A DNA stretch of 64,000 nt, from contig JAGOMJ010000002.1 of assembly GCA_017993615.1 (NCBI GenBank), forward strand, positions 13,508 through 77,507, given 5' to 3'. The notes under the pieces are model-generated. The model saw nothing but the letters and a program-made list of their open reading frames with translations, searched no databases and was not told the DNA's origin. This document shows, in pieces, positions 1 through 64,000 of the stretch. Position numbers and translations under genes: made by a program. Numbering within the stretch: the stretch's first letter is position 1; each line of letters starts with the position of its first letter. This stretch comes from Smithella sp. Lineage in GTDB: Bacteria > Desulfobacterota > Syntrophia > Syntrophales > Smithellaceae.

Positions 1-2934
1 GATAATGTCCAGCGCCACGGGGATCTGATCGTCATCCAGAAGGTTCACGATGGACAACGACGATATTTCATCTCTTGTATAACCGACCAGATCAAGGGCG
101 GCGGAATTTGCATCAAGGAACTGCCCGTCGAAACCGACGACGAAAACAAGATCGATCGATTGCTCAAAAAGGGCGTTATATCTCTCCTCAGTTTCTTTTA
201 ATTTATTCTCCGCCTGTTTGCGCTCGGTGATGTCGCGGGAAATGCCGCCGATAACGACATCGCCGTTTTCCAGCAGAACGGGAAATTTGGTTGATTCGTA
301 TATTTTATCGTGCAGCCTTTCTTCTACGACAACCGTCGATTTTGTTTGCACGACCCTGGTGTCGTTTTCCCGAAAGTAGTCGGCCGTTTCCGGCGGCATC
401 AGCTGGAAATCGTCCTTTCCGATGATGTCTTGCAGATTCATACCCAGAAGTTCTTCCATGGCCTGGTTTACCAGGATGTAGCGGAATCGGCTGTCTTTAA
501 GATAAACCATGGCAGAAGTGGCATTGATAAATGTGCGATAGCGTTCTTCGCTTTCCCGAAGGGCAATTTCCATGCGCTCCTGATCGCTAACGTCGCGCAG
601 AATCATGCTTGTTTTGAATTTCCCTGCGCTGTCCTGAAAAACGGATGTGCTCACATCCGCCGTAAAGCGTGTTCCGTCTTTCCGGAAATGAAACAGCCGG
701 CCGCTGAATTTACCGGTTCGGGCTCTCTCCGCCAGCAAAACCTCTAGACGGGGATCGGATGTATCCACCAGTCCTGTACGTCCGGATTCCAGGATCTCCT
801 GCTTTGTCCGGCCGAACATCCTGCAGGCCGCCGGGTTGGCATCAATAATCGAACCATCCGGTCGGGTCAGCAAAATGGCGTCCATCGAGTGATCAAACAG
901 CGAGTGATATTTCACTTCATTTTCCCGGATGGCTTCCTCGGCCTGTTTGCGTTCGGTGATATCCCTCCCGACGGCAAGAACCAGTTTTTCGCCGCCGATA
1001 TCGGTTTTCATCAACTGCATTTCCATCCAGAAATGTGTCCCGTCTTTCCTGCGGGCCAGCCATTCAAATTGTTGCGGCCCTTCCTGAATCGCTTTTTTGA
1101 TAAGTCTCAGCGCTTTTTCTTCCGTATCCGGTTCCGGATTGCCGCTTCCATCAGCGAAACTACACCTGAGTGCTTCTTCCTTTGAATTGTAGCCGTAAAT
1201 TCTGATCATTGAATCATTGACATCGATAATTTTTCCGGTTTCTGCATCGTGAATAAAAATGGCTTCCGATGTGGCGTTGAAAATTTCCCGGTATTTTTCC
1301 TCGCTCGCCTGCAGCATTTCCTCGGCCTGTTTGCGTTCGGTAATATCCCGGATCACACCTTTGAAACCGACGATATTGCCGGATGAATCCTTGCGCAGCA
1401 TAATCGAAGCTTCTATGGATATCCGGGAGCCGTCTTTTCTTTTTATCGGCCAGTCATAGCCTTCTGACGGCCGTTCTGTTTTATATACTCGGTTGAACGT
1501 TTGATAAACTTTCCGGGTGGTTTCGTCATTTGCCGAAAGGCGGCTGAAATTCATCCCCCTCAATTCGTCCCGGGAAAACCCCGACATCCGGCATACCGAA
1601 TCGTTGAAGAAGGTAAAATTGCCGGCCAGGTCCACTTCAAAATAGGCTTCGCGAATGGTTTCCAGAATATTGCGGTATTTTTCCTCGCTCCGGCGAAGCT
1701 CTTCCTCCGCTTTCTTGCGCTCGGTTCTATCCCGCACGATTCCGCGGAAGGCAATAACCTGACCTGCTGAATCTTTAATGGCCGATACGGAAGTGTCTAC
1801 ATACTTTTTTTGCCTCTCTTTTGTGAATATTTCGTATTCAAAATTATTTTCCGACCCACCTGTTTTGAAGATTTTGTTGTATACATCGAATACTTTCCGG
1901 GCGGTCTCTTCATCCATCATTTCCCGGTAGCGCATTTTCAACAATTCTTCTTTCGGATATCCGTCTATCCGGCAGAGCGCATCATTGACAAAGATGAAAT
2001 CGCCCTTCAGATTAAGCTCGGCGTATCCGTCTTCAATATTCTCGATGATGGCCCGGTACCGTTCCTCGCTCTCTCTCAGCTTGTCTTCAGCAAGTTTCCG
2101 GTCGCTGACATCCCGGCAGACAAACACGAACCCGAAGGGATTGCCCTTTTTGTCCCGAATGACATCGCCATTCACCTCAAAGGGAATTATCCTTCCGTCC
2201 TTCATAACGATTTTGTATTCATCGGGACCCAGCTTGCGATCAAGCATCAGTGCTGCGTTTTTCATCAGTCTTTCATGGTCGTCGGGAGCCGCAAACAAAA
2301 CCATGTTCCGGCCTTCAATTTCCTCCCGTTGATAACCGCTTATCCGGAGAGCGCGGTCATTGACGAACAGCACGGTGCCTTCCAGGCTGGTTCGAATAAC
2401 AACGTCCGGCATGGTATCAACCAGTCTTGCATATAACTCCCTGCTGTTGCGCAACGATTCAAGCGCGGCATCTTTCTGCAACTCCGCCACCCGCTGCCGG
2501 TCTCTTATTTTTGCCTCCGCCAGTTCCCGGGTGATTGCCGGACAAAGCCGGGACAGGTTGTTTTTCATCAAATAATCATGGGCTCCCATGCGCATGCACT
2601 CGGCGGCGGTTTCCTCGCCGATGGCTCCGGATGTGACGATGATGGGGATATTGAGTTTTGTCTGCTTTAACAGAGCGATGGCCGAAGGCGCACTGAATTT
2701 GGGCATTTTATAATCGCAAATGATGATGTCCCATTGCTTTTCCTCGAGGGCCTGCGTCATGGCGGCGGCGGTTTCGATGCGTTCATAGATCGGGGCAAAT
2801 CCGCCTTTTCTCATATGCCGTATGATCAGCAACACATCATCTTCCGAATCATCGATCATCAATGCCCGCAGTTTCTGCGGACCGCTGAAGTCCGATTCCA
2901 GCCCGATTGGTTGCGATATGTTTTTTCCCTTCAT
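1..2934 (-). CDS. REC receiver + tandem PAS-domain sensor protein (N-terminal 978 aa; C-terminus lies beyond the left edge)
   Basis: Not in the ORF track because it has no stop in the window. Own translation from ATG 2934 (GGAGAGG 6 nt upstream) gives MKGKNISQPIGLESDFSGPQKLRALMIDDSEDDVLLIIRHMRKGGF..CDYKMPKFSAPSAIALLKQ, a CheY-like REC. PAS modules follow, separated by RD(I/V)(T/S)(E/D)RK.AE linkers about every 375 bp. The frame stays open to nt 1. Confidence 0.8.
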   Translation of the reverse strand, partial: MKGKNISQPIGLESDFSGPQKLRALMIDDSEDDVLLIIRHMRKGGFAPIYERIETAAAMTQALEEKQWDIIICDYKMPKFSAPSAIALLKQTKLNIPIIVTSGAIGEETAAECMRMGAHDYLMKNNLSRLCPAITRELAEAKIRDRQRVAELQKDAALESLRNSRELYARLVDTMPDVVIRTSLEGTVLFVNDRALRISGYQREEIEGRNMVLFAAPDDHERLMKNAALMLDRKLGPDEYKIVMKDGRIIPFEVNGDVIRDKKGNPFGFVFVCRDVSDRKLAEDKLRESEERYRAIIENIEDGYAELNLKGDFIFVNDALCRIDGYPKEELLKMRYREMMDEETARKVFDVYNKIFKTGGSENNFEYEIFTKERQKKYVDTSVSAIKDSAGQVIAFRGIVRDRTERKKAEEELRRSEEKYRNILETIREAYFEVDLAGNFTFFNDSVCRMSGFSRDELRGMNFSRLSANDETTRKVYQTFNRVYKTERPSEGYDWPIKRKDGSRISIEASIMLRKDSSGNIVGFKGVIRDITERKQAEEMLQASEEKYREIFNATSEAIFIHDAETGKIIDVNDSMIRIYGYNSKEEALRCSFADGSGNPEPDTEEKALRLIKKAIQEGPQQFEWLARRKDGTHFWMEMQLMKTDIGGEKLVLAVGRDITERKQAEEAIRENEVKYHSLFDHSMDAILLTRPDGSIIDANPAACRMFGRTKQEILESGRTGLVDTSDPRLEVLLAERARTGKFSGRLFHFRKDGTRFTADVSTSVFQDSAGKFKTSMILRDVSDQERMEIALRESEERYRTFINATSAMVYLKDSRFRYILVNQAMEELLGMNLQDIIGKDDFQLMPPETADYFRENDTRVVQTKSTVVVEERLHDKIYESTKFPVLLENGDVVIGGISRDITERKQAENKLKETEERYNALFEQSIDLVFVVGFDGQFLDANSAALDLVGYTRDEISSLSIVNLLDDDQIPVALDII

Positions 2935-3268
2935 GACTTATCCTCTCCTGTGACGTGGTTTACCCTCGTCCATGGGTAAGATTTTTTTGCAAACCGATTT
3001 GAATCATTGATTTGCCGGCGTGTTCCGAAACGTTTATGGCCATTTTTTTCTCGCGGATGAAATGAACAAAAAAGATATGGAAAAAACAGGAAAGGGAATA
3101 AAAATGATTTGATGTGTCCGGTACCGTATGATATCCCATAATGTCTCCGGTGAAAAAAACCGTCAGACATGAATACCCTTTCTATTCATTCCCGGTTATG
3201 AAATTTCTGTTACGTGTCATGTTTTAAACAAAAAGCAAGGCCAACCGAATCCGATCCGGCAAAAAGGA

Positions 3269-3640
3269 TCATATATGCTTGCGTATTTCGTTCAATAAAG
3301 CCTTCAAATCGTAAGGTTTGGCCATGAAAAAATGATGGCCGATCATATTTTTACGGGTTTCTTCTTCTTTTTTGGTCAATAAAGCCGTAAGGAAAATTAT
3401 GGGGATATTCCTCGTCAGAGGATCGCTTCCCAGAATATTTCCGACATCTCCTCCGCTGATGCCCGGCATGTTGATATCAAGCAGCAAAAGAGCCGGTTTT
3501 TCTTTTTTAGCCAGGGATATGGCTTCTTTCCCATTCTGAGCGGTGATGACGAGATAACCTTCTTGCGTCAAATCATTTTCAACCAGTTTGAGAAACACTT
3601 TGTCGTCATCTACCACAAGAATCTTCTTACTGTTGTCCAC
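3269..3640 (-). CDS. single-domain CheY-like response regulator
   Basis: KILVVDDD..LLLLDINMPGISG..IIFLTA..AKP receiver motifs. Start moved to GTG 3640, which has a strong RBS AGGAGGAGG 6 nt upstream; the ORF-track ATG is at 3667. Overlaps the Hpt stop by 14 nt. Confidence 0.8.
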   Translation of the reverse strand: MDNSKKILVVDDDKVFLKLVENDLTQEGYLVITAQNGKEAISLAKKEKPALLLLDINMPGISGGDVGNILGSDPLTRNIPIIFLTALLTKKEEETRKNMIGHHFFMAKPYDLKALLNEIRKHI

Positions 3641-3989
3641 CTGACACCTCCTCCTTGACTTTCTCAAAATCAGTTCTCAATTTTCCAATATGGCTTTTGA
3701 TAACAGAAATTTCCCGTTTCTCCATTGCCTCCAATTCTATTTCTTTGGCCAGCTTCTGAATTCCGCTTATTCGCAGGTTTCCCGCCGACCCGCTGATCAA
3801 GTGCGCTTGCTTGCGCATTTCCTCATAATTTTTACGGGTGACGGTTTTTTTCAGTATTTTTAAAGCGGTTTCGGTCTGCTCAACAAATACGTTTAACAAT
3901 TCATTAAACATTTCTTCGGAAATGTTTATTTCCCGTAGAGCTCTTTTCTTTTCTATCAGCAAGAAATTCCTCCGGAGAAGATTTTTCAA
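3627..3989 (-). CDS. Hpt (histidine phosphotransfer) domain protein
   Basis: 120-aa helical protein. QAHLISGSAGNLRISG fits the Hpt phospho-His motif (H-x-x-K/S-G-S). Confidence 0.7.
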   Translation of the reverse strand: MKNLLRRNFLLIEKKRALREINISEEMFNELLNVFVEQTETALKILKKTVTRKNYEEMRKQAHLISGSAGNLRISGIQKLAKEIELEAMEKREISVIKSHIGKLRTDFEKVKEEVSGGQQ

Positions 3990-4200
3990 CCAATATGAGA
4001 CGACGGAGTTACCGGGATGATTTCCCGTTGATGCATCTATCGCTGTATTATAAATTATGGCGTATAATACAATAAAATTAGCGCAGTGTATAGTGTTTCT
4101 TTGTTTCTTTTATTTGCCGGAAGATTAAATGGAATCTTTCACCGAACAGCGGGTAAAGAAAAATCCGTTAATCAACAAAAATATTTTACCTGCAGGCATT

Positions 4201-5397
4201 CTATTTTCCGGACGATGTCAAAAACTGGACGGCCTTTTCCAGACCATCGAGCGTGAGTTCGTACATGGTAAAAACCTGTCGGATCGCCTTGACTGTCGTG
4301 CTGTAATACCATTCGTCAGGAGGCATGGGATTCAGCCACACGCTGTGTGGAAAGGTTCGTGCGATGAAGCGCAGCCGCTCAATACTGGTTCCTGACGGTT
4401 TGGCGTCAACATAAATGGCGCCGTTGGGATGCATGAGTTCGTACGGAGCCATACTGGCATCCCCTACAATGATCACGCGTGTCTCAGGATCCCAGCGGAT
4501 GAGTTCGTCCACGTCCTGCGGTTTATAATAGCGCTGCGGATCGGCCCAGACGCGGCTGTAGATGGTGTTATGAAAAAAGAAAATCTTCAAATCCTTGAAC
4601 TGCGAGCTCGCGTAGTGAAAGAGGGTTTGAACCACTCCGATGTAGGGTTCCATGGACCAGCCGCCGTTATCGATAAGGAGCATGACCTTCAGGCGGTCGG
4701 TCAGACGCCGGTCAAAGATGATGTCTATTTCCCCGGCATTGCGCATGGTTTCGTAAATCGTTTTGTCGACATTCACGACATCCTTCGGTCCCGTCGGCAT
4801 CAGGCGACGCAGCCTTCTGAGCGCTTCGCCGATCTGAGACTGGGTCAGCGGTCCTTCCTGGGAATAATCGCGGTATCGGCGGTCCAGCGCCACTTTGATG
4901 GCCGAATGATTTCTGGACTCGCCGCCGACGCGCATGCCTCCCGGATGATAGCCGGAATGTCCTGTCGGCGATGTTCCGCCGGTGCCGATCCATTTATTGC
5001 CGCCGTGATGCGCTTCGGTCTGTTCCTTCAGACGCTCGAGAAAATACTGAATGAGTTCTTCCGGCGTCATTTTTTTCAGTTTGTCCTTGTCGATGCCGAG
5101 CATATCGGCCAGTTCCTGCGGATTCTGCAGCCATTCCTCCAGCATCGCTCGGGCTACTTCGTTTAATTCCACCGCCGTGGGATCTTCCAGAGAAGCATTT
5201 CTGAAGTGGTGGGCGAATATCTGATCATACGTGTCAAAATAGCGTTCACTCTTCACGAGAATCGTTCGCGCAACGGTGTAAAAATCGTCGAGGGAATGAA
5301 CCAGCCCCTTGCTCATGGCATTCTGCAGGCGCAGAAACGACGTCGGCGTAACCGGAATACCGCGGTCCTTCAGGGTATAAAAGAAATTAACGAACAC
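4201..5397 (-). CDS. VWA domain protein, CoxE-like (pair 1)
   Basis: 398 aa. N-terminus MFVNFFYTLKDRGIPVTPTSFL is typical of CoxE-type VWA proteins. The VWA core is LLIDNGGWSM (degenerate MIDAS) and IIVGDA. Lies 10 nt downstream of a MoxR ATPase gene. Confidence 0.7.
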   Translation of the reverse strand: MFVNFFYTLKDRGIPVTPTSFLRLQNAMSKGLVHSLDDFYTVARTILVKSERYFDTYDQIFAHHFRNASLEDPTAVELNEVARAMLEEWLQNPQELADMLGIDKDKLKKMTPEELIQYFLERLKEQTEAHHGGNKWIGTGGTSPTGHSGYHPGGMRVGGESRNHSAIKVALDRRYRDYSQEGPLTQSQIGEALRRLRRLMPTGPKDVVNVDKTIYETMRNAGEIDIIFDRRLTDRLKVMLLIDNGGWSMEPYIGVVQTLFHYASSQFKDLKIFFFHNTIYSRVWADPQRYYKPQDVDELIRWDPETRVIIVGDASMAPYELMHPNGAIYVDAKPSGTSIERLRFIARTFPHSVWLNPMPPDEWYYSTTVKAIRQVFTMYELTLDGLEKAVQFLTSSGK

Positions 5398-5407
5398 CGT
5401 TTACACC

Positions 5408-6259
5408 TCAACCGCGCGATTTGATAACCTGCTGGGCGGCCTGCTGTAGATCGGCGCTCTTTTTGAAAAGAACTCCCAGGAAAGGCACCCGGCCCTGATA
5501 AAGCGTTTTGGGTTTGAAATCCGGATCGCTCTTCAAAGCGCGAATCCAGTTGATGAGCTCCCGCGTCGCCGGTTTTTTCTCAACGCCCCGCAGCTCCCGC
5601 AAACGATAAAACGTGCTGATGCAGATTTTCATCAGCTCTTCATCGAGTTTGGGGAAGTGCACGGAAACAATCAGGCGCATCATATCGGGATCGGGAAACG
5701 CAATGTGATGAAAATTGCAGCGTCCGAGGAACGGATCGGAAAGATCCTTCTTGGCATTGGATGTAATGACGATCACGGGACGGTTCTTGGCCCGGATGGT
5801 TTTGTCGATTTCAATAATATCGAATTGCATCTGATCCAGAACGTCCAGCATATCGTCCTGAAAATCGGTGTCGGCCTTGTCGATTTCATCAATCAGTAAA
5901 ACGGTTTTTTTGTCGGCGGTGAAGGCCTGGCCGATCTTGCCCATTTTTATATAGGCTTCAATATCGCTGACATCGCGTTTGGAATCGCCGAAGCGGCTGT
6001 CGTTCAGACGCGTCAGTGTGTCGTACTGATAAAGCGCCTCAATTAATTTCATGCTCGACTTGACGTTCAAAACGATCAGCGGCATCTGCAGACTCTCGGC
6101 AATGGCGTGAGCCAGCATGGTTTTCCCCGTACCCGGTTCGCCCTTGAGCAAGAGGGGCATTTCCAGCGCCATGGAAACATTGACAATTTTTGCCAGTTCA
6201 TCGTCCAGAATATACTTGGATGCGCCGCCGAACCGGGAATTATTTTTTTCTGAAAGCAT
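5408..6259 (-). CDS. MoxR-like AAA+ ATPase (AAA_5 type, pair 1)
   Basis: Walker A GEPGTGKT, Walker B LLIDEIDKA, 283 aa. Confidence 0.8.
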   Translation of the reverse strand: MLSEKNNSRFGGASKYILDDELAKIVNVSMALEMPLLLKGEPGTGKTMLAHAIAESLQMPLIVLNVKSSMKLIEALYQYDTLTRLNDSRFGDSKRDVSDIEAYIKMGKIGQAFTADKKTVLLIDEIDKADTDFQDDMLDVLDQMQFDIIEIDKTIRAKNRPVIVITSNAKKDLSDPFLGRCNFHHIAFPDPDMMRLIVSVHFPKLDEELMKICISTFYRLRELRGVEKKPATRELINWIRALKSDPDFKPKTLYQGRVPFLGVLFKKSADLQQAAQQVIKSRG

Positions 6260-6398
6260 GATCTACTCCTGTTGCCCTTGATTTAAAACGCAAAACGTCC
6301 GCAAAGGGCTGATGTGAAATTTACAACAATAGATTTTCTATACGATTGTTCCGGAAAATACCAGTCGTTTTTGCCTGAGCGCCGGCCGATGAAATTAC

Positions 6399-7895
6399 TC
6401 AGAGTTTGAGGGATGGTCGTCTGTTAAACCACGGGTTGGCTTTCTCCAGTTGAGCCGCCAGCCGAAAGAGCGTGGCTTCGTCGCCGAAAGGAGCAACAAA
6501 CTGCACGCCGCAGGGCATACCCTGTTCATCCCAGTGCAGAGGAATATTCATCGCCGGCTGACCTGTAAAATTAGCCAGTTGTGTAAAAGGAGTCTTGGCA
6601 AGCGTCTTGATGGCGATTTGATTCACCATCCCGGACACTTTCGCGAGAGAACCGAGTTTCAGGACGCTGAATATTTTCATGGCTGCTTCTTCGTAGGACT
6701 TCGGCATAAGTTCTCCGATTTTTGCTGCCGGATAGGCCACGGTCGGCGTCAGATATAAATCGTAGTCGAGATGGAATTGTCCCATGACTCTGGCAGCGAC
6801 ATCCCATTCCCGGATGGCCGCCACAAAATCCCCCGCGCTGTAACAGCGGCCTAGTTCACCGAAAAACCACGTGGTGATTTCAAAATCCTTTCGGCCGACT
6901 TTCTTTCCCAATACAGCTTCAGCCCATTTAATATCCGCGGCATTTTCTCCAAAATAAAGGATGAAATAGGTATGAGCCAGTTTGACACCGTCAATATCCG
7001 GTTTGGCCTCTTCCACGTTATGTCCCAGATTCTCCAGCAGCTTGGCGGTTTTGATCACGGCATCGGCGCAGGATTCGTGCGTGCCGGTGCCCAGCGGAGA
7101 TTCCGTATTGAAGGCGATTTTCAATGAACCGGGGGCCCGGTTTATTTCTTCGCTGTAGGGTCTTTCCGGCGGTTTGATATCATAAGGCGATCCCGGCTCG
7201 TCGCCGAGCGTGGCATCAAGCATCGCGGCGCTGTCGCGCACAGAGCGCGTCAAAACGTGTTCCACCACTGCGCCCTGCCAGAGTCTTCCGTATTTCGGCC
7301 CCGTGGGAGTCCGGCCTCTGGTCGGCTTCAATCCCACCAGCCCGCAGTAACAGGCCGGAATGCGAATGGAACCGCCTCCATCGCCGCCTGAGGCGATCGG
7401 CACCATACCCGAGGCCACTGCCGCAGCCGATCCGCCGCTGGAACCGCCGCTCGTTCTCTCCGTATTCCACGGATTGCGCGTCGGGCCGAACAGCTCCGGC
7501 TCGGTAATGCCCATCAAACCGAATTCGGGCGTATTGGTTTTTCCCAGCGTAATCAGTCCCGCCTTTTTGAAACGTTTGACCAGTTCGCTGTCATAATCCG
7601 GGATATAATCTTTATAGGCGCGGCAGCCCCAAGTTAACCGAACACCGGCAAAGGCGCTGATCAAATCCTTCAGCAGAAACGGAACCCCGGCAAACGGACC
7701 ATCTGCCGTATTTTTTTCTGCGGCATCGCGTCCGAAATCGAACATCGGTGTGACCACGGCATTCAATTCAGGGTTCAATTTCTCAATGCAACGGATCGCT
7801 TCTTCGCAAAGCTCCCTCGGCGTTACTTTTTTCTCCCGGACGAGCGCAGCCAGACCTAATCCGTCATATTGATCATATTCAGCAAAACCGGCCAT
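6399..7895 (-). CDS. amidase-signature family amidase
   Basis: 498 aa with the amidase signature [14 protein letters not shown] and a conserved KD..GxxT context. Confidence 0.85.
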
Positions 7896-8038
7896 GTTCG
7901 GACACCTCCATCATTCCGTCTTTTAATGATTTGTTTATCTCTTAACCGTCTGATCCCGGACAAAAAAACGATGCCGCTTGTTCCTTTGCATTTCAGTATC
8001 GGCAAGACCCTATTGCAATTTCATTTTCACAATGCCGA

Positions 8039-8794
8039 TTACAAATCTTTTTCCGCCAGGCCTTCGACAAAAGCCAGAACATTTTTCCCCAGGACAGTGT
8101 GATTGTAGCCGCCTTCCAGAATACCGAAGCATCCGCCGTTGTTCCGCCGGGCGGCCTCTCTCACCAGTCCGCCCATGTATTGGTAGTCTTCGGTCTTCAG
8201 AAGTCCGCCCCAGTCGTCCTCGTGATGGTCGAAACCGGCGGACACGGCAATCATATCGGCATCCGTTTCGGCAAGACCGTTTTGAACCTGTTTTAAATAG
8301 TCATTACGATTGGACCCTGTCGGATTAAGAATCGTCACATAATCCTTACCTCCCAGAATATTCACATTTCCGTCACCGAAATGCAGATCGAAATCCAGAA
8401 TAAACGCTTTTCTGATTTGACCTTCCCGTTTGAGTTTTTCCAGCGCTATCGACATGTTATTAAAATAACAAAATCCCCAGGCGCAGCCGGAAGACGCGTG
8501 ATGACCGGGAGGACGAATGAGCGCAAAACAGGGTTCCGTCAACCCGATCTGCGCCGCCTTGATCGCGCCGCCGGCGGCCAGCGCGGCAATATCGTAAACG
8601 CCTTCGCGCTCGACGGCCCTGACATGATCGGGTGTATGCACGCTGAGAATGTCTTCACGGGATGCCGCCGCCGGTTCGACAAACGTCACTTTGCCGCACA
8701 GGATTTTTTCCACCGCCTGAATTCTTCCCAGCGCGGAAGCGGGATCGGAAGAATAAACTTTGTTGTAATCTTCATGGTAAACAACTTTCATCAC
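8039..8794 (-). CDS. Zn-dependent deacetylase of the histone deacetylase/AcuC/Aph superfamily (short form)
   Basis: RPPGHHA, DFDLHFGDG, SAGFD and EGGY motifs. Only 251 aa. Confidence 0.75.
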   Translation of the reverse strand: MMKVVYHEDYNKVYSSDPASALGRIQAVEKILCGKVTFVEPAAASREDILSVHTPDHVRAVEREGVYDIAALAAGGAIKAAQIGLTEPCFALIRPPGHHASSGCAWGFCYFNNMSIALEKLKREGQIRKAFILDFDLHFGDGNVNILGGKDYVTILNPTGSNRNDYLKQVQNGLAETDADMIAVSAGFDHHEDDWGGLLKTEDYQYMGGLVREAARRNNGGCFGILEGGYNHTVLGKNVLAFVEGLAEKDL

Positions 8795-9013
8795 ATCCTC
8801 TTTTCCCGGCCTGTTGCATCATTTCTTCCTAAACTATTGGAAACATTTATTGTATTTTCGGCTAGAGATCACACGCTGATAGTTTCCGAAGATTTGTCAT
8901 CAGCGGACGGGCCGTGGTTCGCTTCTATCAAACGATCATCCCTGGCCGTCATGGCCTTGAAGCCGACACAACGCATTTGCGGATAAGGGGCTGCCCGGAG
9001 CATCCGCCATTTT

Positions 9014-9784
9014 TTACTTTAGTTTTACGATAAATGAAAAACGGCTTTCCATCCAGGGATCCTTCTGCCCGTCAAAAACCTTCTCCGCAAACCGGATATG
9101 TCTGTTTTTCCCGATCAGCAAGACCGTCGACGACCTTGTACCGTAAACCGGACTTTCAATAAAAATGGAGGACAACAGTCTTTCCCATTCCAGACCGATT
9201 CCCGTGGAGGGAAGTTTTTGATCCGGAGGAATCCGACGGTCGGCCAGCATGGAAAACAATGCGTCTTCCAGAGCATCGCCTTTCTGCATCAGCGCGGTCT
9301 TGAGCATCCGTTTGCTTCTGGATACTTTCGGCCAGGGCGAATTCAAAAGATGATTGCTTAACCCATAGATGCCGGGTTTCAGCTTTTGCGCTTTTCCGCG
9401 ACTGGAAAAAACAAATACATCCCGTTTATCGCCAAGAAGCAGATTAAACCCGTTGTAGTTAAAAATATCCGAGGCAATCTTTTTCAGGTAGTTTCCCGGA
9501 TCTTTATTCCCGTTGAGGTAGCTGCTGACAAGCAGGCCGCGTGACAGTGCATTGCTTTTTAAGGAGGACGGGTCGCGATAATTCGTGACGGCAGCGAATC
9601 GCCCGTCTTTCGTTATGCCCAGCCACGTTCCGCCGCTTTTCAGATCGCGGCCGGCCAGCATCCGCGGATGATCTTTCCAGAAGCCCGCCGGCGATGACGG
9701 CCTTTCATAAAATTCATCGCGGTTGGCGGCCAGAACCAGCCTGTATGACGGATGCACATTATAGGCAAAAACGATCAGACACAT
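9014..9784 (-). CDS. NRDE family protein (DUF833 / TANGO2-like)
   Basis: N-terminal MCLIVF and LAANRDEFYERP (NRDE motif), 256 aa. Confidence 0.8.
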   Translation of the reverse strand: MCLIVFAYNVHPSYRLVLAANRDEFYERPSSPAGFWKDHPRMLAGRDLKSGGTWLGITKDGRFAAVTNYRDPSSLKSNALSRGLLVSSYLNGNKDPGNYLKKIASDIFNYNGFNLLLGDKRDVFVFSSRGKAQKLKPGIYGLSNHLLNSPWPKVSRSKRMLKTALMQKGDALEDALFSMLADRRIPPDQKLPSTGIGLEWERLLSSIFIESPVYGTRSSTVLLIGKNRHIRFAEKVFDGQKDPWMESRFSFIVKLK

Positions 9785-9806
9785 GGGGTTTCATACCATC
9801 CGGAAG

Positions 9807-10574
9807 TCATGTCATGATTTCTTTTAATCGGGCGACGATTCTGCTCAGCGTATCTCCCGCCGGTGCATTGATGAATACGTCGGCGATATCGTTCTGTCCC
9901 GTCTGTCCCATATTCACAATGACGATCTTCGCCCCGGATTGTTTGGCATACAGCGGCATGTACGCCGCCGGATAAACCACCAGGGAAGAGCCGATCACCA
10001 TGAACAAATCGCATTTTTCGGATTCCTGCTCGGCCATCCTCAACGTATCCGGGGGCAGCATTTCACCGAAAAAAACAACTCCCGGTTTGAGCAACCCCGC
10101 ACATTTTTCGCAGATCGGAAAATGATCCGGTGAGGGATGCTTCTGCCTCATCATTTCCAGATCGTAGCGTTCAGCGCAGTCCAGGCAGACCAGCCACTGC
10201 ATATTGCCGTGCAGTTCATGAACCTTTTTCGGGTCATTCCCCGCCCGCTGGTGCAGATTGTCAATATTCTGCGTAATGATTGAACTTAACTTGTTCATCC
10301 TTTCCAATTCGGCAATCGCCAGATGCGCCCTGTTGGGTTGGGACGTGGTCATCAATCCGCCTTCCACCAGGTAGTACCAGACCTTTTTGCGCGTCTCGCC
10401 GGAACGCAAGTACCGGTCGATCGTGAAATCTTCGGGATCAACCTTCGTCCAGAGACCGTCGGGCCCTCTGAAATCCGGAATACCCGATTCCGTGCTGATG
10501 CCCGCTCCGGTAAAAATGACGGTTTTTTTCGATGCCGCGATCATTGCCGCGACCAGATTAATTTTTTCTTCCAT
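9807..10574 (-). CDS. cobB: NAD-dependent protein deacylase, Sir2 family
   Basis: GAGISTESGIPDFRGPDGLW, Zn-ribbon cysteines CLDC..CEKC, ELHGN. The start overlaps the tyrA stop by 17 nt. Confidence 0.85.
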   Translation of the reverse strand: MEEKINLVAAMIAASKKTVIFTGAGISTESGIPDFRGPDGLWTKVDPEDFTIDRYLRSGETRKKVWYYLVEGGLMTTSQPNRAHLAIAELERMNKLSSIITQNIDNLHQRAGNDPKKVHELHGNMQWLVCLDCAERYDLEMMRQKHPSPDHFPICEKCAGLLKPGVVFFGEMLPPDTLRMAEQESEKCDLFMVIGSSLVVYPAAYMPLYAKQSGAKIVIVNMGQTGQNDIADVFINAPAGDTLSRIVARLKEIMT

Positions 10575-11343
10575 GAACTTTTGCTGCCACCTTTGTTACA
10601 AATTCTGTTGATTCTTTTTTACCGCGCGTCCGGATAACCGCACGAATATCTTTCAATGCTTTTTCATAGATGTTCAGCATTTTAATGGTTTGAGAATTTC
10701 CCCGGATAATATCCAGATAGAGTTCGGGACTTTCCGTAAATACTTTTCGGATAATTTCCATTTTGATGCGAAAAATCGGCGTGGAAAATTTGTCGATGTC
10801 CGCAAAAGCCATTCCCGTCCTGGCAATAGCCAGCCCCAATACCATGGTATCGAGATGGTTGAGCGCCTGAACAACGGCCATCATGCGGTCATGTTTTTCG
10901 GGCGTTGATTCCCGGACGGCCATCTTGCTTCTTTTAAAAACGCCTTTCAGCCAGCCGAGCCATTTTTTTCCGCGCGCCGGACACAGGATTACGTTTTGTC
11001 CGGATACGTCTTTTAACTGCGGACCGAAAAGCGGATGACAGCCGATGACTTCCGCCTGCGACGTTTTCAGCATCCGCGTCACCGGTTCTTTTTTCAGCGA
11101 TGTCAAATCCATCAGAAGCTGATCCTTTGTCAGTTGCGGGCCGACCTGTCCGATGACTTCAGGCGTGGCGGAAATGGGCACAGCGACAACAACCACATCG
11201 CAGAGCCCGGCTAAATCGTTTATGTGCAACCGGGTTTTTCTGCCGCAGACATAAACCCGGCAGCCTTCTTTTTTCAGCAGGTCGGCAAACCACTTTCCCA
11301 TGCCGTTGGTGCCGCCGATAATGCCCACGTTAATTTTTTTCAT
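10558..11343 (-). CDS. tyrA: prephenate dehydrogenase
   Basis: IIGGTNGMGKW nucleotide fold, CHPLFGP, HDRMMAVVQALNH. Start trimmed to ATG 11343 (MKKINVGIIG), which forms an ATGA overlap with the aroC stop. Confidence 0.8.
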   Translation of the reverse strand: MKKINVGIIGGTNGMGKWFADLLKKEGCRVYVCGRKTRLHINDLAGLCDVVVVAVPISATPEVIGQVGPQLTKDQLLMDLTSLKKEPVTRMLKTSQAEVIGCHPLFGPQLKDVSGQNVILCPARGKKWLGWLKGVFKRSKMAVRESTPEKHDRMMAVVQALNHLDTMVLGLAIARTGMAFADIDKFSTPIFRIKMEIIRKVFTESPELYLDIIRGNSQTIKMLNIYEKALKDIRAVIRTRGKKESTEFVTKVAAKVHGRKN

Positions 11344-12416
11344 GATTGGATCGCTCTCTGTCTGAGGAAGTGATCGGCCACGACAATATTCACCATGGCT
11401 TCGCACACCGGCACAATACGGGGAAGAACGCAGATATCGTGCCTTCCCTGAATTTCAATGAACCGGGGTTTGCCTTTGCTGTCAATGGTGCGCTGCGGTT
11501 TCGCAATGGACGGAATAGGTTTACAATAAGCCCGCAGGACGATATGTTCTCCGTTCGTGATGCCCGCAAGAATTCCTCCCGCATGATTGGTTTTAAATCC
11601 TCCGGGCATTATTTCATCGTTGGTTTGAGAGCCCTGCAAACCGGCCATGGAGAATCCGTCACCCACTTCGACCGCTTTCACCGATCCGATGCTCATCAGG
11701 GCCTTGGCCAGATCGGCATCCATTTTGTCGAAAACCGGTTCGCCCAGCCCTCCGGGACAACCGCGGACGATAATTTCCACTATCCCGCCCAGGGAATCTC
11801 CTTTTTTACGGACGGCCGTAATTTTTCTTTCCATCCTGGCTGCCGCCTGTAGATCCGGACAAAAAAGAGCGTTTTCCTGCACGGCCGTTCTCAGCTTTTT
11901 TTCTGCGGCCATTCTGCCGCGGTCAATCGCGATGGAACCGATTGCCTTGGTATAGGCGATGACGTCGATACCGACCCGATCAAGTATCTTTGCTGCAATT
12001 GCTCCGGCGGCAACACGGGCGGCTGTTTCTCTGCCGGAAGCCCGTCCGCCGCCTCGCCAGTCGCGGATTCCGTATTTTTGCAAATAGGTAAAATCCCCCT
12101 GGCCGGGGCGGAAAACATTCTTCAATGCATCATAGGAAGAAGATTGCGCGTCAGCATTCCTGATGATGAGGGAGATCGGCGTACCGATCGTTTTACCCTC
12201 AAAAACGCCGGAGAGGATTTCCACGAGATCCCCCTCTTTTCGTGTAGTAGAGGCTACGGAGGCGGAAGGCTTTCGTCTGTCGAGAGCCTGCTGAATATCG
12301 GATTCCGTCAAGGGAATTCCCGGAAGACAGCCGTCCACGACGGCTCCCAGAGCCCTGCCGTGTGATTCTCCCCAGGTTGTGACGCGAAAAACGCTGCCTG
12401 TCGTATTGCCGGACAT
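11340..12416 (-). CDS. aroC: chorismate synthase
   Basis: 358 aa with the classic N-terminus GSVFRVTTWGESHG. Confidence 0.9.
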   Translation of the reverse strand: MSGNTTGSVFRVTTWGESHGRALGAVVDGCLPGIPLTESDIQQALDRRKPSASVASTTRKEGDLVEILSGVFEGKTIGTPISLIIRNADAQSSSYDALKNVFRPGQGDFTYLQKYGIRDWRGGGRASGRETAARVAAGAIAAKILDRVGIDVIAYTKAIGSIAIDRGRMAAEKKLRTAVQENALFCPDLQAAARMERKITAVRKKGDSLGGIVEIIVRGCPGGLGEPVFDKMDADLAKALMSIGSVKAVEVGDGFSMAGLQGSQTNDEIMPGGFKTNHAGGILAGITNGEHIVLRAYCKPIPSIAKPQRTIDSKGKPRFIEIQGRHDICVLPRIVPVCEAMVNIVVADHFLRQRAIQS

Positions 12417-12427
12417 TTTTTTCCTTT

Positions 12428-13000
12428 TTATTTTTTAATGACGGTTATTTTAGCCAAATTTCCCGATTTAAGCAAATACTGATAGATTTCTTCCGTAATC
12501 TGCTCGGGGGTTTTGCTCAGCGTATCCACAACATAATCCGCGGATCGCTCATACAGGGGAAATCTTTTTCTCATGGTGTCGATCGTCTCCTGAACAATGT
12601 TGCCGGATGTAAGCGGCGGACGCGTTGCTTCGTTTTGCGCATCCTGTTTTAACCGTTCCACAATGTCGCGCAGCGGAGCGTTGAGCCAGACCATGACACT
12701 GGCCTGTTTCAGCAGATCAACGTTCTGTTTCAATAGATCAACATTTTCTCTGAAGAGAACCACGCCGCCTCCGGTTGCAATAACACAATCTTCTTTCTTG
12801 ACAAGCGATTTGATGATGTCTCTTTCTTTTGACCGGAAATACTCCCATCCGTGAAGAGCGACGATTTCCTTAACCGGCATATCCATGCTTTCTTCGATCA
12901 TGGCATCGGTATCCCGGAAATCAACATTAAGCCGGGCAGCCAGCATCTTGCCGACGGTGGACTTGCCGGTCGCCCTGTAACCGATTAAAACAACCTTCAT
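12428..13000 (-). CDS. aroK: shikimate kinase
   Basis: Walker A GYRATGKST, GGGVV shikimate-binding motif, 190 aa. Confidence 0.85.
   Translation of the reverse strand: MKVVLIGYRATGKSTVGKMLAARLNVDFRDTDAMIEESMDMPVKEIVALHGWEYFRSKERDIIKSLVKKEDCVIATGGGVVLFRENVDLLKQNVDLLKQASVMVWLNAPLRDIVERLKQDAQNEATRPPLTSGNIVQETIDTMRKRFPLYERSADYVVDTLSKTPEQITEEIYQYLLKSGNLAKITVIKK
12704..12745 (-). repeat. in-frame 21-bp tandem duplication inside aroK (NVDLLKQ x2)
   Basis: ctgtttcagcagatcaacgtt / ctgtttcaatagatcaacatt. The 3 differences are all synonymous on the coding strand. Confidence 0.9.
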
Positions 13001-14253
13001 AAACGACGCAGCTCCTCCCAGAACGAGGGGAATGATTTATCAACGCACTTTTTATCGCGGATGTCAATCCCGGGAACAACAAGACCGGCTATCGCAAAGC
13101 TCATGGCCATGCGATGATCGTTATAGGTTTCGATTTTTGCCGGCCGCATGCGTCCGCCCTTTATGACAAGGCCGTCCGGAATTTCGCGGGCATCAATACC
13201 GGCCCGCCTAAGCTCGGTTGCGACAGCCGCCAGGCGATTGCTCTCTTTGATTCTCAGATGCGCGACATTGTTGATAACGGTCTGTCCCTCGCGAAAGGCG
13301 GACAAGACCGCCAGGGTCGGAACCATGTCCGGCATATCGCCGAAGTCGAAGACCCTATCGCCTTTCAACAGTGTTCCCCCGGTGACATCCACTCCGTTTG
13401 TGGTCGACCGGAACCGGCAGCCCAGTTTTTCCAGAACATCCAGCAGCCGGATGTCTCCCTGCCTGCTTTCCCGGCTGATTCCCTCAACCCGGATTGTTGT
13501 CTTGAGCAGGGCCGCCGCCAGAAAAAAATACGACGCGCTCGACGCATCTCCTTCGACAACATATCTGCGTCCCCGATAAGGCTCTCCGGCATTGACACGA
13601 TAGGCAAATCGCTCCGGTTTGCTGATGGTCACGCCAAAATCCTCCATAACAGCAATCGTCAGGTCAATATAGGGAGCTGAAACAACGCCGCCTTCCAGGC
13701 TCAGCTCTATTCCCCGGTCTGTATAGGGGGCGCATAAAAGAAGCGCTGACACGTATTGAGAACTTTCTATGTCACGCAGTGTTATTTTTCCCCCGGCGAG
13801 ACCGCCGGCATTGATCGTGACCGGCGGGCAATGATGATGTGTCCGAATATCGACGCCCATGTCCCTCAGGGCATCCCCGAGCGCACCCACCGGTCTTTCG
13901 CAGAGCCTTTTTTCGCCGGTCAGAACATATTGGCCTTTTCCGAGACAGACCAGGGCCGTCAGGAACCTCAGGGCAGTGCCGTTGTTGCCCAGAAACAGGT
14001 CCCTGCCGCTGTTTTCAATTTTGCCGGCCGTGCCGGTCACCTGAAAACCATCCGGCGCGTCGACAATTTTTGCGCCCAGTTCCCGCAACGCACCGATCAT
14101 GTAAAGGGTATCCTCAGAAACAAGCAGATTGCTGATCATGGAATCCCCCTGCGCCAGCGTTGCCGCAACCAGCGCCCGCTGGCTCAAGCTTTTTGATCCC
14201 GGAACGCGGACCGTCACAGCCGGGTCCGGGCAACGGATAGGATTATCGTCCAC
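12997..14253 (-). CDS. aroA: 3-phosphoshikimate 1-carboxyvinyltransferase (EPSP synthase)
   Basis: 418 aa with PGSKSLSQRAL and LGNNGTALRFL motifs. 4-nt overlap with aroK. Confidence 0.9.
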   Translation of the reverse strand: MDDNPIRCPDPAVTVRVPGSKSLSQRALVAATLAQGDSMISNLLVSEDTLYMIGALRELGAKIVDAPDGFQVTGTAGKIENSGRDLFLGNNGTALRFLTALVCLGKGQYVLTGEKRLCERPVGALGDALRDMGVDIRTHHHCPPVTINAGGLAGGKITLRDIESSQYVSALLLCAPYTDRGIELSLEGGVVSAPYIDLTIAVMEDFGVTISKPERFAYRVNAGEPYRGRRYVVEGDASSASYFFLAAALLKTTIRVEGISRESRQGDIRLLDVLEKLGCRFRSTTNGVDVTGGTLLKGDRVFDFGDMPDMVPTLAVLSAFREGQTVINNVAHLRIKESNRLAAVATELRRAGIDAREIPDGLVIKGGRMRPAKIETYNDHRMAMSFAIAGLVVPGIDIRDKKCVDKSFPSFWEELRRL

Positions 14254-15817
14254 CTTTGCTCAGCCTTTCCAGAATGATTTTTTTCATAACCGCATGCGGC
14301 GGTTCCTTGCCGGTCCATAACCGGAATTGCTCAGCGCCTTGATTAACAAACATTTCCACACCCGTTACAATGCGGCAACCCTGCTTTTCGGCATCCCTCA
14401 GCAATTTTGTTTTAATCGGATTATAGATCACATCCATGACGCAGTCGTAATCCGACAATACGGCGGCGCTGACCGGCGATTGATTTCCCCGGGGATACAT
14501 TCCCACGGGCGTTGTGTTGATCAGTACATCCCCCCTGATGCGGCCGATCTCGGAAAGCGGATAAAAAGCACACTGCATTTTTTCGGCAAGCATTTTCCCT
14601 TTTTTGGGGGTACGATTCACAATAACCGGACATCCACCCTCTTTCAGGATGCCGTAAGCCGCCGCCCGAGCGGTTCCGCCTGCGCCGACGATTACAATGG
14701 TTTTATGTCTGATCGTCATTGCCTTTTTAAGCGTCAAAATCAATCCGGCCCAATCCGTGTTATGTCCGATCAGACGGCCGTTTTCATTGACAATCGTATT
14801 CACCGCTCCGATCTCCAACGCATCCGCATCAATATCATCCAAATATTCCATCACGGCAACCTTGAAAGGAATGGTCACACTGGCGCCGTGAATATTCATC
14901 GCTCTCAACCCGTCCATTGCACCGCCGATATCCTGAACGCAAAAAGCGACATATTGTTCCGCAAGACCTGTTTTTTTCAGGGCTGCATCATGCATCACGG
15001 GAGACAGGCTCTGCTCGACCGGATTGCCCAGTAAAACGTAATGGCGGGGTAAAGACGCATGCGGAGATGACGCTGAGGACTGAGGGGCTCTGTTCTTGCC
15101 TTTAAACCATTTTTGAATCCGGTTCATCTCGTGAACGGTAAACTGGCCGGGGGCCGAGCGCCCGGTTCGGTCCAGTGCAGCAAAGCTCAGAAAGTTACCC
15201 ATCAGAGGCGCCACCGCGCGGCTGATGCCGCCTTTCTCGCCCATGCACAGCGAAATGATTTTTTGAGATTTCCTGCGCGCATAGGCAATAAGATTTAATA
15301 TGATAAGATTATCCTCTTCGGATCTCGCCGTTGTCACAATTTTCACAACTGCCGGCTTATACGCGGCACACCGATGAAATATTTTTTTCAATGTTGCAAG
15401 ATCCGGGGTGTCTTTCAGATGATGATAGGAAATTATCATCTTGGTTTGCGAACCTTTTTCCGCACACAACGCTTGCAGTTGCCGGATAGCCTGTGTTCCT
15501 TCGGCCAGCTCAATGTCAATATAATCCGCACCCCGTTCGACGGCCTCCTTCAGCAGCGCTATTTTATACCTCGTTTTGCTGCAGGCGTTTCGACGCCGCG
15601 GCCATCTTCCGACAAAAGCCGCCTCTTCTTTTTTCCGGCTGGTGACAATAATCTTTACTGCAGCAGACTCGGCACGAACGGCTGAAATCAATTCGGCAAG
15701 GCCGATATTGCCGATCAGATCCATTCTCAGTTCCAGAAAGTCGGCCAGCTGGCAGCTTCGTTCTATGGCATGCAAAGCCTCTTTGGGGTTGTCGGAGGTA
15801 ATGGGAATACAAATCAT
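14243..15817 (-). CDS. aroDE: fused type I 3-dehydroquinate dehydratase / shikimate 5-dehydrogenase
   Basis: The N-terminal half (MICIPIT..LELRMDL) is AroD type I. The C-terminal half (LLGNPVEQSLSPVMHD, VGAGGTARA) is AroE. Start trimmed to ATG 15817 (ATGA overlap with the pheA stop). Confidence 0.8.
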   Translation of the reverse strand: MICIPITSDNPKEALHAIERSCQLADFLELRMDLIGNIGLAELISAVRAESAAVKIIVTSRKKEEAAFVGRWPRRRNACSKTRYKIALLKEAVERGADYIDIELAEGTQAIRQLQALCAEKGSQTKMIISYHHLKDTPDLATLKKIFHRCAAYKPAVVKIVTTARSEEDNLIILNLIAYARRKSQKIISLCMGEKGGISRAVAPLMGNFLSFAALDRTGRSAPGQFTVHEMNRIQKWFKGKNRAPQSSASSPHASLPRHYVLLGNPVEQSLSPVMHDAALKKTGLAEQYVAFCVQDIGGAMDGLRAMNIHGASVTIPFKVAVMEYLDDIDADALEIGAVNTIVNENGRLIGHNTDWAGLILTLKKAMTIRHKTIVIVGAGGTARAAAYGILKEGGCPVIVNRTPKKGKMLAEKMQCAFYPLSEIGRIRGDVLINTTPVGMYPRGNQSPVSAAVLSDYDCVMDVIYNPIKTKLLRDAEKQGCRIVTGVEMFVNQGAEQFRLWTGKEPPHAVMKKIILERLSKGGR

Positions 15818-16896
15818 AGCGCATCCTCGCTTTTGGGATAGGACCCCAGAATCTTCATAAAAGACGTTTTGTTCTGCAGCTCTCGAAGACAACCCTGCAC
15901 ACGCCTGTCATCTGCATGGCCGATCATATCCACAAAGAAACTGTACTCCCATAATTTATCCTTCACGGGATGCGATTCAATCTTCGCCAGATTGATTTTC
16001 CGACGGGCAAAGGCGGACAGCGCGGCATGCAGCGCCCCCGGAGAATGCGGTGTGGCAAAAATCAGGGATGTTTTATCATTGCCGGTCGGATCGTTCGCAC
16101 CCTGACCGATTACGAGAAAACGCGTCATGTTGGAGGGATTATCCTCGATGCCTTCGGCCAGTAGATTCACGCCGTATATCTTTGCGGCAAGCGAACTCCC
16201 GATAGCGGCTTCATGCTTCTTTCCCCGGATCATCTGTACAGCGGCTGCCGTGCTTTCCGTTTCGCATACCACGCAGTTGGGAAGATTTGTTCTAACCCAC
16301 ACCTGGCACTGGGCCAACGCCTGCGGATGTGAATAAATTCTTTTGACCTCTTTCATGTTTTTGGCCGACGACATAAGACACTGACGGATTCGCAGATATA
16401 TCTCCGCCCTGATTTTCATCGGCGTTATCATCAGCCTGTCCAGGGTCACGTTGACCGATCCTTCCAGCGAATTTTCCACGGGCACGACACCCCAGTCAAT
16501 GGCACCCTTTTCCACCTCGTCAAAAACGCGGAATATTCCCGTCTGTGGAAAGAAGAGACTCGATTCACCGAAATGCAGGCGCGACGCCAGATGGGAAAAG
16601 GACGCCTCGGGTCCCAGAAAGGCAATCGTCATCGGCTTCTGCAAATCACGCGAGGCCGATATAATTTCCCTGAAAATCGCCGACACCGCCCCGGACGCAA
16701 GCGGTCCGGCATTGAGGTCCCGTAAATATCCGTGGACCTTCGCCTCCTGGGCCGGATCGTACACCTGCATCCCCCCCTGCCCCTTCATTTTGCCGATCTG
16801 AACGGATATCTGCGCCCGCTCGTTCAAAAGTCGGACAATCTCCTTATCCTTGTCTTTTATTTTTTTTCGCAAGTTTTCCAGCAGGTGCGGTTTCAT
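15814..16896 (-). CDS. pheA: chorismate mutase / prephenate dehydratase (P-protein)
   Basis: N-terminal chorismate mutase helix bundle (LRKKIKDKDKEIVRLLNERAQIS), PDT domain (IAFLGPEASFSH, TRFLVIG) and a C-terminal ACT-like region. Confidence 0.85.
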   Translation of the reverse strand: MKPHLLENLRKKIKDKDKEIVRLLNERAQISVQIGKMKGQGGMQVYDPAQEAKVHGYLRDLNAGPLASGAVSAIFREIISASRDLQKPMTIAFLGPEASFSHLASRLHFGESSLFFPQTGIFRVFDEVEKGAIDWGVVPVENSLEGSVNVTLDRLMITPMKIRAEIYLRIRQCLMSSAKNMKEVKRIYSHPQALAQCQVWVRTNLPNCVVCETESTAAAVQMIRGKKHEAAIGSSLAAKIYGVNLLAEGIEDNPSNMTRFLVIGQGANDPTGNDKTSLIFATPHSPGALHAALSAFARRKINLAKIESHPVKDKLWEYSFFVDMIGHADDRRVQGCLRELQNKTSFMKILGSYPKSEDAL

Positions 16897-17987
16897 GATT
16901 TCATATCCTCGATCACGTCGGCAATCATTTTCTGCTCGATATTGCCATGAATAAAGGGCAACCCTATTTTTTTCAGCAGCACAAAATGAATCGCGGCTCC
17001 TTTTCTCTTTTTATCCATCTTCAATTGTGCCACAATTTTTCCGCCGGACAGCGTTTTCGGTATTCTCGTGGGAAGGCCCGCCTGATCAATGAGGGTTTCG
17101 ATACGGCCGGCCTCGTTGTTTTTCAGATAACCCATCCTGGCGGAAAGTCGCGCGGCCGCCACCATCCCAATCGCCACGCCTTCTCCATGGGTAATCGCAT
17201 ACCCGGAAACGGCTTCCAGCGAATGACCGATCGTATGGCCGAAATTTAAAATACGACGCACGCCCCCTTCTTTTTCATCAATTTCCACAATTGATTTTTT
17301 GATCTGACAACATTTTTCGACGACACCGAGCAGTATTTTGGGGTCCTTGGATTTGACCGCCGTCATGATGTCTTCCAGGCTGGCGAACATTTTTTCATCA
17401 TCAATCACCCCGTATTTTATAATTTCCGCCAGCCCGTTGTTGAATTCTTTTGGAGGCAGCGTATTGAGAAAATGCAGGCTCGTCATGACCGCCTGCGGCT
17501 GATAAAAAGTCCCCGCCAGATTTTTTCCGCAAGGAAGGTCCACGCCGGTTTTACCGCCTATACTGCTGTCCACCTGCGCAACCAGCGTTGTCGGAATCTG
17601 GATATACGGTACGCAACGCATATAGATCGAGGCAACGAAACCGGCAATATCTCCGACAACGCCGCCGCCCAGAGCAATCAGACATGTCTCCCGGTCAGCG
17701 CCGGAGACCGCTAATGTTTCGGCAATGTCAACAACCGTTTTGATGGTTTTTGAGGACTCTCCCGCAGGAAAATCAATCAACGACGCGTTGAGGCCGATCT
17801 CTTTTAGCGCCGTCAGAAATTTTTTACCGTAAAGTTCCCCGACAATATTGTCCGTAATGACCGCATAACGTGCCGCCTTATGGTTTTTGGCGATCAGCAG
17901 CGACAGACGATCCGATATGTCTTTTCCGATACGGATTTCGTAAGAGGAGGATGATTTTCTGTCCAGGTTAACTTTTATCGATCTCAT
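16893..17987 (-). CDS. aroB: 3-dehydroquinate synthase
   Basis: 364 aa with LGGGVVGDIAGF and FGHTIGHSLE. Confidence 0.9.
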   Translation of the reverse strand: MRSIKVNLDRKSSSSYEIRIGKDISDRLSLLIAKNHKAARYAVITDNIVGELYGKKFLTALKEIGLNASLIDFPAGESSKTIKTVVDIAETLAVSGADRETCLIALGGGVVGDIAGFVASIYMRCVPYIQIPTTLVAQVDSSIGGKTGVDLPCGKNLAGTFYQPQAVMTSLHFLNTLPPKEFNNGLAEIIKYGVIDDEKMFASLEDIMTAVKSKDPKILLGVVEKCCQIKKSIVEIDEKEGGVRRILNFGHTIGHSLEAVSGYAITHGEGVAIGMVAAARLSARMGYLKNNEAGRIETLIDQAGLPTRIPKTLSGGKIVAQLKMDKKRKGAAIHFVLLKKIGLPFIHGNIEQKMIADVIEDMKS

Positions 17988-18017
17988 GATGTCTTCCCTT
18001 CACTATAAAATGTTCTT

Positions 18018-19028
18018 CTAGTGTTTCATGATTGCGGTAATGGCCCGTATTTCGTCCATCATCTGATAGAACTTTTCCGGTTTAAGTGACTGAGCGCCGT
18101 CGGAAACTGCTTTCTCGGGCTCCGGATGAACTTCAACGATAATGCCGTCCGCACCCACAGCAACCGCTGCCCGCGACAGGGGAATGACGTATTTCCAGTT
18201 CCCGGCGGCATGACTGGGGTCGATGATGACCGGCAGATGGGTTAATCCTTTCAAAACAGGTATGGCACTGATATCCAGCGTATTTCTCGTGGCCGTTTCA
18301 AACGTCCGGATACCGCGTTCACACAGAATCACATTGGGATTGCCTTCGGAGAGTATGTATTCCGCCGACATCAGCAACTCTTCAATCGTGGTCATCATAC
18401 CCCGCTTCAACAGCACCGGTTTTCGCGAATGACCGACTTTTTTTAACAGGGCGAAATTCTGCACATTGCGGGCGCCGATCTGCAGCATATCGGCGTAAGA
18501 TTCCACCAGATCGACATCCGCCGGATTGACGACCTCTGTCACCGTCGGCAAACCGGCCTGAGTGCCGACCTTGTTCAAGACCTTCAGGCCCTCTTCCTCC
18601 ATCCCCTGAAAGCTGTAAGGCGACGTGCGAGGCTTATAGGCACCGCCTCTCAGAATCTGCGCACCGCCTTTTTTGACGACATAGGCCGACTCCAGCAACT
18701 GTTCTTCACTTTCAATCGCGCAGGGTCCGGCCATGACCACAAATTCCGGGCCACCGACGGTCACCTCTCCTACCGTCACCTCCGTATTACCATCATGCGA
18801 TTCCCGACTGGCCAGTTTGTAGGGTTTCAAAATGGGCATGGTCTTTTCCACACCAGGCAGGGATTCCGCAAATTTCAGAATATCCTTACCCCGATTGTCA
18901 CCCACCGCTCCGATGATCGCCCTTTCCACCCCGATGGAAGGATGGGCCTTGTATCCGACGGATTCAATCCAGTGAATCACATCTTCAATCTGTTTTTCGG
19001 TCGCATGACTTTTCATGACGATAATCAT
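18018..19028 (-). CDS. aroF: 3-deoxy-7-phosphoheptulonate (DAHP) synthase, type I-beta, with an N-terminal ferredoxin-like regulatory domain
   Basis: 336 aa. An ~70-aa N-terminal extension (MIIVMKSHATEKQIEDVIHWIES) resembles the Thermotoga-type enzymes. Core motifs are GPCAIESEEQ, KPRTSPYSFQG and IIDPSH. RBS AAAGGAGG. Confidence 0.85.
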   Translation of the reverse strand: MIIVMKSHATEKQIEDVIHWIESVGYKAHPSIGVERAIIGAVGDNRGKDILKFAESLPGVEKTMPILKPYKLASRESHDGNTEVTVGEVTVGGPEFVVMAGPCAIESEEQLLESAYVVKKGGAQILRGGAYKPRTSPYSFQGMEEEGLKVLNKVGTQAGLPTVTEVVNPADVDLVESYADMLQIGARNVQNFALLKKVGHSRKPVLLKRGMMTTIEELLMSAEYILSEGNPNVILCERGIRTFETATRNTLDISAIPVLKGLTHLPVIIDPSHAAGNWKYVIPLSRAAVAVGADGIIVEVHPEPEKAVSDGAQSLKPEKFYQMMDEIRAITAIMKH

Positions 19029-19048
19029 ATTGCCTCCTTTGAAATTAA

Positions 19049-19117
19049 AAAGCCAGGGGTCTGCACGCCCTGGCTTTCTAAAAAAAAAGCCATGAGCGCT
19101 TTCGATCCGCCCATGGC
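19049..19117 (-). promoter_or_regulatory. two tandem terminator-like hairpins in the aroF 5' leader (putative attenuator)
   Basis: On the minus strand: GCCATGGGCG-gatcgaaag-CGCTCATGGC followed by T9 (19117-19080), then AAAGCCAGGG-cgtgcagac-CCCTGGCTTT followed by TTAATTT (19077-19041). They end about 10 nt before the aroF RBS. Confidence 0.6.
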
Positions 19118-19136
19118 TGTTTTGGTTTACTGAACC

Positions 19137-19232
19137 TTAACGAGTCCTCCTCAGCGACGGGCAGACCGATATAAAATAGGTATAAAACCAGTAACCGCAA
19201 ACATTCATATTTACATTCTGTTTTCTGTCCAT
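19137..19232 (-). CDS. putative aro-operon leader peptide (31 aa, too short for the ORF track)
   Basis: Own translation: MDRKQNVNMNVCGYWFYTYFISVCPSLRRTR. AGGA lies 8 nt upstream of the ATG. Six aromatic codons (Y W F Y . Y F) fall in 7 positions. The ORF sits between a sigma70-like promoter and the hairpins. Confidence 0.5.
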   Translation of the reverse strand: MDRKQNVNMNVCGYWFYTYFISVCPSLRRTR

Positions 19233-19260
19233 CGTGAGATTCCTGTCTTTGTTTGTACGC

Positions 19261-19289
19261 TTTCTAATGAACCTGACACTATTTGTCAA
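19261..19289 (-). promoter_or_regulatory. sigma70-like promoter for the aro leader/operon
   Basis: Minus strand reads TTGACA - 17 nt - TAGAAA. The leader ATG starts 29 nt downstream of the -10 element. Confidence 0.45.
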
Positions 19290-19404
19290 GCCTTTTTTTA
19301 TTGCATGATCGTCGTGATGAAAAAAGGGAGGGGCGTCTTACTGCGGCAGGCCATCCTTCCGATCAGGTTTCAAGCCTGCATTGTCATGAAGAAGAAATAT
19401 AAAG

Positions 19405-19432
19405 GAGCCCCGAAAAGTGATCCCCGGGGCTC
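19405..19432 (-). terminator. intrinsic terminator after ompA
   Basis: GAGCCCCG-12 nt loop-CGGGGCTC followed by CTTTATATTTCTTC on the minus strand, 30 nt after the ompA stop. Confidence 0.5.
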
Positions 19433-19462
19433 TTTTATGTTGAAACGATTTATAATCCTTCT

Positions 19463-20443
19463 TTACTTTTCGATGATATAATCAACCGCAGCTTCCACGC
19501 GACGGTTTTTCGCACGCCCATCGGCCGTATCGTTTGTATCGACGGGTCTCTCATCGCCAAAGCCTTTTGCCTCGATCCGGGCGGCATCGACACCGCCTTT
19601 TTCGACCATGTATTTTTTAACAGTTTCGGCGCGTTTTTGAGAGAGCTTCTTATTATATTCAGCCTTTCCCACATTATCCGTATGTCCTTCGATGACCACA
19701 TTCAATTCCGGATAATCTTTCATCACTTCAACCAGCGCATCGATGTCTTTATAATAACCGTCCTGAATGGTTGCTTTATCAAAATCAAATTTGACATCCA
19801 GGGTCTGTCTTCCCTTCTCAATGATAACCGGCTTGGCAACCGGAGCAGGTGGCGGAGGAGGAGGCAGGGGCTCTTCAACCTTTGTTTCTACAATCTTTTT
19901 CTCGCCGCCAAAGGCGAAGGTGAGGCCGACCGAGTAAAGCAGGTTGTTGTATCGCTCGTTAAATGGAATGATATGACGGACATCGGCTCTCAATGCAATA
20001 TTGTCCGTAACAAAATATTTGAAGCCGGCTCCGTAATCGAGAGCAAATTTATCCCGGTTATCCGGATCCTCGGGAAGCGCATCATAATGAATACCACCTA
20101 CCCCTACAGCAAAAAAGGGAACAAAGCGGCTTTCGGGCATAAAATGATAAAGCCCTTCCAGACCGTATCCGAAGAGTTCCATTTCATTGTCGTCATTCCA
20201 GTCTTTGTTATTGGTCGGAACATAATTAAAAAATGCTTCCACACCGATATTTTTTGTAAAATTGTAACCGGCGCGCAAACCGGCAGCGTAGGTGTCTTCA
20301 TTATTATCATATTCATTACCTTCAAAGACATAGCCTCCGATGAAAGGGGTTACTGAAAAAGAACCTGCCTTAACTTCAGCCTGCGCCACTGTGGCAAAAG
20401 CCAACAGCACCAAGATCCAAACAAACGATAGTGCTTTTTTCAT
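19463..20443 (-). CDS. OmpA-family outer membrane protein (beta-barrel + Pro-rich linker + OmpA_C peptidoglycan-binding domain)
   Basis: Signal peptide MKKALSFVWILVLLAFATVAQA, alternating barrel strands, PLPPPPPPAP hinge, C-terminal GHTDNVG..YNKKLSQKRA. Confidence 0.85.
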   Translation of the reverse strand: MKKALSFVWILVLLAFATVAQAEVKAGSFSVTPFIGGYVFEGNEYDNNEDTYAAGLRAGYNFTKNIGVEAFFNYVPTNNKDWNDDNEMELFGYGLEGLYHFMPESRFVPFFAVGVGGIHYDALPEDPDNRDKFALDYGAGFKYFVTDNIALRADVRHIIPFNERYNNLLYSVGLTFAFGGEKKIVETKVEEPLPPPPPPAPVAKPVIIEKGRQTLDVKFDFDKATIQDGYYKDIDALVEVMKDYPELNVVIEGHTDNVGKAEYNKKLSQKRAETVKKYMVEKGGVDAARIEAKGFGDERPVDTNDTADGRAKNRRVEAAVDYIIEK

Positions 20444-20670
20444 AACGTCCTCCTTAAATATTGATCATAAAGATCATTAGACTGTGAAAACGATTTTTAT
20501 TCCACCTGATTACGATATTCTTGATAACGCTTACTCCCCGACATTGTTTTTATGAAAGTATAATTATTTCATATATGTAAGTCAAGCGAATTCAGGCTTC
20601 AACATCCGCAAGACACAACGCGCCTCATCCTGTAATGTCACTAGATCTCTGCTTTCCGAACAGATTTTTT

Positions 20671-20916
20671 TCACTGCCGCGCCGCGGCATCCTCATTTAA
20701 CCTTTTCGCGGCCTCTTCGGCAATCTTGTTGGCCCGGTCGGCCGCGTCGGAAGCCTGATGCGCTTTTTCAATGGCCGGCTTCGCCTGATCGGCGCCTTGC
20801 ATCATCACCGTTGCCGTCGGGGCGGCGAAATATTTTGACCATAGAAAACCGGCGGCAATCAGCAACACAATGATTACGATAACAACCCAGGACGCAATGC
20901 CTTTTTCATCTCTCAT
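20671..20916 (-). CDS. small single-pass membrane protein, unknown function
   Basis: 81 aa, strong RBS AAGGAGG, one TM segment (WVVIVIIVLLIAAGFLW) and an Ala/charge-rich tail. Confidence 0.55.
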   Translation of the reverse strand: MRDEKGIASWVVIVIIVLLIAAGFLWSKYFAAPTATVMMQGADQAKPAIEKAHQASDAADRANKIAEEAAKRLNEDAAARQ

Positions 20917-21008
20917 GTTGAGCCTCCTTTTCTACATGTTAACGAACGGAATATTGTCTAACCTCAACAAACGGCGACACAACACATTCCTCAAAACCCG
21001 TGCCGAAT

Positions 21009-22220
21009 TCAATCTACACGAATCACGACCGCGTCGCCCTGAGCCAGTCCGCCGCATATGCCGCAGATGCCGTAACCGCCGCCACGGCGCTTGAGTTCAT
21101 ACATCATGGTCATCAAAATTCTTCCGCCGCTGGCACCCACCGGATGACCGATGGCAATGGCTCCGCCGTTGGGATTGGTTTTCTTCAGCAACTCGCGCCA
21201 CTTGGCTTCATCACCACCGGCCAGCATTTTTGTTGAAACCAGGGTAACGGCGGCAAAGGCTTCATTAATTTCGATGACGCTCATGTCGTCGATGCAAAGC
21301 GATGCGCGCTTGAGCGCCTGAGCGATGACTTTTGCCGGAAGTTCCGCCATCCGTCTGGGCTCGCCCGCACCGCTGGCCACAGCCACAATCGTTGCCAGCG
21401 GTCTGATACCGAGCTTTTCCGCTTTTGATCGACGCATGATAATGACCGCCGTCGCTCCGGCATCCAACCCCGGAGCATTGCCCGCCGTCACCGTGGGGCT
21501 GCCGTAAATGGTTTTTAACCTGGCCAATGCTTCCAGGGTGGTGTCGGGACGGGGAAGTTCGTCTTTACCGAAAATTACCGGCGTTCCTTTTTTTGCCGGC
21601 AACTCCACGCTGACCAGTTCATCATAGAAAAGCCCCGCCTTGTCCGCCGCATCCCATTTCTGATGCGACCCCAGCGCCCAGGCATCCTGTTCCTCCCGCG
21701 AAATACCGTGTTCGATGGCAATCTCGCCCGCATCGCGTCCCAGCGGCGTGTATTCGCGGTAGGTAATGGGATTCAGGTAATCCTGTACCAGAAGCGGCTT
21801 CATCCCCGAACCCCAGCGATGGCCGTTGATCAAAAGAGGTGTATTGCTCATGTTCTCAGCGCCCACAGCCATGCAGGCGTCCGCCTCATTTAATAAAATG
21901 GCGCGGCGGCCCAACTGCACCGCGCAAAGGGACGAACAACAGGCCCGATCCAAGGTAAGCGATACGAGCGTGCTGGGCAGGCCCGCGCGCAGAATGGCTT
22001 GCCGCGCATTGACGTTGTCGTAGAGGGCAGCCTCGGCCTGATCGCACATGCCGTAATAAACCTCGTCCAAATCCTCACCGGTCATCCCCGCGCGCTTGAG
22101 GCTTTCGTTGATGACAATCACACCCAGATCGGTGCTGTGAATTTCTTTGAGCGCGCCGCCGAATTTACTGAAAGGCGTGCGCACCGCACTGACAATGACC
22201 ACGTCGTTTTGATTGTTCAT
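21009..22220 (-). CDS. thiolase family protein (acetyl-CoA C-acyltransferase-like)
   Basis: 403 aa. N-terminus VVIVSAVRTPF, active-site Cys region LDRACCSS, C-terminal GHPVGASG..CGGLAQG. Confidence 0.75.
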   Translation of the reverse strand: MNNQNDVVIVSAVRTPFSKFGGALKEIHSTDLGVIVINESLKRAGMTGEDLDEVYYGMCDQAEAALYDNVNARQAILRAGLPSTLVSLTLDRACCSSLCAVQLGRRAILLNEADACMAVGAENMSNTPLLINGHRWGSGMKPLLVQDYLNPITYREYTPLGRDAGEIAIEHGISREEQDAWALGSHQKWDAADKAGLFYDELVSVELPAKKGTPVIFGKDELPRPDTTLEALARLKTIYGSPTVTAGNAPGLDAGATAVIIMRRSKAEKLGIRPLATIVAVASGAGEPRRMAELPAKVIAQALKRASLCIDDMSVIEINEAFAAVTLVSTKMLAGGDEAKWRELLKKTNPNGGAIAIGHPVGASGGRILMTMMYELKRRGGGYGICGICGGLAQGDAVVIRVD

Positions 22221-22289
22221 AAAACCTCCAGAGTATTCCGAGCTGTATGATCATGTTCTCATGGTGAACATGATATCATGTTTTTCGAT

Positions 22290-24122
22290 TTACACGTTGT
22301 CATAAAGAGCGCGGAGTCTCTCACCGTACTTTTCCATGACATTGCGGCGTTTGAGTTTCAGGGTTTGCGTCAGCATGCCGTTATCCACGGAAAAGTCCTC
22401 CGTGATATAAAGGAACTTCTGAGGAATTTCATATCCGCCGAAAGACTTGCGCAAATGGTCGGTGATCTGTTTGGAGATAAAATCGGTGCACTCCTTATTG
22501 GCAATGGTTTCGTCCGGTGTGCCCTGCGCCCACCGGGACGTTTGCGAATCGGTTTTAACCGCCTCAAAATCCGGAACAACCAGCGCCACGTTAAACGTCC
22601 GGCCCTCGCCATAAACAATAACATTGGAAACGTAACGCAGAAGTTTGATCTCGTTTTCAATGGATTCGGGATGAACGTACTTGCCGTTTTCCAGTTTGTA
22701 TTCATCCTTGAAACGTCCGGTGATATTCAGATAACCGTCTTCATCAATCCAGCCTCGGTCGCCGGTCCTGACGCCGGGGAATCCGTTCCAGGTATCGGGC
22801 ATCATCACCTCTTTGGTTGTTTCCGGCTTGTTGTGATATCCCTGCATGACCTGCGCGCCATACACCACGATCTCGCCGTCCGGACTGTCTTCTCCGACGC
22901 GGGACTTATCGATAACAACTTTCGTATCTTTGTACGGTTTGCCGATCGTGCCGAATTTATTGCCCCGCTTGGGACTATTGTTGGTAAGAACAGGCGATGT
23001 TTCCGACAAACCATAGCCGACGTAGGGAACGACCCCGACATCGCTGAAGAACATCGCGATTTCCGGTTTCATCAATGCTCCGCCAATGACGACCTGTTTT
23101 AACCGTCCGCCGAAAATGTTCCGAACCGTGGAAAAGGCGACCGCGTCATAGAATTTAAATTCGTCCGTTTTTTCTTTCAGATCCCGGTTTTTGATCGCCT
23201 CGGCTACCGCCGCATCGAAGATTTTCTTCTTTTCCGGATCCGCTGACACGCTCTGCTGAATTTTATCGTAAATAATATTGAACACCCGCGGTACGGCATT
23301 CATATGCGTGGGCTTGATCTCGCCGAAATTCAACAGAAGTTTGTCGGCGGATTCAGCCAGTCCGAGCTGCCAGCCGCCATAGACGAAAACATGCAGGTCG
23401 GTCGTCAGACCGAAACTGTGCGCCCAGGGAAGAATGCTCAGCCCGACCTCTTCCTCCCCCACATCGAATGTCCAATGACTTTCCTTGGCGTTGTGCGTCA
23501 GATTGCCGTGACTCAGCAGAACGCCTTTCGGATCGCCGGTGGTACCGGACGTATAAATAATCACCGCCGTTTCCGACCAGTGCGGCTTGTACGACAAAAC
23601 GGGATTTGCCTTGCCCATTTTTTCCAGTTCCGCCAGGGAATTTTCTCCCGAACCATACAGCATAAACACGCCTTTTAATGTTGGAATATCATTTTGAAAA
23701 TTTTTAATGATCTCGTAGATTTTTTGATTGCTGACAAAAAGATATTTAATGGCGGAATCCTTGATAATGTACTGCCACACCTTCTGCAGCTCCTTTTCGT
23801 ACATGGGAACAAAAACACCGCCCAGACCGTGAGTGGCGTTGGCGCAAACAAACCATTCCGCCGAGTTGCCGACAATGACACCGACCTTTTCGCCTTTTTC
23901 AAAACCGATTTTTTTCAACGCGCCGCGCAGATTGTTCACCCGCTCGGCAACCTGCGCAAAGGTTACCCACTCGTATTGATTGGTCTCTTTGTTTTTTGTG
24001 CCGAACAAATTGCGGGACGCAAATTTCGCCGCACTGTCTTCAAACATATCGACCAGATTATTCGGTTTGGTGTAATAAGATTCGAGATTCCCTGCAACAT
24101 TACTTTCTTTTTCTTTTACCAT
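22290..24122 (-). CDS. long-chain acyl-CoA synthetase (AMP-forming)
   Basis: 610 aa with the AMP-binding motif IYTSGTTGDPKGV and a TGD..DEDGYL region. Confidence 0.85.
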   Translation of the reverse strand: MVKEKESNVAGNLESYYTKPNNLVDMFEDSAAKFASRNLFGTKNKETNQYEWVTFAQVAERVNNLRGALKKIGFEKGEKVGVIVGNSAEWFVCANATHGLGGVFVPMYEKELQKVWQYIIKDSAIKYLFVSNQKIYEIIKNFQNDIPTLKGVFMLYGSGENSLAELEKMGKANPVLSYKPHWSETAVIIYTSGTTGDPKGVLLSHGNLTHNAKESHWTFDVGEEEVGLSILPWAHSFGLTTDLHVFVYGGWQLGLAESADKLLLNFGEIKPTHMNAVPRVFNIIYDKIQQSVSADPEKKKIFDAAVAEAIKNRDLKEKTDEFKFYDAVAFSTVRNIFGGRLKQVVIGGALMKPEIAMFFSDVGVVPYVGYGLSETSPVLTNNSPKRGNKFGTIGKPYKDTKVVIDKSRVGEDSPDGEIVVYGAQVMQGYHNKPETTKEVMMPDTWNGFPGVRTGDRGWIDEDGYLNITGRFKDEYKLENGKYVHPESIENEIKLLRYVSNVIVYGEGRTFNVALVVPDFEAVKTDSQTSRWAQGTPDETIANKECTDFISKQITDHLRKSFGGYEIPQKFLYITEDFSVDNGMLTQTLKLKRRNVMEKYGERLRALYDNV

Positions 24123-24282
24123 CGTGCACTTCCTTTCCTCAATAATTGAAATTTTTATTCTTCATCGGCAAGCAATGCCGTTATGTTCAGAAGCCTGTTG
24201 CAAAATCACCATATTTACTATATTCATAAAACATGAATTGATGTCAATTATTATTCCCCTTTATCAAACAGGAAATTACATC

Positions 24283-24732
24283 ATGACGCAAGTCTACCAA
24301 TATAAACTCACGGTTCCGGAAAGCGCCGTGGATATAAATGGTCATGTCAACAACGTTGAATATTTGCAATGGATGCAATGGGCCGCCGTGCTTCATTCCG
24401 ACATCCGGGGATGCACCAAAGCCACCCTGGATGTCGGAGCCACCTGGGTGGTGCGCATGCATCATATCGAATATCTGCGTCCTGCCTTCGCGGGAGACAC
24501 CGTCGTAATTCTGACCTGGGTTTCTGATTTTCGTCGCGTACGGTCCTTAAGAAAATACAAAGTCATCCGCTGTAAAGACAAGGCTGTGCTTGTCGAAGGC
24601 AAAACCGACTGGGTTTTTGTTGATGCAAAAACCGGCCGATTGCGTTCGATTCCCAAAAATGTTATGATGAAATTCAAGCTGTTGCCTGAAGTTCTTGAAC
24701 CGGAAATTCTCAACAGCTTGAATTTTTCCTGA
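24283..24732 (+). CDS. hotdog-fold acyl-CoA thioesterase (4HBT/YbgC type)
   Basis: Start trimmed to ATG 24283 (MTQVYQYKLTV), with AGGA upstream. DINGHVNNVEYLQW motif. Confidence 0.7.
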   Translation: MTQVYQYKLTVPESAVDINGHVNNVEYLQWMQWAAVLHSDIRGCTKATLDVGATWVVRMHHIEYLRPAFAGDTVVILTWVSDFRRVRSLRKYKVIRCKDKAVLVEGKTDWVFVDAKTGRLRSIPKNVMMKFKLLPEVLEPEILNSLNFS

Positions 24733-24759
24733 CTATTATTTAAGGGGGAGAAGATCGTC

Positions 24760-26361
24760 GTGAACGCAGAAGCACATTTGAAAGCAATGGATTCAATGAT
24801 CCATCTTTGCGCGGCTGTTAAAAACGTCCAGCTCTATTCAGAAGACAGTCCCATCACGCAAAATTCCATCGACAGAGCTTATCTTTATCTTCTGGACACC
24901 TTAAAGCAGAAATCCCCCCTGGTGTTTGCGGAATCGGGGAAAAAAGTCATGCTGTGCGGAGAAGCCCTCAGGGAAAAGGATCAGGAAACTCTTCATGTTG
25001 TTTTTCTGATGGATTTATTCGTTAATTTCGGTCTTCGGAGCATTTCTTTTGAAAAAGGCCTGCTCAAAAATGAACTTCAGGCTTTTATAAAGTCTCTGGC
25101 GAGAGACCCGGAACATTTGCGCCATTTGGGGGGCCTTGCCAAGACAATAACCGATAACGGCATTATTCATATTCACGCAGATAAACAAGATGTTGAATTT
25201 TCCCTGGCCGGCGATCAGACTGAACCCCAGCCCGTCCCAGATCCCGAGCCGGTTCCTGAGATGACGAACCTCCCCGAAATAAATCAACCTCCTGTCGTGA
25301 TAGCGACGGATGATCCGGTTTCCGAGATTATTGCCAAAACGATCGAATCATTAAGACGCCTGAACGAATTGAAAAACGCCCCCGAACCTTTTGTTGCTGA
25401 AGAACAAACCAACCTGATCAGGAAATCTGCCGGGCACGTGGCCGAGTGGCTGAAGATAGAATCGGTTTTCACTCCGGACTATGTTAAAAATCTGGACAGT
25501 CTGCAAAAACTGGTTCAGGCATTGATTCATCACGAACTTCTGACCGAAGCCAATTCGATTATTTCTGTTTTAAGTCAAATCAACACCGGCGTCCTTGAAA
25601 AAAATGATGACATTCGGGATATCTCTTTACAGGTTCTTAAAAATCTTGCCTCGGAAAACAACATTCATTTCCTGTTTAAGGAAATCAACATCAACGAAAA
25701 AAACAAAACAACGGACGCTTTTAAAATTCTTTCCGGATTCGGCGACGATTTTATCATCACAAAACTGCTGGATATCGTCCGTCATGCCAAAGACAGCAAG
25801 GAACGCATACGCATTATTCATATCATCCAGGAAATCGGACAGAAGGCGATCCCGGCCATTAAAGAAAACATTACAACGGAAGCTCCCTGGTACTTTCTCC
25901 GCAATATGGCATATATTCTCGGACGCATCGGCGACGAGGAAAATGTTCAGATTCTTCGGCCTCTTCTCTTTCATAAAGACAAGCGCGTGCGTGCGGAAAC
26001 TTTAAAAAGTATCGGTCAGATCGGCGGAAACCGCCGGGGAGCACTGCTCCTATCCGCGCTTCCTGATGCAGATTTTGAACTGAAGCTTCACATGATAGAA
26101 ATGCTCGGTAAAATCAAATGTACGGAGGCGGTGGATCCGTTGCTGGATATGCTCAAAGGCAAGTCTTCGATGACGAAGGAGCAACAGGTCTCTTTCCAGG
26201 AAACGATCTGTGCGGCTCTGGGTTTCATCGGGTCGCCGGAGGCAATCCCCATCCTCTCGGAAATTGCCGAATCAAAATCGTTTCTGGGCATAGGATCCTA
26301 TCCGGCTGAAGTAAAATATGCTGCCGCCGGCGCGCTAAAATCCATCAAAAGAAAACAATAG
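24760..26361 (+). CDS. HEAT-repeat protein
   Basis: GTG start with RBS GGGGGAGAAG. The C-terminal half has repeated RVRAETLKSIGQIG / LLDML..AALGFIGSPEAIPIL HEAT-like units. An acidic Pro-rich linker sits mid-protein. Confidence 0.6.
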   Translation: MNAEAHLKAMDSMIHLCAAVKNVQLYSEDSPITQNSIDRAYLYLLDTLKQKSPLVFAESGKKVMLCGEALREKDQETLHVVFLMDLFVNFGLRSISFEKGLLKNELQAFIKSLARDPEHLRHLGGLAKTITDNGIIHIHADKQDVEFSLAGDQTEPQPVPDPEPVPEMTNLPEINQPPVVIATDDPVSEIIAKTIESLRRLNELKNAPEPFVAEEQTNLIRKSAGHVAEWLKIESVFTPDYVKNLDSLQKLVQALIHHELLTEANSIISVLSQINTGVLEKNDDIRDISLQVLKNLASENNIHFLFKEININEKNKTTDAFKILSGFGDDFIITKLLDIVRHAKDSKERIRIIHIIQEIGQKAIPAIKENITTEAPWYFLRNMAYILGRIGDEENVQILRPLLFHKDKRVRAETLKSIGQIGGNRRGALLLSALPDADFELKLHMIEMLGKIKCTEAVDPLLDMLKGKSSMTKEQQVSFQETICAALGFIGSPEAIPILSEIAESKSFLGIGSYPAEVKYAAAGALKSIKRKQ

Positions 26362-26436
26362 CCGCATCATTCGGGCGTCTTGCCCTTTGCGGGCGCAATC
26401 TCCGTCGGAGGCGCATCCGTCTTTGGATAACTCAAT

Positions 26437-27060
26437 TTATTTCAAGGCGGCATTGATTAAGCGCGCCAACCGACCGGCAGCGGTCTCCGGATCGGGCGAG
26501 GAACATATCGCAGAAACAACCGCGATGCACGGTGCTCCGGCTTCAATGACCTCCCTGATATTGGCTTCATGAATACCGCCGATCGCCACCAGCGGATGAC
26601 GACTGAATGCCTTGATGCGGGAAAGACCTTCCAAACCCCATACACCTTTCGTATCCGTTTTGGTCGGTGTGGCAAAAACCGGACTGACGCCAATATAACT
26701 GACATCAAGCGCCTGACTGGCAATAAAATCCGCCCACGTTTCTACGGAAAGACCGATGATCGCTTTGGGTCCCAGCAGTCTGCGCGCCAGGTCATAAGGC
26801 ATATCCTCCTGTCCGATATGAACGCCGTCGGCGCCGCAGGCCAAAGCAACATCCACACGGTCATTGATGATCAGGGGAACTTTATGGGGCGTTAAACTCT
26901 TCTTAATACGCAGGGCTTCTTCAACAAAATCATGGGTCGACATTTCTTTTTCGCGAAGCTGAACATATGAGACTCCGCCTTTGACCGCCTGAAGAACGAT
27001 TTCCTCTACCGATTTGTCTTTGCACAAACGGCGGTCGGTAACCAGATATAATCCCCGCAT
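26437..27060 (-). CDS. thiE: thiamine-phosphate synthase
   Basis: 207 aa with YLVTDR, VQLREK, ADGVHIGQED and IGGI motifs. Confidence 0.85.
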   Translation of the reverse strand: MRGLYLVTDRRLCKDKSVEEIVLQAVKGGVSYVQLREKEMSTHDFVEEALRIKKSLTPHKVPLIINDRVDVALACGADGVHIGQEDMPYDLARRLLGPKAIIGLSVETWADFIASQALDVSYIGVSPVFATPTKTDTKGVWGLEGLSRIKAFSRHPLVAIGGIHEANIREVIEAGAPCIAVVSAICSSPDPETAAGRLARLINAALK

Positions 27061-27062
27061 GT

Positions 27063-27866
27063 CTAATCCTCAACCTTTAAACGTCTCGCGATATCATCTT
27101 CCGATATACGGTAAAGAGCATCCAAAAAATGAACCTGAAGGCTTCCCGGTCCGGCGGCAACTTCTGCCGCCGTTTCCCCGGCAACCCCCATGAGCGCCAT
27201 CGCCTGAGCGGTGGAAGCAAAAGTCGATTCTCCCACCGCGGCAAAAGCTCCGCATAACGCCGATGCCGTACAGCCCAATCCTGTGACCCTGGACATCATG
27301 GGGTTACCATTTTTTATTTTTAAGATTGTTTGCGGACAGATAATGTAATCTGTTGCTCCGCTCACGCATACGACACACTCATGCATTTCGCTTAATTTTT
27401 GCGCTGTATCTATGGCCTGATCGGAAGACGAGGCGCTGTCCACCCCTTTTGTTTTGGATTGCTCATTGTAAAGAGCCATGATTTCCGACGCATTACCCCT
27501 GATGATCGAAGGCGGTTCTTGCGCCATTAATGCTCGCACCGTATTCGTACGGTAGTTGGTCGCTCCGGCGCCAACCGGATCCAGAATTACGGGAATTCCT
27601 TTTTTTCGGGCCTGACGCGCGGCTTTGAACATCGAGCGGATCCAGCTTTCACTTAAGGTTCCGATGTTGATCACCAGAGCCGACGCGATGTCCACCATGT
27701 CTTCAACTTCCTCTTGCGCATGCGCCATGACCGGAGATGCGCCGATTGCCAAAAGCGCGTTGGCCGTATTGTTCATGACCACGTAATTGGTTATGTTATG
27801 GATCACCGGCGCTCTGGAACGAATCAGCTCTATCGATCTGTAAATTTCTTTCGCCGTCATTCTCAT
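27063..27866 (-). CDS. thiM: hydroxyethylthiazole kinase
   Basis: Start trimmed to ATG 27866 (RBS AAGGAG). VIHNITNYVVMNNTANALLAIGASP, PVILDPVG, GLGC. Confidence 0.85.
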   Translation of the reverse strand: MRMTAKEIYRSIELIRSRAPVIHNITNYVVMNNTANALLAIGASPVMAHAQEEVEDMVDIASALVINIGTLSESWIRSMFKAARQARKKGIPVILDPVGAGATNYRTNTVRALMAQEPPSIIRGNASEIMALYNEQSKTKGVDSASSSDQAIDTAQKLSEMHECVVCVSGATDYIICPQTILKIKNGNPMMSRVTGLGCTASALCGAFAAVGESTFASTAQAMALMGVAGETAAEVAAGPGSLQVHFLDALYRISEDDIARRLKVED

Positions 27867-28007
27867 GATCTTCCAGCTCCTTGATGGTTTGCAAAACCCA
27901 AAGCAATATTTAAAGGGATACTTCCCCACAAAAACAAGTCGCCCCGAGGGGATCATTCGATCAGCAGTCTTCGGTGCACTCCGTTTCCGGAGTTTGGCCT
28001 TCATTTA

Positions 28008-28042
28008 AAACCCTTCCCGACGGGCCATACCGGGAAGGGTTT
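28008..28042 (-). terminator. terminator-type expression platform of the TPP riboswitch
   Basis: AAACCCTTCCCG-gtatggcccgt-CGGGAAGGGTTT followed by TAAAT on the minus strand, directly 3' of the aptamer. Confidence 0.55.
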
Positions 28043-28057
28043 ACATGCAACAAACAT

Positions 28058-28133
28058 TCTCCCTTCGCTGGCATTATCCAGATCAGGTTCAACGGGTATC
28101 ATCTCAGATCCGTTATCTTCCGGACCACCCCTA
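28058..28133 (-). promoter_or_regulatory. TPP (THI-box) riboswitch aptamer
   Basis: Minus strand reads GGGGTGGTCCGGAAGATAACGGATCTGAGATGATACCCGTTGAACCTGATCTGGATAATGCCAGCGAAGGGAGAA. It contains the conserved CUGAGA, ACCC, AACCUGAUCUGGAUAAUGCCAGCG and AGGGA blocks. Confidence 0.9.
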
Positions 28134-28149
28134 TGCAAAATATCTGACC

Positions 28150-28177
28150 AATGTGATTGATAGGCGTCAATCACATT
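28150..28177 (-). terminator. perfect 11-bp-stem hairpin between the cydB stop and the riboswitch (terminator or operator)
   Basis: AATGTGATTGA-6 nt-TCAATCACATT. It has no strong U tract and contains a TTGACG that could serve as the -35 for the riboswitch transcript. Confidence 0.35.
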
Positions 28178-28192
28178 CATTGTCGCTGCCTT

Positions 28193-29203
28193 TCAATAAT
28201 GACTTGAAGATTTCGTTTTGCCTTTGAAGATACGATAAACAAAAATGGTATAGGCAATTACAATCGGCATCCCGATCAGAGCAATAACGCTCATGACTTT
28301 GAGGGTTAACAAACTGGTGGAACTGTTATAAATTGTCAAGCTCATACTTTGATCATTGCTGGCCCTAATCAGATTGGGAAAATGAACGGCGGCCACGACC
28401 AGCCACAGGCCGATAAAGGCGAATGACGATTCCCAAAACGGAGCAGAGTCGTTTTTATGCCTGACGGAAAAGAAAATCGATGACAGCCAAAGCACGGTGC
28501 ACATAAAGGCCAGATAGAATAACCAATTTGTAACGATGTCATCGAAGGTAAAGGCAATCGTTCCAAAATAGATCATGGCTGTTATGAGATTTATTACCGT
28601 TAGAAAACTCACCGCTTTAAAGGACCGTTCTCGCAACTCACCTTCCGTTTTCATCACTGCGTATGCTGCTCCCTGCAACAAAACAGCGGCAAACCCGGTT
28701 ACCCCGAACATCAGCGGCACCGGACGCAGTAGTGTAAAGAAGTTTCCTGTAAATTCCATTTGATCATCCAGCGGCACCCCGTAAACGACATTGCCCAGCG
28801 CGACGCCGAACAACAAAGCCGCCAGCGCGCTTCCGGCAATGAACGCCTTTTCCCAAAGGAGGGATCTTTTTTCGTCATGTGCACGAAATTCCATGGAAAC
28901 AGCCCGGAAAATCAGAGCGAACAACACCAGCATCATCGCCAGATAAAAACCGGAAAAAGCCGTGGCATAGGCATGCGGAAAAGCGGCAAATAAAGCGCCG
29001 CCGCCGGTAATCAGCCAGACTTCATTGCCGTCCCAAACCGGACCGATGGAATTGATTAAGATATCCTTCTCTTCTTTGGTCTTGCCCAAAAAAGGAAGCA
29101 GCGCTCCGATGCCCAGATCAAATCCGTCCAGAAGAGAATACCCCATGAGAAGCACTAAGATCAGAACAAACCAGAGCTCCTGATAGCATTGAATATTGTC
29201 CAT
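28193..29203 (-). CDS. cydB: cytochrome bd oxidase subunit II
   Basis: 336 aa polytopic protein with the typical N-terminus LWFVLILVLLMGYSLLDGFDLG..GPVWDGNEVWL. Confidence 0.9.
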   Translation of the reverse strand: MDNIQCYQELWFVLILVLLMGYSLLDGFDLGIGALLPFLGKTKEEKDILINSIGPVWDGNEVWLITGGGALFAAFPHAYATAFSGFYLAMMLVLFALIFRAVSMEFRAHDEKRSLLWEKAFIAGSALAALLFGVALGNVVYGVPLDDQMEFTGNFFTLLRPVPLMFGVTGFAAVLLQGAAYAVMKTEGELRERSFKAVSFLTVINLITAMIYFGTIAFTFDDIVTNWLFYLAFMCTVLWLSSIFFSVRHKNDSAPFWESSFAFIGLWLVVAAVHFPNLIRASNDQSMSLTIYNSSTSLLTLKVMSVIALIGMPIVIAYTIFVYRIFKGKTKSSSHY

Positions 29204-29247
29204 GGATGTTGCCTCCAGAATAATTTCCAGTTTTTAGAATTTTTTCA

Positions 29248-30555
29248 TTAAGCGGCCGGTCCCTTCCGAACGATGGTGATGGCCAGTTTGATAAACATCA
29301 CTCCCAACAGAAGATAAATAAGAGAAAACATGATCAGGCTGAACGTTATTTCTCCCGCGGAAACAACCACCGATGCGGCATCCGAGGTCTTCATAAGCCT
29401 GTAGATAATCCAAGGCTGGCGTCCTACTTCCGCTGCGATCCAGCCGGTCTCATGGGCAATATGCGGCAGCGGTATCAGGAGGGGCAACATAAAAAGATAC
29501 CATTTATTGTCATAAAGTCGACCCTTCCATAACAGATACGCCCCCAGCAATCCCAGGCCGATCATGACGACTCCGGCACCCACCATGATATGATACACCT
29601 GAAACACAAAGTTTACCGGCGGCCAGTCTTCTTTCGGAAAGTCATTGAGGCCTTTTATTTCCGAGTTCCAGTCAAAATTGTAAAGAAAACTCAGCCCCTT
29701 GGGAATGTAGATGCCATACGTCTTGCGGTTCTTCTCATCAACATAACCCAGGGCATATATCTTGGCGCCTTGCGCTGTTTCAAAATGCCCTTCCATCGCG
29801 GCTGCTTTTTCCGGCTGCAGATCGATGACATTCACCGCGTGGGCATGCCCCGCCCCCAATTGCAGAAGCGGTGTCAGAGCAAAAAGGATGATCCCGATTT
29901 TAAGCATGGTTCTGGCCGTCTGACCGTGGAGACCTTTTCTCACATAATACCCGGCAATACCCGCCACCATCACCGAACTGGTGATCCATGAAGCGATGAC
30001 CGTATGGACATACCGGACGACCGTTGACGGATTAAAAACCGCGTCGCCAAAATTTCCTAAAATGATTTTACCCGCTTCATTAATGGTATAACCTGCCGGT
30101 GTCTGCATCCAGGAATTGGCCACCACAATCCAGAAGGCGGAAAGATGGCCGCCGATAAAAACCAGCAGAGCGGATAACCAGTATACTTTCGGGGACACTC
30201 TGTTGCGGGCAAAAAGCAGTACGCCAAGGAAAACCGATTCCAGAAAAAACGCCAATACACCCTCTGCAGCCAGGATCGGCCCGAAAATGTCTCCGACCGC
30301 GCGGGAATATCCCGACCAGTTGGTGCCGAATGAAAATTCCATGACAATACCTGTTGCAGCCCCGACAACAAAAATCAACGCCAGAAGCCTGACCAGAAAA
30401 TCCGTTATTTTTTTATACGTCTCGTCCTTCTTCACCAGATAAAGCGTTTCGGATATCAGGATAATCAGAGTTGTGCCCAGCGTCATGGCGGGGAAAAGAA
30501 AATGAAAACATATCGTCAGGGCAAACTGTAACCGGGCAAGGATGACTGCGCTCAT
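29248..30555 (-). CDS. cydA: cytochrome bd oxidase subunit I
   Basis: Start trimmed to ATG 30555 (RBS GAGGTG): MSAVILARLQFALTICFHFLFPAMTLG. GRQPW motif near the C-terminus. Confidence 0.9.
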   Translation of the reverse strand: MSAVILARLQFALTICFHFLFPAMTLGTTLIILISETLYLVKKDETYKKITDFLVRLLALIFVVGAATGIVMEFSFGTNWSGYSRAVGDIFGPILAAEGVLAFFLESVFLGVLLFARNRVSPKVYWLSALLVFIGGHLSAFWIVVANSWMQTPAGYTINEAGKIILGNFGDAVFNPSTVVRYVHTVIASWITSSVMVAGIAGYYVRKGLHGQTARTMLKIGIILFALTPLLQLGAGHAHAVNVIDLQPEKAAAMEGHFETAQGAKIYALGYVDEKNRKTYGIYIPKGLSFLYNFDWNSEIKGLNDFPKEDWPPVNFVFQVYHIMVGAGVVMIGLGLLGAYLLWKGRLYDNKWYLFMLPLLIPLPHIAHETGWIAAEVGRQPWIIYRLMKTSDAASVVVSAGEITFSLIMFSLIYLLLGVMFIKLAITIVRKGPAA

Positions 30556-30723
30556 AAGCACCTCATTTCGGCAGTTGAAGTTGGCTTGTACTGTTCCATT
30601 TTTTTCAACACTAGCCAATTATCCGCAACTTTTCAACTCATAATTTTTCGCTGTTATTTGCGCAGTGAATATATTATCATTTAACATGAACAGCACAGAA
30701 CATTAAAGATCAGGAGGTCTGCC

Positions 30724-31116
30724 ATGAAAAGAAAAATTGTCATCTCTGCTTTTGCTTTGAGTTTTTTGTTTCTTGTATCAATGATTTGCTTTTCAACCGC
30801 TGAGGTCTGTTACGCCGACGCGCCCAAGGATGTAAAAATCGAATACGATTCCGGAGCGCAAACCCTGACGGTCACGATCACGCATAAATCCGCGTTCCCC
30901 GGATTTCATCACATTAAAAATGTCGACGTGAAAAAGAATGCGGTTTCCGTCAGTCAAAACGCCTACTCATCGCAACCCAAAGAGGTGCCGTTCAGCTACG
31001 TATATAAGGTGGCTGCCGCTCCCGGCGATAAGCTGGATGTAACGGTTGTTTGCAACATGTCCGGAAGCAAGACGGCAACATTGACGGTGCCCGCAGCAGG
31101 AAATGCCGGAAAATAA
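30724..31116 (+). CDS. exported beta-rich protein of unknown function (possible SOR-like fold)
   Basis: 130 aa, RBS AGGAGG, signal peptide MKRKIVISAFALSFLFLVSMICFSTAEVCYA. See the finding for the TITHKSAFPGFHHI and VVCNMSG motifs. Confidence 0.6.
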   Translation: MKRKIVISAFALSFLFLVSMICFSTAEVCYADAPKDVKIEYDSGAQTLTVTITHKSAFPGFHHIKNVDVKKNAVSVSQNAYSSQPKEVPFSYVYKVAAAPGDKLDVTVVCNMSGSKTATLTVPAAGNAGK

Positions 31117-32440
31117 TTTCGACATCATCATTTCCGGCGGCACACTGTTAACCATGTCCGCCGGCATGGACATCATCGAGGATTGTTTTGTCGGCATTCA
31201 CAACGGCATCATCACCGATATCCGTTCCCTGAAAAAGACCCGGTCTACCTCCATCCGGGCGCACGAAACCATCAACGCGGACGGCTGTATCGTGATGCCC
31301 GGCCTGGTGAATACACACACACATCTGCCAATGGTCTGTTTCCGGGGACTGGCCGACGATCTGCCTCTCATGGAATGGCTGACCGGTCATATCTGGCCGG
31401 CGGAACAGCGTTTCGTCAGCAAAAAAATGGTGTATGACGGCGCAACGCTGGCCATGGCCGAAATGATTCTGTCGGGAACGACAACCTTCTGCGACGGATA
31501 TTTCTTTGAAGACAGCCTCGCCGAGGCCGTCCATGTCGCCGGGATGCGCGCCGTCGTCGCCCAGGGCTTTGCCGATTTTGTCATGCCGGATAGCGCGGCC
31601 GTAAAAAAGATGATGGCGGCAGCCAACCGTTTTGTAAAGAAATGGTATCCCCATGCGCCGCTCTTGACTCCAGCTTTCTTCTGTCATTCGCCCTATACCT
31701 GTTCTCCCGCAACACTCTCCGCAGTCAAGCAATCCGCCCGCGAACACGGTATTTTATATTTGGTTCATCTACTGGAAAACAAGGACGAAGTCCACACCAT
31801 CCGGCAGCGCTACGGCCGGACACCGGTCCAGCATCTGCTGAACCTGGGCGTGCTGGACGAACAAACCGTAGCCGTTCACTGCAACTGGCTAACATCAGAA
31901 GATATGAAAATTTTCGCCGATCTGGGAGTAAAGGTTTCACACAATCCGGAAAGTTCCATGAAACTCGCCTCCGGCGTTGCGCCGGTTCCCGACATGTTGA
32001 AGGAAGGAATATCCGTCGGCATTGGAACGGACGGCTGCGCCAGCAACAATGACCTGGATATGTTCCGGGAAATGGACACAACGGCAAAAATTCATAAAGT
32101 AACTTCTCTCGACCCGACGGTCATGAATGCTGAATCCGTCTGCCGGATGGCCACCATTGGCGGGGCACACGTTCTGGGACTGGACAAACGAATCGGTTCC
32201 ATCGAAACGGGAAAGCAAGCGGACATCATTTTAGTGGATATGAACCAGCCTCATCTGACGCCTGTCTATCACTATTACTCTCAACTTGTCTATGCCGCAC
32301 GCGGCGCGGATGTCAAAACCAGCATTGTCAACGGCAAGGTGATCATGAAAGACCGGCGTTTGCTCACGATCGATGTTCCGACCGCCATGAAGAATGTGCG
32401 GACGGTAGCCGGCGGCATCATCAGAAAAGATTCGCACTGA
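31103..32440 (+). CDS. mtaD: 5-methylthioadenosine/S-adenosylhomocysteine deaminase (amidohydrolase)
   Basis: 445 aa with GLVNTHTHLPMVCFRGLADDLPLMEWL, VHL and GTDGCASNN. Confidence 0.8.
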   Translation: MPENNFDIIISGGTLLTMSAGMDIIEDCFVGIHNGIITDIRSLKKTRSTSIRAHETINADGCIVMPGLVNTHTHLPMVCFRGLADDLPLMEWLTGHIWPAEQRFVSKKMVYDGATLAMAEMILSGTTTFCDGYFFEDSLAEAVHVAGMRAVVAQGFADFVMPDSAAVKKMMAAANRFVKKWYPHAPLLTPAFFCHSPYTCSPATLSAVKQSAREHGILYLVHLLENKDEVHTIRQRYGRTPVQHLLNLGVLDEQTVAVHCNWLTSEDMKIFADLGVKVSHNPESSMKLASGVAPVPDMLKEGISVGIGTDGCASNNDLDMFREMDTTAKIHKVTSLDPTVMNAESVCRMATIGGAHVLGLDKRIGSIETGKQADIILVDMNQPHLTPVYHYYSQLVYAARGADVKTSIVNGKVIMKDRRLLTIDVPTAMKNVRTVAGGIIRKDSH

Positions 32441-32521
32441 ATATTGTCCAACAATGTCATTGACACAAAAATCAATATTTCCTATATGTTTTCAAAATAA
32501 TCTGAAGGACTGATTTAAATT

Positions 32522-33445
32522 ATGAATATCGTTATTTCCGGTTCAATGGCGTATGACAGAATCATGGATTTTCCCGGCTATTTTTCCGACCATATTCTGC
32601 CGGATAAAATCCACATGCTCAATGTCTGCTTTCAGGTAAACGGCATGAAGGAAAAATTCGGCGGCACGGCCGGCAACATTGCTTACGCTCTGAGAATGCT
32701 CGGCGAACATCCCATCATCTGTGCCACCATCGGCCACGATTACCAGAAATACTTCAAGTGGCTTCAGCAAAACGGCATCTCCACGGAAAGCATCAAAGTC
32801 ATCGATGAGGAGTTTACTGCCGGTGCCTACATTACCACCGACCGGTCCGATAATCAGATTACCGGGTTCAATCCCGGCGCAATGAAATACCAATGTAAGA
32901 TCGATTTTGACAAATTCGACTCCCGGGAAACAATCGTCATCGTCTCGCCCGGCAATTTCAACGACATGGTAGAGTATCCGCGTGCCTGCAAAGCCAAAGG
33001 CATCGATTACATTCTGGATCCCGGGCAGTCTCTGCCGATGTGGGACAAAAACGATCTGATTCAGGCCATAGAAGGCTGCCGGATTCTGATTGTCAACGAT
33101 TACGAACTCAGCCTCATCATGAGCAAAACCGGCCTGAATAAAAACGCGCTGCTGAAAATGGCCGGAACCGTCATCACCACGCTGGGAGAACTGGGTTCGC
33201 AAGTCTCCACGCTGACCAGCGACATCGCCATCCCTCCGGTCAAATTAAAAAAAGTGGTCGATCCGACAGGCGCCGGAGACGCCTACCGTGGCGGTCTGTT
33301 GAGCGGTCTGGTTCAGGGGAAGGACATTGTGACGAGCGCAAAAATGGGCAGCGTTTCGGCGTCCTACGCCGTGGAAACCTACGGCACGCAGGAATACAGC
33401 TACACGTCCGAAGAATATCATCAAAGACTAAACGATTTATTATAA
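32522..33445 (+). CDS. PfkB-family carbohydrate/nucleoside kinase
   Basis: 307 aa with GGTAGNIAYAL and DPTGAGDAYRGG. Confidence 0.75.
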   Translation: MNIVISGSMAYDRIMDFPGYFSDHILPDKIHMLNVCFQVNGMKEKFGGTAGNIAYALRMLGEHPIICATIGHDYQKYFKWLQQNGISTESIKVIDEEFTAGAYITTDRSDNQITGFNPGAMKYQCKIDFDKFDSRETIVIVSPGNFNDMVEYPRACKAKGIDYILDPGQSLPMWDKNDLIQAIEGCRILIVNDYELSLIMSKTGLNKNALLKMAGTVITTLGELGSQVSTLTSDIAIPPVKLKKVVDPTGAGDAYRGGLLSGLVQGKDIVTSAKMGSVSASYAVETYGTQEYSYTSEEYHQRLNDLL

Positions 33446-33522
33446 CCGCAGACAACACTCCTGACATTCCGGAGGCGTGCTCAATAAAAAATCATTCTCC
33501 ATTTTTTTTTGCGGCGTCATTA

Positions 33523-33547
33523 GAAAAAATCCGCTGATGATCAACGG
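33523..33547 (-). terminator. intrinsic terminator after the citrate synthase gene
   Basis: Minus strand reads CCGTTGATCATCAGCGG followed by ATTTTTTCT, 18 nt after the stop. Confidence 0.45.
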
Positions 33548-33564
33548 CTGTTTTCACGGCCGGG

Positions 33565-34941
33565 CTATCTGTTCTGCTCGTTGCTGTTTCGATCCTTCAT
33601 AGGCACATAGTGTCGGCGCGGCGTTACGCTTTTATAGGCGGGCCTGATGATTTTTCCTCCGTTGGACAGCTCTTCTATCCGGTGCGCACTCCAGCCGGCA
33701 ATTCTGGCCATCGCGAAAAGCGGCGTGTACAATTCAGGCGGAATATCCAGGAGACGATAAAGAAACCCCGAATAAAAATCGACGTTGGCACTAACGCCCT
33801 TGTACATTTTTCGCTCATGTCCGATGATTTCAGGGGCTATACTCTCGACTCTCTCATAGAGTTTCATTTCTTCGGAGAGTCCCTTCTCCTGCGCGAGTTT
33901 TCCGACATATTCCCTTAAAATCAACGTGCGCGGATCGGAAACCGAATAAACAGCATGACCGATACCGTAAATCAGACCGGCCCGGTCAAAAGCCTGCTTA
34001 TTGAGAAGTTTGATCAGATAATCTTCGATCTGGCGGTCATCATTCCAGTTGGAAATATTATTTTTCAGGTCCTCAAACATTCGCACAACTTTGATATTGG
34101 CCCCGCCGTGACGCGGACCCTTGAGCGACCCCATGGCTGCGGCAATGGCGGAATAGGTATCCGTACCGCTGGACGTAACCACATGCACCGTGAAAGAGGA
34201 ATTATTACCGCCGCCGTGTTCCGCGTGAAGCACCAGTGCCAAATCCAGCAGCTTTTGCTCCAGAGCCGTGAATTTGCTGTCATGCCTGAGCATATGCAGG
34301 AAATTTGCGGCGGTTGATAACTGCCGTCCGGGATTGTGAATCACCAGGCTTTGATTGCCGTAACGATAGGCGTATGCCTGATAACAATACACCAGGAGCA
34401 ACGGGAACACCGCAATCAGCTTAATGCATTGCCGGAGGACATTCGGAATCTCGATATCCTCGGCCCGATCGTCCAAAACATACATGGACAAGATACTCTG
34501 GGAAATGGCATTCATGATATCGCGGCTGGAAAGTTTGAGCATGGAGTCGTGGATAAAATCATCCGGTAAAGAACGATAAGAAATCAGCAGTTTTTGAAAC
34601 CGTTCCAGTTCCTCCTTATCGGGCAGTTCACCGAAAAGCAGCAGATAACAGGATTCCTCAAAGCCGCTGCGTTTGTCCGCGACAAACCCGGATACAATTT
34701 CGGTTATGTCGATCCCTCGGTAAATAAGGCACCCCGGTCCGAGTTCAGATTCATCATCGCCGATCTGCGTATGAGACTGCACCTCACCGATTTGCGTCAG
34801 CCCGGCCAGCACCCCCTTGCCTTTGATGTCGCGCAATCCTCTTTTAACATCATATTTGGCATACAAGGAAGAATCCACCAGGCTGCTGGATGCCGCCATT
34901 GAGCTCCATTTCTCAAGGCATTCCGCTTCATTTATTTTCAT
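33565..34941 (-). CDS. citrate synthase
   Basis: 458 aa with HAEHGGGNNSSF and GIGHAVYSVSDPR. Confidence 0.85.
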   Translation of the reverse strand: MKINEAECLEKWSSMAASSSLVDSSLYAKYDVKRGLRDIKGKGVLAGLTQIGEVQSHTQIGDDESELGPGCLIYRGIDITEIVSGFVADKRSGFEESCYLLLFGELPDKEELERFQKLLISYRSLPDDFIHDSMLKLSSRDIMNAISQSILSMYVLDDRAEDIEIPNVLRQCIKLIAVFPLLLVYCYQAYAYRYGNQSLVIHNPGRQLSTAANFLHMLRHDSKFTALEQKLLDLALVLHAEHGGGNNSSFTVHVVTSSGTDTYSAIAAAMGSLKGPRHGGANIKVVRMFEDLKNNISNWNDDRQIEDYLIKLLNKQAFDRAGLIYGIGHAVYSVSDPRTLILREYVGKLAQEKGLSEEMKLYERVESIAPEIIGHERKMYKGVSANVDFYSGFLYRLLDIPPELYTPLFAMARIAGWSAHRIEELSNGGKIIRPAYKSVTPRRHYVPMKDRNSNEQNR

Positions 34942-35251
34942 ATGTTTCTCCTTCCCTGTTTTGTGTATTTCGCCGAATATTCAGACAAAATAAAATAGTA
35001 TTCTGCAGATCGGTATTTTACAATACCTTATAATTCAAGGACAAAAGTGCTTTTTTGACGGGCAACATTGAATGAAAGAATGTAGCCTCTGAAGTGTGCT
35101 TTCTAATATTGCGCTGTGCCCAAATGACATTTTTAATATAGTCAATGACAGCGGGTACGTCAATTATTTTTATTTTGAACATTGTCAGCGGATAAAAACG
35201 GTTGGTTCTTAAAGTATAACTTTAAGTCTTAAATACTATTTCATTTCACCG

Positions 35252-35866
35252 TTATTTATTTTGATGTGGCACATCTTTTTCTCGCGTGCGATGCGCCATG
35301 ATATTTATTCTATGATTGTACAGAATGAGTATCCATGTCATTAAAGAACCTGCGATCGCGCCCCAATTCCAATGGGAATGATAAGCCTGTCCGCAGGCGA
35401 GAGTAAAAACCATAAAAAAAGAAGCAATAAAAGGCATCCGGACTAGTCCGTAAACAAGCAGCCAGACAGCGCAGGAAAGCATCGCTGCCCACGGTGAAAC
35501 AAGAATCGTAAATCCCAGATAGTTGGCCACCCCTTTTCCGCCGCGAAATTCATGAAAACACGGATAGCTGTTGCCGAGGACAAGAAAATAACCGGCCCAG
35601 GGGAGCCATGCGGGTTCCAAATAATACATGGCTAGCACCGCGACCAGCATCGCCCGGCCGATGTCGAGCAGAAAAATAACGGCCGCCCACACCATGCCTG
35701 CCTGACGGTAAACGTTTGTGGTTCCCGCATTGCCGCTGAACCCGAGACGGGGATCCTTTCTGCCTGTCAGTTTAAAAAAAATAATAGCAAAATTAACTGA
35801 TCCAGCCAGATACGCTAAAAGAAATATTGAAAATGTTTTACCCATAATGAGACTCGCTGAGAACAA
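35252..35866 (-). CDS. plsY: glycerol-3-phosphate acyltransferase PlsY
   Basis: 204 aa polytopic protein with YLAGSVNFAI, SGNAGTTNV and FRGGKGVA. Confidence 0.85.
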   Translation of the reverse strand: MFSASLIMGKTFSIFLLAYLAGSVNFAIIFFKLTGRKDPRLGFSGNAGTTNVYRQAGMVWAAVIFLLDIGRAMLVAVLAMYYLEPAWLPWAGYFLVLGNSYPCFHEFRGGKGVANYLGFTILVSPWAAMLSCAVWLLVYGLVRMPFIASFFMVFTLACGQAYHSHWNWGAIAGSLMTWILILYNHRINIMAHRTREKDVPHQNK

Positions 35867-35947
35867 GTAAAACGAAGTTTGAAGCGCTAGTCAACTTATC
35901 TCAGGCACGTCGTGCCGCGGGATACCCGTCAATTTTACCCTTCGCTC

Positions 35948-36811
35948 TCAACTATTAACCTTGATCCAATCCGGCGGGTTCATCCTTCCATTCGTTACAT
36001 CTTTCATTATAATGCCGCTGACGCTCTCATAGAGAACGTCGTCCTTGTAAATCCAGACATCAAAAATCAGCGATTCCCTGGTTATGCTGACCGGAACAAC
36101 ACGGCCGAGATATTCCTGCCCTTTTTCCGTTTTTTGATAAATGAGTCTTTTTTCAAATCCAACCGGGAAGCAAACTTTGCCGGCAAAGCGCTGCCCCCAG
36201 ACGCAGGCAGCGTGCATGACAGCATCCAGAGGAAAAGGGGATCCGAGCAATTCATCGTCAGCCTCAAAATTTCCACCTGAAACGTATCCCAGAGCGCCTT
36301 CGGAAGAGACCGACAAATCGCCGATGATGTTTTGATAGGCAATGCCGAAAGGAACCAGATCGCGATAGACGGTAGCGGACGGAATGCTGATACAGCTGCC
36401 CTTCAGTTTATCCACCGAGCGAAAAGAAGGCGGACCTGTTTCTTCAAAACCCGAGATCACACATTCCGCTCTTGCGTGTTCGACATGACGGCTGATTGTG
36501 CCTGTTTTTGACTGGACGGACGTCAGAAGCGACGCAATCATGTTGCCGCCCTCCGTTTTTATGATATCGATAACCGCCGGCTGGCGATGGTTATCCGGCG
36601 CCAGGTAAAGAAATCTTGAAAAAGCGGCTTTCTGAATGCATTTTATCTCGCTCTGCAAAGAAACAGCCCGGCACGCTCCGGCCAAAATAATCAGCGATTC
36701 CACTGCAGGGAGGATCGCTCTGTTTTCCAGGTGATGATCCCGCAGATATGGATATATCTCGAGATCAAACGGATACCGCTGGCGTTCATTTAAACCGGAA
36801 ATGTTTTCCAT
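35948..36811 (-). CDS. stand-alone PKS-type (double hotdog) dehydratase
   Basis: YLRDHHLENRAILPAVE fits H-x3-(G/N)-x4-P, and LDAVMHAA fits D-x3-(Q/H). Start trimmed to ATG 36811 (MENISG). Overlaps the upstream thioesterase gene by 22 nt. Confidence 0.55.
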   Translation of the reverse strand: MENISGLNERQRYPFDLEIYPYLRDHHLENRAILPAVESLIILAGACRAVSLQSEIKCIQKAAFSRFLYLAPDNHRQPAVIDIIKTEGGNMIASLLTSVQSKTGTISRHVEHARAECVISGFEETGPPSFRSVDKLKGSCISIPSATVYRDLVPFGIAYQNIIGDLSVSSEGALGYVSGGNFEADDELLGSPFPLDAVMHAACVWGQRFAGKVCFPVGFEKRLIYQKTEKGQEYLGRVVPVSITRESLIFDVWIYKDDVLYESVSGIIMKDVTNGRMNPPDWIKVNS

Positions 36812-37269
36812 AGATGAACCGTTTTCGCATCCACAGCCACGGGCGTGCCTGACAGATTCAAGGCGCAATGTTTAGTAAAACCGGCGCAAATGATATTTCC
36901 TTTTTCCTGATGCGTAATCAGATAGTCGAACTGCAGACGCACCCGCTCCAGATTGACCGGCCGTGTATGGATATACATGACGTCATCATAATAAAGAGGC
37001 TGATGAAAGCTGATGGCAAGATCGAAAATGGGATAAACATAGCCGCCGTCTTCGATCTCCTTGTACGGATAGGCAAGATCGCGCATCAGCGACGTGCGGC
37101 CGAATTCAAAATAACGCAGATAGTTGGAATGATAAACCACCTGCGAGCGATCCGTATCGATATACAAAACCCTGTACACTGAACGATGCCAGACAAGGCC
37201 GGTTGTCAGATCGCGCACGTAGCGTTCATCGTTATGGTATATTTCAGGCTTGAAAGGTTTGGGTTTCAT
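36790..37269 (-). CDS. hotdog-fold thioesterase (4HBT/YbgC type)
   Basis: Start trimmed to ATG 37269 (MKPKPF), 1 nt after the KAS stop. YIDTDRSQVVYHSNYLRYFE motif. Confidence 0.7.
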   Translation of the reverse strand: MKPKPFKPEIYHNDERYVRDLTTGLVWHRSVYRVLYIDTDRSQVVYHSNYLRYFEFGRTSLMRDLAYPYKEIEDGGYVYPIFDLAISFHQPLYYDDVMYIHTRPVNLERVRLQFDYLITHQEKGNIICAGFTKHCALNLSGTPVAVDAKTVHLWKTFPV

Positions 37270-37270
37270 C

Positions 37271-38536
37271 TTAGACTCCTCTGAAAATGACACAGCAGTT
37301 TGTTCCGCCAAATCCGAATGCGTTGGAAAGAGCGATGTCACATTTATTTTTTCGGGCCTCATTGGGTACGACATCAATGTCGGAAAATTCCGGATCGGGC
37401 ACGTGATTGATGGTCGGTAAAATAATTCCTTTTTTCATTCCTTCAATCGTCAGGGCCGCTTCAATGGCCGCGGTTGCTCCCAGCGTATGCCCCAGTTGCG
37501 ATTTATTTGACGATACGGGAATTTTTTCGATTTTTTTGCCGAACACCTCGCGCAGGCATTTTATTTCTGTGGTATCCCCCTTCGGTGTCGAGGTTCCGTG
37601 GGCATTGATATATTGAATATCTGTCGGCTCCAGTTCCGCATCGTCAATCGTTTCCCGGATGGCACGGATGATTGTCGGCATGTTGGGGCTGGTGTAATGA
37701 TGAGCATCCGACGTCCAGCCGATGCCCAGAACTTCGGCTTTCGGTTTGAGGCCATAGGTTTTGATCGCCTCATCCGCCGCCAGAACAACAACGCCGGCTC
37801 CCTCCGATAGAACAAATCCCTTACGATCAGCACTGAATGGCCTCGAAGCCAGTGCGGGATTATCATATGCCCGATCTTTAGGATTAACTTTTATGGTGGC
37901 ATTCATATTAGCAAAACCGTGAATCAGCTCCGGCAGAATGGGCGTATCGGCGCCGCCGGCCAGAACAAAATCGCAATCGCCGTCCCGGATCATTCTCGCC
38001 CCGATGCCGATGGCATGGTTGCCGGAGGCGCAGGCGCCTTGCGGCGAAAAAATCGGTCCGGTAAATTTCAACAGCATGCCTGCCTTCCCGGAGGGAAGAT
38101 TCGCGCACAAATTGGGAAGCAGATACGGGCTGACCCGCAGTGGTCCGCGGTGATCCAGATCATGCACGGCAATGCGAAAAGCATCCGAGCCGTTGAGTGC
38201 CGAACCGATCAGACAGGCCATCCGCGGAGCAATCTGTGCGTCGACAACGATACCGGCATTTTCCAGTGCCTCCTTGCAAACGGCCATCGTCAGGATCACA
38301 AACGCCGCGTTCCAGTTATAAACTTCTTTGGCGTCGGTAAAATCAAGTTCCATCGGATACCAGTCGGGGATTTCTCCGACCACGTCGCAGGCGGATTCCA
38401 CTTTACAGCGGGTAACCTTGCGGAAACCGGCCTCGCCTTTCACCGCCCTCTTCCACGTTTTTTCAAACGTGCTGCCCAGCGGTGTGGCTGCACCGTAACC
38501 GACGACAAAAACTCTTCTGTTTTTGGGCGCTCTCAT
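37271..38536 (-). CDS. beta-ketoacyl-ACP synthase (elongating KAS I/II type), copy A
   Basis: 421 aa with a Cys-His-His triad context: GACASGNHAIG, SDAHHYTSP, INAHGTSTPKGD, GHTLGATAAIE. Confidence 0.85.
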   Translation of the reverse strand: MRAPKNRRVFVVGYGAATPLGSTFEKTWKRAVKGEAGFRKVTRCKVESACDVVGEIPDWYPMELDFTDAKEVYNWNAAFVILTMAVCKEALENAGIVVDAQIAPRMACLIGSALNGSDAFRIAVHDLDHRGPLRVSPYLLPNLCANLPSGKAGMLLKFTGPIFSPQGACASGNHAIGIGARMIRDGDCDFVLAGGADTPILPELIHGFANMNATIKVNPKDRAYDNPALASRPFSADRKGFVLSEGAGVVVLAADEAIKTYGLKPKAEVLGIGWTSDAHHYTSPNMPTIIRAIRETIDDAELEPTDIQYINAHGTSTPKGDTTEIKCLREVFGKKIEKIPVSSNKSQLGHTLGATAAIEAALTIEGMKKGIILPTINHVPDPEFSDIDVVPNEARKNKCDIALSNAFGFGGTNCCVIFRGV

Positions 38537-38627
38537 AATTTGCCTTTTTTATGTCATTTCGGGTGTCTTGAGCAATCTTTTCTTTAAATTGCCATATCGA
38601 CCAGGGATTGTCTCGCCATGACAATCA

Positions 38628-39878
38628 TCATTCTGTTCTGTGCAAGATGATGCAGGAATTGCATCCGCCGAAGCCGAACGCATTTTTCAAGACAAATTCC
38701 TGTTTAAGGTTCCTCGCACCTTCCGCGACGCAGTCTATTGCAATGTCCTGATCAGGACGATAATTGATCGTCGGCAAAACAATCTCTTTTTTCATGCCTT
38801 CCATCGCGAGGATGGCTTCAATGGCGCTGGAGGCGCCCATCGCATGGCCCATTTGAGATTTATTCGCCGATACCGGCGGCACATGGCCGCCGAAAATATT
38901 TTTCAAAGCATCGGCCTCCACTTTATCGCCGATCTTTGTTGACGTCGCATGCGCATTAACCGCATCGATGTCCTCCGGCTTTAATCCGGCATTGGCTATT
39001 GTTTCTTCGATGCACTTCCGCACAGTTGCCAAATTCGGGGACACAAAGTGACTGGCGTCCGATGTCATGGCCCATCCGGCCATTTCCATGCCGGACGGGA
39101 GCCCGTGGACTTTTGCAAATTCGCCCGTTGCCAGAATAATGCAACCGGCTCCTTCGGAAACGACAAAACCGCGCCGGTTTGCAGAAAACGGTCTGCTGGT
39201 TTTTTCCGGCGGTTCTTCAGGCTGTCCTTCTTTGGGCCGGTATGCGCCGTTCATCGTGGCAAAGCCCGCAACAATCGGCTCCACCAGCGGAAAATCGACC
39301 GCACCGGCAATCACCACATCCGCCATATTTCGCTGCAACAGCATCTCGCCAATGATCATCGACGTAATGCCGGTGGCACAGGCCGTGATGGTTGAACAAA
39401 TCGGTCCCGTTGCACCGGTGAGAATGGAGATCTTGCCGCCGACCATATTGATGCAGGAATTGGGATTGGTAAACGGATGAGGCAGCTTGCCGTCCTTCAC
39501 CATCAGGCGATCGGCCTGCAAAACGGCATCCAGTCCCCCGACCGCCGAGCTGAATGTGACGGCGACTCGGGGCGCGATGTCGCGCGTAATTTCAATCCCG
39601 CTGTTCTGCAAAGCGCGATGCACAACCAGCAGCGCGTATTTGAAAATGGGTGACGTCCAGTGCGCCATTTCTCTGGGCTGCAAAAACGGATACGGACCCG
39701 GATCGATTTCCTCCACCTCGCCGGCCACGCGTACCGGAAAATTTTCACTGAGCGGGAATCTGGTCAACCGGCCGATGCCGCTTTTTCCGGCAACCGCTTG
39801 CCGCCATTGTGCATCCAGCTGCGCCCCCAGTGACGATACGGCATCATAACCCACGATGACGGTTTTTTTCAACCCCAT
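38628..39878 (-). CDS. beta-ketoacyl-ACP synthase (elongating KAS I/II type), copy B
   Basis: 416 aa with TACATGITS, SDASHFVSP, VNAHATSTKIGD and GHAMGASSAIE. Confidence 0.85.
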   Translation of the reverse strand: MGLKKTVIVGYDAVSSLGAQLDAQWRQAVAGKSGIGRLTRFPLSENFPVRVAGEVEEIDPGPYPFLQPREMAHWTSPIFKYALLVVHRALQNSGIEITRDIAPRVAVTFSSAVGGLDAVLQADRLMVKDGKLPHPFTNPNSCINMVGGKISILTGATGPICSTITACATGITSMIIGEMLLQRNMADVVIAGAVDFPLVEPIVAGFATMNGAYRPKEGQPEEPPEKTSRPFSANRRGFVVSEGAGCIILATGEFAKVHGLPSGMEMAGWAMTSDASHFVSPNLATVRKCIEETIANAGLKPEDIDAVNAHATSTKIGDKVEADALKNIFGGHVPPVSANKSQMGHAMGASSAIEAILAMEGMKKEIVLPTINYRPDQDIAIDCVAEGARNLKQEFVLKNAFGFGGCNSCIILHRTE

Positions 39879-39967
39879 GCTCCGACCTTAAAAATAAATC
39901 GATATCCCCTGAAAATAAATTAAAGGGGGATTTTGATAGAGGGACCTATATCAAAATTTTCGGGGGA

Positions 39968-40972
39968 TTACCACGGAATAAAGTGATAGAGCTTGGCAAA
40001 CATCTCGTAAACTTCGATCCAGTTTTGCAGATCTCTGGTTGATTTCAGATGTTCACGCTTGTTGACCATGACCCAGCTCATATGCGCCGCGCCGTCTTTG
40101 CAGGTGGAGCAATCGCGTGTCGCGGACGTACAGCAGCGATGAACGGTTTTCAGATCGGATGCCCAGCGGGCAAAATGAATCAGCCGGCGGGGACGGTTTG
40201 CTCTGTTATCCAGGGCTTCGGTAACGGACGGACATTCATTCCAGCCGAAACGTCGTCCCATCATTTTCCCGGTGGTAATGATTTCATGATAGTATTTGCA
40301 GGAAATGACCGTCTGCGGATAGGTGTCGAGCATCTCATCCATTTCGTGACAAAGATCTTTGAGCTCGCCCTCCTGCCAGGAAAAACCGTCGACACCCTCG
40401 TCATTGGATAAAAGTTGCAAGTGGACTTTCAATCCGACATCGGCAATGCGTTTAATGACCGGTTCAATTTTGCCGACCTGCCGCGGCGTAATGGTATAAA
40501 GATAATAGGTATAGGCATCCCCTTCGTAATTTTTGCTGGAGACGGCAAACGTGTCGCGTCCGCGCAGAATTTTTTCATCTTCAGCGCTGCCCCAAAGCGA
40601 AATGCCCACCATCATATCGGGGAATCTGTCACGCGGAACTTTAATCAACCCGTTGGTGGCACAATACGTGGGCAGCCGTTTATAAAACGCCTCGACGCGG
40701 TCCAGACAAAGCGTCGGCTCACCGCCGATCAGAATCGCCAGGTTCACGCCCCTTTCTTTTTCGCGATCGATAAATGCTTCCCATTTTCCGATATCCATTT
40801 CTTCGACCGCCGCCTGATGCTCGCCCGAAGAAAAGAAAAAACAACCCTTGCAGCGTAAATTGCACCGGTTGGTCACATCATAGATGGAACTGCGGATATT
40901 CAGGTTGGAAATCCTTCTGTATCGATCGTGCCATTCTTTGTCCAGCAGGGAACTGACTGTTTTCATCTTCAC
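39968..40972 (-). CDS. radical SAM enzyme (paralog 1) with a C-terminal Cys cluster
   Basis: 334 aa with YDVTNRCNLRCKGCFFF (CxxxCxxC), IGGEPTL, ATNG and C-terminal RCCTSATRDCSTCKDG. Confidence 0.8.
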   Translation of the reverse strand: MKMKTVSSLLDKEWHDRYRRISNLNIRSSIYDVTNRCNLRCKGCFFFSSGEHQAAVEEMDIGKWEAFIDREKERGVNLAILIGGEPTLCLDRVEAFYKRLPTYCATNGLIKVPRDRFPDMMVGISLWGSAEDEKILRGRDTFAVSSKNYEGDAYTYYLYTITPRQVGKIEPVIKRIADVGLKVHLQLLSNDEGVDGFSWQEGELKDLCHEMDEMLDTYPQTVISCKYYHEIITTGKMMGRRFGWNECPSVTEALDNRANRPRRLIHFARWASDLKTVHRCCTSATRDCSTCKDGAAHMSWVMVNKREHLKSTRDLQNWIEVYEMFAKLYHFIPW

Positions 40973-41015
40973 TATCCTACATCATATCATTGCGACTTTA
41001 CATACCATCCGGATG

Positions 41016-42146
41016 TCATTTCGGGTGCAATGGCACGTTTTGTTTCTTTTCAACCGCCGCGCGCGGCGGTTCTATGATTTCATTACAGAGATTCTCACCC
41101 TTCTCATAGTTCATCACCCAGACCGCCAGATACGTATCGACATAATCCAGCCAGGATTTGAATGTGGCCAGATTCGTCACGTGGCGGTAGAGTCGCGCCG
41201 TCACCACTGCGGAGCCTGCAGCGTAATGGCGGCAGTCCGCGCAATCCGTATCCGGTACGCAGCAGGCCACCGACCGGTCCCAGTTCAGGTCCGTTCTGTA
41301 CTGCCTGAAAGATCTGCCCAGCCCGATATCCTGCGACGGATTCTGACGGGGATAGGAACAGCTGTAAAGATCGTGCAGGCCTTTTCGATGCGTATGCGCT
41401 ATGGCATTGTAAACGGAAAAAAGAACATTGCGCGGATATTGATTTAAAAGCTCAATCATGGTCTGTCTCGTTTGCTCAAGCGATGCATCATCATGCCGGA
41501 GATTTCCGGCATATCCGACCGGCGCAGAAAACACATTAAACGTTAATTTGCAGTCATGGGCGGCCAGCTCTTCCGTTACTTCGTTAACCTCATCAATATT
41601 ATTCCTCGTAAATGTATAGACAAAAACCGCGCGCGGATCGTTTTCGTAATTTTCAATCTGTTTTTTCAGAAGGTTTTTGGCCTTTCTGATTTTCAGGCTG
41701 GTTTCATCACTGCCCCAGACGGAGATGTGCAGTTTATAACCGACGGACGGTGGAATCTTTCTGAAGCCATTGGTGGCAATGCTGCCCAACGGCATTTCCT
41801 GATAACAGACCTCCAGCAATTCCGGAACAAGCGAAGGTTCCGCGCCCGCCAGAACGACGTAGGTTATACCGCGTGCTTTTTCCGCTCTCATCAATGCGCG
41901 CCAGGCCTCCACATCGCCGACCTCTTTGGCGAATTGCTTTTCGCCTTCATAATAATAGCAGCCGTCACAGCGGATATTACAGCGGTTGGTCATATCGTAA
42001 GTCGATTCGCGCAGAAAAAAATACTTTCTCACCTTCTCCCAGCGCGCTTTGACTTCGGGATGGGCTAGAAGCTCGGAAAATTTCGGTTTGACGGACTCCG
42101 TATTTACCTTGTTGTTTACCTGATTGGCCATCTCGCATTCTGTCAA
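41016..42146 (-). CDS. radical SAM enzyme (paralog 2) with a C-terminal Cys cluster
   Basis: 376 aa with YDMTNRCNIRCDGCYYY, AGAEPSL, ATNG and C-terminal ACCVPDTDCADCRHY. The start abuts the stop of the upstream ACP gene (0-nt gap). Confidence 0.8.
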   Translation of the reverse strand: MTECEMANQVNNKVNTESVKPKFSELLAHPEVKARWEKVRKYFFLRESTYDMTNRCNIRCDGCYYYEGEKQFAKEVGDVEAWRALMRAEKARGITYVVLAGAEPSLVPELLEVCYQEMPLGSIATNGFRKIPPSVGYKLHISVWGSDETSLKIRKAKNLLKKQIENYENDPRAVFVYTFTRNNIDEVNEVTEELAAHDCKLTFNVFSAPVGYAGNLRHDDASLEQTRQTMIELLNQYPRNVLFSVYNAIAHTHRKGLHDLYSCSYPRQNPSQDIGLGRSFRQYRTDLNWDRSVACCVPDTDCADCRHYAAGSAVVTARLYRHVTNLATFKSWLDYVDTYLAVWVMNYEKGENLCNEIIEPPRAAVEKKQNVPLHPK

Positions 42147-42437
42147 TTAATGTCTGACCGGAAGCCTTTCTTTAATATATTCTGAAATCAGACGAATGGT
42201 TTTCAACTGGGGATAATCATCCTCGTCTATGGTAATTCTGTATTCATCCTGAAGAACCAGTGCGATCGTGGCCAGGTCCATGCTGTCAATACCCAGTTCA
42301 TCCACCAGATCCATATCCGGATCAAAGGTATCCGCGGTCGCTTCTTCCAGCTTCAACTCATCAATAATGATTTCGGCTACACGCCGTATAATGCCTTTAA
42401 CATCTTGACTTGCAGGCATCACTTCCCTCCTTACCAT
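42147..42437 (-). CDS. acyl carrier protein (ACP-1)
   Basis: 96 aa with DLVDELGIDSMDLATIALVL (phosphopantetheine Ser in the DS motif). Confidence 0.8.
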   Translation of the reverse strand: MVRREVMPASQDVKGIIRRVAEIIIDELKLEEATADTFDPDMDLVDELGIDSMDLATIALVLQDEYRITIDEDDYPQLKTIRLISEYIKERLPVRH

Positions 42438-42458
42438 GCATATTTATATTTATTTTTA

Positions 42459-42830
42459 TCACATCATTTTTTTGGCAGCAATCATTCCGCTGCTGACCAT
42501 TGTATCTCTGCAAAAAATTTTAAAATGAAACAAGCGTTCTCCATCCGCCTCTGCCGCACGGATATTCAACGATAACTGATCACCCGGCCTTACCGGTTGC
42601 ATAAACCGGATTCTCTTCAAAGTATGCAATTCAAGCCGCTCGCCTTTCTTTTGCGCTTCCCGGTGAATGGCCTGCTTTACCGCATAAACCAGAGCAATGC
42701 CCGGAAGAATCGGCTCACCCGGAAAATGACCTGAAAACCAGGGGGAGTCTGCCGGGACATCGGCTAAGGCCTCGATATCATTAGAATCAGCTTCTCTTGT
42801 TTCTTTTAACAAATTCCATTGATTTTTCAA
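42459..42830 (-). CDS. FabZ-like hotdog dehydratase (non-canonical)
   Basis: 123 aa with SPWFSGHFPGEPILPGIALVYAVKQ. The His is present, but the position of the FabZ catalytic Glu is Tyr. Confidence 0.65.
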   Translation of the reverse strand: MKNQWNLLKETREADSNDIEALADVPADSPWFSGHFPGEPILPGIALVYAVKQAIHREAQKKGERLELHTLKRIRFMQPVRPGDQLSLNIRAAEADGERLFHFKIFCRDTMVSSGMIAAKKMM

Positions 42831-42957
42831 TCAATATACCTCATTGGCAAATGCCCGGCATACGTTCGGGGCCAAAAAGTATAACTGCATATCATTGTTT
42901 GCTTTTTCAATCAAAAATTTTTTACAAGGTCAACAATTAATTATAGATGACGCGATC

Positions 42958-43758
42958 TTACATCATTATGGATACGTGCCTGCCGATTAAATCGGCGAGG
43001 GGAACGACGTTTAACCCCTGTTTTTTTAGCCCCCGCAGTATCTTTTCGATTTCGACCAATAAAACAGCCTGGTTTCCCCCACCGCGCGGCAATGCATCGT
43101 GCAGCAATAAAATGTCGTCTGCTTTGACGCTGTGTAATATCCGGGAACTTAAATTTCTAATGCGACGGTTGCCGAAATCACCGCCTCGGCAACTGAATGT
43201 CACGCAAAACATTCCCAGTTTATCCAGGACGGACGGCAGTTTAGGGCTGATGATGCCCACAGGCGGCCGGAAAATCAACGTATTGACACCCCTGTCTTTC
43301 AGGATGTCCTGAGCTTTGGATACTTCGTTATAAAGATAACGATAACTGCCCAACATCAAAAACGGATTGTGATGGAATGAATGATTGCCGACGGTGTGCC
43401 CGCGTCGGATGATTTCCCTGACGATGTCCGGATGCTTCAAAGCATTGACACCGGAAACAAAAAAAGTCGCTTTGACCGAATAGCGATCCAGCAGATACAG
43501 AATCCGTCTTGTCGTCGGTTCGGCCGGTCCGTCGTCGAACGTCAGAGCAACGACATTCCTGCCGGTTCTCCCCCGGCTGATGACAGGCAGGTAGAAACTG
43601 CTTTGCGGGAAAAACGAAGCGGCAACGCACAGAACAATATAAAAAAGAGCGACGGCTGCCGCGGCCAGTGGATGAAAGAAAAAAATCACAGCCGCGGCAA
43701 GCAAAAGAATGACTCCGGTCATTTCAGCAGGGTTTGCAGATGACAATTTCTTTTTCAT
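42958..43758 (-). CDS. membrane-anchored polysaccharide deacetylase (NodB homology domain)
   Basis: 266 aa with two N-terminal TM segments, then VALTFDDGP and GNHSFHH NodB motifs. Confidence 0.75.
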   Translation of the reverse strand: MKKKLSSANPAEMTGVILLLAAAVIFFFHPLAAAAVALFYIVLCVAASFFPQSSFYLPVISRGRTGRNVVALTFDDGPAEPTTRRILYLLDRYSVKATFFVSGVNALKHPDIVREIIRRGHTVGNHSFHHNPFLMLGSYRYLYNEVSKAQDILKDRGVNTLIFRPPVGIISPKLPSVLDKLGMFCVTFSCRGGDFGNRRIRNLSSRILHSVKADDILLLHDALPRGGGNQAVLLVEIEKILRGLKKQGLNVVPLADLIGRHVSIMM

Positions 43759-43963
43759 GGATAACCGCTACACGGGTATGGTGCATTCCGTGAATGCGCC
43801 GTTTTGAACTGTCAGGGGAACAGTCCCTGCAATTCTGATGTTTCAGCCTCTCATATTTCCGGAGTCACTCTCAAGGGCACTTCGCCCGCCTCTGCGGGCA
43901 GGACAAAAAAAGCAGCATTGAGTTACGGTCCGGACGTTTTTAAATATTTACGAAGTTATATTT

Positions 43964-45340
43964 TTACTGAATCAGATACTCCCATAACGGTCCGGTGAAT
44001 CCGCGTCTGTAAAGTTTCGGCAGGATGCGTGTGGCCTTGGCTTCGCCGGCGCCGATCAGCCAGTTCAACCGGCCGTTGGCATGATTTTCCACCGTCTTCA
44101 TAATCTCTTCAACACGGATTCCCTGAGAACGGTAAAACACGGGCGGCAGAATATTTTCCCCCGCTTTGATCTGGCCTTCGCGCACGGCAACATCATAAAG
44201 CGCCGTGTGCGGGTAGATGCGAATGCCGCAGAAGAAAAAGAAGACCGCTCTTTCCAGCTTATCGATTCCCATCAGAGTTGCCTGCAGCGTTTCTTTGTTC
44301 TCGCCGGGACCGCCCAGCAGAAAATAATGCGCCACATATAATCCGGCGTCCAGCGCTTCGCGGTGCGCCGTGAAAACATTTTCCGACGTGAAGGGTTTAC
44401 GCAGATTCTCCAGCACCTGATCGGATAAAGATTCCGTGCCGAATTCCACGTGGGTCAAACCGGCATCCGCCAGACGCTTGAAGTAATCGGCTGGAGGAAC
44501 GGTGGAGGCAAAAAAACCTCCCCAGGGGATCGACACGCCCGCCTTCGTAAAAGCCTTCGCCACCTGAGCGCTGTGTTCGTAGCTGGCATTGAAGGCGGAA
44601 TCGGTAATAAAAATATATTTGGCACCGGCATCCTGTAATGCGCGGGCGCTGCGGGCGATCTCCTCCGGATCATAGCATCGCATCTTACCGCCCTCGATAT
44701 GGGGATAGGTACAGTAGCCGCAACGGAAGGGACAGCCCCGTTTTGTCTGGAGATTGAGCATTCCCCCGTACGCAAGATAAAAGCGCGTGTGAGTTTCTTC
44801 GGGATCAAAATGTCTGTTGAGTCTTCCGCCAAAAGGTTCGTAGACAATATCCGTTTTAACGCTGGTCAGGACACCGGGAATTTTGTTCACATCCTCATTT
44901 TTCTCCCACGCGTCCAGAAGCAGTGCAAGTCTTTCGCCTTCCCCCACGATTCCGTAATCGGCATCGAGCGCCTGCATGAACTCGCGGGGAAAAATCGTGA
45001 AGCCGCTGCCGCCCAGAATGATTTTAGCCCTGGAATTTTTTCTGATCTGGCCGACTAACGTCTCGTATTCGGTAAGAAAACTGCGACAGTTGATCGCATC
45101 GGTATTATCGATGTTTCTGATGGAAATTCCCACAACATCGGGAGAAAATTCCCTGATCATTGCTTCCAGTGTTTCCGGATGGGGAAAAACGTTCAGATCG
45201 ACAATTTTTGTCCGGTAGCGGTAATCCAGGCAACCGGCTACATAATCCAGCCCCAGCGGATACACCGGATACGGGTTTTTCAGAGTATTGGCGGAAATCA
45301 ACAGCACGTTCATCATAGGAATAGTGGTTGTTTTGCGCAC
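43964..45340 (-). CDS. B12-binding-domain radical SAM enzyme (class B type)
   Basis: 458 aa. N-terminal Rossmann-like VLLISAN..PLGLDYVAG, then KRGCPFRCGYCTYP (CxxxCxxC). The start is uncertain (GTG 45340 or ATG 45316/45313). Confidence 0.75.
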   Translation of the reverse strand: MRKTTTIPMMNVLLISANTLKNPYPVYPLGLDYVAGCLDYRYRTKIVDLNVFPHPETLEAMIREFSPDVVGISIRNIDNTDAINCRSFLTEYETLVGQIRKNSRAKIILGGSGFTIFPREFMQALDADYGIVGEGERLALLLDAWEKNEDVNKIPGVLTSVKTDIVYEPFGGRLNRHFDPEETHTRFYLAYGGMLNLQTKRGCPFRCGYCTYPHIEGGKMRCYDPEEIARSARALQDAGAKYIFITDSAFNASYEHSAQVAKAFTKAGVSIPWGGFFASTVPPADYFKRLADAGLTHVEFGTESLSDQVLENLRKPFTSENVFTAHREALDAGLYVAHYFLLGGPGENKETLQATLMGIDKLERAVFFFFCGIRIYPHTALYDVAVREGQIKAGENILPPVFYRSQGIRVEEIMKTVENHANGRLNWLIGAGEAKATRILPKLYRRGFTGPLWEYLIQ

Positions 45341-45347
45341 AATGACA

Positions 45348-45626
45348 TTAAACCGTTTTTTTCTGATGATTGAGGATATGATCGGCCAGCGCGCTGACGG
45401 AAGCGAAAACCTTTACCCCCAGTTTCTTGCTATCGATCTTGACGCCATAATCCTTTTCGATCATCATGACCAGTTCCAGCACATCGATGGAATCGATTCC
45501 CAGATCACCGCCGACCAACCGTTCATCGTCCTGGATGTCATCGGGGCCGACATCAATCAACCCCAGTGTCTCGATAATTTTGATTTTCAGTTCTCTTATC
45601 ATTTCTTCGGTGTTACTCATTCGCAT
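45348..45626 (-). CDS. acyl carrier protein (ACP-2)
   Basis: 92 aa with GDLGIDSIDVLELVMMIEKDYG. Confidence 0.8.
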   Translation of the reverse strand: MRMSNTEEMIRELKIKIIETLGLIDVGPDDIQDDERLVGGDLGIDSIDVLELVMMIEKDYGVKIDSKKLGVKVFASVSALADHILNHQKKTV

Positions 45627-46029
45627 CTCCTGTCATGTCGATATTTTTATTCGGCTTGGAGGCGATTATTTTCGCTTCGTCACCGAGAATTTTCTCCAGC
45701 ACCACTCTCACCACACATTTTCCGAGCGTTTTCGCATATTCGGGGCCGGTAAGATACATCCCCAGCATCATGATCAGCCACGAAAAACCGTAGGCCAGAG
45801 GAATGCCTATAACACCAACCATCGGTTTTCGCAACCTGGCAGCCATAAGCCCCACCATGAAGAACAACGGCAGAACGATGATGTAACTTAAAACAATCAG
45901 AACGATTCCGATGGTCACGCCAAGGGTGTGTTTCTCTTTCAGAAGACTCAAATCCGCGCATTCGTTAATGGCGTTCCGGCAGAATTCTTTTCGGGCAAAA
46001 TAGGCCGCCGTTTTTTTAACGATATTCAA
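45613..46029 (-). CDS. small membrane protein (about 3 TM), unknown function
   Basis: 138 aa with a TTG start and weak RBS. Hydrophobic segments are VTIGIVLIVLSYIIVLPLFFMVGLMA and IGIPLAYGFSWLIMMLGMYL. Overlaps the ACP-2 start by 14 nt. Confidence 0.4.
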   Translation of the reverse strand: MNIVKKTAAYFARKEFCRNAINECADLSLLKEKHTLGVTIGIVLIVLSYIIVLPLFFMVGLMAARLRKPMVGVIGIPLAYGFSWLIMMLGMYLTGPEYAKTLGKCVVRVVLEKILGDEAKIIASKPNKNIDMTGDANE

Positions 46030-46113
46030 AATATTTCCCTAAAAAACCAACGATCAATATTTTAATGATATTTTTCAGCAGAACCGGAAGAACAGCCTTG
46101 ATGATCAGACGGA

Positions 46114-46704
46114 TTACCTTTCCATGATTCCGCCGATCGAATATTTTGAACGGCGCGGGTAATCTTTGTAGGCAATATCCTTGAAAACACCGACACGGGC
46201 CTGTCCGACAGTGTAAATCAATTCATGATCCACATAAACGCGTCCATCGCCGATGACGATGCTTGCGCCGGATTCCTTCAGCATCGAATAACGACGCACA
46301 TCAACTTCATAGCGAACACATTTGTTAAAAGGGCGAATCTGACCGTTGAAAGCAACATCGCCGCACCCCAATGCCCTGCCTGTTCCCAGTGCACCCCTCC
46401 AAACGCAGAAAAAACCCAGCAATTGCCATAATCCGTCCACCCCGAGACATCCGGGCTGTACCGGATCGCCCTGGAAATGGCACTGAAAATACCAGGCGTC
46501 CGGTCTGATATCCTGTTCCGCAATTATTTTACCTTTCTTGCCGTCACTTTCAATGGACAATATGCGATCCACCATCAGAAAAGGCGGCGCCGGAAATTTC
46601 GCGTCAAAATGTTCCGGCGGATCGTCGACAAGCTTGCCGTAAGCAAACGCCAGAATTTCTTCAAAATCAAACCGGGCTCTCTTTAAAAATTCCTGATATT
46701 TCAT
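46114..46704 (-). CDS. fabA: 3-hydroxyacyl-ACP dehydratase/isomerase, FabA type
   Basis: 196 aa. PAPPFLMVDRI..WYFQCHFQGDPVQPGCLGVDGLWQLLGFF closely follows the E. coli FabA active-site region (His and Asp present). Confidence 0.8.
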   Translation of the reverse strand: MKYQEFLKRARFDFEEILAFAYGKLVDDPPEHFDAKFPAPPFLMVDRILSIESDGKKGKIIAEQDIRPDAWYFQCHFQGDPVQPGCLGVDGLWQLLGFFCVWRGALGTGRALGCGDVAFNGQIRPFNKCVRYEVDVRRYSMLKESGASIVIGDGRVYVDHELIYTVGQARVGVFKDIAYKDYPRRSKYSIGGIMER

Positions 46705-46766
46705 AATGGTTTCCCGCTTTGCTGAAAGGTCAACAACAAAAAACGTAAGATTTTATTTTAATTCTA

Positions 46767-46822
46767 TTTTGCATCCACTATCGAAAAAGGATTCTTTTGT
46801 CAAAAGAAAAATGGATGCAAAA
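46767..46822. promoter_or_regulatory. 11-bp perfect inverted repeat in the fabA/hrb divergent promoter region
   Basis: TTTTGCATCCA (46767-46777) ... 34 bp ... TGGATGCAAAA (46812-46822). It encloses a second palindrome, CTTTTG-t-CAAAAG (46794-46806). Confidence 0.4.
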
Positions 46823-46827
46823 TCTTT

Positions 46828-46857
46828 TTGACATTTCAATGGCACGAAATGCATAAT
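46828..46857 (+). promoter_or_regulatory. sigma70-like promoter for hrb
   Basis: TTGACA - 18 nt - CATAAT. RBS AAGGAG lies before ATG 46902. Confidence 0.45.
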
Positions 46858-46901
46858 TAGGCTATAAAATTTATGAATAACGTTGCACAAGGAGAACATT
46901 C

Positions 46902-47594
46902 ATGAACAGATCCGCTCTTCACAAAATCAGCTACGGCCTTTACATCGTCACGTCCGGTCAGGACGGTAAATTCAACGGTCAGATCGCCAATTCCATGTTT
47001 CAGGTTACCTCCAGCCCGGCAACCGTGGCCATCAGCATCAATAAGGAAAACTACACGCATGCATTGATAAAAGAAAGCCGGAAATTTGTCGTTTCGATCT
47101 TGTCCGAGGCGGCGCCGATGACGCTGATCGGTCTGTTCGGATTTAAAAGCGGCCGTGACGTCAATAAATTACAGAATGTAAAGGTAAAAACCGGCGTGAC
47201 CCAGGTGCCGATCGTTCTGGACAATAGCGTATCCTACATCGAAGTCGACGTGCAAAAAGAAATGGATTGCGGAACTCATACCATTTTCATGGGCAATATT
47301 GTCGACTGCGACATGATCAGCGACGCCGTACCCATGACCTACGCTTATTATCAGCAGGTTAAAGGAGGTAAATCGCCGAAAACCGCTCCGACATATTCCA
47401 AAGAAGAACCGGCCGTCGCGGCTCCTCAGACCGTAGCGTCTTATATTTGCAGCGTCTGCGGCTATGTTTATGATCCGGTCAAAGGCGATCCGGATAACGG
47501 CATTGCGGCCGGAACAAAATTTGAAGATTTACCGGATTCCTGGACCTGCCCCATCTGCGGCGCGGATAAATCAAAATTTGAAAAAGAAAAATAA
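46902..47594 (+). CDS. flavin reductase domain fused to rubredoxin (high-molecular-weight rubredoxin type)
   Basis: The N-terminal FMN-binding split barrel ([21 protein letters not shown]) is fused to a C-terminal rubredoxin ([20 protein letters not shown]). Confidence 0.8.
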
Positions 47595-47622
47595 ACCTTT
47601 GCCACTTTGTTCAAGTATCACT

Positions 47623-47654
47623 ATGGGGGAAACATTTTTCAATGTTTTCCCCAT
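47623..47654. terminator. 13-bp stem hairpin between convergent genes
   Basis: ATGGGGGAAACAT-ttttca-ATGTTTTCCCCAT (one G.U pair). It has no clear U tract, so the function is uncertain. Confidence 0.3.
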
Positions 47655-47726
47655 ATGCGCATTAACAGGATTTCCGTCGAGCAGCCCCTCCGCCGCAACA
47701 TAAATTATTCTGTTTTGATCATCTCT

Positions 47727-49109
47727 TTACTGAACATCCGGAAGGGTAAGGAAAACATCCACAAGCTCCGCATCGAACATTTTTCCCTTCTGCTCTTCAA
47801 AAAACTGCCGGACCTCTGTTCGGCTCCAGGCCCTGCGGTACGGCCGGTCTTCCGTCAATGCGTCGTAAACATCGGCGATGCAAATGATTCTTGCAATTAA
47901 AGGAATGTCTTTTTCGTGAAGCCCTTTGGGATATCCTTTTCCGTCCCAACGCTCGTGATGATGCACAATGCCTTCAAGAATCGATTCATAGGAGGGAATG
48001 GAAGAAATGATATCGGCGCCGGCCTGCGGATGCTTCTTGACGACAGCAAACTCCTCGTCGGTCAATTTTCCCGGTTTATCCAAAATCTGTTCGGGTACGG
48101 CAATCTTCCCGATATCGTGGAGAATAGCGGAAATCGTCAGGGCGCGCATTTCATCCTCATTGAAATGAAGATTATGTCCGATGGCTTCCGCAAATTTGGT
48201 CACCCGCTCACTGTGACCGGCTGTCCACGGCGATTTGGCATCAATGGCCCGCGTCAAAGCAATCAGGATGCCGATAAAAATATTTTCTCTTTCCTTGGTC
48301 GAATCCAGAATCCGGGAAGCCATGATATTGAGCGCATCCGCCAGTTTGCCGATTTCATCCTGACGATTGCTCGTAAAACGGCGTTCATATTGTCCCGATG
48401 CGATGGCCTCCGCCTCCCGGGATAGTTGTTCTATGGGCCGCGCCAGGAGGTAACTGAAGATATGCCCCATCATATGACAAATCACGAGCAGCAAAACGAA
48501 AAAGAAAAACGCCTTGTAGATATTTTCCCGAAGAATCTTGAGGATGCCGACACGGTAAATGTCAAAGGCGAGAAGTTGCGTATAATTATTTTTGTCCGGG
48601 CTGATATTAATCTTCACATTGACTTTATCATGTCGTCCGTAAAAAAATTTTGACGATGTCGTCATCTTCCGACTTTTTGCCACTTCCAGCAATCCGGCAA
48701 GTCCGGGATTGCTGATTATTTCGGATGTGACGATCCCCTGTTCATCGGTAAACGTATGCTGCCACTGCCCGTCTTTCTTAAAATAAAGTTCGAATTGAAC
48801 GGGCAGCAGCACCACCTGCATGGCTTTTGCCATATGAACAATATTGGTCATCTTCTGATCAATGAATTTAAGAAGTTCGCCCTGATTTTCACGCAGATCT
48901 TCCCTGGACATGTACGTCAGGTATTCTTCTACCGAAACCGATGCCTGTCTGATTAACGTGTTGGTTGAAGAAACCGCGAGATAAATGAGAACGGCGTAAC
49001 CGATCACCAGGCCGAAAATTGTAAAAGAAAGTGTCAGCCTTCGGGCCAGGGAAGGTTTCCAGAAAAAGAAAAAATCTTTCAGGGCTGATTTTATGGGGCT
49101 GTCTGTCAT
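47727..49109 (-). CDS. membrane sensor with HAMP and HD-GYP (c-di-GMP phosphodiesterase-type) domains
   Basis: 460 aa with two TM segments flanking a ~170-aa periplasmic region, a HAMP-like linker, and HDIGKIAVP..HHERWDGKGYPKGL. Confidence 0.8.
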   Translation of the reverse strand: MTDSPIKSALKDFFFFWKPSLARRLTLSFTIFGLVIGYAVLIYLAVSSTNTLIRQASVSVEEYLTYMSREDLRENQGELLKFIDQKMTNIVHMAKAMQVVLLPVQFELYFKKDGQWQHTFTDEQGIVTSEIISNPGLAGLLEVAKSRKMTTSSKFFYGRHDKVNVKINISPDKNNYTQLLAFDIYRVGILKILRENIYKAFFFFVLLLVICHMMGHIFSYLLARPIEQLSREAEAIASGQYERRFTSNRQDEIGKLADALNIMASRILDSTKERENIFIGILIALTRAIDAKSPWTAGHSERVTKFAEAIGHNLHFNEDEMRALTISAILHDIGKIAVPEQILDKPGKLTDEEFAVVKKHPQAGADIISSIPSYESILEGIVHHHERWDGKGYPKGLHEKDIPLIARIICIADVYDALTEDRPYRRAWSRTEVRQFFEEQKGKMFDAELVDVFLTLPDVQ

Positions 49110-49391
49110 TTCAGAGACGTTATTTTCCTATTTCAAATCAATTTTGGTTTATCATAGCATGAAAGGATGGCTGAGAAAAATTCTTTTTCATGATCGTTGT
49201 TGACGGTAGGAAGCGCTGGTCGAATGATCCAGTAGATTTGATTATCCCCGACGCGAAACAAAGCGGATTCAGGAACTCTCTGATGCTGAGAATATATACT
49301 CCTTGAGTCGGTGTTGGATCTCGATTCCTGATTGACATACCCTGATAAATCACCTATGCTTTGCGCAATTCGAAAAGGAATTCATTCTCTT

Positions 49392-50300
49392 ATGGAATAC
49401 AAAAACGTAGACGATGTTCAATCCAGTTTGACAGATGCCGGATATATTCCGTCGCGGGAAATTGCGACAGTCGTTTTTCTGGCGGCAGCGACCCAGAAAC
49501 CGGTGCTGGTCGAGGGACCGGCCGGCGTCGGCAAAACGGAACTGGCCAAAGCCATCGCCCGCTCCCTGGAGCGCGATCTGATCCGGCTTCAATGTTATGA
49601 AGGTCTGGACGAAGCCAAGGCGCTTTACGAATGGGAATACGCCAAACAGCTCCTTTACACCCAGATGGTCAAGGACAGACTCAACGACATCATCTCTTCC
49701 GCCGCCACTCTTACAGAGGCGGTGGATCAAATTGCCGCGCAGGAAGACGCTTTCTTCTCCGACCGTTTTATTCAGCATCGGCCGCTGCTGCAGGCGATCA
49801 GTTCGGAAAAACCTGTCGTGCTTCTCGTGGATGAAGTGGACAAGGCCGATCCGGAATTTGAGGCATTTCTTCTGGAAATATTAAGTGATTTTCAGGTGTC
49901 CATTCCCGAACTGGGCACCCGCAAGGCCATTCAGATTCCCTTTGTGCTGCTGACATCCAATAACTACCGCGATATGAGCGACGCGCTGAAGCGACGCTGT
50001 GTTCATCTCTACATTGATTATCCGGCGCGGGACACGGAAATTTCCATTGTGCGGTTGAAGATTCCGGGCATCGAAGAAAAACTCTGCGACGCTCTTGTGG
50101 ACGCAATCCGCAAAATTCGCAAGCTGGATTTGAAAAAAAATCCGAGCATTTCGGAAACGATTGACTGGGCGCAGTCGCTGATTGCTCTGCAAATCAATGA
50201 ACTGACACCTGAAGTTGTTTCGGAAACGCTGAATATCATCTGCAAATATCAGGCGGATATGGAAAAAGTCCGTAAAAACATCAACCGGGTCCTGCAGTAG
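49392..50300 (+). CDS. MoxR-like AAA+ ATPase (AAA_5 type, pair 2)
   Basis: Walker A GPAGVGKT, Walker B LLVDEVDKA. Start moved to ATG 49392 (MEYKNV), which gives the same N-terminal length as pair 1. A TTGACA-17-TATGCT promoter-like motif lies inside the ORF-track extension. Confidence 0.75.
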   Translation: MEYKNVDDVQSSLTDAGYIPSREIATVVFLAAATQKPVLVEGPAGVGKTELAKAIARSLERDLIRLQCYEGLDEAKALYEWEYAKQLLYTQMVKDRLNDIISSAATLTEAVDQIAAQEDAFFSDRFIQHRPLLQAISSEKPVVLLVDEVDKADPEFEAFLLEILSDFQVSIPELGTRKAIQIPFVLLTSNNYRDMSDALKRRCVHLYIDYPARDTEISIVRLKIPGIEEKLCDALVDAIRKIRKLDLKKNPSISETIDWAQSLIALQINELTPEVVSETLNIICKYQADMEKVRKNINRVLQ

Positions 50301-50306
50301 TTTAAA

Positions 50307-50413
50307 ATGTCATTCCGAATTCCGACGTCTCGGGATGAGAAATCTTTACGATGCTGATATCTGAAGACTTCTCCCCAACGTAGCAAAACGATAGCCTTCA
50401 GTCGAATTGACAT
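50307..50413. repeat. imperfect palindromic intergenic element (~107 bp)
   Basis: The termini ATGTCATTCCGA ... TCGAATTGACAT are inverted. The internal arms are GGGATGAGAAATCTT / AAGACTTCTCCCC. Confidence 0.4.
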
Positions 50414-50491
50414 AACGCTTATCGTGGAGTAGGATCCCGTATATGCGGACGGCTAAATGACAGAACAATCGATTATTTTTATCTGTAATTT

Positions 50492-51871
50492 ATGGTCGGG
50501 CTTATTCAACAATTTGTTTCCTGCTGCAGGGCGTCGGGCATGAGGATTTCGACATCCGAAGTCCTGGACAGCCTCCATCAGATGAAACTGATCAATCCGG
50601 TGGACGAGCAGCAATTCCGGTCGATGCTTCGTTCCAATTTTGCCAAAAGTATGCGCGAGGTTCAGCACTTTGACCGGCTGTATCATCTTTTCTTCCATGA
50701 AATGCGCATAGACACATCCGATATCCGGCAGGCGGCCGATTATTCCACCGAAATCAACATGACGGGAGATGCTCTTAAAAAAATCCCCCATGACAATCCG
50801 ATATACGATGCCGTAGTGGATTTTTTGCAGGGGAACCCCATGGCGCTTCTACGGGAAATGCGCCGGATTCGAACGGAAGAAGACGTGACCATGCTGCGTT
50901 TCAATCTGGGACCGCTGGGCAACCGCCTTAATGTGATGCTGCAAATCAACAAGGCCGCGTCCGACGCCCGGACCCTGGTGGAAGATCATTACAGGAAAAC
51001 GGATGCTTCAGCCGGGCGCAAGCTCGCCGCCTATTTCGAAGAACGGGTAAGTGCCGCCCGTTCCATGCTCGTTTACGAACCGCAACAGGGAGAATCCGGC
51101 ACCCGGAAAACAAAAACGGAAGAGCAAAAACTCAAAGGACTGGGCGAAAAATCGTTTTCTTCTTTCACCCGGCAAGAAGTTGAAGAAATGCGCGAAGCCA
51201 TCGACAAGATGGTGCGCAAACTGAAAAATATTGTCAGCCGCCGATACGCCGTCCGCAACAGGGGAAGCATCGATATCAAAAAAACACTGCGCGCATCGGC
51301 CAAATACAACGGGGTTCCGGTGGACGTCAAATACCGCAGCCGGGCGAAACGCAAAAGCCGCATTGTCACGCTCTGCGATGTGTCCGGTTCCGTCTGGGCG
51401 GCGGCGCGTTTCATGCTGAATCTGCTTTACGCCCTGCAGGACTGCTTTGACAAGGTCAACAGTTTTGTGTTTATTGATCATCTTTCGGACGTCACGTCCA
51501 TTTTTGAAAAAAATGAAATCAACGAAGCGATTCGGCTGGTATTGGAAAAACCGGATATCAATTTCAACGCATCAACCGATTACGGGGAAACGCTGCGCAA
51601 TTTTAAAAAGGATTACATGGACCTTCTGACCAAGAAAACAACGCTGATTATTGTCGGCGACGGCCGCACCAACTACATGAACCCCGAAGATGCTATTTTA
51701 GGCCAGATGCGTGAACGCTGCCGGCGGATTATCTGGCTCAATCCCGAGCAGGAAAATCTCTGGAGTTCCGGCGACAGCGAGATCGGGTCTTACATGCCGC
51801 ATTGTCATGAGGTGCGTCAGTGCCGCAATGTCAACCAATTATTTTCTTTTATAGAGGAACTGGTTTTATAA
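50492..51871 (+). CDS. VWA domain protein, CoxE-like (pair 2)
   Basis: 459 aa. The N-terminus FVSCCRASGMRISTSEVLD is analogous to pair 1. Intact MIDAS LCDVSGSV, and IIVGDGRTN. Confidence 0.7.
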   Translation: MVGLIQQFVSCCRASGMRISTSEVLDSLHQMKLINPVDEQQFRSMLRSNFAKSMREVQHFDRLYHLFFHEMRIDTSDIRQAADYSTEINMTGDALKKIPHDNPIYDAVVDFLQGNPMALLREMRRIRTEEDVTMLRFNLGPLGNRLNVMLQINKAASDARTLVEDHYRKTDASAGRKLAAYFEERVSAARSMLVYEPQQGESGTRKTKTEEQKLKGLGEKSFSSFTRQEVEEMREAIDKMVRKLKNIVSRRYAVRNRGSIDIKKTLRASAKYNGVPVDVKYRSRAKRKSRIVTLCDVSGSVWAAARFMLNLLYALQDCFDKVNSFVFIDHLSDVTSIFEKNEINEAIRLVLEKPDINFNASTDYGETLRNFKKDYMDLLTKKTTLIIVGDGRTNYMNPEDAILGQMRERCRRIIWLNPEQENLWSSGDSEIGSYMPHCHEVRQCRNVNQLFSFIEELVL

Positions 51872-51872
51872 A

Positions 51873-52997
51873 ATGCAGACGACAACAAAGGATCAATCGT
51901 ACAGCTGGATTTCACGTTTTGCCATTGAACACGTCGCTTCACGCAACGATTTGCAGACGATGCAGGATTTTCCGCTGGATATCTGGCAAAAAATGGGAGA
52001 AGCGGGATTTTTTAAATTGGGCATCTCTCCGCAATTCGGCGGCAGCGGAGGAGGATTAACGCAACTGGCCGGCGCCGGAGAGGTATTCGTCCGCAGCGGT
52101 TTCAACATGGGACTGGCTCTGTCCTGGCTTTATCAGCAGATCATCGCCATTCATCTGATGTCCGGTTTCGGCACGGAAGAACAAAAAAAACGTTATCTGC
52201 CCCTGATGGCCAATGGAAGTCTGACGGTTTCTTTTGCCGTTTCCGAACCGAAACACGGGGCGCGGCCGAAGCTCTTGACGTCCACAGCCGATTTGCAGGA
52301 TACATCCTACATCCTCAATGGAGAGAAAACATATCTGACCAATGCGCCGATTGCCGGCCTTTTCATCGTGATCGCCATCACCGGCCGGGATAAAGATCAG
52401 AAGAGGTTCAGCGCCTTTCTGGTGCCCGCCGATCATGAAGGCCTAATGATCAAGCCCAGGCTTAAATTCGATTTCCTGAAACCTGCGCCGCACGGCGGCA
52501 TCAAATTAAACAATTGCCGCATCCCCGCTTCCGCCATCTTGGGAGAAAAAGACTCCGCCTATGCAAATATCGTCATCCCGTTTAGCGATGCGGAAAACAC
52601 GGTGCTGATGGGCGCGGTCACCGGAGGCATGGGCGCGGAGCTCATGGATCTGATCATGGAAAGCGACAAACGCAACATTCATAAAGATAAAGCGCTGCAA
52701 AGCGAAGTCGGCGCGCTGGATTCTCTGCTGGAAACGATGCGCGCCATTGTCCGTGAAACCGCCAAGAAGGTTGATGAACGCGACAATGCCGCCGTTCCGC
52801 TGATCGTCACCTTCAAAGAACTGGCAGCCGGATTTCAGGCCCGAATCGCCGCCGCCATCGCCAAATGGGATATTAAAACTCCGGACCGCTTCAAGGTTTT
52901 GCAGACCGATATTAACGTCCTGGGAGCATTGCAGGAAAAAACCCTTCAGGACAAGCAGGCGAAACTGGGCGATGAACTGCTTCACGGCGCGCGATAA
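51873..52997 (+). CDS. acyl-CoA dehydrogenase family protein (atypical motifs)
   Basis: 374 aa with an ACAD-like layout (FAVSEPKHGARPK, LNGEKTYLTNA). Starts 1 nt after the VWA stop. Confidence 0.6.
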   Translation: MQTTTKDQSYSWISRFAIEHVASRNDLQTMQDFPLDIWQKMGEAGFFKLGISPQFGGSGGGLTQLAGAGEVFVRSGFNMGLALSWLYQQIIAIHLMSGFGTEEQKKRYLPLMANGSLTVSFAVSEPKHGARPKLLTSTADLQDTSYILNGEKTYLTNAPIAGLFIVIAITGRDKDQKRFSAFLVPADHEGLMIKPRLKFDFLKPAPHGGIKLNNCRIPASAILGEKDSAYANIVIPFSDAENTVLMGAVTGGMGAELMDLIMESDKRNIHKDKALQSEVGALDSLLETMRAIVRETAKKVDERDNAAVPLIVTFKELAAGFQARIAAAIAKWDIKTPDRFKVLQTDINVLGALQEKTLQDKQAKLGDELLHGAR

Positions 52998-53039
52998 AGA
53001 TTGTTCCATCGATTCGAAGAGGGTTGAGTCTTTCATGGT

Positions 53040-53519
53040 ATGATGACGTTGTTATGGATCCTTGCTGTTTTGTTCATCCTGATCGGCGTCGCCGGAACGC
53101 TGATACCGGCTCTTCCGGGCGTTCCGCTGATCCTGATCGGCGTGCTGATCGGCGCCTGGATCGACGATTTTCAGCGCATCAGCGCAGCGACAGTTGTGGT
53201 GATGGTGATCCTGACGGTCCTCGGTGTGGTGATTGATTACGTTGCCGCAGCGTTATCCGCCGGGCGCGCGGGGGCAAGCCGGCAGGGACTGATCGGTGCA
53301 GTCCTGGGAACCCTCGCGGGCCTGTTTACCGGATTCTGGGGGCTTTTATTCATGCCGCTGGCCGGGGCCGCCATCGGCGAATTCATCGCCCGTCGGGATA
53401 TGTTGCATGCGGGAAAAGTCGGTGCCGCCACCTGGTTCGGACTGGTCATTTCTGTTGTGGTGAAACTGGCAATTGCCTTCACGATGGTCGGCGTGTTTAT
53501 CGCTGCGCTGCTGATCTGA
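53040..53519 (+). CDS. DUF456-like small membrane protein
   Basis: 159 aa with 4 TM segments and a GVAGTLIPALPGVPLILIG motif. Confidence 0.5.
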   Translation: MMTLLWILAVLFILIGVAGTLIPALPGVPLILIGVLIGAWIDDFQRISAATVVVMVILTVLGVVIDYVAAALSAGRAGASRQGLIGAVLGTLAGLFTGFWGLLFMPLAGAAIGEFIARRDMLHAGKVGAATWFGLVISVVVKLAIAFTMVGVFIAALLI

Positions 53520-53568
53520 GAAAAGATTGACCCGGCCGCAAAACCGGCTCCGGATACAGGATGCAGCC

Positions 53569-54330
53569 ATGAATGAAAAACTTCTGAAACCCTACAGGAT
53601 TTTTCTCAAAGATACCATCCGTAAAGTCACTGACTTTTCTCAGACGGATCAGAGCAGAGGGATCCCTCCTCCGCCCATCGAAAAACCCTACTCAGGCACC
53701 GCCCGGCGCCTTGATCTTGTGCGCTATGACCAGTTTCAAAACATCGGCACACTTGATCTTAAAACAGCCATCCGCAACCGCGAAAGCAGGCGAACCTACG
53801 GCACGCAACCCCTTACCCTCGGAGAATTGTCTTTTCTCCTGTGGGCAACGCAGGGAATCAAACAAATCCTTGACGCCGGTCACGCCTTGAGAACGGTTCC
53901 TTCGGCCGGTTGCCGTCACGCTCTGGAAACGTATTTGTGCATTCTGAACGTTCAGGGAATCGCTGAGGGCATTTACCGTTATCTCCCGTTGGAGCACCAG
54001 CTGTTGCATGAACAGACCGTGGAAAATCTAAAACTAAAAATCCGTCAGGCGGTTTTCGGCCAGCGTTATCCCGCAGACGCGGCGGCTACATTCATCTGGA
54101 CGGCCGTTCCCTGCAGAATGGAGTGGCGTTACGGTATTGCCGCTCACAAAGTCATCGCGCTTGATGCCGGTCATGTCTGCCAGAATCTTTACCTTGCCTG
54201 CGAAGCTATCGGCGCCGGAACCTGCGCTCTGGCCGCTTATGATCAGGAAGAAATGGACCGGCTGCTCAGCATCGACGGCGAGGAAGAGTTCACGATCTAT
54301 CTGGCCTCTGTTGGAAAAAAACCGTTTTGA
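53569..54330 (+). CDS. SagB/ThcOx-type nitroreductase-fold dehydrogenase
   Basis: RESRRTYG, LLWATQG, RTVPSAGCRHALETY, GHVCQNLYLACEA. Start trimmed to MNEKLL. Confidence 0.65.
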   Translation: MNEKLLKPYRIFLKDTIRKVTDFSQTDQSRGIPPPPIEKPYSGTARRLDLVRYDQFQNIGTLDLKTAIRNRESRRTYGTQPLTLGELSFLLWATQGIKQILDAGHALRTVPSAGCRHALETYLCILNVQGIAEGIYRYLPLEHQLLHEQTVENLKLKIRQAVFGQRYPADAAATFIWTAVPCRMEWRYGIAAHKVIALDAGHVCQNLYLACEAIGAGTCALAAYDQEEMDRLLSIDGEEEFTIYLASVGKKPF

Positions 54331-54355
54331 TACCGGGAGGCGGTCAACCCGTCCG

Positions 54356-56665
54356 TTACCCGCGCGCGATTTTCTTTTCCCACACGCGGCGCAGCCGCAG
54401 GGAATTGCTCACCACCGAAAACGAACTTAGGGCCATGGCGGCGGCGGCAAACTCGGGACTGAGCAGTATGCCAAAGAAAGGATACAAGACTCCCGCAGCC
54501 ACGGGAATGCCGACAACATTATAAATAAACGCCCAGAAGAGATTCTGCCTGATCGTGCGCATGGTGGCCTGTGATAGGCTGATCGAGTCCGGTACGCCCA
54601 GTAAATCATCGCGGATCAACGTGATGTCGCCGGATTCAATCGCCACGTCCGTTCCCGCCCCGATGGCAATACCGACATCGGCGACCGCCAGCGCAGGCGC
54701 ATCGTTGATGCCGTCGCCGACCATGGCGACAATCTCGCCGGCATCCTGCAGATTTTTTATTTCCTCCGCCTTTTTCCCCGGCAGGACATTGGCCATAACT
54801 TTTTCAATGCCCAATTGTCTGGCGATGGCGCGGGCCGTACCGTCGTTGTCTCCCGTAATCATTGCGACCTTCATTCCCCTGCTCTGGAGACGCTGGACCG
54901 TCCGCGCAGCCGATGCTTTCGGCGTATCGGCCAGGGCAATCAAACCCACAACCGATTTTCCCAAAGCCAGATAAACAACCGTCTTTCCTTCTCCGGTCAG
55001 CCTTTCCGTAGAAAGGTTCCAGTCATCAATGGCAATGCCTTCGTCTGTCATTAAGAAACGGTTGCCGATAAGAACACGTTGGCCGTCCATCAGGGCTTTG
55101 GCTCCCAGACCGGACAGCGCCGTGAATTTTTCAACCGTTTCGATTCTCACGCTTTTCTGTTCGGCTTTCCGCACAATGGCGCGGGCCAGCGGGTGTTCGG
55201 AACTTTTTTCCAGGGCTGCGGCGAACGACAGAATCTGCTTTTCCTCATAACCGTCCGCGGTCAAAATATCGGTAACATCCGGTTCTCCCTTTGTCAGGGT
55301 GCCCGTTTTATCAAAAACGATCACCGAAAGTTTATGGATTTTTTCCAGCGCTTCGCCGCCTTTGATTAAAATGCCGCTTTGCGCTCCCAGGCCTGTGCCC
55401 ACCATGATGGCTGTCGGTGTCGCCAGTCCCAGAGCGCAGGGACAGGCAATCACCAGCACGGAAACGAAACTGATCAAGGCACGGCTGAAATTCCCTTCCG
55501 CGGAAAGGAAATACCAGACGGCAAAGGTCATCAAGGCAATCAGAAACACGGCCGGAACAAAAACGGAGACAACCTTATCCGCCAGACGCTGAATCGGAGC
55601 CTTTGATCCCTGAGCTTCTTGCACCAGACGGATGATTTGCGCCAGCGCAGTTTCTGCGCCCACGCCGGTCGCCTGAAACGTAAACCCGCCTGTTGTGTTC
55701 ATCGTGGCGGCAAAAACCTTTTGTCCCGCCACTTTACTAACCGGGATACTTTCACCGGTCAGCATGGATTCGTCGATGGTCGATTCCCCCGACAGTATCG
55801 TGCCGTCCACGGGAATCCGTTCCCCGGGCCTGACAAAAACGACATCGCCAATTCGTACCTCATCCACGGCGACGTCGAGTTCCTGACCCTCCCGGATGAG
55901 ATGCGCTGTTTTCGGCTTTAATTGTATCAGGTTTTTTATCGCCATGGACGTCTTGCTCTTCGCCCCGGCTTCCAGAAGTCTGCCCAGCAGAATGAGCGTG
56001 ACAATCATGGCCGCACCGTCATAATACACATGCGGTGTAATGCCCGCCGTAGTAAAGAATTGAGGGGAAAAAGTCGCGGCGGCCGAATAGGCGTAAGCTG
56101 AAAAAGCGCCGACGGCAACCAGTGTGTTCATGTCGGATGTTTTCTGAAGGGCGGCTTTGTAGGCGCCGATAAAAAAGCGGCTGCCCACCCAGAAGACCGC
56201 CGGGGCGGTCAAAACGAACAGCAGCAGGAGCATGATCCGATGGGGAATGAAATCCAGAAAAGGAAACCAGTGCTGCATGGAACCGAAAAAAATGATGACA
56301 CTTAAAACGGCTCCACAGGCAACTTTCAGTTTCAGTTCCCGGAGTTCTTTAAGACGCGACGCTTCGATGGGATCGGCAAGATGATTTTTGATTTCGCCCA
56401 AATATTCATACCCCTGTTCGGCGACAACCCTGGCAAGCGCCGCCGGGCCTTCCCATTGCGTCGAATGCATGACGGTTGCATGTCCGTTGGCAAGATTGAC
56501 AACCGCGTCTCGCACACCGATTACGTCTTTGATGGCATTTTCCACGCGCCGGACACAGGCGGCGCAGGTCATGCCGCCCACGGCAACAACGGTTTTCTTG
56601 AGCCCCCCGTCCGCAGGCGTTTTATTCAACAACGTCATACCCCGCTTTTTTGATCGCTGCCGCAA
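54356..56665 (-). CDS. copA: copper-translocating P1B-type ATPase
   Basis: GMTCAACV metal-binding domain, CPC in the membrane domain, [15 protein letters not shown]. The start may instead be M10 (56638). Confidence 0.9.
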
Positions 56666-56822
56666 CGACAGCGGAATCGACAGGTTTTATCTCCTCATAA
56701 GTCGCCACACCGTTTTTCAAATCCACTTCAACATTCCGGACGCCATCCACAGCATTCAGGGCCTTCGTCACCGCCATGACGCAATGCCCGCAACTCATTC
56801 CTTTGATTTTTATGCTTTTCAT
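56622..56822 (-). CDS. copZ: copper chaperone CopZ (HMA domain)
   Basis: 66 aa with [18 protein letters not shown]. Confidence 0.85.
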
Positions 56823-57047
56823 TTCATCACCCTCCCTATATTCATTTTAGTTTAATAATTTTTTTGATAATAGCAAGGTGAAACAGGGTTCTTTCGGGAT
56901 TTTCCCAGAAACGTTTTGTCCTGATATCCTGCTTGATTTAAAATGTATTCTGTATTATTGAAACCCCTATAGAAAAAAATTATCCTCCATCGTGATCCAC
57001 GGGGATATTGATAGGCGACATTTTCATCTTTTTTTACAGGATTAACA

Positions 57048-57890
57048 ATGATCATTCGCTGTTGGGGTTCCAGAGGGTCCATCCCTGTATCGGGCAGACT
57101 GTATCAGCGCTACGGCGGCAATACCACCTGCCTTGAAATCAGGACAAAAGACAACAACATATTGATTGTCGATGCAGGCTCCGGAATCCGCGAGGCAGGC
57201 AACGCCCTGCTGGCGGAGGGCAGTTTGAATTTCACGCTTCTGCTGACGCACGCCCACTGGGATCACATCATGGGATTTCCCTTCTTCAAACCCATCTATT
57301 CCTCTAAAATCCGAATGGACATCCGGGGATGTCCCTTCGCCCAGACCTCGATAAAAAAAATGCTTTCCCGGATTATGGCGGCTCCTAATTTTCCGGTCAA
57401 TTACAGTCACATTCGTGCAAAGATTGTATACCACGAAACCTGTTTCAAACCCGTCTATCGGCTGGGCGATATGCTCATCACCCCCATTGCCCTGAGTCAT
57501 CCCAACGGCGGAACCGGTTACAAATTCGAGGAAGACGGCAAAACGTTCATCTTTCTCACAGACAATGAACTGGGTCACAGACACCCCGGAGGACTCCCGT
57601 TCAGGCAATATCTGGCATTTTGCCGAAATGCCGATCTGCTCTTCCATGACGCGGAATATAAAGAGGCAGAATACAAAAAAACCCGCGGTTGGGGACATTC
57701 TTCCTATAAAGATGTCTTGAAACTGTCGCTTGGGGCCCGCGTGAAAAAACTGGGACTGTTTCATCACAATCAGGAGAGGACCGACCCCGATGTCGATGCG
57801 ATTCTGAAGGACTGCCGCGACACCGTCAAAAAAGAAGGCGGGAAAATGAACTGTGTGGCCGTCGGCCAATCCATGCAGTTTACGCTTTAA
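57048..57890 (+). CDS. MBL-fold metallo-hydrolase
   Basis: 280 aa with LLLTHAHWDHIMGFPFF. The opposite-strand 290-aa ORF is judged spurious. Confidence 0.75.
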   Translation: MIIRCWGSRGSIPVSGRLYQRYGGNTTCLEIRTKDNNILIVDAGSGIREAGNALLAEGSLNFTLLLTHAHWDHIMGFPFFKPIYSSKIRMDIRGCPFAQTSIKKMLSRIMAAPNFPVNYSHIRAKIVYHETCFKPVYRLGDMLITPIALSHPNGGTGYKFEEDGKTFIFLTDNELGHRHPGGLPFRQYLAFCRNADLLFHDAEYKEAEYKKTRGWGHSSYKDVLKLSLGARVKKLGLFHHNQERTDPDVDAILKDCRDTVKKEGGKMNCVAVGQSMQFTL

Positions 57891-57920
57891 TTTTTCAACG
57901 CGTTTTATAAACAAGATATC

Positions 57921-58313
57921 ATGCTTTTTTTATTACACATTGTCCTGATGGTGATTGCAACGCTGGGCATCATGGCCGGAGTGAGTGCCGCCATGTTTTT
58001 CCGCAGAAAGAAAAACTGGCTGAAAATTCATAAAACCCTCAACACTTTGAGCCTGGCGGGAATCACTGTGGGAATCATCATGGCATTTTTCTATGTTGCC
58101 GGCACCGGCGGAAAACATCTCAACGATGTTCATCAGATGACCGGGCTGGCAGCGTTTACCGTTGTCCTCATCGCCATAGCTCTGGGACATTACCAGTTCA
58201 AAGCCCTCAACAAATCGGCCATTCGGGCGGCGCACCGCTGGATGGGACGCGTTTCGATTTTCATCCTGGCAGCCGCCGCCTTTCTGGGATTGAGGCTGAT
58301 CAATCTTCTCTAA
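57921..58313 (+). CDS. His-rich 4-TM membrane protein, unknown function
   Basis: 130 aa with four hydrophobic helices and His residues near the helix ends. No clear RBS. Confidence 0.4.
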   Translation: MLFLLHIVLMVIATLGIMAGVSAAMFFRRKKNWLKIHKTLNTLSLAGITVGIIMAFFYVAGTGGKHLNDVHQMTGLAAFTVVLIAIALGHYQFKALNKSAIRAAHRWMGRVSIFILAAAAFLGLRLINLL

Positions 58314-58348
58314 CCGGCCAATGCCGCAATCGTGAGCCGTTTTTCGTT

Positions 58349-60046
58349 ATGTTTCTTCCCACAACCCGCGACGAATTAAAAAAATTGAAATGGGACAAAC
58401 CCGATATCATTCTGGTGACCGGTGACACCTACATCGACAGTCCTTTTATCGGCGTGTCCGTCATCGGCCGCGTTCTGGTCGATGCCGGCTTTCGTGTAGG
58501 CATTATCGCTCAGCCCGACTGGCATAAGCCGGACGATATCAGCCGACTGGGCGAGCCTCGGCTTTTCTGGGGAATCACCGGCGGCTGCATGGATTCCATG
58601 GTCGCCAACTACACGGCGACGAAGAAAAAAAGGGAAAACGATGATCTGACTGCAGGCGGAAAAAACAACCGTCGTCCCGACCGCGCCGTTGTGGTGTACG
58701 CCAATCTGATCCGCCGGTATTTTAAGGAGACCAAGCCGCTGGTACTCGGCGGTATCGAAGCCTCCCTGCGCCGCATCGCCCATTACGATTTCTGGTCGGA
58801 TTCCATCCGCCGGTCGATTATGTTCGATGCCCGTGCCGATGTGCTGGTCTACGGCATGGCGGAAAAAGCCGTCGTCGAACTCGCGCAGGCTCTGCGCGAC
58901 GGAAAAGACACAACAGATATCCGGGGCATCTGTTATCTTGCGTCCGCCCCCCCGCCGCAAAACGCACTGGAACTGCCCGCTTATGAGGATGTGCTTGCGG
59001 ACAAGAAAACATTTATCAGGATGTTTAACAGGTTCTATTGCAACGGCGATCCGCTGACAGCGAAGCGCCTGTATCAAAAGCACGGCGACCGTTATCTTGT
59101 GCAAAATCCCCCGCAGCCGCATCTGACAACGCCGGAACTGGATCATATTTATGGACTTGATTTCACGCGCGACGTTCATCCCTTCTACAGCGCCCGGGGC
59201 AATGTCAGGGCGATAGAAACCATTACGTTTTCCATAACGTCTCATCGCGGTTGCTACGGTGAATGTAATTTCTGCTCCATCGGTCTGCATGAAGGACGCA
59301 CCGTTATCAGCCGTTCAGAAAAATCCATTCTGGATGAGGCGCAAAAACTGGCCGGACGTTCCGATTTTAAAGGCTATATTGCGGATGTCGGCGGATCGAC
59401 GGCCAACATGTACGGCATCGAATGCGCGAAAAAAATCAAGAAAGGGGCCTGCAACGGCAAACGATGTCTGTCCCCGAGGGTATGCGACGCCTTGCCGGCG
59501 GATCACAGCCGGCAGATCAATCTATTGAGAAATCTGCGAAATGTCAGAGGCGTCAAAAAAGTTTTCGTGGCCTCCGGCATCCGATACGATCTGCTTTTAA
59601 ACGACAGGGCACACTGCCTGGCGTACATGAAAGAACTCGTCGAGCATCACACCTCCGGTCAGTTAAAGGTCGCGCCCGAACATAGCGAATGGCCGGTTCT
59701 GAAGCTCATGGGCAAGCCGCAGGCGCAGGCCCTGCTGAATTTCAAACATCTTTTTGAAAAAACATCCGCCGTTTCAAAACGCAAACAGTTTCTCACCTAT
59801 TATTTCATTGCCGCTCATCCGGGATGCACGGAAGAGGATATGAGACGTCTCAAAGCGTTCACCACAAGAGAGCTAAAAACGAATCCCCGGCAGGTACAGA
59901 TATTCACCCCGCTTCCCTCGACCTATTCGGCCCTGATGTACTTTACCGGTATCGATCCTTCGACCGGCAAAAAAATCTTTATCGAAAAGAACATGGAGAA
60001 AAAGGAAAAACAGAAAAACATCCTGATCGGGAATAAGAGGTCATAA
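58349..60046 (+). CDS. ygiQ: YgiQ family (UPF0313) radical SAM protein
   Basis: 565 aa. N-terminus FLPTTRDELKKLKWDKPDIILVTGDTYIDSPF. SHRGCYGECNFCSI cluster motif. Confidence 0.85.
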   Translation: MFLPTTRDELKKLKWDKPDIILVTGDTYIDSPFIGVSVIGRVLVDAGFRVGIIAQPDWHKPDDISRLGEPRLFWGITGGCMDSMVANYTATKKKRENDDLTAGGKNNRRPDRAVVVYANLIRRYFKETKPLVLGGIEASLRRIAHYDFWSDSIRRSIMFDARADVLVYGMAEKAVVELAQALRDGKDTTDIRGICYLASAPPPQNALELPAYEDVLADKKTFIRMFNRFYCNGDPLTAKRLYQKHGDRYLVQNPPQPHLTTPELDHIYGLDFTRDVHPFYSARGNVRAIETITFSITSHRGCYGECNFCSIGLHEGRTVISRSEKSILDEAQKLAGRSDFKGYIADVGGSTANMYGIECAKKIKKGACNGKRCLSPRVCDALPADHSRQINLLRNLRNVRGVKKVFVASGIRYDLLLNDRAHCLAYMKELVEHHTSGQLKVAPEHSEWPVLKLMGKPQAQALLNFKHLFEKTSAVSKRKQFLTYYFIAAHPGCTEEDMRRLKAFTTRELKTNPRQVQIFTPLPSTYSALMYFTGIDPSTGKKIFIEKNMEKKEKQKNILIGNKRS

Positions 60047-60075
60047 CCCCGAAAGCGCACCGGTTTTGCCGGCAC

Positions 60076-61860
60076 TCAGCGGCAACGCCCCTCTTGTTGA
60101 ACAGCGGTTAACAAATCACAGTCCCCCAATGCACAGGCCCTGTGTGCATCCGGACAACCCCGAACATCGTTTCGCTGCCTGAAATAACCATACGCCCTGT
60201 TATGGTAGGCCAGAGTAAAATCCGGGTTTCGTCTGATCGCTCCGTCATAATCGCTGATCGCCTGCTCATACCGGCCGAGATGAAAGTAAGCAAGTCCCCG
60301 GTCATGAAAGGCCCTGGCATGGTTTTGATCCAGGGCGATGGTTTGGCTGAAATCCTCAATGGCCTGTTGATACCGGCCGGTTTTTGAATGTACCATTCCC
60401 TTCATATAATGCGCATCGACCTCGTCGGGACGCAGACGAACGGCTGTCTGATAATCCTTCAGGGCTTCGTCATAATTCCGGATTGCCGCATAAACATTCC
60501 CCCGGTTGACATAGGCTCTGGCGTAACCGGGATTGAGAAAAACCGCCTTATTAAATTCCACAATGGCTGCTCGGCTTTTTCCTTCGAAATAAAGGGCATG
60601 ACCCAGATAGTCGTGCAAAACGTAAACGTCTTTTTGAACTTTCACGGCGTGTTCCAGCAGCGTGACACTGTTTTGCCAGAATCCGCATTGACGCCATGAC
60701 CCAAAAGCCAGCATCGCCAGAAAAAGAACCGCCGCCGGGAACATAATTTTTTTTCGATAGTTTTCTTCTTTAAAGAAAAGAGGGATTCCCCAGGCGATCA
60801 TGAGGGCAATGCCGATCGACGGCAGATAATGGTAGCGGTCCGCCATGGCATCGCTGGATATCTGAACGATCTTGATCACCGGAAAAATGGTTACGGCATA
60901 CCACAGCCATCCCGCAAGCAAATAGGGATGTCGTCTTCTCATCCGCACGACGGCAACGCTGACAACCGCAATGAAAATTACCGATCCGGCAAGTCGCAGG
61001 CCGGGAATCGAGTCCGGGAAAGGATAGAAAATTGAAAGCGTGACGGGCCAAAACGTTTTGATCAGATACGCTGCAAACGAAACGACGGCGTTGGCCAGGC
61101 GTAGATCAAGAGGATACTGTTTGATATCCGACGCTTTCAGATCGTAAAGCGTTATGATGACAACAAACACGGATAACAGAAAGAAGGGAGATTTTTCTTT
61201 TATTTGCCACAACAGGTTTTTCTGTACCGACACAAAACGCCTGAGCGGCCAGTAATCCAGCAACAGCAGCACGACCGGCAGGGTAACGACCATCGGCTTG
61301 CTCATCAGCGCGCATACAAAACCAAGCACGACCGGCCAATATCTTTGGATGACCGGTTTTTCCGTATAAACGACATAAAGGCAGAGGGTCAGCATCCAGA
61401 AAAAAGCGCTGAGAACATCTTTCCGTTCGGAAATCCAGGCAACGGATTCCACATGCAGAGGGTGCAACGCGAAAAAAGCCGCGATGAAGGCGCTCTTCCA
61501 GAGGGCGCCGGTCATACGGTGAAAAAGCCAGAAGAGCATCAGCGAACTCATCATGTGCAGCAAAAGGTTGGTCAGATGATAACCGCCGGCGTTCAAACCG
61601 AAAACCCGATAATCCAGCATGAAGGAAAGCCAGACAAGGGGATGCCATAAATCGGCATATTTCGTGCTGACAGCCCAGATGAAGCTGTCCGCCGTCATGC
61701 CTGATGTGATATGCCGGTTGAAAATGACATACACCGGATCGTCAATGATCACAAACTCATATCGAATCAGCTGCGAAAAAACAGCCAGAACTGCTATGGC
61801 CAGCAGGGCATAAATCATTCCAGTCTGTTTGTCGGGAGGAATATTGATTTTATTCGGCAT
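60076..61860 (-). CDS. GT-C-type (PMT/TMTC-like) membrane glycosyltransferase with C-terminal TPR repeats
   Basis: 594 aa with about 11 TM segments, IIDDPVYV in the first loop, HPLHVESVAWISERKDVL (DUF1736-like), and C-terminal TPR units (YNRG/AY..A..DY..A). Confidence 0.55.
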   Translation of the reverse strand: MPNKINIPPDKQTGMIYALLAIAVLAVFSQLIRYEFVIIDDPVYVIFNRHITSGMTADSFIWAVSTKYADLWHPLVWLSFMLDYRVFGLNAGGYHLTNLLLHMMSSLMLFWLFHRMTGALWKSAFIAAFFALHPLHVESVAWISERKDVLSAFFWMLTLCLYVVYTEKPVIQRYWPVVLGFVCALMSKPMVVTLPVVLLLLDYWPLRRFVSVQKNLLWQIKEKSPFFLLSVFVVIITLYDLKASDIKQYPLDLRLANAVVSFAAYLIKTFWPVTLSIFYPFPDSIPGLRLAGSVIFIAVVSVAVVRMRRRHPYLLAGWLWYAVTIFPVIKIVQISSDAMADRYHYLPSIGIALMIAWGIPLFFKEENYRKKIMFPAAVLFLAMLAFGSWRQCGFWQNSVTLLEHAVKVQKDVYVLHDYLGHALYFEGKSRAAIVEFNKAVFLNPGYARAYVNRGNVYAAIRNYDEALKDYQTAVRLRPDEVDAHYMKGMVHSKTGRYQQAIEDFSQTIALDQNHARAFHDRGLAYFHLGRYEQAISDYDGAIRRNPDFTLAYHNRAYGYFRQRNDVRGCPDAHRACALGDCDLLTAVQQEGRCR

Positions 61861-61979
61861 GATCGCTTTTTAACATATGTGAAGCAGGAGTTCAGCAATT
61901 TTCTGGACGAAAGTTTAGCTCGCCGGATGATTACCTGAAGCCGATCCGTTCATCTTTTCGCCGACTTTCCTATTTGCCA

Positions 61980-62009
61980 TTGACTTTCCCTGAACATTTT
62001 TCCTATAAT
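61980..62009 (+). promoter_or_regulatory. sigma70-like promoter for the AmmeMemoRadiSam operon
   Basis: TTGACT - 18 nt - TATAAT, about 50 nt upstream of ATG 62062. Confidence 0.45.
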
Positions 62010-62061
62010 CTTTCATCGTCAATCTCCTATCTTCAGACTGGATTATCTTTAAAGAGGCGCC

Positions 62062-63258
62062 ATGATTTCCAGACGCGATTTTTTAAAAACCCTCTCCGGA
62101 CTGGCCGTGACCTCCGGCGGCACATGGATGATACTGTCCGATCCGTCCTGGCAGAGACTGTTTCAGGAAGGGCATGCGGGCCTTGCCTTCGGCGATTCTT
62201 ATCTGGACGAGCTGATTAAATCGTCACCGAAAGCCCGCTACTGGAGGCCCCTGGAAATCAAGGGAAGCGTGACGCCGAAGGATCAGACACTCATCCAATG
62301 CCTGCTTTGCGCCAACAGCTGTGTCATTGCCAACGGTCAATGCGGCCGGTGCCGGACCCGCATGAATGTCAAAGGAGAATTGCGCAGTCTCGTATACGGC
62401 CGCCCCATCTCCGTCCATATCGATCCGATAGAAAAAAAACCGTTCTATCATTTTCTGCCGGGTTCGGCCGCTTTTTCGCTGGCCACGGCCGGATGTCCGC
62501 TCAAATGCAAATTCTGTCAGAACTGGGAAATTTCTCAGTCATCCCCGGAGGATTTCAAGGTGGCTTTTACACCGCCGGCAAAGCTCACGTCCGCCGCGCG
62601 TACAAGCCGCTCGCCGGTGATCGCCTTCACCTACAACGAACCGACGGTTTTCACCGAATATCTGACAGACATCGCGCGCAATGCCCGGCAACAGGGTATC
62701 CGCTGCGTCATGATCAGTTGCGGTTTCATGAACGAGGCGCCGCTCGCTGAAATGTGCGAAACGCTGGCCGCCATTAAAATCGATCTGAAAGGCTACAGCG
62801 AGGATTTCTATCGTTCGGCCTGCCAGGCGGAATTGAAGCCCGTTCTAAGAAGCATCAGGCAGATCGCCAAAAGCCGCGCGCATCTGGAGATTGTAAACCT
62901 GGTCGTCCCCACATTGAATGACTCGGACAAGATGCTGAAAGGATTGATCGACTGGGTGATGGGAGAAGTCGGCCCCGATGTGCCGTTGCATTTTTCCCGT
63001 TTTCATCCCGATTACCAGCTGCGCAATCTTCCGTCCACGCCCGTTGCCACGCTTGAACGAGCCTATCGTATGGCGCGTGACAGAGGATTGCATTATCCCT
63101 ATGTCGGCAATGTCCCCGATCATCCGGGAAACAACACCTACTGTCCGAAATGCGGAAAGATCGTGGTTAAAAGACAGGGGTTTTTTATTACCGGGATGAA
63201 TCTCCGCAACGGGCTGTGTACATTCTGCAAGAATAGAATTGCCGGCGTTTGGACCTGA
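62062..63258 (+). CDS. AmmeMemoRadiSam-system radical SAM enzyme with an N-terminal twin-arginine signal
   Basis: 398 aa. MISRRDFLKTLSGLAVTSGG (S-R-R-x-F-L-K), N-terminal Cys-rich CLLCANSCVIANGQCGRC, radical SAM motif GCPLKCKFCQNW. Confidence 0.75.
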   Translation: MISRRDFLKTLSGLAVTSGGTWMILSDPSWQRLFQEGHAGLAFGDSYLDELIKSSPKARYWRPLEIKGSVTPKDQTLIQCLLCANSCVIANGQCGRCRTRMNVKGELRSLVYGRPISVHIDPIEKKPFYHFLPGSAAFSLATAGCPLKCKFCQNWEISQSSPEDFKVAFTPPAKLTSAARTSRSPVIAFTYNEPTVFTEYLTDIARNARQQGIRCVMISCGFMNEAPLAEMCETLAAIKIDLKGYSEDFYRSACQAELKPVLRSIRQIAKSRAHLEIVNLVVPTLNDSDKMLKGLIDWVMGEVGPDVPLHFSRFHPDYQLRNLPSTPVATLERAYRMARDRGLHYPYVGNVPDHPGNNTYCPKCGKIVVKRQGFFITGMNLRNGLCTFCKNRIAGVWT

Positions 63259-63274
63259 AAGGAGAACCTACCAT

Positions 63275-64000
63275 ATGAAATGGCTGCGTTTGCTTTGTTT
63301 TTTGCCGGTGATTGTTTTTTTTCTGACGTCGGCCTGTCAGGCCAACAAAGACGCCGCTGACGGCGTCCGGGAACCGGCTTTTGCCGGCAAGTTCTATCCG
63401 GCATCCGCAGACAAACTGCGTCTGACCATCGAAAAGTATCTGCAAGACGCCTTGCCGCCCAGGGTCAAAAAACCGGTGGCCGTCATTGTGCCCCATGCCG
63501 GATATATCTTCTCCGGCCAGATCTGCGCTGACGGTTTCCGACAGGCCGGTCATCACCCGTACGATGTCGTGGTCATCCTGGGAACCAATCACACCAGCCC
63601 GGGCCTGCAGGGAGTTTCCCTCTATCCCGGCGAAGGATTTCGCACGCCTCTCGGCATTGCGGCAGTGGACAAAACCGTCATTGAGTCCCTGCTCACGGAA
63701 TCTCCTGTCGATTGCATGCTGGACAAATCCGCGCATGTCTCTGAACATTCGGTCGAGGTGATCGTGCCCTTTGTCCAGATTGTTTTTCCCAACGCTAAAA
63801 TCGTTCCTGCTGTTGTCGGGACGCAGGACAGGCACACCAGCATCCGCTTCGGTCAGGCGCTGGCAAAAGTTTTAAAAAACAAAAATGCATTAATTGTCGC
63901 CAGCTCCGATCTGTCGCACTATCCCTCACGGGATAATGCCGTCAAGGTTGACCGCCAGACGCTTGATGCGGTTGCCACACTCGATCCTGCCGTCTTCCAA
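63275..64000 (+). CDS. MEMO1-family protein (AmmeMemoRadiSam system protein B), N-terminal 242 aa; continues past the right edge
   Basis: Not in the ORF track because it has no stop in the window. Own translation: MKWLRLLCFLPVIVFFLTSACQANKD..FAGKFYP..PHAGYIFSG..EHSVEVIVPF..SSDLSHY. RBS AAGGAG. Confidence 0.75.
   Translation, partial: MKWLRLLCFLPVIVFFLTSACQANKDAADGVREPAFAGKFYPASADKLRLTIEKYLQDALPPRVKKPVAVIVPHAGYIFSGQICADGFRQAGHHPYDVVVILGTNHTSPGLQGVSLYPGEGFRTPLGIAAVDKTVIESLLTESPVDCMLDKSAHVSEHSVEVIVPFVQIVFPNAKIVPAVVGTQDRHTSIRFGQALAKVLKNKNALIVASSDLSHYPSRDNAVKVDRQTLDAVATLDPAVFQ

Follow-up and report, generated by a model that had tools for sequence, protein, structure and literature searches.

The window analysed here, a 64,000-nucleotide stretch of Smithella sp. 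DNA, carries an operon for aromatic amino acid biosynthesis on its minus strand. The first structural gene encodes a DAHP synthase (DAHPS) with an N-terminal regulatory domain and occupies positions 18018-19040 (minus strand, ribosome-binding site included). It was assigned to NCBIfam PRK08673 (E = 1.8e-152), and the Pfam domains PF18152 and PF00793 were identified on its homologues. The remainder of the operon, placed at 10558-17987 (minus strand) from ORF coordinates and NCBIfam assignments, continues with aroB, chorismate mutase/prephenate dehydratase (pheA), an aroD-aroE fusion, aroA, aroK, aroC and prephenate dehydrogenase (tyrA). The genes from aroB to tyrA abut or overlap, and the operon content, according to NCBIfam, corresponds to the shikimate pathway together with pheA and tyrA. 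An ompA-like gene lies upstream, and a generic promoter/terminator scan located its own terminator at 19432-19405.

The minus strand of the window was read directly for a promoter, ORF, hairpins and ribosome-binding site (RBS), which revealed a leader of ~230 nt ahead of the DAHPS gene. A promoter with an A/T-rich upstream stretch was located at 19261-19300 (minus strand), in which the -35 element TTGACA (19289-19284) and the -10 element TAGAAA (19266-19261) are separated by a 17-nt spacer. A Shine-Dalgarno-like AGGA (19241-19244, minus strand) follows 8 nt ahead of the leader ATG at 19232. The leader ORF (19137-19232, minus strand) has 31 codons plus a stop codon and reads MDRKQNVNMNVCGYWFYTYFISVCPSLRRTR. 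Six of the seven codons in the run Y14 W15 F16 Y17 T18 Y19 F20 (19173-19193, minus strand) are aromatic.

Six minus-strand segments of the leader are numbered in the order of transcription. Segment 1a (CUCACGAUGGACAGA, 19224-19238) covers the end of the Shine-Dalgarno spacer, the start codon and codons 2-3, and segment 2 (UCGGUCUGCCCGUCGCUGAG, 19150-19169) is located in the 3' part of the ORF. Terminator 1 (T1, 19080-19117) contains segment 3 (19117-19102, the 5' arm and loop) and segment 4 (19098-19089); its arms are GCCATGGGCG (19117-19108) and CGCTCATGGC (19098-19089), followed by T9 at 19088-19080 (U9 in the RNA). Terminator 2 (T2, 19042-19079) contains segment 5 (19079-19066), segment 6 (19058-19049) and a U-rich tail (19048-19042); its arms are AAAGCCAGGG (19077-19068) and CCCTGGCTTT (19058-19049), followed by TTAATTT. 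Both terminators are therefore found directly ahead of the DAHPS RBS AAAGGAGG (19040-19033), with the DAHPS ATG at 19028. The promoter, the 31-codon ORF with its AGGA and YWFYTYF run, and the two hairpins with U tracts lie exactly where an earlier note on this DNA had placed them.

The generic scan detected neither the leader promoter, because TAGAAA lacks the required T at position 6, nor T1 and T2, because their 9-nt loops exceed its 3-8 limit. In most of the related loci described below, only ~10-25 nt separate the end of T2 from the RBS, which leaves no space for a further promoter; expression of the operon would therefore need read-through of the leader.

Conservation of the Leader and Its Aromatic Codons

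Related loci were collected from Smithella, Smithellaceae, Syntrophaceae and Syntrophus, and 80 were kept from at least 569 found. Their DAHPS proteins are 75-91% identical; the loci are therefore not near-identical strains. All matches returned by the DAHPS protein homologue search had at least 80% identity. The element was present in 79 of the 80 loci kept, and the remaining locus had just 15 nt of upstream sequence. A first scan had seen the leader ORF in 71 of the 80. Among its exceptions, three loci have the leader 1.2 kb upstream of a gene that has been inserted, a single leader begins with a codon other than ATG, and four belong to contigs that end early, with the 3' part of the element still visible. 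The earlier note had made its proposal depend on whether the ORF and its aromatic run are kept in relatives, and both were retained. In 68 aligned relatives the CTTGACA of the promoter is invariant, and most carry a TATAxx -10 element 17 nt downstream. The sequence upstream of this promoter is not conserved, and the element always lies between the CTTGACA promoter and the operon.

A search of the six frames of the window by itself gave two stretches with at least six aromatic codons in seven, against 0.14-0.45 expected. The aromatic run is weakly significant from the window alone, and conservation is the decisive evidence. The second stretch, at ~35432 (minus strand), lies within a membrane-protein gene but not in its reading frame and was therefore attributed to chance. 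The modest excess in the window would be compatible with a chance ORF followed by terminators that end the upstream ompA-like gene and have no regulatory role. That gene, however, has its own terminator at 19432-19405, a conserved promoter stands between it and the ORF, and the element recurs in 79 of the 80 loci although the DNA ahead of the promoter lacks such conservation. This explanation was rejected on the conservation data, and its probability is negligible.

Codon, pairing and covariation statistics were calculated on 72 aligned leaders with distinct sequences. An ORF of 27-37 codons was found in all 72, and 65 had a purine-rich Shine-Dalgarno-like triplet within -16 to -4. Per relative, the aromatic run contained a mean of 4.0 codons for Tyr, 2.6 for Phe and 1.0 for Trp, with exactly one Trp codon in 66 of the 72 leaders. 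Relative to this Trp, positions -3, -1, 0, +1, +2, +4 and +5 were 76-100% aromatic. Tyr/Phe swaps were seen at the aromatic positions, and both synonymous codons were used. The pattern of substitution indicates that the aromatic codons are under selection for codon identity.

A conserved ORF might also encode a functional small hydrophobic/aromatic peptide, or a TnaC-like nascent peptide that senses free amino acids. The conserved peptide length, N-terminus (MDRK/MNRQ) and aromatic core would agree with such a role. On the other hand, the frame-shifted leaders L034, L036 and L038 retain the nucleotides of segment 2 and not the C-terminal third of the peptide, and the 3' part of the ORF therefore appears to be conserved as RNA. 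The N-terminal codons overlap segment 1a, which is a partner of segment 2, and the free interchange of Tyr and Phe fits a need for any aromatic codon rather than for a specific peptide. In addition, none of eight leader peptides was found as a predicted protein by exact look-up in a 15-billion-protein collection, and the ORF forms part of a terminator/antiterminator system. A peptide function is extremely unlikely in our assessment, and we read the ORF as a probable sensor of tRNA charging.

Tandem Terminators and Alternative Pairings

Across the 72 leaders, the 12 pairs of T1 were 94% paired with compensatory changes in 5 pairs, and the 10 pairs of T2 were 98.3% paired with compensatory changes in 6. 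When the two hairpins were taken together, 96% of the cells were paired compared with 21-53% in slid controls. The 11 pairs with compensatory changes included 69 cells changed on both sides, a value reached by 0 of 500 shuffles (19.9 +/- 3.4). At least 5 U within 8 nt after the T1 stem were present in 70 of the 72 relatives, and the T2 U tract in 71 of the 72. The claim of two hairpins with U tracts is thus borne out beyond the window, in which the T1 hairpin has an energy of -19.4 kcal/mol. In two relatives, L032 and L049, the U tract of T1 has been lost, with the T1 hairpin kept and T2 intact. The palindrome GCCATGGC is common to all four terminator arms. A GCCATGG motif pair was also noted at 513/462 (minus strand), which lies inside a PAS-domain coding region and was therefore regarded as chance; neither the window nor ~1 Mb of related loci contained a second copy of the scaffold.

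The minimum free energy (MFE) fold of the whole leader had a z-score of -4.66. In this fold, UCGGUCUGCCCGU of segment 2 (19169-19157) and AUGGGCGGAUCGA of segment 3 (19114-19102) form a 13-bp helix, the putative antiterminator 2:3. Over the 72 sequences, the 2:3 helix was 95.1% paired and the 4:5 pairing 91.5% paired, compared with 28-42% in slid controls. The alternative partner of segment 5 consists of segment 4 and the T1 U tract. The earlier note had suggested the 3' arm of hairpin 1 and the 5' arm of hairpin 2 as alternative partners, which agrees with the 4:5 result, and had called the ORF partly complementary to hairpin 1, which understated the 13-bp helix.

When the window is folded up to T1, segment 1a of the free RNA is paired to the 3' portion of segment 2. 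This helix (1a:2b) was paired in 87% of cells compared with 26-49% in slid controls over the 72 sequences, showed little or no covariation, and was weaker in the MNR-type leaders. A further helix, 1b:2a, in which alignment columns 62-66 pair with 115-119, has the aromatic codons between its two strands, covaries strongly and was also recovered by RNAalifold.

The median duplex energies were -12.9 (1:2), -22.2 (2:3), -21.5 (3:4), -20.4 (4:5) and -22.3 kcal/mol (5:6), compared with -7 to -11 kcal/mol for shuffled partners (-11.3 for the 2:3 control). The non-adjacent pairs 2:4, 2:5, 2:6, 1:3 and 1:4 were at background; 3:5, at -13.6, was above it. The hairpin energies were near-equal (-25.9, -20.4, -20.1 and -21.3), and in the window the hairpin of segments 4 and 5 reached -18.2 compared with -19.9 kcal/mol for T2. 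These results indicate that the five successive pairings 1:2, 2:3, 3:4, 4:5 and 5:6 are conserved.

The 4:5 pairing showed 11 compensatory cells, compared with 3.5 +/- 2.1 in shuffles (8 of 500 reached the observed value), which suggests modest compensatory support. Since the palindrome is shared by the four arms, part of the 4:5 complementarity would follow automatically from a duplicated terminator. It may therefore be asked whether regulation acts on T1 alone, by competition of 2:3 with 3:4, with T2 as a constitutive fail-safe duplicate that reduces overall expression and 4:5 as a by-product of the descent of both hairpins from one palindromic GCCATGGC stem. The 3:5 energy above background and the modest compensatory evidence would be expected from such a history, and folding at equilibrium also favours T2. 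When segments 4-6 were folded alone, T2 usually outcompeted 4:5 (mean P(T2) = 0.81; T2 ahead in 83%), and T2 formed in about 90% of sequences even in the stalled-ribosome models described below.

A strong constitutive terminator ahead of an essential biosynthetic operon would, however, severely cap expression. The T2 loop also contains a conserved GGC (alignment columns 256-258) that T2 itself does not need and that is complementary to distal segment 4, with 86.8% paired compared with 18-51% in slid controls. The hairpin of segments 4 and 5 is as stable as T2 (medians -20.1 vs -21.3) and would form first during transcription. Moreover, T2 is the only terminator in L032 and L049, where the T1 hairpin is kept; T2 must therefore be regulated in these two leaders. 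We consider a purely constitutive T2 rather unlikely.

Folding with a Modelled Ribosome

The position of the pairing segments relative to the codons defines which of them a ribosome would cover. Segment 2 begins 5 nt past the last aromatic codon, and it remains fully exposed when the ribosome stalls at any of the first five aromatic codons. A ribosome at the stop codon leaves segment 2 uncovered because its last paired base is 18 nt upstream; the replete state would therefore rely on a well-timed ribosome inside segment 2 or on 1:2 re-pairing.

Two ribosome masks were used, a simpler one in which everything 5' of the ribosome was blocked and a later one in which only the ribosome footprint was blocked. 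The probability of T1 in the window, P(T1), was 1.00 without a ribosome, 0.02 with the lead ribosome on the Trp codon and the initiation region occupied, 1.00 with a ribosome within segment 2 and 0.98 with a ribosome on the stop codon. The simpler mask gave 0.02/0.01 in the stalled state compared with 1.00 at the stop codon. With the footprint-only mask, segment 1a paired with segment 2 around the stalled ribosome and P(T1) in the window was 1.0; antitermination would therefore work only if the initiation region were occupied or sterically excluded. A modelled stall flipped T1 at equilibrium in just about 35-40% of the 72 sequences. T1 is thermodynamically favoured in the others, for which kinetic, co-transcriptional control must be assumed. 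The classical trp attenuator likewise depends on control of this kind.

The minority of sequences that flip at equilibrium, together with the almost invariant segments 2 and 3, which exceed the needs of a helix alone, could also point to a real RNA switch in which the ORF is incidental and a trans-acting factor binds the conserved segments (GGUCUGCC, GCCAUGGG). A TRAP- or PyrR-type RNA-binding protein, an uncharged tRNA or a small molecule would be candidates. Near-invariance is nevertheless explained by the fact that segments 2 and 3 must each pair with two partners. The ORF, the Shine-Dalgarno sequence, the length and the seven aromatic codon positions are kept through synonymous and Tyr/Phe changes, and an RNA bound by a protein or ligand would not need conserved aromatic codon identity. 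Rfam gave no T-box or riboswitch match even at E <= 10, and the leader sequence lacks TRAP-like (G/U)AG repeats. We regard control by such a factor as very unlikely.

Proposed Mechanism

In classical attenuation, a stalled ribosome frees segment 2 among mutually exclusive 1:2, 2:3 and 3:4 pairings (PMC11802643). Conservation, covariation and the alternative pairings, all read from sequence, support the suggestion of the earlier note that the Smithella leader is a ribosome-mediated attenuator. We consider it very likely that it controls transcription of the aromatic operon by sensing charged Tyr, Trp and Phe tRNAs. A sigma-70-type promoter would produce a leader RNA encoding the 31-codon peptide, with the Tyr/Trp/Phe run in its middle. 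When the aminoacyl-tRNAs are plentiful, the translating ribosome would pass the aromatic codons, enter segment 2 and clear it. Segment 2 would then lie within the ribosome or be re-paired to segment 1 (initiation region and codons 7-8), leaving segment 3 free, so that 3:4 pairs and T1 terminates transcription. Transcripts that leak past T1 would retain the 3:4 hairpin, allowing 5:6 to form and T2 to terminate.

When any one of Tyr-, Trp- or Phe-tRNA is scarce, the ribosome would stall within the run, with 5-20 nt left before segment 2. The free segment 2 could capture the emerging segment 3 in the 13-bp antiterminator, and the unpaired segment 4 would take the emerging segment 5, leaving segment 6 without a partner. 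Neither terminator would form, and the polymerase would read into DAHPS-aroB-pheA-aroDE-aroA-aroK-aroC-tyrA.

The second half of this scheme is a six-segment relay, in which one stalling decision would be passed from 2:3, which frees segment 4, to 4:5, which disables 5:6. We put the relay forward tentatively, as a possibility of nearly even weight. If it is true, T2 would remove only those transcripts that leaked past T1 with 3:4 formed and would spare the antiterminated ones; it would thereby act as a built-in proofreading step and multiply the dynamic range. In L032 and L049, T1 would then be a pure relay hairpin and T2 the sole terminator. As their T1 lacks a U tract and keeps its hairpin, regulation in these leaders must pass through the 3:4 / 4:5 / 5:6 relay.

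Comparison with Known Leaders

The Rfam scan of 18000-20500 at E <= 10 gave no Phe_leader, Trp_leader, His_leader, Leu_leader, Thr_leader or T-box, and no matches were obtained at the gathering score in 11 related loci. Weak matches (MicC, TEG147 and others) were dismissed as chance matches to the terminator hairpins. The leader resembles the Rfam amino-acid leaders in how it is predicted to work and is not a member of their sequence families.

Like the Smithella leader, E. coli pheL and trpL have a short ORF rich in codons for the end product and an intrinsic terminator before the first structural gene. They respond to a single amino acid and serve a single branch, whereas the Smithella leader mixes Tyr, Trp and Phe and precedes the genes of the common shikimate pathway and of both the Phe and the Tyr branch. 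In pheL and trpL the regulatory codons are part of segment 1, whereas in Smithella they are found in the loop that joins segments 1 and 2. Its ORF runs 18 nt past segment 2, unlike the trp model, in which a ribosome on the stop codon covers segment 2, and it has two terminators and six segments, unlike either E. coli leader. The E. coli leaders are from Gammaproteobacteria, and the Syntrophales leader has no Rfam-detectable sequence or structure similarity to them. The E. coli thr (Thr and Ile) and ilvGMEDA (Leu/Val/Ile) leaders contain codons for several amino acids and follow OR logic; they differ from the Smithella leader in their amino acids, their single terminator and their unrelated sequence.

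In the literature, we found no leader-peptide control of a DAHP synthase operon for Syntrophales, and nothing on a leader-peptide attenuator with tandem terminators. Leader-peptide control of DAHP synthase operons is already known elsewhere in bacteria, namely in Corynebacterium glutamicum and Acholeplasma. In C. glutamicum, aroR precedes the aroF operon and contains Phe-Tyr-Phe, at which stalling enhances transcription (Neshat et al., 2014, as cited in PMC11802643); the leader is reported to respond to Phe and not to Tyr. The two leaders share mixed aromatic codons before a DAHP synthase operon. The aromatic codons of aroR number three, none of them for Trp, whereas the Smithella leader has 6, including Trp, and its relatives mostly have 7-8 (range 5-10) with one conserved Trp. 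Going by its published description, aroR comes from the Actinobacteria and belongs to an operon of other content. Given the large phylogenetic distance, the two leaders are likely of independent origin.

The uORFC-13-1 motif of Acholeplasma is a computationally identified uORF with Phe codons for which attenuation was proposed (Brewer et al., 2021, PMC8632094). It similarly lies directly upstream of a terminator stem and aroF. This motif from Mollicutes differs in its U run coding at least one Phe, its lack of a mixed Tyr/Trp/Phe run and its structure, and the Rfam scan of window region 18000-20500 did not detect it. Merino's database also contains predicted terminator/antiterminator attenuators upstream of aromatic supraoperons from several phyla, among them those of Desulfovibrio vulgaris, Bacteroides thetaiotaomicron and Thermus (PMC1173090, Table 7). 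These likewise precede large tyrA-containing aromatic clusters, including one in a sulfate-reducing deltaproteobacterium, but the predictions concern structure only and describe no leader peptide, Syntrophales are not represented among them, and the operons have a different make-up.

Significance of the Leader

Syntrophales degrade fatty acids and alkanes syntrophically in methanogenic communities, and their gene regulation has hardly been studied; the leader represents an order-wide, previously unannotated candidate regulatory element in this group. One leader peptide would integrate all three aromatic amino acids in the control of the committed step, the entire common pathway and two branches. 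Provided that the relay is real, the conserved five-helix chain with two terminators would be a natural design for a sharper attenuator response, which could be reused in synthetic biology. The 72 distinct sequences with covariation make the leader a candidate for a new Rfam family. For genome annotation, T1 and T2 should not be taken as the end of the ompA-like gene, nor should the aro operon be considered promoterless.

Leader region in the window

Direct reading of the minus strand from 18700 to 19600 located every feature proposed in the earlier note. The promoter TTGACA (19289-19284) is separated by a 17-nt spacer from TAGAAA (19266-19261), and the OmpA-like gene 5' of it (20443-19463) is served by a separate terminator, at 19432-19405. 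An SD-like AGGA is found 8 nt 5' of the ATG (19232) of a 31-codon leader ORF, MDRKQNVNMNVCGYWFYTYFISVCPSLRRTR, which ends with TAA at 19139-19137. It is followed by hairpin 1 (terminator 1, T1; arms GCCAUGGGCG/CGCUCAUGGC) with nine U, by hairpin 2 (terminator 2, T2; arms AAAGCCAGGG/CCCUGGCUUU) with UUAAUUU, and by the RBS AAAGGAGG and ATG (19028) of DAHP synthase (DAHPS). The whole-leader fold (-75.4 kcal/mol, z = -4.66 against shuffles) contains a 13-bp helix between UCGGUCUGCCCGU (19169-19157), in the 3' part of the ORF, and AUGGGCGGAUCGA (19114-19102), the 5' arm and loop of hairpin 1. The complementarity between ORF and hairpin 1, previously described as partial, is therefore a stronger antiterminator helix than was claimed. 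When the window leader is folded at full length, the MFE structure for 19029-19090 (minus) also has the T1 U9 tract paired with the DAHPS RBS region AAAGGAGG, lengthening the T2 hairpin; in some conformers such pairing could mask the RBS.

Conservation of the leader

A six-frame scan of the window for stretches with at least six of seven aromatic codons found two, against 0.14-0.45 expected, which is weakly significant. The only other one, FYCFFFYGFY at ~35390-35440 (minus), falls within a membrane-protein gene in a different reading frame and was dismissed as chance. A DAHPS protein scan with one genome per species found at least 569 relatives, of which 80 loci were kept. These all belong to Smithella, Smithellaceae, Syntrophaceae, Syntrophus or Syntrophales MAGs, and DAHPS identity among the matches listed is 75-91%. 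The leader ORF with its aromatic run was present in 71 of these, 110-130 nt and sometimes ~200-270 nt 5' of DAHPS. In L009, L014 and L025 the leader and terminators lie 1.2 kb upstream, the L042 leader has a non-ATG start codon, four truncated contigs (L015, L027, L035, L051) still hold the 3' part of the element, and L046 has just 15 nt of sequence 5' of DAHPS. The earlier note had made its proposal depend on relatives sharing the ORF and its aromatic run; they do, the element being carried by 79/80 loci examined, and no element-free locus was seen among the 80 where upstream sequence sufficed. We consider that these comparative data settle the question against chance. In the relatives' promoter an invariant CTTGACA is preceded by A/T-rich sequence, and the -10 element, TATAxx, follows 17 nt downstream; no conservation was seen 5' of it among the aligned relatives.

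In the three Smithella relatives with the distant leader, an HMGL-like (PF00682) aldolase-family gene of 321 aa (L009:5005-5970 and equivalent positions in L014 and L025) sits between attenuator and DAHPS, a position that would bring it under the aromatic attenuator. In eight loci (L022, L062, L064, L065, L066, L068, L071, L079) insertions of 100-160 nt separate T2 from the DAHPS RBS, and some of them contain GC-rich inverted repeats such as CCCGCCGCAAGCGGAGGG. The insertions may represent REP-like or small mobile elements, or another regulatory RNA; Rfam gave no gathering-score match in the insertion loci scanned (L022, L062, L064, L068, L079).

Codon and RNA conservation of the ORF

Across 72 leaders the aromatic run averages 4.0 Tyr, 2.6 Phe and 1.0 Trp codons, with exactly one Trp in 66. 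Counting codons from Trp as 0, positions -3, -1, 0, +1, +2, +4 and +5 are aromatic in 76-100%. Tyr and Phe exchange freely, and TAT/TAC and TTT/TTC are all in use. As judged from these sequences, what is selected is any aromatic codon at a given position rather than a nucleotide string. Unlike the run, the C-terminal '...VCPSLRR' is evidently kept at the RNA level: in L034, L036 and L038 a 1-nt indel changes the frame (CIGLPVDEEDLLR), yet GGTCTGCCCGT is retained. None of eight leader peptides looked up was found in a collection of 15 billion proteins, and neither the window leader nor those of 11 relatives matched Rfam. The element is unannotated and, by Rfam, outside every curated RNA family.

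Alternative helices

The 72 distinct leaders were aligned with MAFFT without fitting to any structure, and pairing was analysed between segments 1-6, the successive pairing stretches of the leader RNA. The terminators T1 (3:4) and T2 (5:6) were paired in 96% of cells (slid controls 21-53%) with 11 compensatory pairs, and their 69 compensatory cells (19.9 +/- 3.4 expected) were reached in 0/500 shuffles. The antiterminator 2:3 was paired in 95.1% (28-42%), mainly with one-sided G-U/G-C/A-U changes, and 4:5 in 91.5% (28-42%), with both-side changes in four pairs. One-sided wobble changes would be expected of a strand bound to serve two partners. Helix 1b:2a, joining codons 7-8 to those just after the run and thereby enclosing the aromatic codons, was paired in 72.7% (29-57%), with 75 compensatory cells against 28 expected (0/500 shuffles). 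Helix 1a:2b, between SD/AUG/codons 2-3 and GUCUGCCCGUCG, reached 87% (26-49%) with slight variation.

Median duplex energies were -12.9 (1:2), -22.2 (2:3), -21.5 (3:4), -20.4 (4:5) and -22.3 kcal/mol (5:6), against -7 to -11 kcal/mol for shuffled partners; the non-adjacent duplexes 2:4, 2:5, 2:6, 1:3 and 1:4 stayed at background. Hairpin medians were -25.9 (2..3), -20.4 (T1), -20.1 (4..5) and -21.3 kcal/mol (T2). The palindrome GCCAUGGC recurs in each of the four terminator arms.

Ribosome position and modelled switching of T1

Segment 2 starts 5 nt past the last aromatic codon. By geometry, segment 2 is wholly exposed when the A site of the ribosome holds one of the first five aromatic codons, whichever it is (they include Tyr/Phe, Trp and Phe codons), and a ribosome further along holds the segment inside. 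With ribosome footprint masks on the window leader, P(T1) was 1.00 with no ribosome and 1:2 formed, 0.02 with the lead ribosome at the Trp codon and the initiation region occupied, 1.00 with a ribosome within segment 2 and 0.98 with one at the stop codon. With a cruder mask P(T1) was 0.02/0.01 for the stalled ribosome and 1.00 for one at the stop codon, and T2 was 0.35-0.38 and 1.00 in these two states. When the footprint alone is masked, pairing of segment 1a with segment 2 is possible round the stalled ribosome; the initiation region must therefore hold a following ribosome or be sterically excluded. At equilibrium the stall models flipped T1 in only about 35-40% of the 72 sequences, and kinetic control, on which classical attenuators likewise rely, has to be assumed for the others. 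In contrast to the trp leader, a stop-parked ribosome here fails to cover segment 2, because that segment ends 18 nt 5' of the stop codon.

In the proposed mechanism, shortage of any single aromatic aminoacyl-tRNA would stall the ribosome and allow 2:3 to form, and ample supply would leave 3:4 to form and terminate transcription at T1. The conserved aromatic codons, terminators and alternative pairings, from sequence and modelling, support the earlier proposal; the element is real and very probably a ribosome-mediated attenuator.

Role of the second terminator

Once 2:3 has formed, segment 4 would be free to pair with 5, leaving 6 partnerless, so that both terminators would be bypassed; transcripts leaking through T1 would keep 3:4, form 5:6 and terminate at T2. 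T2 would then be a proofreading stage. The equal median stability of the 4..5 and 5..6 hairpins favours this relay, as do the conserved GGC bases of the T2 loop, which pair with distal segment 4 in 86.8% (18-51% slid). T2 could instead be a passive back-up terminator and the 4:5 complementarity a partial legacy of terminator duplication; T2 usually beats 4:5 at equilibrium. We hold the relay through T2 as a tentative, though real, possibility. Two further observations speak for the relay. In most loci only ~10-25 nt separate the end of T2 from the RBS, and operon expression must therefore pass both terminators. L032 and L049 keep the T1 hairpin without its U tract (UUAAAGAG, UUAUGAGU) and have T2 intact, so that the regulated terminator there must be T2. 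As another natural variant, L080 keeps T1, but its T2 has no U tract left and a degenerate hairpin.

Relation to known attenuators

The thr and ilv leaders are multivalent, as is the Smithella aromatic leader. In Acholeplasma, the uORFC-13-1 motif is a precedent for leader-peptide control of DAHP synthase, and such control was hypothesised long ago for E. coli aroF. In function the leader would be a leader-peptide attenuator of the pheL/trpL type (PMC11802643); according to that source, C. glutamicum aroR, a further precedent before DAHP synthase, has Phe-Tyr-Phe and responds to Phe only. For several phyla, structure-only 'attenuators' have been predicted in front of aromatic supraoperons (PMC1173090). 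No description of such a leader in Syntrophus, Smithella or deltaproteobacteria was found in the literature. We regard as new the Syntrophales lineage, the balanced Tyr/Trp/Phe leader over the common pathway plus pheA and tyrA, the placing of the regulatory codons in the loop between segments 1 and 2, and the conserved architecture of six segments and two terminators. The attenuator is of a well-known type, useful and solid but conceptually unsurprising; the relay or proofreading role of T2, if confirmed, is the sole aspect able to raise its significance.

Downstream genes

The downstream genes abut or overlap by their window ORF coordinates. NCBIfam assigns them to DAHP synthase, AroB, chorismate mutase/prephenate dehydratase, an AroD-AroE fusion, AroA, shikimate kinase, AroC and prephenate dehydrogenase. 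The best match to the window DAHP synthase (18018-19028, minus) is only 90% identical among the matches listed; the window therefore comes from a Smithella-like species that has no near representative among the genomes searched. AroD and AroE form one 549-aa ORF (14243-15892, minus); its true start is uncertain because it begins with TTG and overlaps the pheA gene end by ~80 nt. The prephenate dehydrogenase gene overlaps at its end with a gene for a Sir2/CobB-type NAD-dependent protein deacylase (9807-10574, minus), after which comes a further ORF (9014-9784, minus); these two may share a transcript with the aro operon.

What the first reader, a model, noticed from the sequence alone, without database searches (positions are those of the whole stretch)
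35252..46704. Orphan FAS-II/PKS-like lipid cluster with two ACPs, two KAS and three radical SAM enzymes
Thirteen co-directional minus-strand genes sit with short gaps or overlaps. In order they are: FabA (HFQGDPVQPGCLGVDGLWQ), a 3-TM protein, ACP-2, a B12-domain radical SAM, a membrane-anchored NodB deacetylase, a FabZ-like hotdog, ACP-1, two paralogous radical SAM enzymes, two Cys-His-His KAS enzymes, a 4HBT thioesterase, a stand-alone PKS-type DH, and then PlsY. The cluster has no ketoreductase, enoyl reductase, acyltransferase or FabH, so it must borrow from housekeeping FAS. This combination is not housekeeping FAS II. It is not a Pfa-type PUFA synthase (no multidomain proteins), and it is not an aryl-polyene cluster (those lack radical SAM enzymes as far as I know). 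From memory, and to be verified, FAS-like plus radical SAM clusters were proposed but never proven as ladderane candidates in anammox bacteria, and relatives were noted in sulfate-reducing deltaproteobacteria whose product is unknown. My working hypothesis is that an ACP-tethered chain, with FabA supplying a cis double bond, is modified by radical chemistry (methylation, C-C coupling or cyclisation). It would then be released by the thioesterase or fed to phospholipid through PlsY.
Basis: partly seen in the sequence, partly recalled or inferred. Interest (0 to 1): 0.85.

Follow-up and report, generated by a model that had tools for sequence, protein, structure and literature searches.

The report
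Orphan radical-SAM fatty-acid operon in Smithella
A Smithella-like anaerobe carries a strongly conserved 14-gene operon that combines fatty-acid-building enzymes with three radical SAM enzymes; it belongs to the still-unsolved "ladderane-like" cluster family and probably makes an unknown modified membrane lipid.

Summary
Fourteen co-directional minus-strand genes (35252-46704) encode, in order: FabA, a small membrane protein, ACP2, a B12-radical SAM enzyme, a membrane NodB deacetylase, a FabZ/ApeI-like dehydratase, ACP1, two paralogous radical SAM enzymes, two Cys-His-His ketosynthases, a YbgC-type thioesterase, a PKS-type double-hotdog dehydratase and PlsY. There is no KR, ER, AT or FabH.

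This is not a chance juxtaposition. The core order ACP1-rSAM-rSAM-KAS-KAS-TE is kept in 47 of 50 species-level genomes, mostly Syntrophales, and these six proteins are 67-86% identical on average.

The B12 enzyme passes NCBIfam TIGR04072 ("rSAM_ladder_B12"). In more distant relatives FabA is replaced by a KS-CLF fusion, sometimes with a phytoene-desaturase-like flavoprotein. That is the parts list of anammox "Cluster I".

This is a Syntrophales variant of the ladderane-type FAS/radical-SAM clusters noted in 2009 in Kuenenia, Desulfotalea and Geobacter, whose product was still unknown in 2026.

The best reading is an ACP-tethered acyl chain that is methylated, rearranged or cross-linked by radical chemistry and then fed into membrane glycerolipid. 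The chemistry is inferred, not shown. Interest is moderate to high. It is a new variant of a known but uncharacterised kind.

The parts
46114..46704 (-). FabA (3-hydroxydecanoyl-ACP dehydratase / trans-2-decenoyl-ACP isomerase). First gene of the operon. Found in the cluster only in Smithellaceae-type loci.
   Evidence: NCBIfam PRK05174 209.8 bits (cut-off 124) and Pfam FabA 138 bits. Present in 26 related loci at 71-94% identity. Absent from loci L057-L080.
45613..46029 (-). Small membrane protein of unknown family (2-3 predicted helices).
   Evidence: No Pfam or NCBIfam hit. Hydrophobic segment at residues 33-91. Syntenic but poorly conserved, mean 47% identity.
45348..45626 (-). ACP2, the carrier protein paired with the B12-radical SAM enzyme.
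   Evidence: PP-binding E 4e-10; NF006617 66.6 bits, just under the cut-off of 70. 54% identical to the ACP that precedes KS-CLF-B12rSAM in a Ca. Electrothrix genome.
43964..45340 (-). B12-binding radical SAM enzyme, a member of TIGR04072 ('lipid biosynthesis B12-binding/radical SAM protein', rSAM_ladder_B12). The likely start is at 45316.
   Evidence: TIGR04072 386.7 bits (cut-off 360). The next-best families are BzaD (157 bits) and the Trp 2-C-methyltransferase type (117 bits). Orthologues in L063 and L073 also pass the cut-off.
42958..43758 (-). Membrane-anchored NodB/CE4 deacetylase or esterase.
   Evidence: Polysacc_deac_1 98.5 bits. Hydrophobic N-terminus at residues 8-55. TFDDG and HSFHH motifs are readable in the translation.
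42459..42830 (-). Single-hotdog FabZ/ApeI-like dehydratase.
   Evidence: Pfam FabA-like 47.1 bits and ApeI-like 31.7 bits (cut-off 28.5). PDB sequence hits are FabZs, with no preference for the presumed anammox FabZ entries (7qv0, 8ay*).
42147..42437 (-). ACP1, the carrier protein of the conserved core. The likely start is at 42419.
   Evidence: PP-binding E 1.8e-10. Below all NCBIfam AcpP cut-offs. 61-93% identical across loci.
41016..42146 (-). rSAM-A: radical SAM enzyme with CxxxCxxC and a C-terminal CCxPDxDCxxCR motif, probably an auxiliary Fe-S cluster. No named family. The likely start is at 42131.
   Evidence: Radical_SAM 30.1 bits; no NCBIfam model above cut-off. 72-94% identical orthologues. 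Family profile is closest to SkfB, E 6e-18. The structural model hits only generic SPASM/twitch-type cores.
39968..40972 (-). rSAM-B: paralogue of rSAM-A with the same Cys motifs.
   Evidence: 29% identical to rSAM-A, E 8e-38. Mean 85% identity in Smithellaceae-type loci (L001-L056) and 79% in distant ones.
38628..39878 (-). KAS-u: FabF-like ketosynthase with an intact Cys-His-His triad.
   Evidence: ketoacyl-synt N and C domains. TIGR03150 334.5 bits, below the cut-off of 493.75. Best PDB hits are FabFs, E 4e-76.
37271..38536 (-). KAS-d: second FabF-like ketosynthase with an intact Cys-His-His triad.
   Evidence: TIGR03150 384.6 bits, below the cut-off of 493.75. 41% identical to KAS-u. Mean 86% identity across Smithellaceae-type loci (L001-L056).
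36790..37269 (-). YbgC/FadM-type 4HBT thioesterase.
   Evidence: TIGR00051 83.1 bits (cut-off 68.7); Pfam 4HBT_2 and 4HBT. The ATG at 37269 lies 1 nt after the KAS-d stop.
35948..36811 (-). Stand-alone PKS-type double-hotdog dehydratase. The His motif is HxxxNxxxxP here and HxxxGxxxxP in orthologues; DxxxH is conserved.
   Evidence: Weak Pfam PS-DH hit, 22.9 against 23.7. Orthologues carry PF14765 and the NCBI name 'polyketide synthase dehydratase domain-containing protein'. H26, D196 and H200 are invariant. The top 50 Foldseek PDB hits are all PKS DH domains. It is fused to a PPTase domain in L073.
35252..35845 (-). PlsY-type acyl-phosphate:glycerol-3-phosphate acyltransferase (divergent copy). 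Last gene of the operon.
   Evidence: Pfam G3P_acyltransf 120 bits. TIGR00023 103.5 bits, below the cut-off of 137.2. Found within 4.5 kb downstream of the TE in 32 of 43 loci with enough sequence.
46902..47594 (+). Divergently transcribed flavin reductase-rubredoxin fusion. A possible electron donor for the radical SAM enzymes; the association is uncertain.
   Evidence: Flavin_Reduct 124.7 bits plus Rubredoxin 85.3 bits. Same position and orientation in 32 Smithellaceae-type loci. Not seen in the distant loci.

Best explanation
The region is one operon. It encodes a dedicated, ACP-dependent type II FAS/PKS-like line that makes a radical-SAM-tailored fatty acyl chain for a membrane glycerolipid. 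It borrows malonyl transfer, ketoreduction and, if used, enoyl reduction from housekeeping FAS.

Two modules can be told apart.

Module 1 is FabA, the membrane protein, ACP2, the TIGR04072 B12-radical SAM enzyme and NodB. It presents an unsaturated short or medium chain on ACP2. In Smithellaceae the chain would be the FabA product. In relatives the chain is built by a KS-CLF fusion, with or without a phytoene-desaturase-like flavoprotein. The cobalamin enzyme modifies this chain. The most likely reaction is C-methylation of, or methyl-derived ring formation on, an sp2 carbon.

Module 2 is the conserved core: FabZ-like DH, ACP1, rSAM-A, rSAM-B, KAS-u, KAS-d, TE and the PKS-type DH. It extends the chain on ACP1. 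The paralogous radical SAM pair, each with a probable auxiliary Fe-S cluster, performs H-atom abstraction leading to C-C bond formation, cyclisation or desaturation.

The product is either hydrolysed by the YbgC-type thioesterase or passed, through acyl-phosphate, to the operon's own PlsY and so into phospholipid.

Shown here: the gene content, the conserved order, the family memberships, and the recurrent association of this radical SAM family with carrier proteins and synthases. Inferred: every chemical step and the membrane destination.
For: Domain content and tight gene coupling.

Conservation:
- The core order ACP1-rSAMA-rSAMB-KASu-KASd-TE is intact in 47 of 50 species-level genomes.
- The six core proteins average 77-86% identity in Smithellaceae-type loci (L001-L056) and 67-79% in distant loci. 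That is more than the adjacent flavin reductase (72%) and close to citrate synthase (89%), so selection is strong.

Module 1:
- The B12 enzyme and its orthologues pass the TIGR04072 equivalog cut-off. Their next-best characterised families are the C-methyltransferases BzaD and the TsrM type.
- FabA is swapped for a KS-CLF fusion, with or without a CrtD/CrtI-like flavoprotein, in relatives. The ACP2/B12 pair also occurs as a separate ACP-KS-CLF-B12rSAM module in a Ca. Electrothrix genome.

The rSAM-A/B family sits next to carrier proteins or synthases in 5 of 8 unrelated contexts:
- beside an ACP;
- as a TubC-dock/TE/rSAM fusion after a type I PKS module;
- in a KAS-KAS-rSAMA-rSAMB-ACP-KAS-MaoC-FabH cluster;
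- beside a Pfa-type PUFA synthase and a FAAL-ACP-KS protein;
- near a PKS.

Lipid destination:
- PlsY follows the cluster in 32 of 43 loci.
- Variant clusters add a PlsC-type acyltransferase, a lipid A-type acyltransferase, an MMPL-methyltransferase fusion and a DH-PPTase fusion.
Against: There are no lipid or expression data. My literature searches found nothing on unusual lipids in Syntrophales, and no paper links these taxa with ladderane-type clusters.

PlsY is missing downstream in 11 of 43 loci. It could also be the housekeeping copy that merely sits there.

The role of NodB is unexplained and hints at a sugar or head-group step.

Three of eight distant rSAM-A/B relatives have no carrier-protein context.

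The rSAM-A model is only moderately confident and its Cys-rich C-terminus is unresolved, so nothing points to a specific reaction.

The methylase inference rests on second-best HMM scores far below those families' cut-offs.
Confidence: 0.55

Rival explanations
1. The cluster makes a non-membrane specialised metabolite. This would be a polyene-like or otherwise unsaturated acyl product in the manner of aryl-polyene or highly reducing type II PKS systems, released by the thioesterase. It would be a pigment, a signal or an envelope-anchored protectant, and PlsY would be a bystander.
For: The architecture of two ACPs, two KS, two or three dehydratases and a 4HBT thioesterase, with no enoyl reductase, resembles APE-type lines. 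The FabZ-like protein passes Pfam ApeI-like, 31.7 against 28.5. In relatives the extra KS's closest PDB sequences, after the presumed anammox KS, are the ishigamide KS 6kxd and the APE KS 6qsp. antiSMASH-style surveys call such loci BGCs.
Against: There is no CLF, KR, adenylating starter enzyme, LolA-like protein or exporter in the window. Conservation at housekeeping level across an order is unusual for secondary metabolism. PlsY, PlsC-type and lipid A-type acyltransferases recur in the clusters.
Confidence: 0.15
2. It is an oxygen-independent route to polyunsaturated or otherwise desaturated fatty acids. The radical SAM pair would act as anaerobic desaturases on acyl-ACP, and FabA or the phytoene-desaturase-like enzyme would add further double bonds. 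This is the hypothesis of Rattray et al. 2009 for the Desulfotalea and Kuenenia loci.
For: Rattray 2009 proposed this for syntenic loci and found polyunsaturated hydrocarbons in Desulfotalea. Radical SAM enzymes with auxiliary clusters commonly perform two-electron oxidations (own knowledge). An rSAM-B relative lies beside a Pfa-type PUFA synthase. Three dehydratases are present and no ER.
Against: It does not explain the cobalamin enzyme, whose nearest characterised relatives are methylases. No PUFA has been reported for Syntrophales in the literature I could search. From my own knowledge, not checked here, the Desulfotalea-type hydrocarbons were later explained in other bacteria by Pfa plus Ole genes.
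Confidence: 0.12
3. The core six genes make an essential small ACP-borne molecule, a cofactor or cofactor precursor in the way pimeloyl-ACP and octanoyl-ACP feed biotin and lipoate, rather than a lipid.
For: The core proteins are conserved very strongly, at housekeeping level. A thioesterase is present for release. Foldseek hits include biotin and lipoyl synthases among many generic cores.
Against: Those fold hits are generic (TM about 0.4). The membrane NodB, the membrane protein, PlsY and the acyltransferases in variants point to membranes. No cofactor genes are linked.
Confidence: 0.08
4. These Syntrophales actually make ladderane (cyclobutane) lipids or direct ladderane precursors.
For: TIGR04072 membership. 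Relatives carry all the part types of anammox Cluster I. The local order FabZ-ACP-rSAM-rSAM is as in kuste3339-3343.
Against: Ladderanes have only been found in anammox bacteria, and Desulfotalea had none. The window lacks the KS/CLF pair and the desaturase-like enzyme. Its FabZ-like protein and KAS are no closer to the presumed anammox structures than to ordinary FabZ and FabF.
Confidence: 0.04
5. It is a chance or merely local juxtaposition of housekeeping unsaturated-fatty-acid genes (FabA plus FabB/F-like KAS, ACP, PlsY) with unrelated radical SAM genes.
For: FabA is a bona fide equivalog. FabA plus a KAS is the classical anaerobic UFA pair. PlsY is a housekeeping function.
Against: The order is conserved in 47 of 50 genomes, including lineages that lack FabA. 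The KAS and ACPs fall below the housekeeping cut-offs. The rSAM-A/B pair recurs with KAS and ACP in an unrelated lineage in a different order.
Confidence: 0.03

Closest known systems
Anammox 'Cluster I' (Kuenenia kuste3603-3608: amxACP, amxFabZ, phytoene-desaturase-like PDH, amxFabF2, amxFabFmut, B12-radical SAM), the main ladderane candidate
   Same: The B12-radical SAM enzyme falls in the same NCBIfam equivalog, TIGR04072. A dedicated ACP sits next to it, and a FabZ-like dehydratase is in the cluster. Relatives of the window cluster (L058, L063 and others) also carry a KS-CLF pair, as a fusion, and a PDH-like flavoprotein. The KS domain of that fusion has its best PDB sequence match in entry 9s5h (E 5e-61). 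I take 9s5h to be the amxFabF heterodimer but could not confirm this.
   Different: The window itself has no CLF-type KS and no PDH. FabA and a small membrane protein stand in their place. The B12 module is fused into a larger operon with a second ACP, two more radical SAM enzymes, two active KAS, a TE, a PKS-type DH and PlsY. The organism is not an anammox bacterium. The product is unknown in both systems.
Kuenenia kuste3335-3352 and the syntenic Desulfotalea psychrophila loci (DP1853, DP1855), Geobacter and Pelobacter loci (Rattray et al. 2009; Javidpour et al. 2016)
   Same: The listed gene content overlaps strongly. It includes FabZ(3339)-ACP(3340)-FabG(3341)-rSAM(3342)-rSAM(3343), several FabF paralogues, a second ACP, a polysaccharide-deacetylase-like protein (3351) and a membrane protein of unknown function. 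A separate kuste2802-2805 unit holds a PPTase, a B12-rSAM and two FabF/B-type synthases (one non-canonical). The local order FabZ-ACP-rSAM-rSAM matches the window.
   Different: The window has no FabG, SAM methylases, phenylacetyl-CoA-ligase-like enzyme, glycosyltransferase or VacJ-like gene. All its KAS keep the catalytic triad. I could not obtain the Kuenenia or Desulfotalea sequences, so orthology of the radical SAM pair is untested.
Aryl-polyene (APE) and other highly reducing type II PKS clusters (for example ishigamide Iga11/12)
   Same: Discrete ACPs, tandem KS genes, hotdog dehydratases (an ApeI-like hit) and a 4HBT thioesterase. No ER in the cluster.
   Different: No CLF, KR, aryl or adenylating starter enzyme, or LolA/MMPL export genes. 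Three radical SAM enzymes, FabA, NodB and PlsY are foreign to APE clusters. The APE composition is from my own knowledge.
Radical SAM enzymes known to tailor acyl or isoprenoid lipid chains (Jaw5/C10P cyclopropanase on a PKS line; Tes/GDGT-MAS, Gms, Mss tail-to-tail couplers; HpnP/HpnR methylases)
   Same: The same general logic of radical chemistry on inert lipid carbon. One relative of rSAM-B is physically fused into a PKS termination module. Weak NCBIfam similarity of rSAM-A to Tes over the core, E 5e-8.
   Different: No family-level match to any of them; all scores are far below the cut-offs. rSAM-A/B form their own small family: 513 clusters at 50% identity with E of 0.001 or below, among 1.8 billion representatives. 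[quoted passage not shown]

Membership tests
TIGR04072-type 'ladderane-like' B12 module (anammox Cluster I) | B12-binding radical SAM enzyme of the TIGR04072 equivalog | tested here: met
   386.7 bits against a cut-off of 360. Orthologues score 382 and 407 bits.
TIGR04072-type 'ladderane-like' B12 module (anammox Cluster I) | KS plus an inactive CLF-like FabF partner (amxFabF2 / amxFabFmut) | tested here: not met
   Both window KAS keep Cys-His-His and no Ketoacyl-synt_2 domain is present. The feature is met only in relatives L057-L080, as a KS-CLF fusion.
TIGR04072-type 'ladderane-like' B12 module (anammox Cluster I) | Phytoene-desaturase-like flavoprotein in the cluster | tested here: not met
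   None among the 14 genes and none elsewhere in the window by tblastn. Present in five related loci.
TIGR04072-type 'ladderane-like' B12 module (anammox Cluster I) | Dedicated ACP and FabZ specifically related to amxACP and amxFabZ | tested here: inconclusive
   ACP2 and the FabZ-like protein are present, but their PDB sequence hits show no preference for the presumed anammox entries over ordinary ACP and FabZ.
TIGR04072-type 'ladderane-like' B12 module (anammox Cluster I) | Organism makes ladderane lipids | not testable with these tools
   Needs lipid analysis. The literature restricts ladderanes to anammox bacteria.
Kuenenia kuste3335-3352 / Desulfotalea-type FAS-radical SAM locus (Rattray 2009) | Adjacent pair of radical SAM genes next to FabZ and ACP, with multiple FabF paralogues and a deacetylase-like gene | tested here: met
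   Window order is NodB-FabZl-ACP1-rSAMA-rSAMB-KAS-KAS. The published gene list runs 3339 FabZ, 3340 ACP, 3341 FabG, 3342 and 3343 rSAM, with FabF genes at 3346, 3348 and 3349 and a deacetylase-like gene at 3351. This compares annotations only.
Kuenenia kuste3335-3352 / Desulfotalea-type FAS-radical SAM locus (Rattray 2009) | Sequence orthology of the radical SAM pair to kuste3342/3343 and DP1853/DP1855 | not tested
   Those sequences could not be reached. The genome scan returned only the 80 closest loci. None of the 30 distant cluster representatives looked up carried an anammox or Desulfotalea name.
Aryl-polyene (APE) cluster | KS/CLF pair, ApeQ-type ketoreductase, adenylating or aryl starter enzyme, LolA-like or MMPL export genes | tested here: not met
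   None of these domains occurs in the 14 genes. Only the ApeI-like dehydratase and the 4HBT thioesterase resemble APE parts.
Pfa-type PUFA synthase | Large multidomain PfaA/B/C/D proteins | tested here: not met
   All proteins are single-domain and at most 458 aa. PfaA HMM scores are 57 and 29 bits against a cut-off of 1010.
Housekeeping FAS II | FabF and AcpP at equivalog level, with fabH, fabD and fabG | tested here: not met
   FabF TIGR03150 scores 384.6 and 334.5 bits against 493.75. The ACP models are all below cut-off. No FabH, FabD or FabG is present. Only FabA passes its equivalog cut-off.

The most novel reading that the evidence does not exclude
Syntrophales and other Desulfobacterota make a so far undescribed class of radical-SAM-tailored membrane fatty acids: methyl-branched, cyclised or cross-linked on the ACP. 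They would do so with the same enzyme families that anammox bacteria are thought to use for ladderanes. The core enzymes are 70-90% conserved across an order that includes culturable members. That would offer the first tractable system in which to work out what TIGR04072 enzymes and the paired rSAM-A/B enzymes do, and so a way into the ladderane problem.
Probability: 0.3. Interest if true: 0.85.

Novelty: new variant of a known kind. Interest (0 to 1): 0.6.

Why it matters
Ladderane biosynthesis has been open since 2002. The anammox field treats its candidate cluster as exclusive to anammox bacteria, and those bacteria have no genetics.

This operon shows that the same B12-radical SAM equivalog, with its ACP, is embedded in a larger and very strongly conserved lipid-type operon in Syntrophales. 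Relatives in Desulfobacterota carry the complete Cluster I parts list.

It also brings forward a small, unnamed radical SAM family (rSAM-A/B) that repeatedly accompanies carrier proteins, KAS pairs, PKS modules and a PUFA synthase. A 2026 review counts only two proposed cases of radical SAM chemistry on fatty-acyl lipids.

If the product is a membrane lipid, it could be an unrecognised biomarker of syntrophic, methanogenic environments.

Tried and rejected
1. A 'PlsY-B12 radical SAM fusion' in L042 looked like direct proof of a lipid link. It is an artefact: the ORF reads through a run of N. I withdrew it.
2. A structural model of rSAM-A (pLDDT 71, Cys-rich C-terminus below 50) gave only generic radical SAM cores in the PDB (SuiB, anSME, viperin-like, BlsE; TM about 0.4). 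No function can be drawn from it.
3. The broad family alignment A1 was too divergent for the genome scan. The narrower A2 worked, but the 80 loci kept were all close orthologues of at least 72% identity. Kuenenia, Desulfotalea and Geobacter loci could therefore not be fetched.
4. Looking up 30 distant cluster representatives for organism names gave only a few alphaproteobacterial labels and no anammox names.
5. P0529 (Desulforhopalus sp. 52FAK) was not on record for a context look-up.
6. Literature searches for TIGR04072, for ladderane together with Syntrophales names, and for Syntrophus lipids found nothing relevant.
7. The PDB sequence search with the DH-like protein found nothing. The fold search was needed instead.
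8. The promoter and terminator scan and the Rfam scan found no informative regulatory element for the operon.
9. The PDB codes of the anammox FabF heterodimer are not given in the preprint text, so identifying 9s5h and 9s5i with it is an inference.

Full report
WHAT IS IN THE WINDOW

ORF listing and translation show 14 minus-strand genes between 35252 and 46704. Pfam and NCBIfam scans assign them in transcription order:
- FabA: PRK05174 209.8 bits against a cut-off of 124.
- A small hydrophobic protein with no family. Residues 33-91 are hydrophobic.
- ACP2.
- A B12-binding radical SAM enzyme that passes the NCBIfam equivalog TIGR04072, 'lipid biosynthesis B12-binding/radical SAM protein' (model name rSAM_ladder_B12): 386.7 bits against 360.
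- A membrane-anchored NodB/CE4 deacetylase.
- A FabZ/ApeI-like single-hotdog dehydratase.
- ACP1.
- Two radical SAM enzymes, here called rSAM-A and rSAM-B, that match no named family.
- Two FabF-like ketosynthases, here KAS-u and KAS-d.
- A YbgC/FadM-type 4HBT thioesterase: TIGR00051 83.1 bits against 68.7.
- A protein with weak PKS-dehydratase hits.
- PlsY.

rSAM-A and rSAM-B are paralogues (29% identity, E 8e-38), as are the two KAS (41%). Both KAS carry the active-site Cys, both His and the Lys, as read in the alignment. Both ACPs carry the GIDS serine motif.

No ketoreductase, enoyl reductase, acyltransferase or FabH is present.

Start-codon inspection shows very tight coupling: a 1-nt gap between KAS-d and the thioesterase, and overlaps at DH/TE and ACP2/membrane protein.

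The unit is bounded upstream by a divergent flavin reductase-rubredoxin gene and downstream by citrate synthase. Base composition is unremarkable relative to the rest of the window.

The only corrections concern the gene count and some start sites.

ORGANISM

The closest homologues of rSAM-A (80-94% identity) and of the dehydratase carry Smithella, Smithellaceae or Syntrophaceae labels. The window thus comes from a Smithella-like member of the Syntrophales.

IS THE ARRANGEMENT MORE THAN CHANCE?

A scan of one genome per GTDB species found at least 510 loci that encode a relative of rSAM-A. The best 80 were kept. They are nearly all Syntrophales. A few MAGs are labelled Desulfobacteraceae, Desulfobacter, Spirochaetes, Leptospirales or Gammaproteobacteria.

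tblastn of the 14 window proteins against these loci shows the same gene order throughout. Of 50 loci with enough sequence, 47 keep ACP1-rSAMA-rSAMB-KASu-KASd-TE in that order and orientation. The three exceptions break after rSAM-B and continue with unrelated genes.

Conservation per protein:
- The six core proteins are the most conserved: means of 77-86% identity in Smithellaceae-type loci (L001-L056) and 67-79% in the distant group.
- The neighbouring flavin reductase averages 72% and citrate synthase 89%.
- The B12 enzyme falls to 55%, NodB to 48%, and the two dehydratases to 37-38% in the distant group.

The level of constraint looks more like core physiology than dispensable secondary metabolism.

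MODULAR VARIATION AMONG RELATIVES

FabA and the small membrane protein head the cluster only in the Smithellaceae-type loci. In the more distant loci ACP2 is followed by a protein of about 725 aa with a full KS plus a Ketoacyl-synt_2 (chain-length-factor-type) domain. In five loci a CrtD/CrtI-like flavoprotein of about 500 aa comes next, and then the TIGR04072 enzyme.

Other accessory genes in variants are:
- a DH fused to a 4'-phosphopantetheinyl transferase;
- a PlsC-type acyltransferase;
- a lipid A-type acyltransferase;
- further B12-radical SAM genes;
- an extra ACP plus KAS;
- SAM methyltransferases;
- an MMPL-methyltransferase fusion.

In a Ca. Electrothrix chromosome the unit ACP-KS-CLF-B12rSAM stands alone, without the rSAM-A/B core. 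Its ACP and B12 enzyme are 54% and 56% identical to the window's. Homologues of the KS-CLF protein are widespread in Desulfobacterales, Desulfocapsaceae and Syntrophales.

So two separable modules exist: a B12 module and a core module. The window carries a reduced B12 module in which FabA replaces the KS-CLF and desaturase-like genes.

RELATION TO THE ANAMMOX CLUSTERS

- Rattray et al. 2009 (PMC2649909) described FAS clusters with radical SAM genes, phytoene-desaturase-like genes and many FabF paralogues in Kuenenia. They found 'striking' synteny with Desulfotalea psychrophila, and similar clusters in Geobacter and Pelobacter. They found no ladderanes in Desulfotalea.
- Javidpour et al. 2016 (PMC4790861) list the genes. 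These include kuste3339 FabZ, 3340 ACP, 3341 FabG, 3342 and 3343 radical SAM, 3346/3348/3349 FabF, 3350 ACP and the deacetylase-like 3351. Separate units are kuste2802-2805 (PPTase, B12 radical SAM, two FabF/B-type synthases, one of them non-canonical) and kuste3603-3608. Expression in E. coli gave no new lipid.
- Papers from 2023-2026 still state that nothing links any of these proteins experimentally to ladderanes. They call Cluster I exclusive to anammox bacteria.
- Metagenome surveys report expressed antiSMASH 'ladderane' clusters of unknown function in Desulfobacterota and many other phyla.

The window's local order, NodB-FabZ-like-ACP-rSAM-rSAM-KAS-KAS, mirrors the kuste3339-3351 content, and its B12 enzyme is in the same equivalog. 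The KS domain of the relatives' KS-CLF fusion has its best PDB sequence match in 9s5h chain B (E 5e-61, ten orders better than any FabF). That entry holds two different FabF-like chains. I take it to be the amxFabF2/amxFabFmut heterodimer, but the preprint text gives no PDB codes.

By contrast, the window's own KAS, FabZ-like protein and ACPs are no closer to those presumed anammox entries than to ordinary FabF, FabZ and ACP. I could not fetch the Kuenenia or Desulfotalea radical SAM sequences, so orthology of the rSAM-A/B pair is untested.

THE rSAM-A/B FAMILY

An exhaustive HMMER search of 1.84 billion representatives found only 513 clusters at E of 0.001 or below and 89 at E of 1e-30 or below. 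All share CxxxCxxC plus a C-terminal C...CC-x5-C-x2-C pattern; invariant or nearly invariant Cys residues are at positions 290, 297 and 300. This suggests an auxiliary Fe-S cluster. A family profile is closest to the twitch-domain thioether synthase SkfB (E 6e-18).

Genomic contexts of eight distant members:
- one next to an ACP in a polysaccharide-type cluster;
- one as a TubC-docking/thioesterase/radical SAM fusion directly after a type I PKS module;
- one in a KAS-KAS-rSAMA(48%)-rSAMB(36%)-ACP-KAS-MaoC-FabH cluster;
- one between a Pfa-type PUFA synthase and a FAAL-ACP-KS protein;
- one 4.5 kb from a PKS;
- three with no such neighbours.

This is guilt by association, but it is consistent: the family mostly works beside carrier-protein-dependent synthases.

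THE DEHYDRATASE

The window copy misses Pfam's threshold and has no PDB sequence hit. Its orthologues carry PF14765 and NCBI's PKS-dehydratase name. His26, Asp196 and His200 are invariant: HxxxGxxxxP in the consensus, with Asn for Gly here, plus DxxxH. An AlphaFold model (pLDDT 69) matches only PKS DH domains among its top 50 PDB hits, at E 4e-10 to 8e-7.

MOST LIKELY MECHANISM (INFERRED)

Established biochemistry says that FabA makes cis-3-decenoyl-ACP, that KAS enzymes extend acyl-ACP with malonyl-ACP, that YbgC-type enzymes hydrolyse acyl thioesters, and that PlsY transfers acyl-phosphate to glycerol-3-phosphate.

On that basis I propose the following steps.
1. ACP2 carries an unsaturated short or medium chain. 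FabA supplies it here. In relatives the KS-CLF protein, with or without the desaturase-like enzyme, supplies it.
2. The TIGR04072 enzyme modifies this chain. Its nearest characterised relatives by score are the cobalamin-dependent C-methyltransferases BzaD and the TsrM type (their functions are from my own knowledge).
3. ACP1, KAS-u, KAS-d and the two dehydratases extend the chain, with FabG and FabD borrowed from housekeeping FAS.
4. rSAM-A and rSAM-B carry out radical C-H activation, leading to C-C bond formation, cyclisation or desaturation.
5. The product is released by the thioesterase or enters phospholipid through PlsY. PlsY follows the cluster in 32 of 43 loci.

I put 0.55 on this general picture, about 0.3 on methylation as the B12 step, and less on any specific rSAM-A/B chemistry. 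NodB remains unexplained.

RIVALS

The alternatives considered are:
- an APE-like specialised metabolite (0.15);
- an anaerobic desaturation or PUFA route, as Rattray proposed (0.12);
- an ACP-borne cofactor precursor (0.08);
- true ladderane synthesis (0.04);
- chance juxtaposition with housekeeping genes (0.03, essentially refuted by the synteny).

NOVELTY AND VALUE

The kind, FAS-like clusters with radical SAM enzymes of the 'ladderane' type, has been known since 2009. It is encoded in NCBIfam and in antiSMASH rules, so it is not categorically new.

The following appear undescribed in the literature I could search:
- the Syntrophales architecture: FabA instead of KS-CLF and desaturase; the B12 module and the rSAM-pair core in one operon ending in PlsY;
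- the very strong conservation of a six-gene core;
- the wider association of the rSAM-A/B family with carrier-protein synthases.

The finding matters mainly because it challenges the view that the anammox candidate module is exclusive to anammox bacteria, and because it may give a more tractable entry to an old problem.

WHAT WENT WRONG ALONG THE WAY

An apparent PlsY-radical SAM fusion was an N-run artefact. The rSAM-A model was uninformative. The genome scan's 80-locus limit kept me from the anammox and Desulfotalea loci. Several literature and name look-ups were empty.

Noticed in passing
window 46902-47594 (+): A flavin reductase-rubredoxin fusion is transcribed divergently from FabA. It sits at the same place in 32 Smithellaceae-type loci. 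It could be the reductant for the three radical SAM enzymes, or simply a conserved neighbour.
   Followed up: partly
window 28041-28142 (-): A TPP riboswitch (Rfam RF00059, 64.6 bits) lies upstream of two ORFs, 27063-28004 and 26437-27060, that look by eye like thiamine salvage or synthesis genes.
   Followed up: no
L042 14357-16255 (-): An apparent 632-aa PlsY plus B12-radical SAM fusion is an artefact of an in-frame run of N. The real neighbour is a separate B12-binding/radical-SAM-like gene of about 417 aa. That gene is 70-84% conserved beside the cluster in L017, L019, L021, L066, L073, L075 and L076.
   Followed up: yes
L087 8001-10175 (+): A 724-aa protein fuses a TubC_N docking domain, a thioesterase and an rSAM-B-like radical SAM domain, directly after a 1754-aa type I PKS module. 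This would be a radical SAM enzyme built into a PKS termination step.
   Followed up: partly
L089 1-15421: An rSAM-B-like gene lies between a Pfa-type PUFA synthase (PfaA-, PfaC- and PfaD-like proteins) and a FAAL-ACP-KS protein plus an ACP. Next to these are two CMAS-type methyltransferases, a DUF1365 protein and an amine oxidase, a gene set that resembles furan-fatty-acid genes.
   Followed up: no
L063 13466-13783 (+) and L071 13643-17604: In some relatives foreign genes sit between KAS-u and KAS-d. L063 has a 105-aa GIY-YIG endonuclease ORF. L071 has a block of about 4 kb that includes an AAT-family protein. The pair therefore tolerates insertion.
   Followed up: no
L093 9726-13626 (Ca. Electrothrix chromosome CP147990.1): A cable-bacterium genome carries a stand-alone ACP-KS-CLF-B12rSAM module without the rSAM-A/B core. 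An amine-oxidase-type gene lies about 4 kb away. Here the B12 enzyme is called as two ORFs (B12-binding, then Radical_SAM), which may be a frameshift.
   Followed up: partly
window 21009-24732: A thiolase, a long-chain acyl-CoA synthetase-like AMP-binding enzyme and an acyl-ACP-thioesterase-like 4HBT protein lie 11-14 kb from the operon. These are fatty-acid turnover genes and are not part of the cluster.
   Followed up: partly
L029, L051, L055 (downstream of rSAM-B): In three MAG loci the cluster stops after rSAM-B and unrelated genes follow (in L051: Wzz-like, DUF3141 and an HD-GYP regulator). This could be a split cluster or a binning or assembly artefact.
   Followed up: partly
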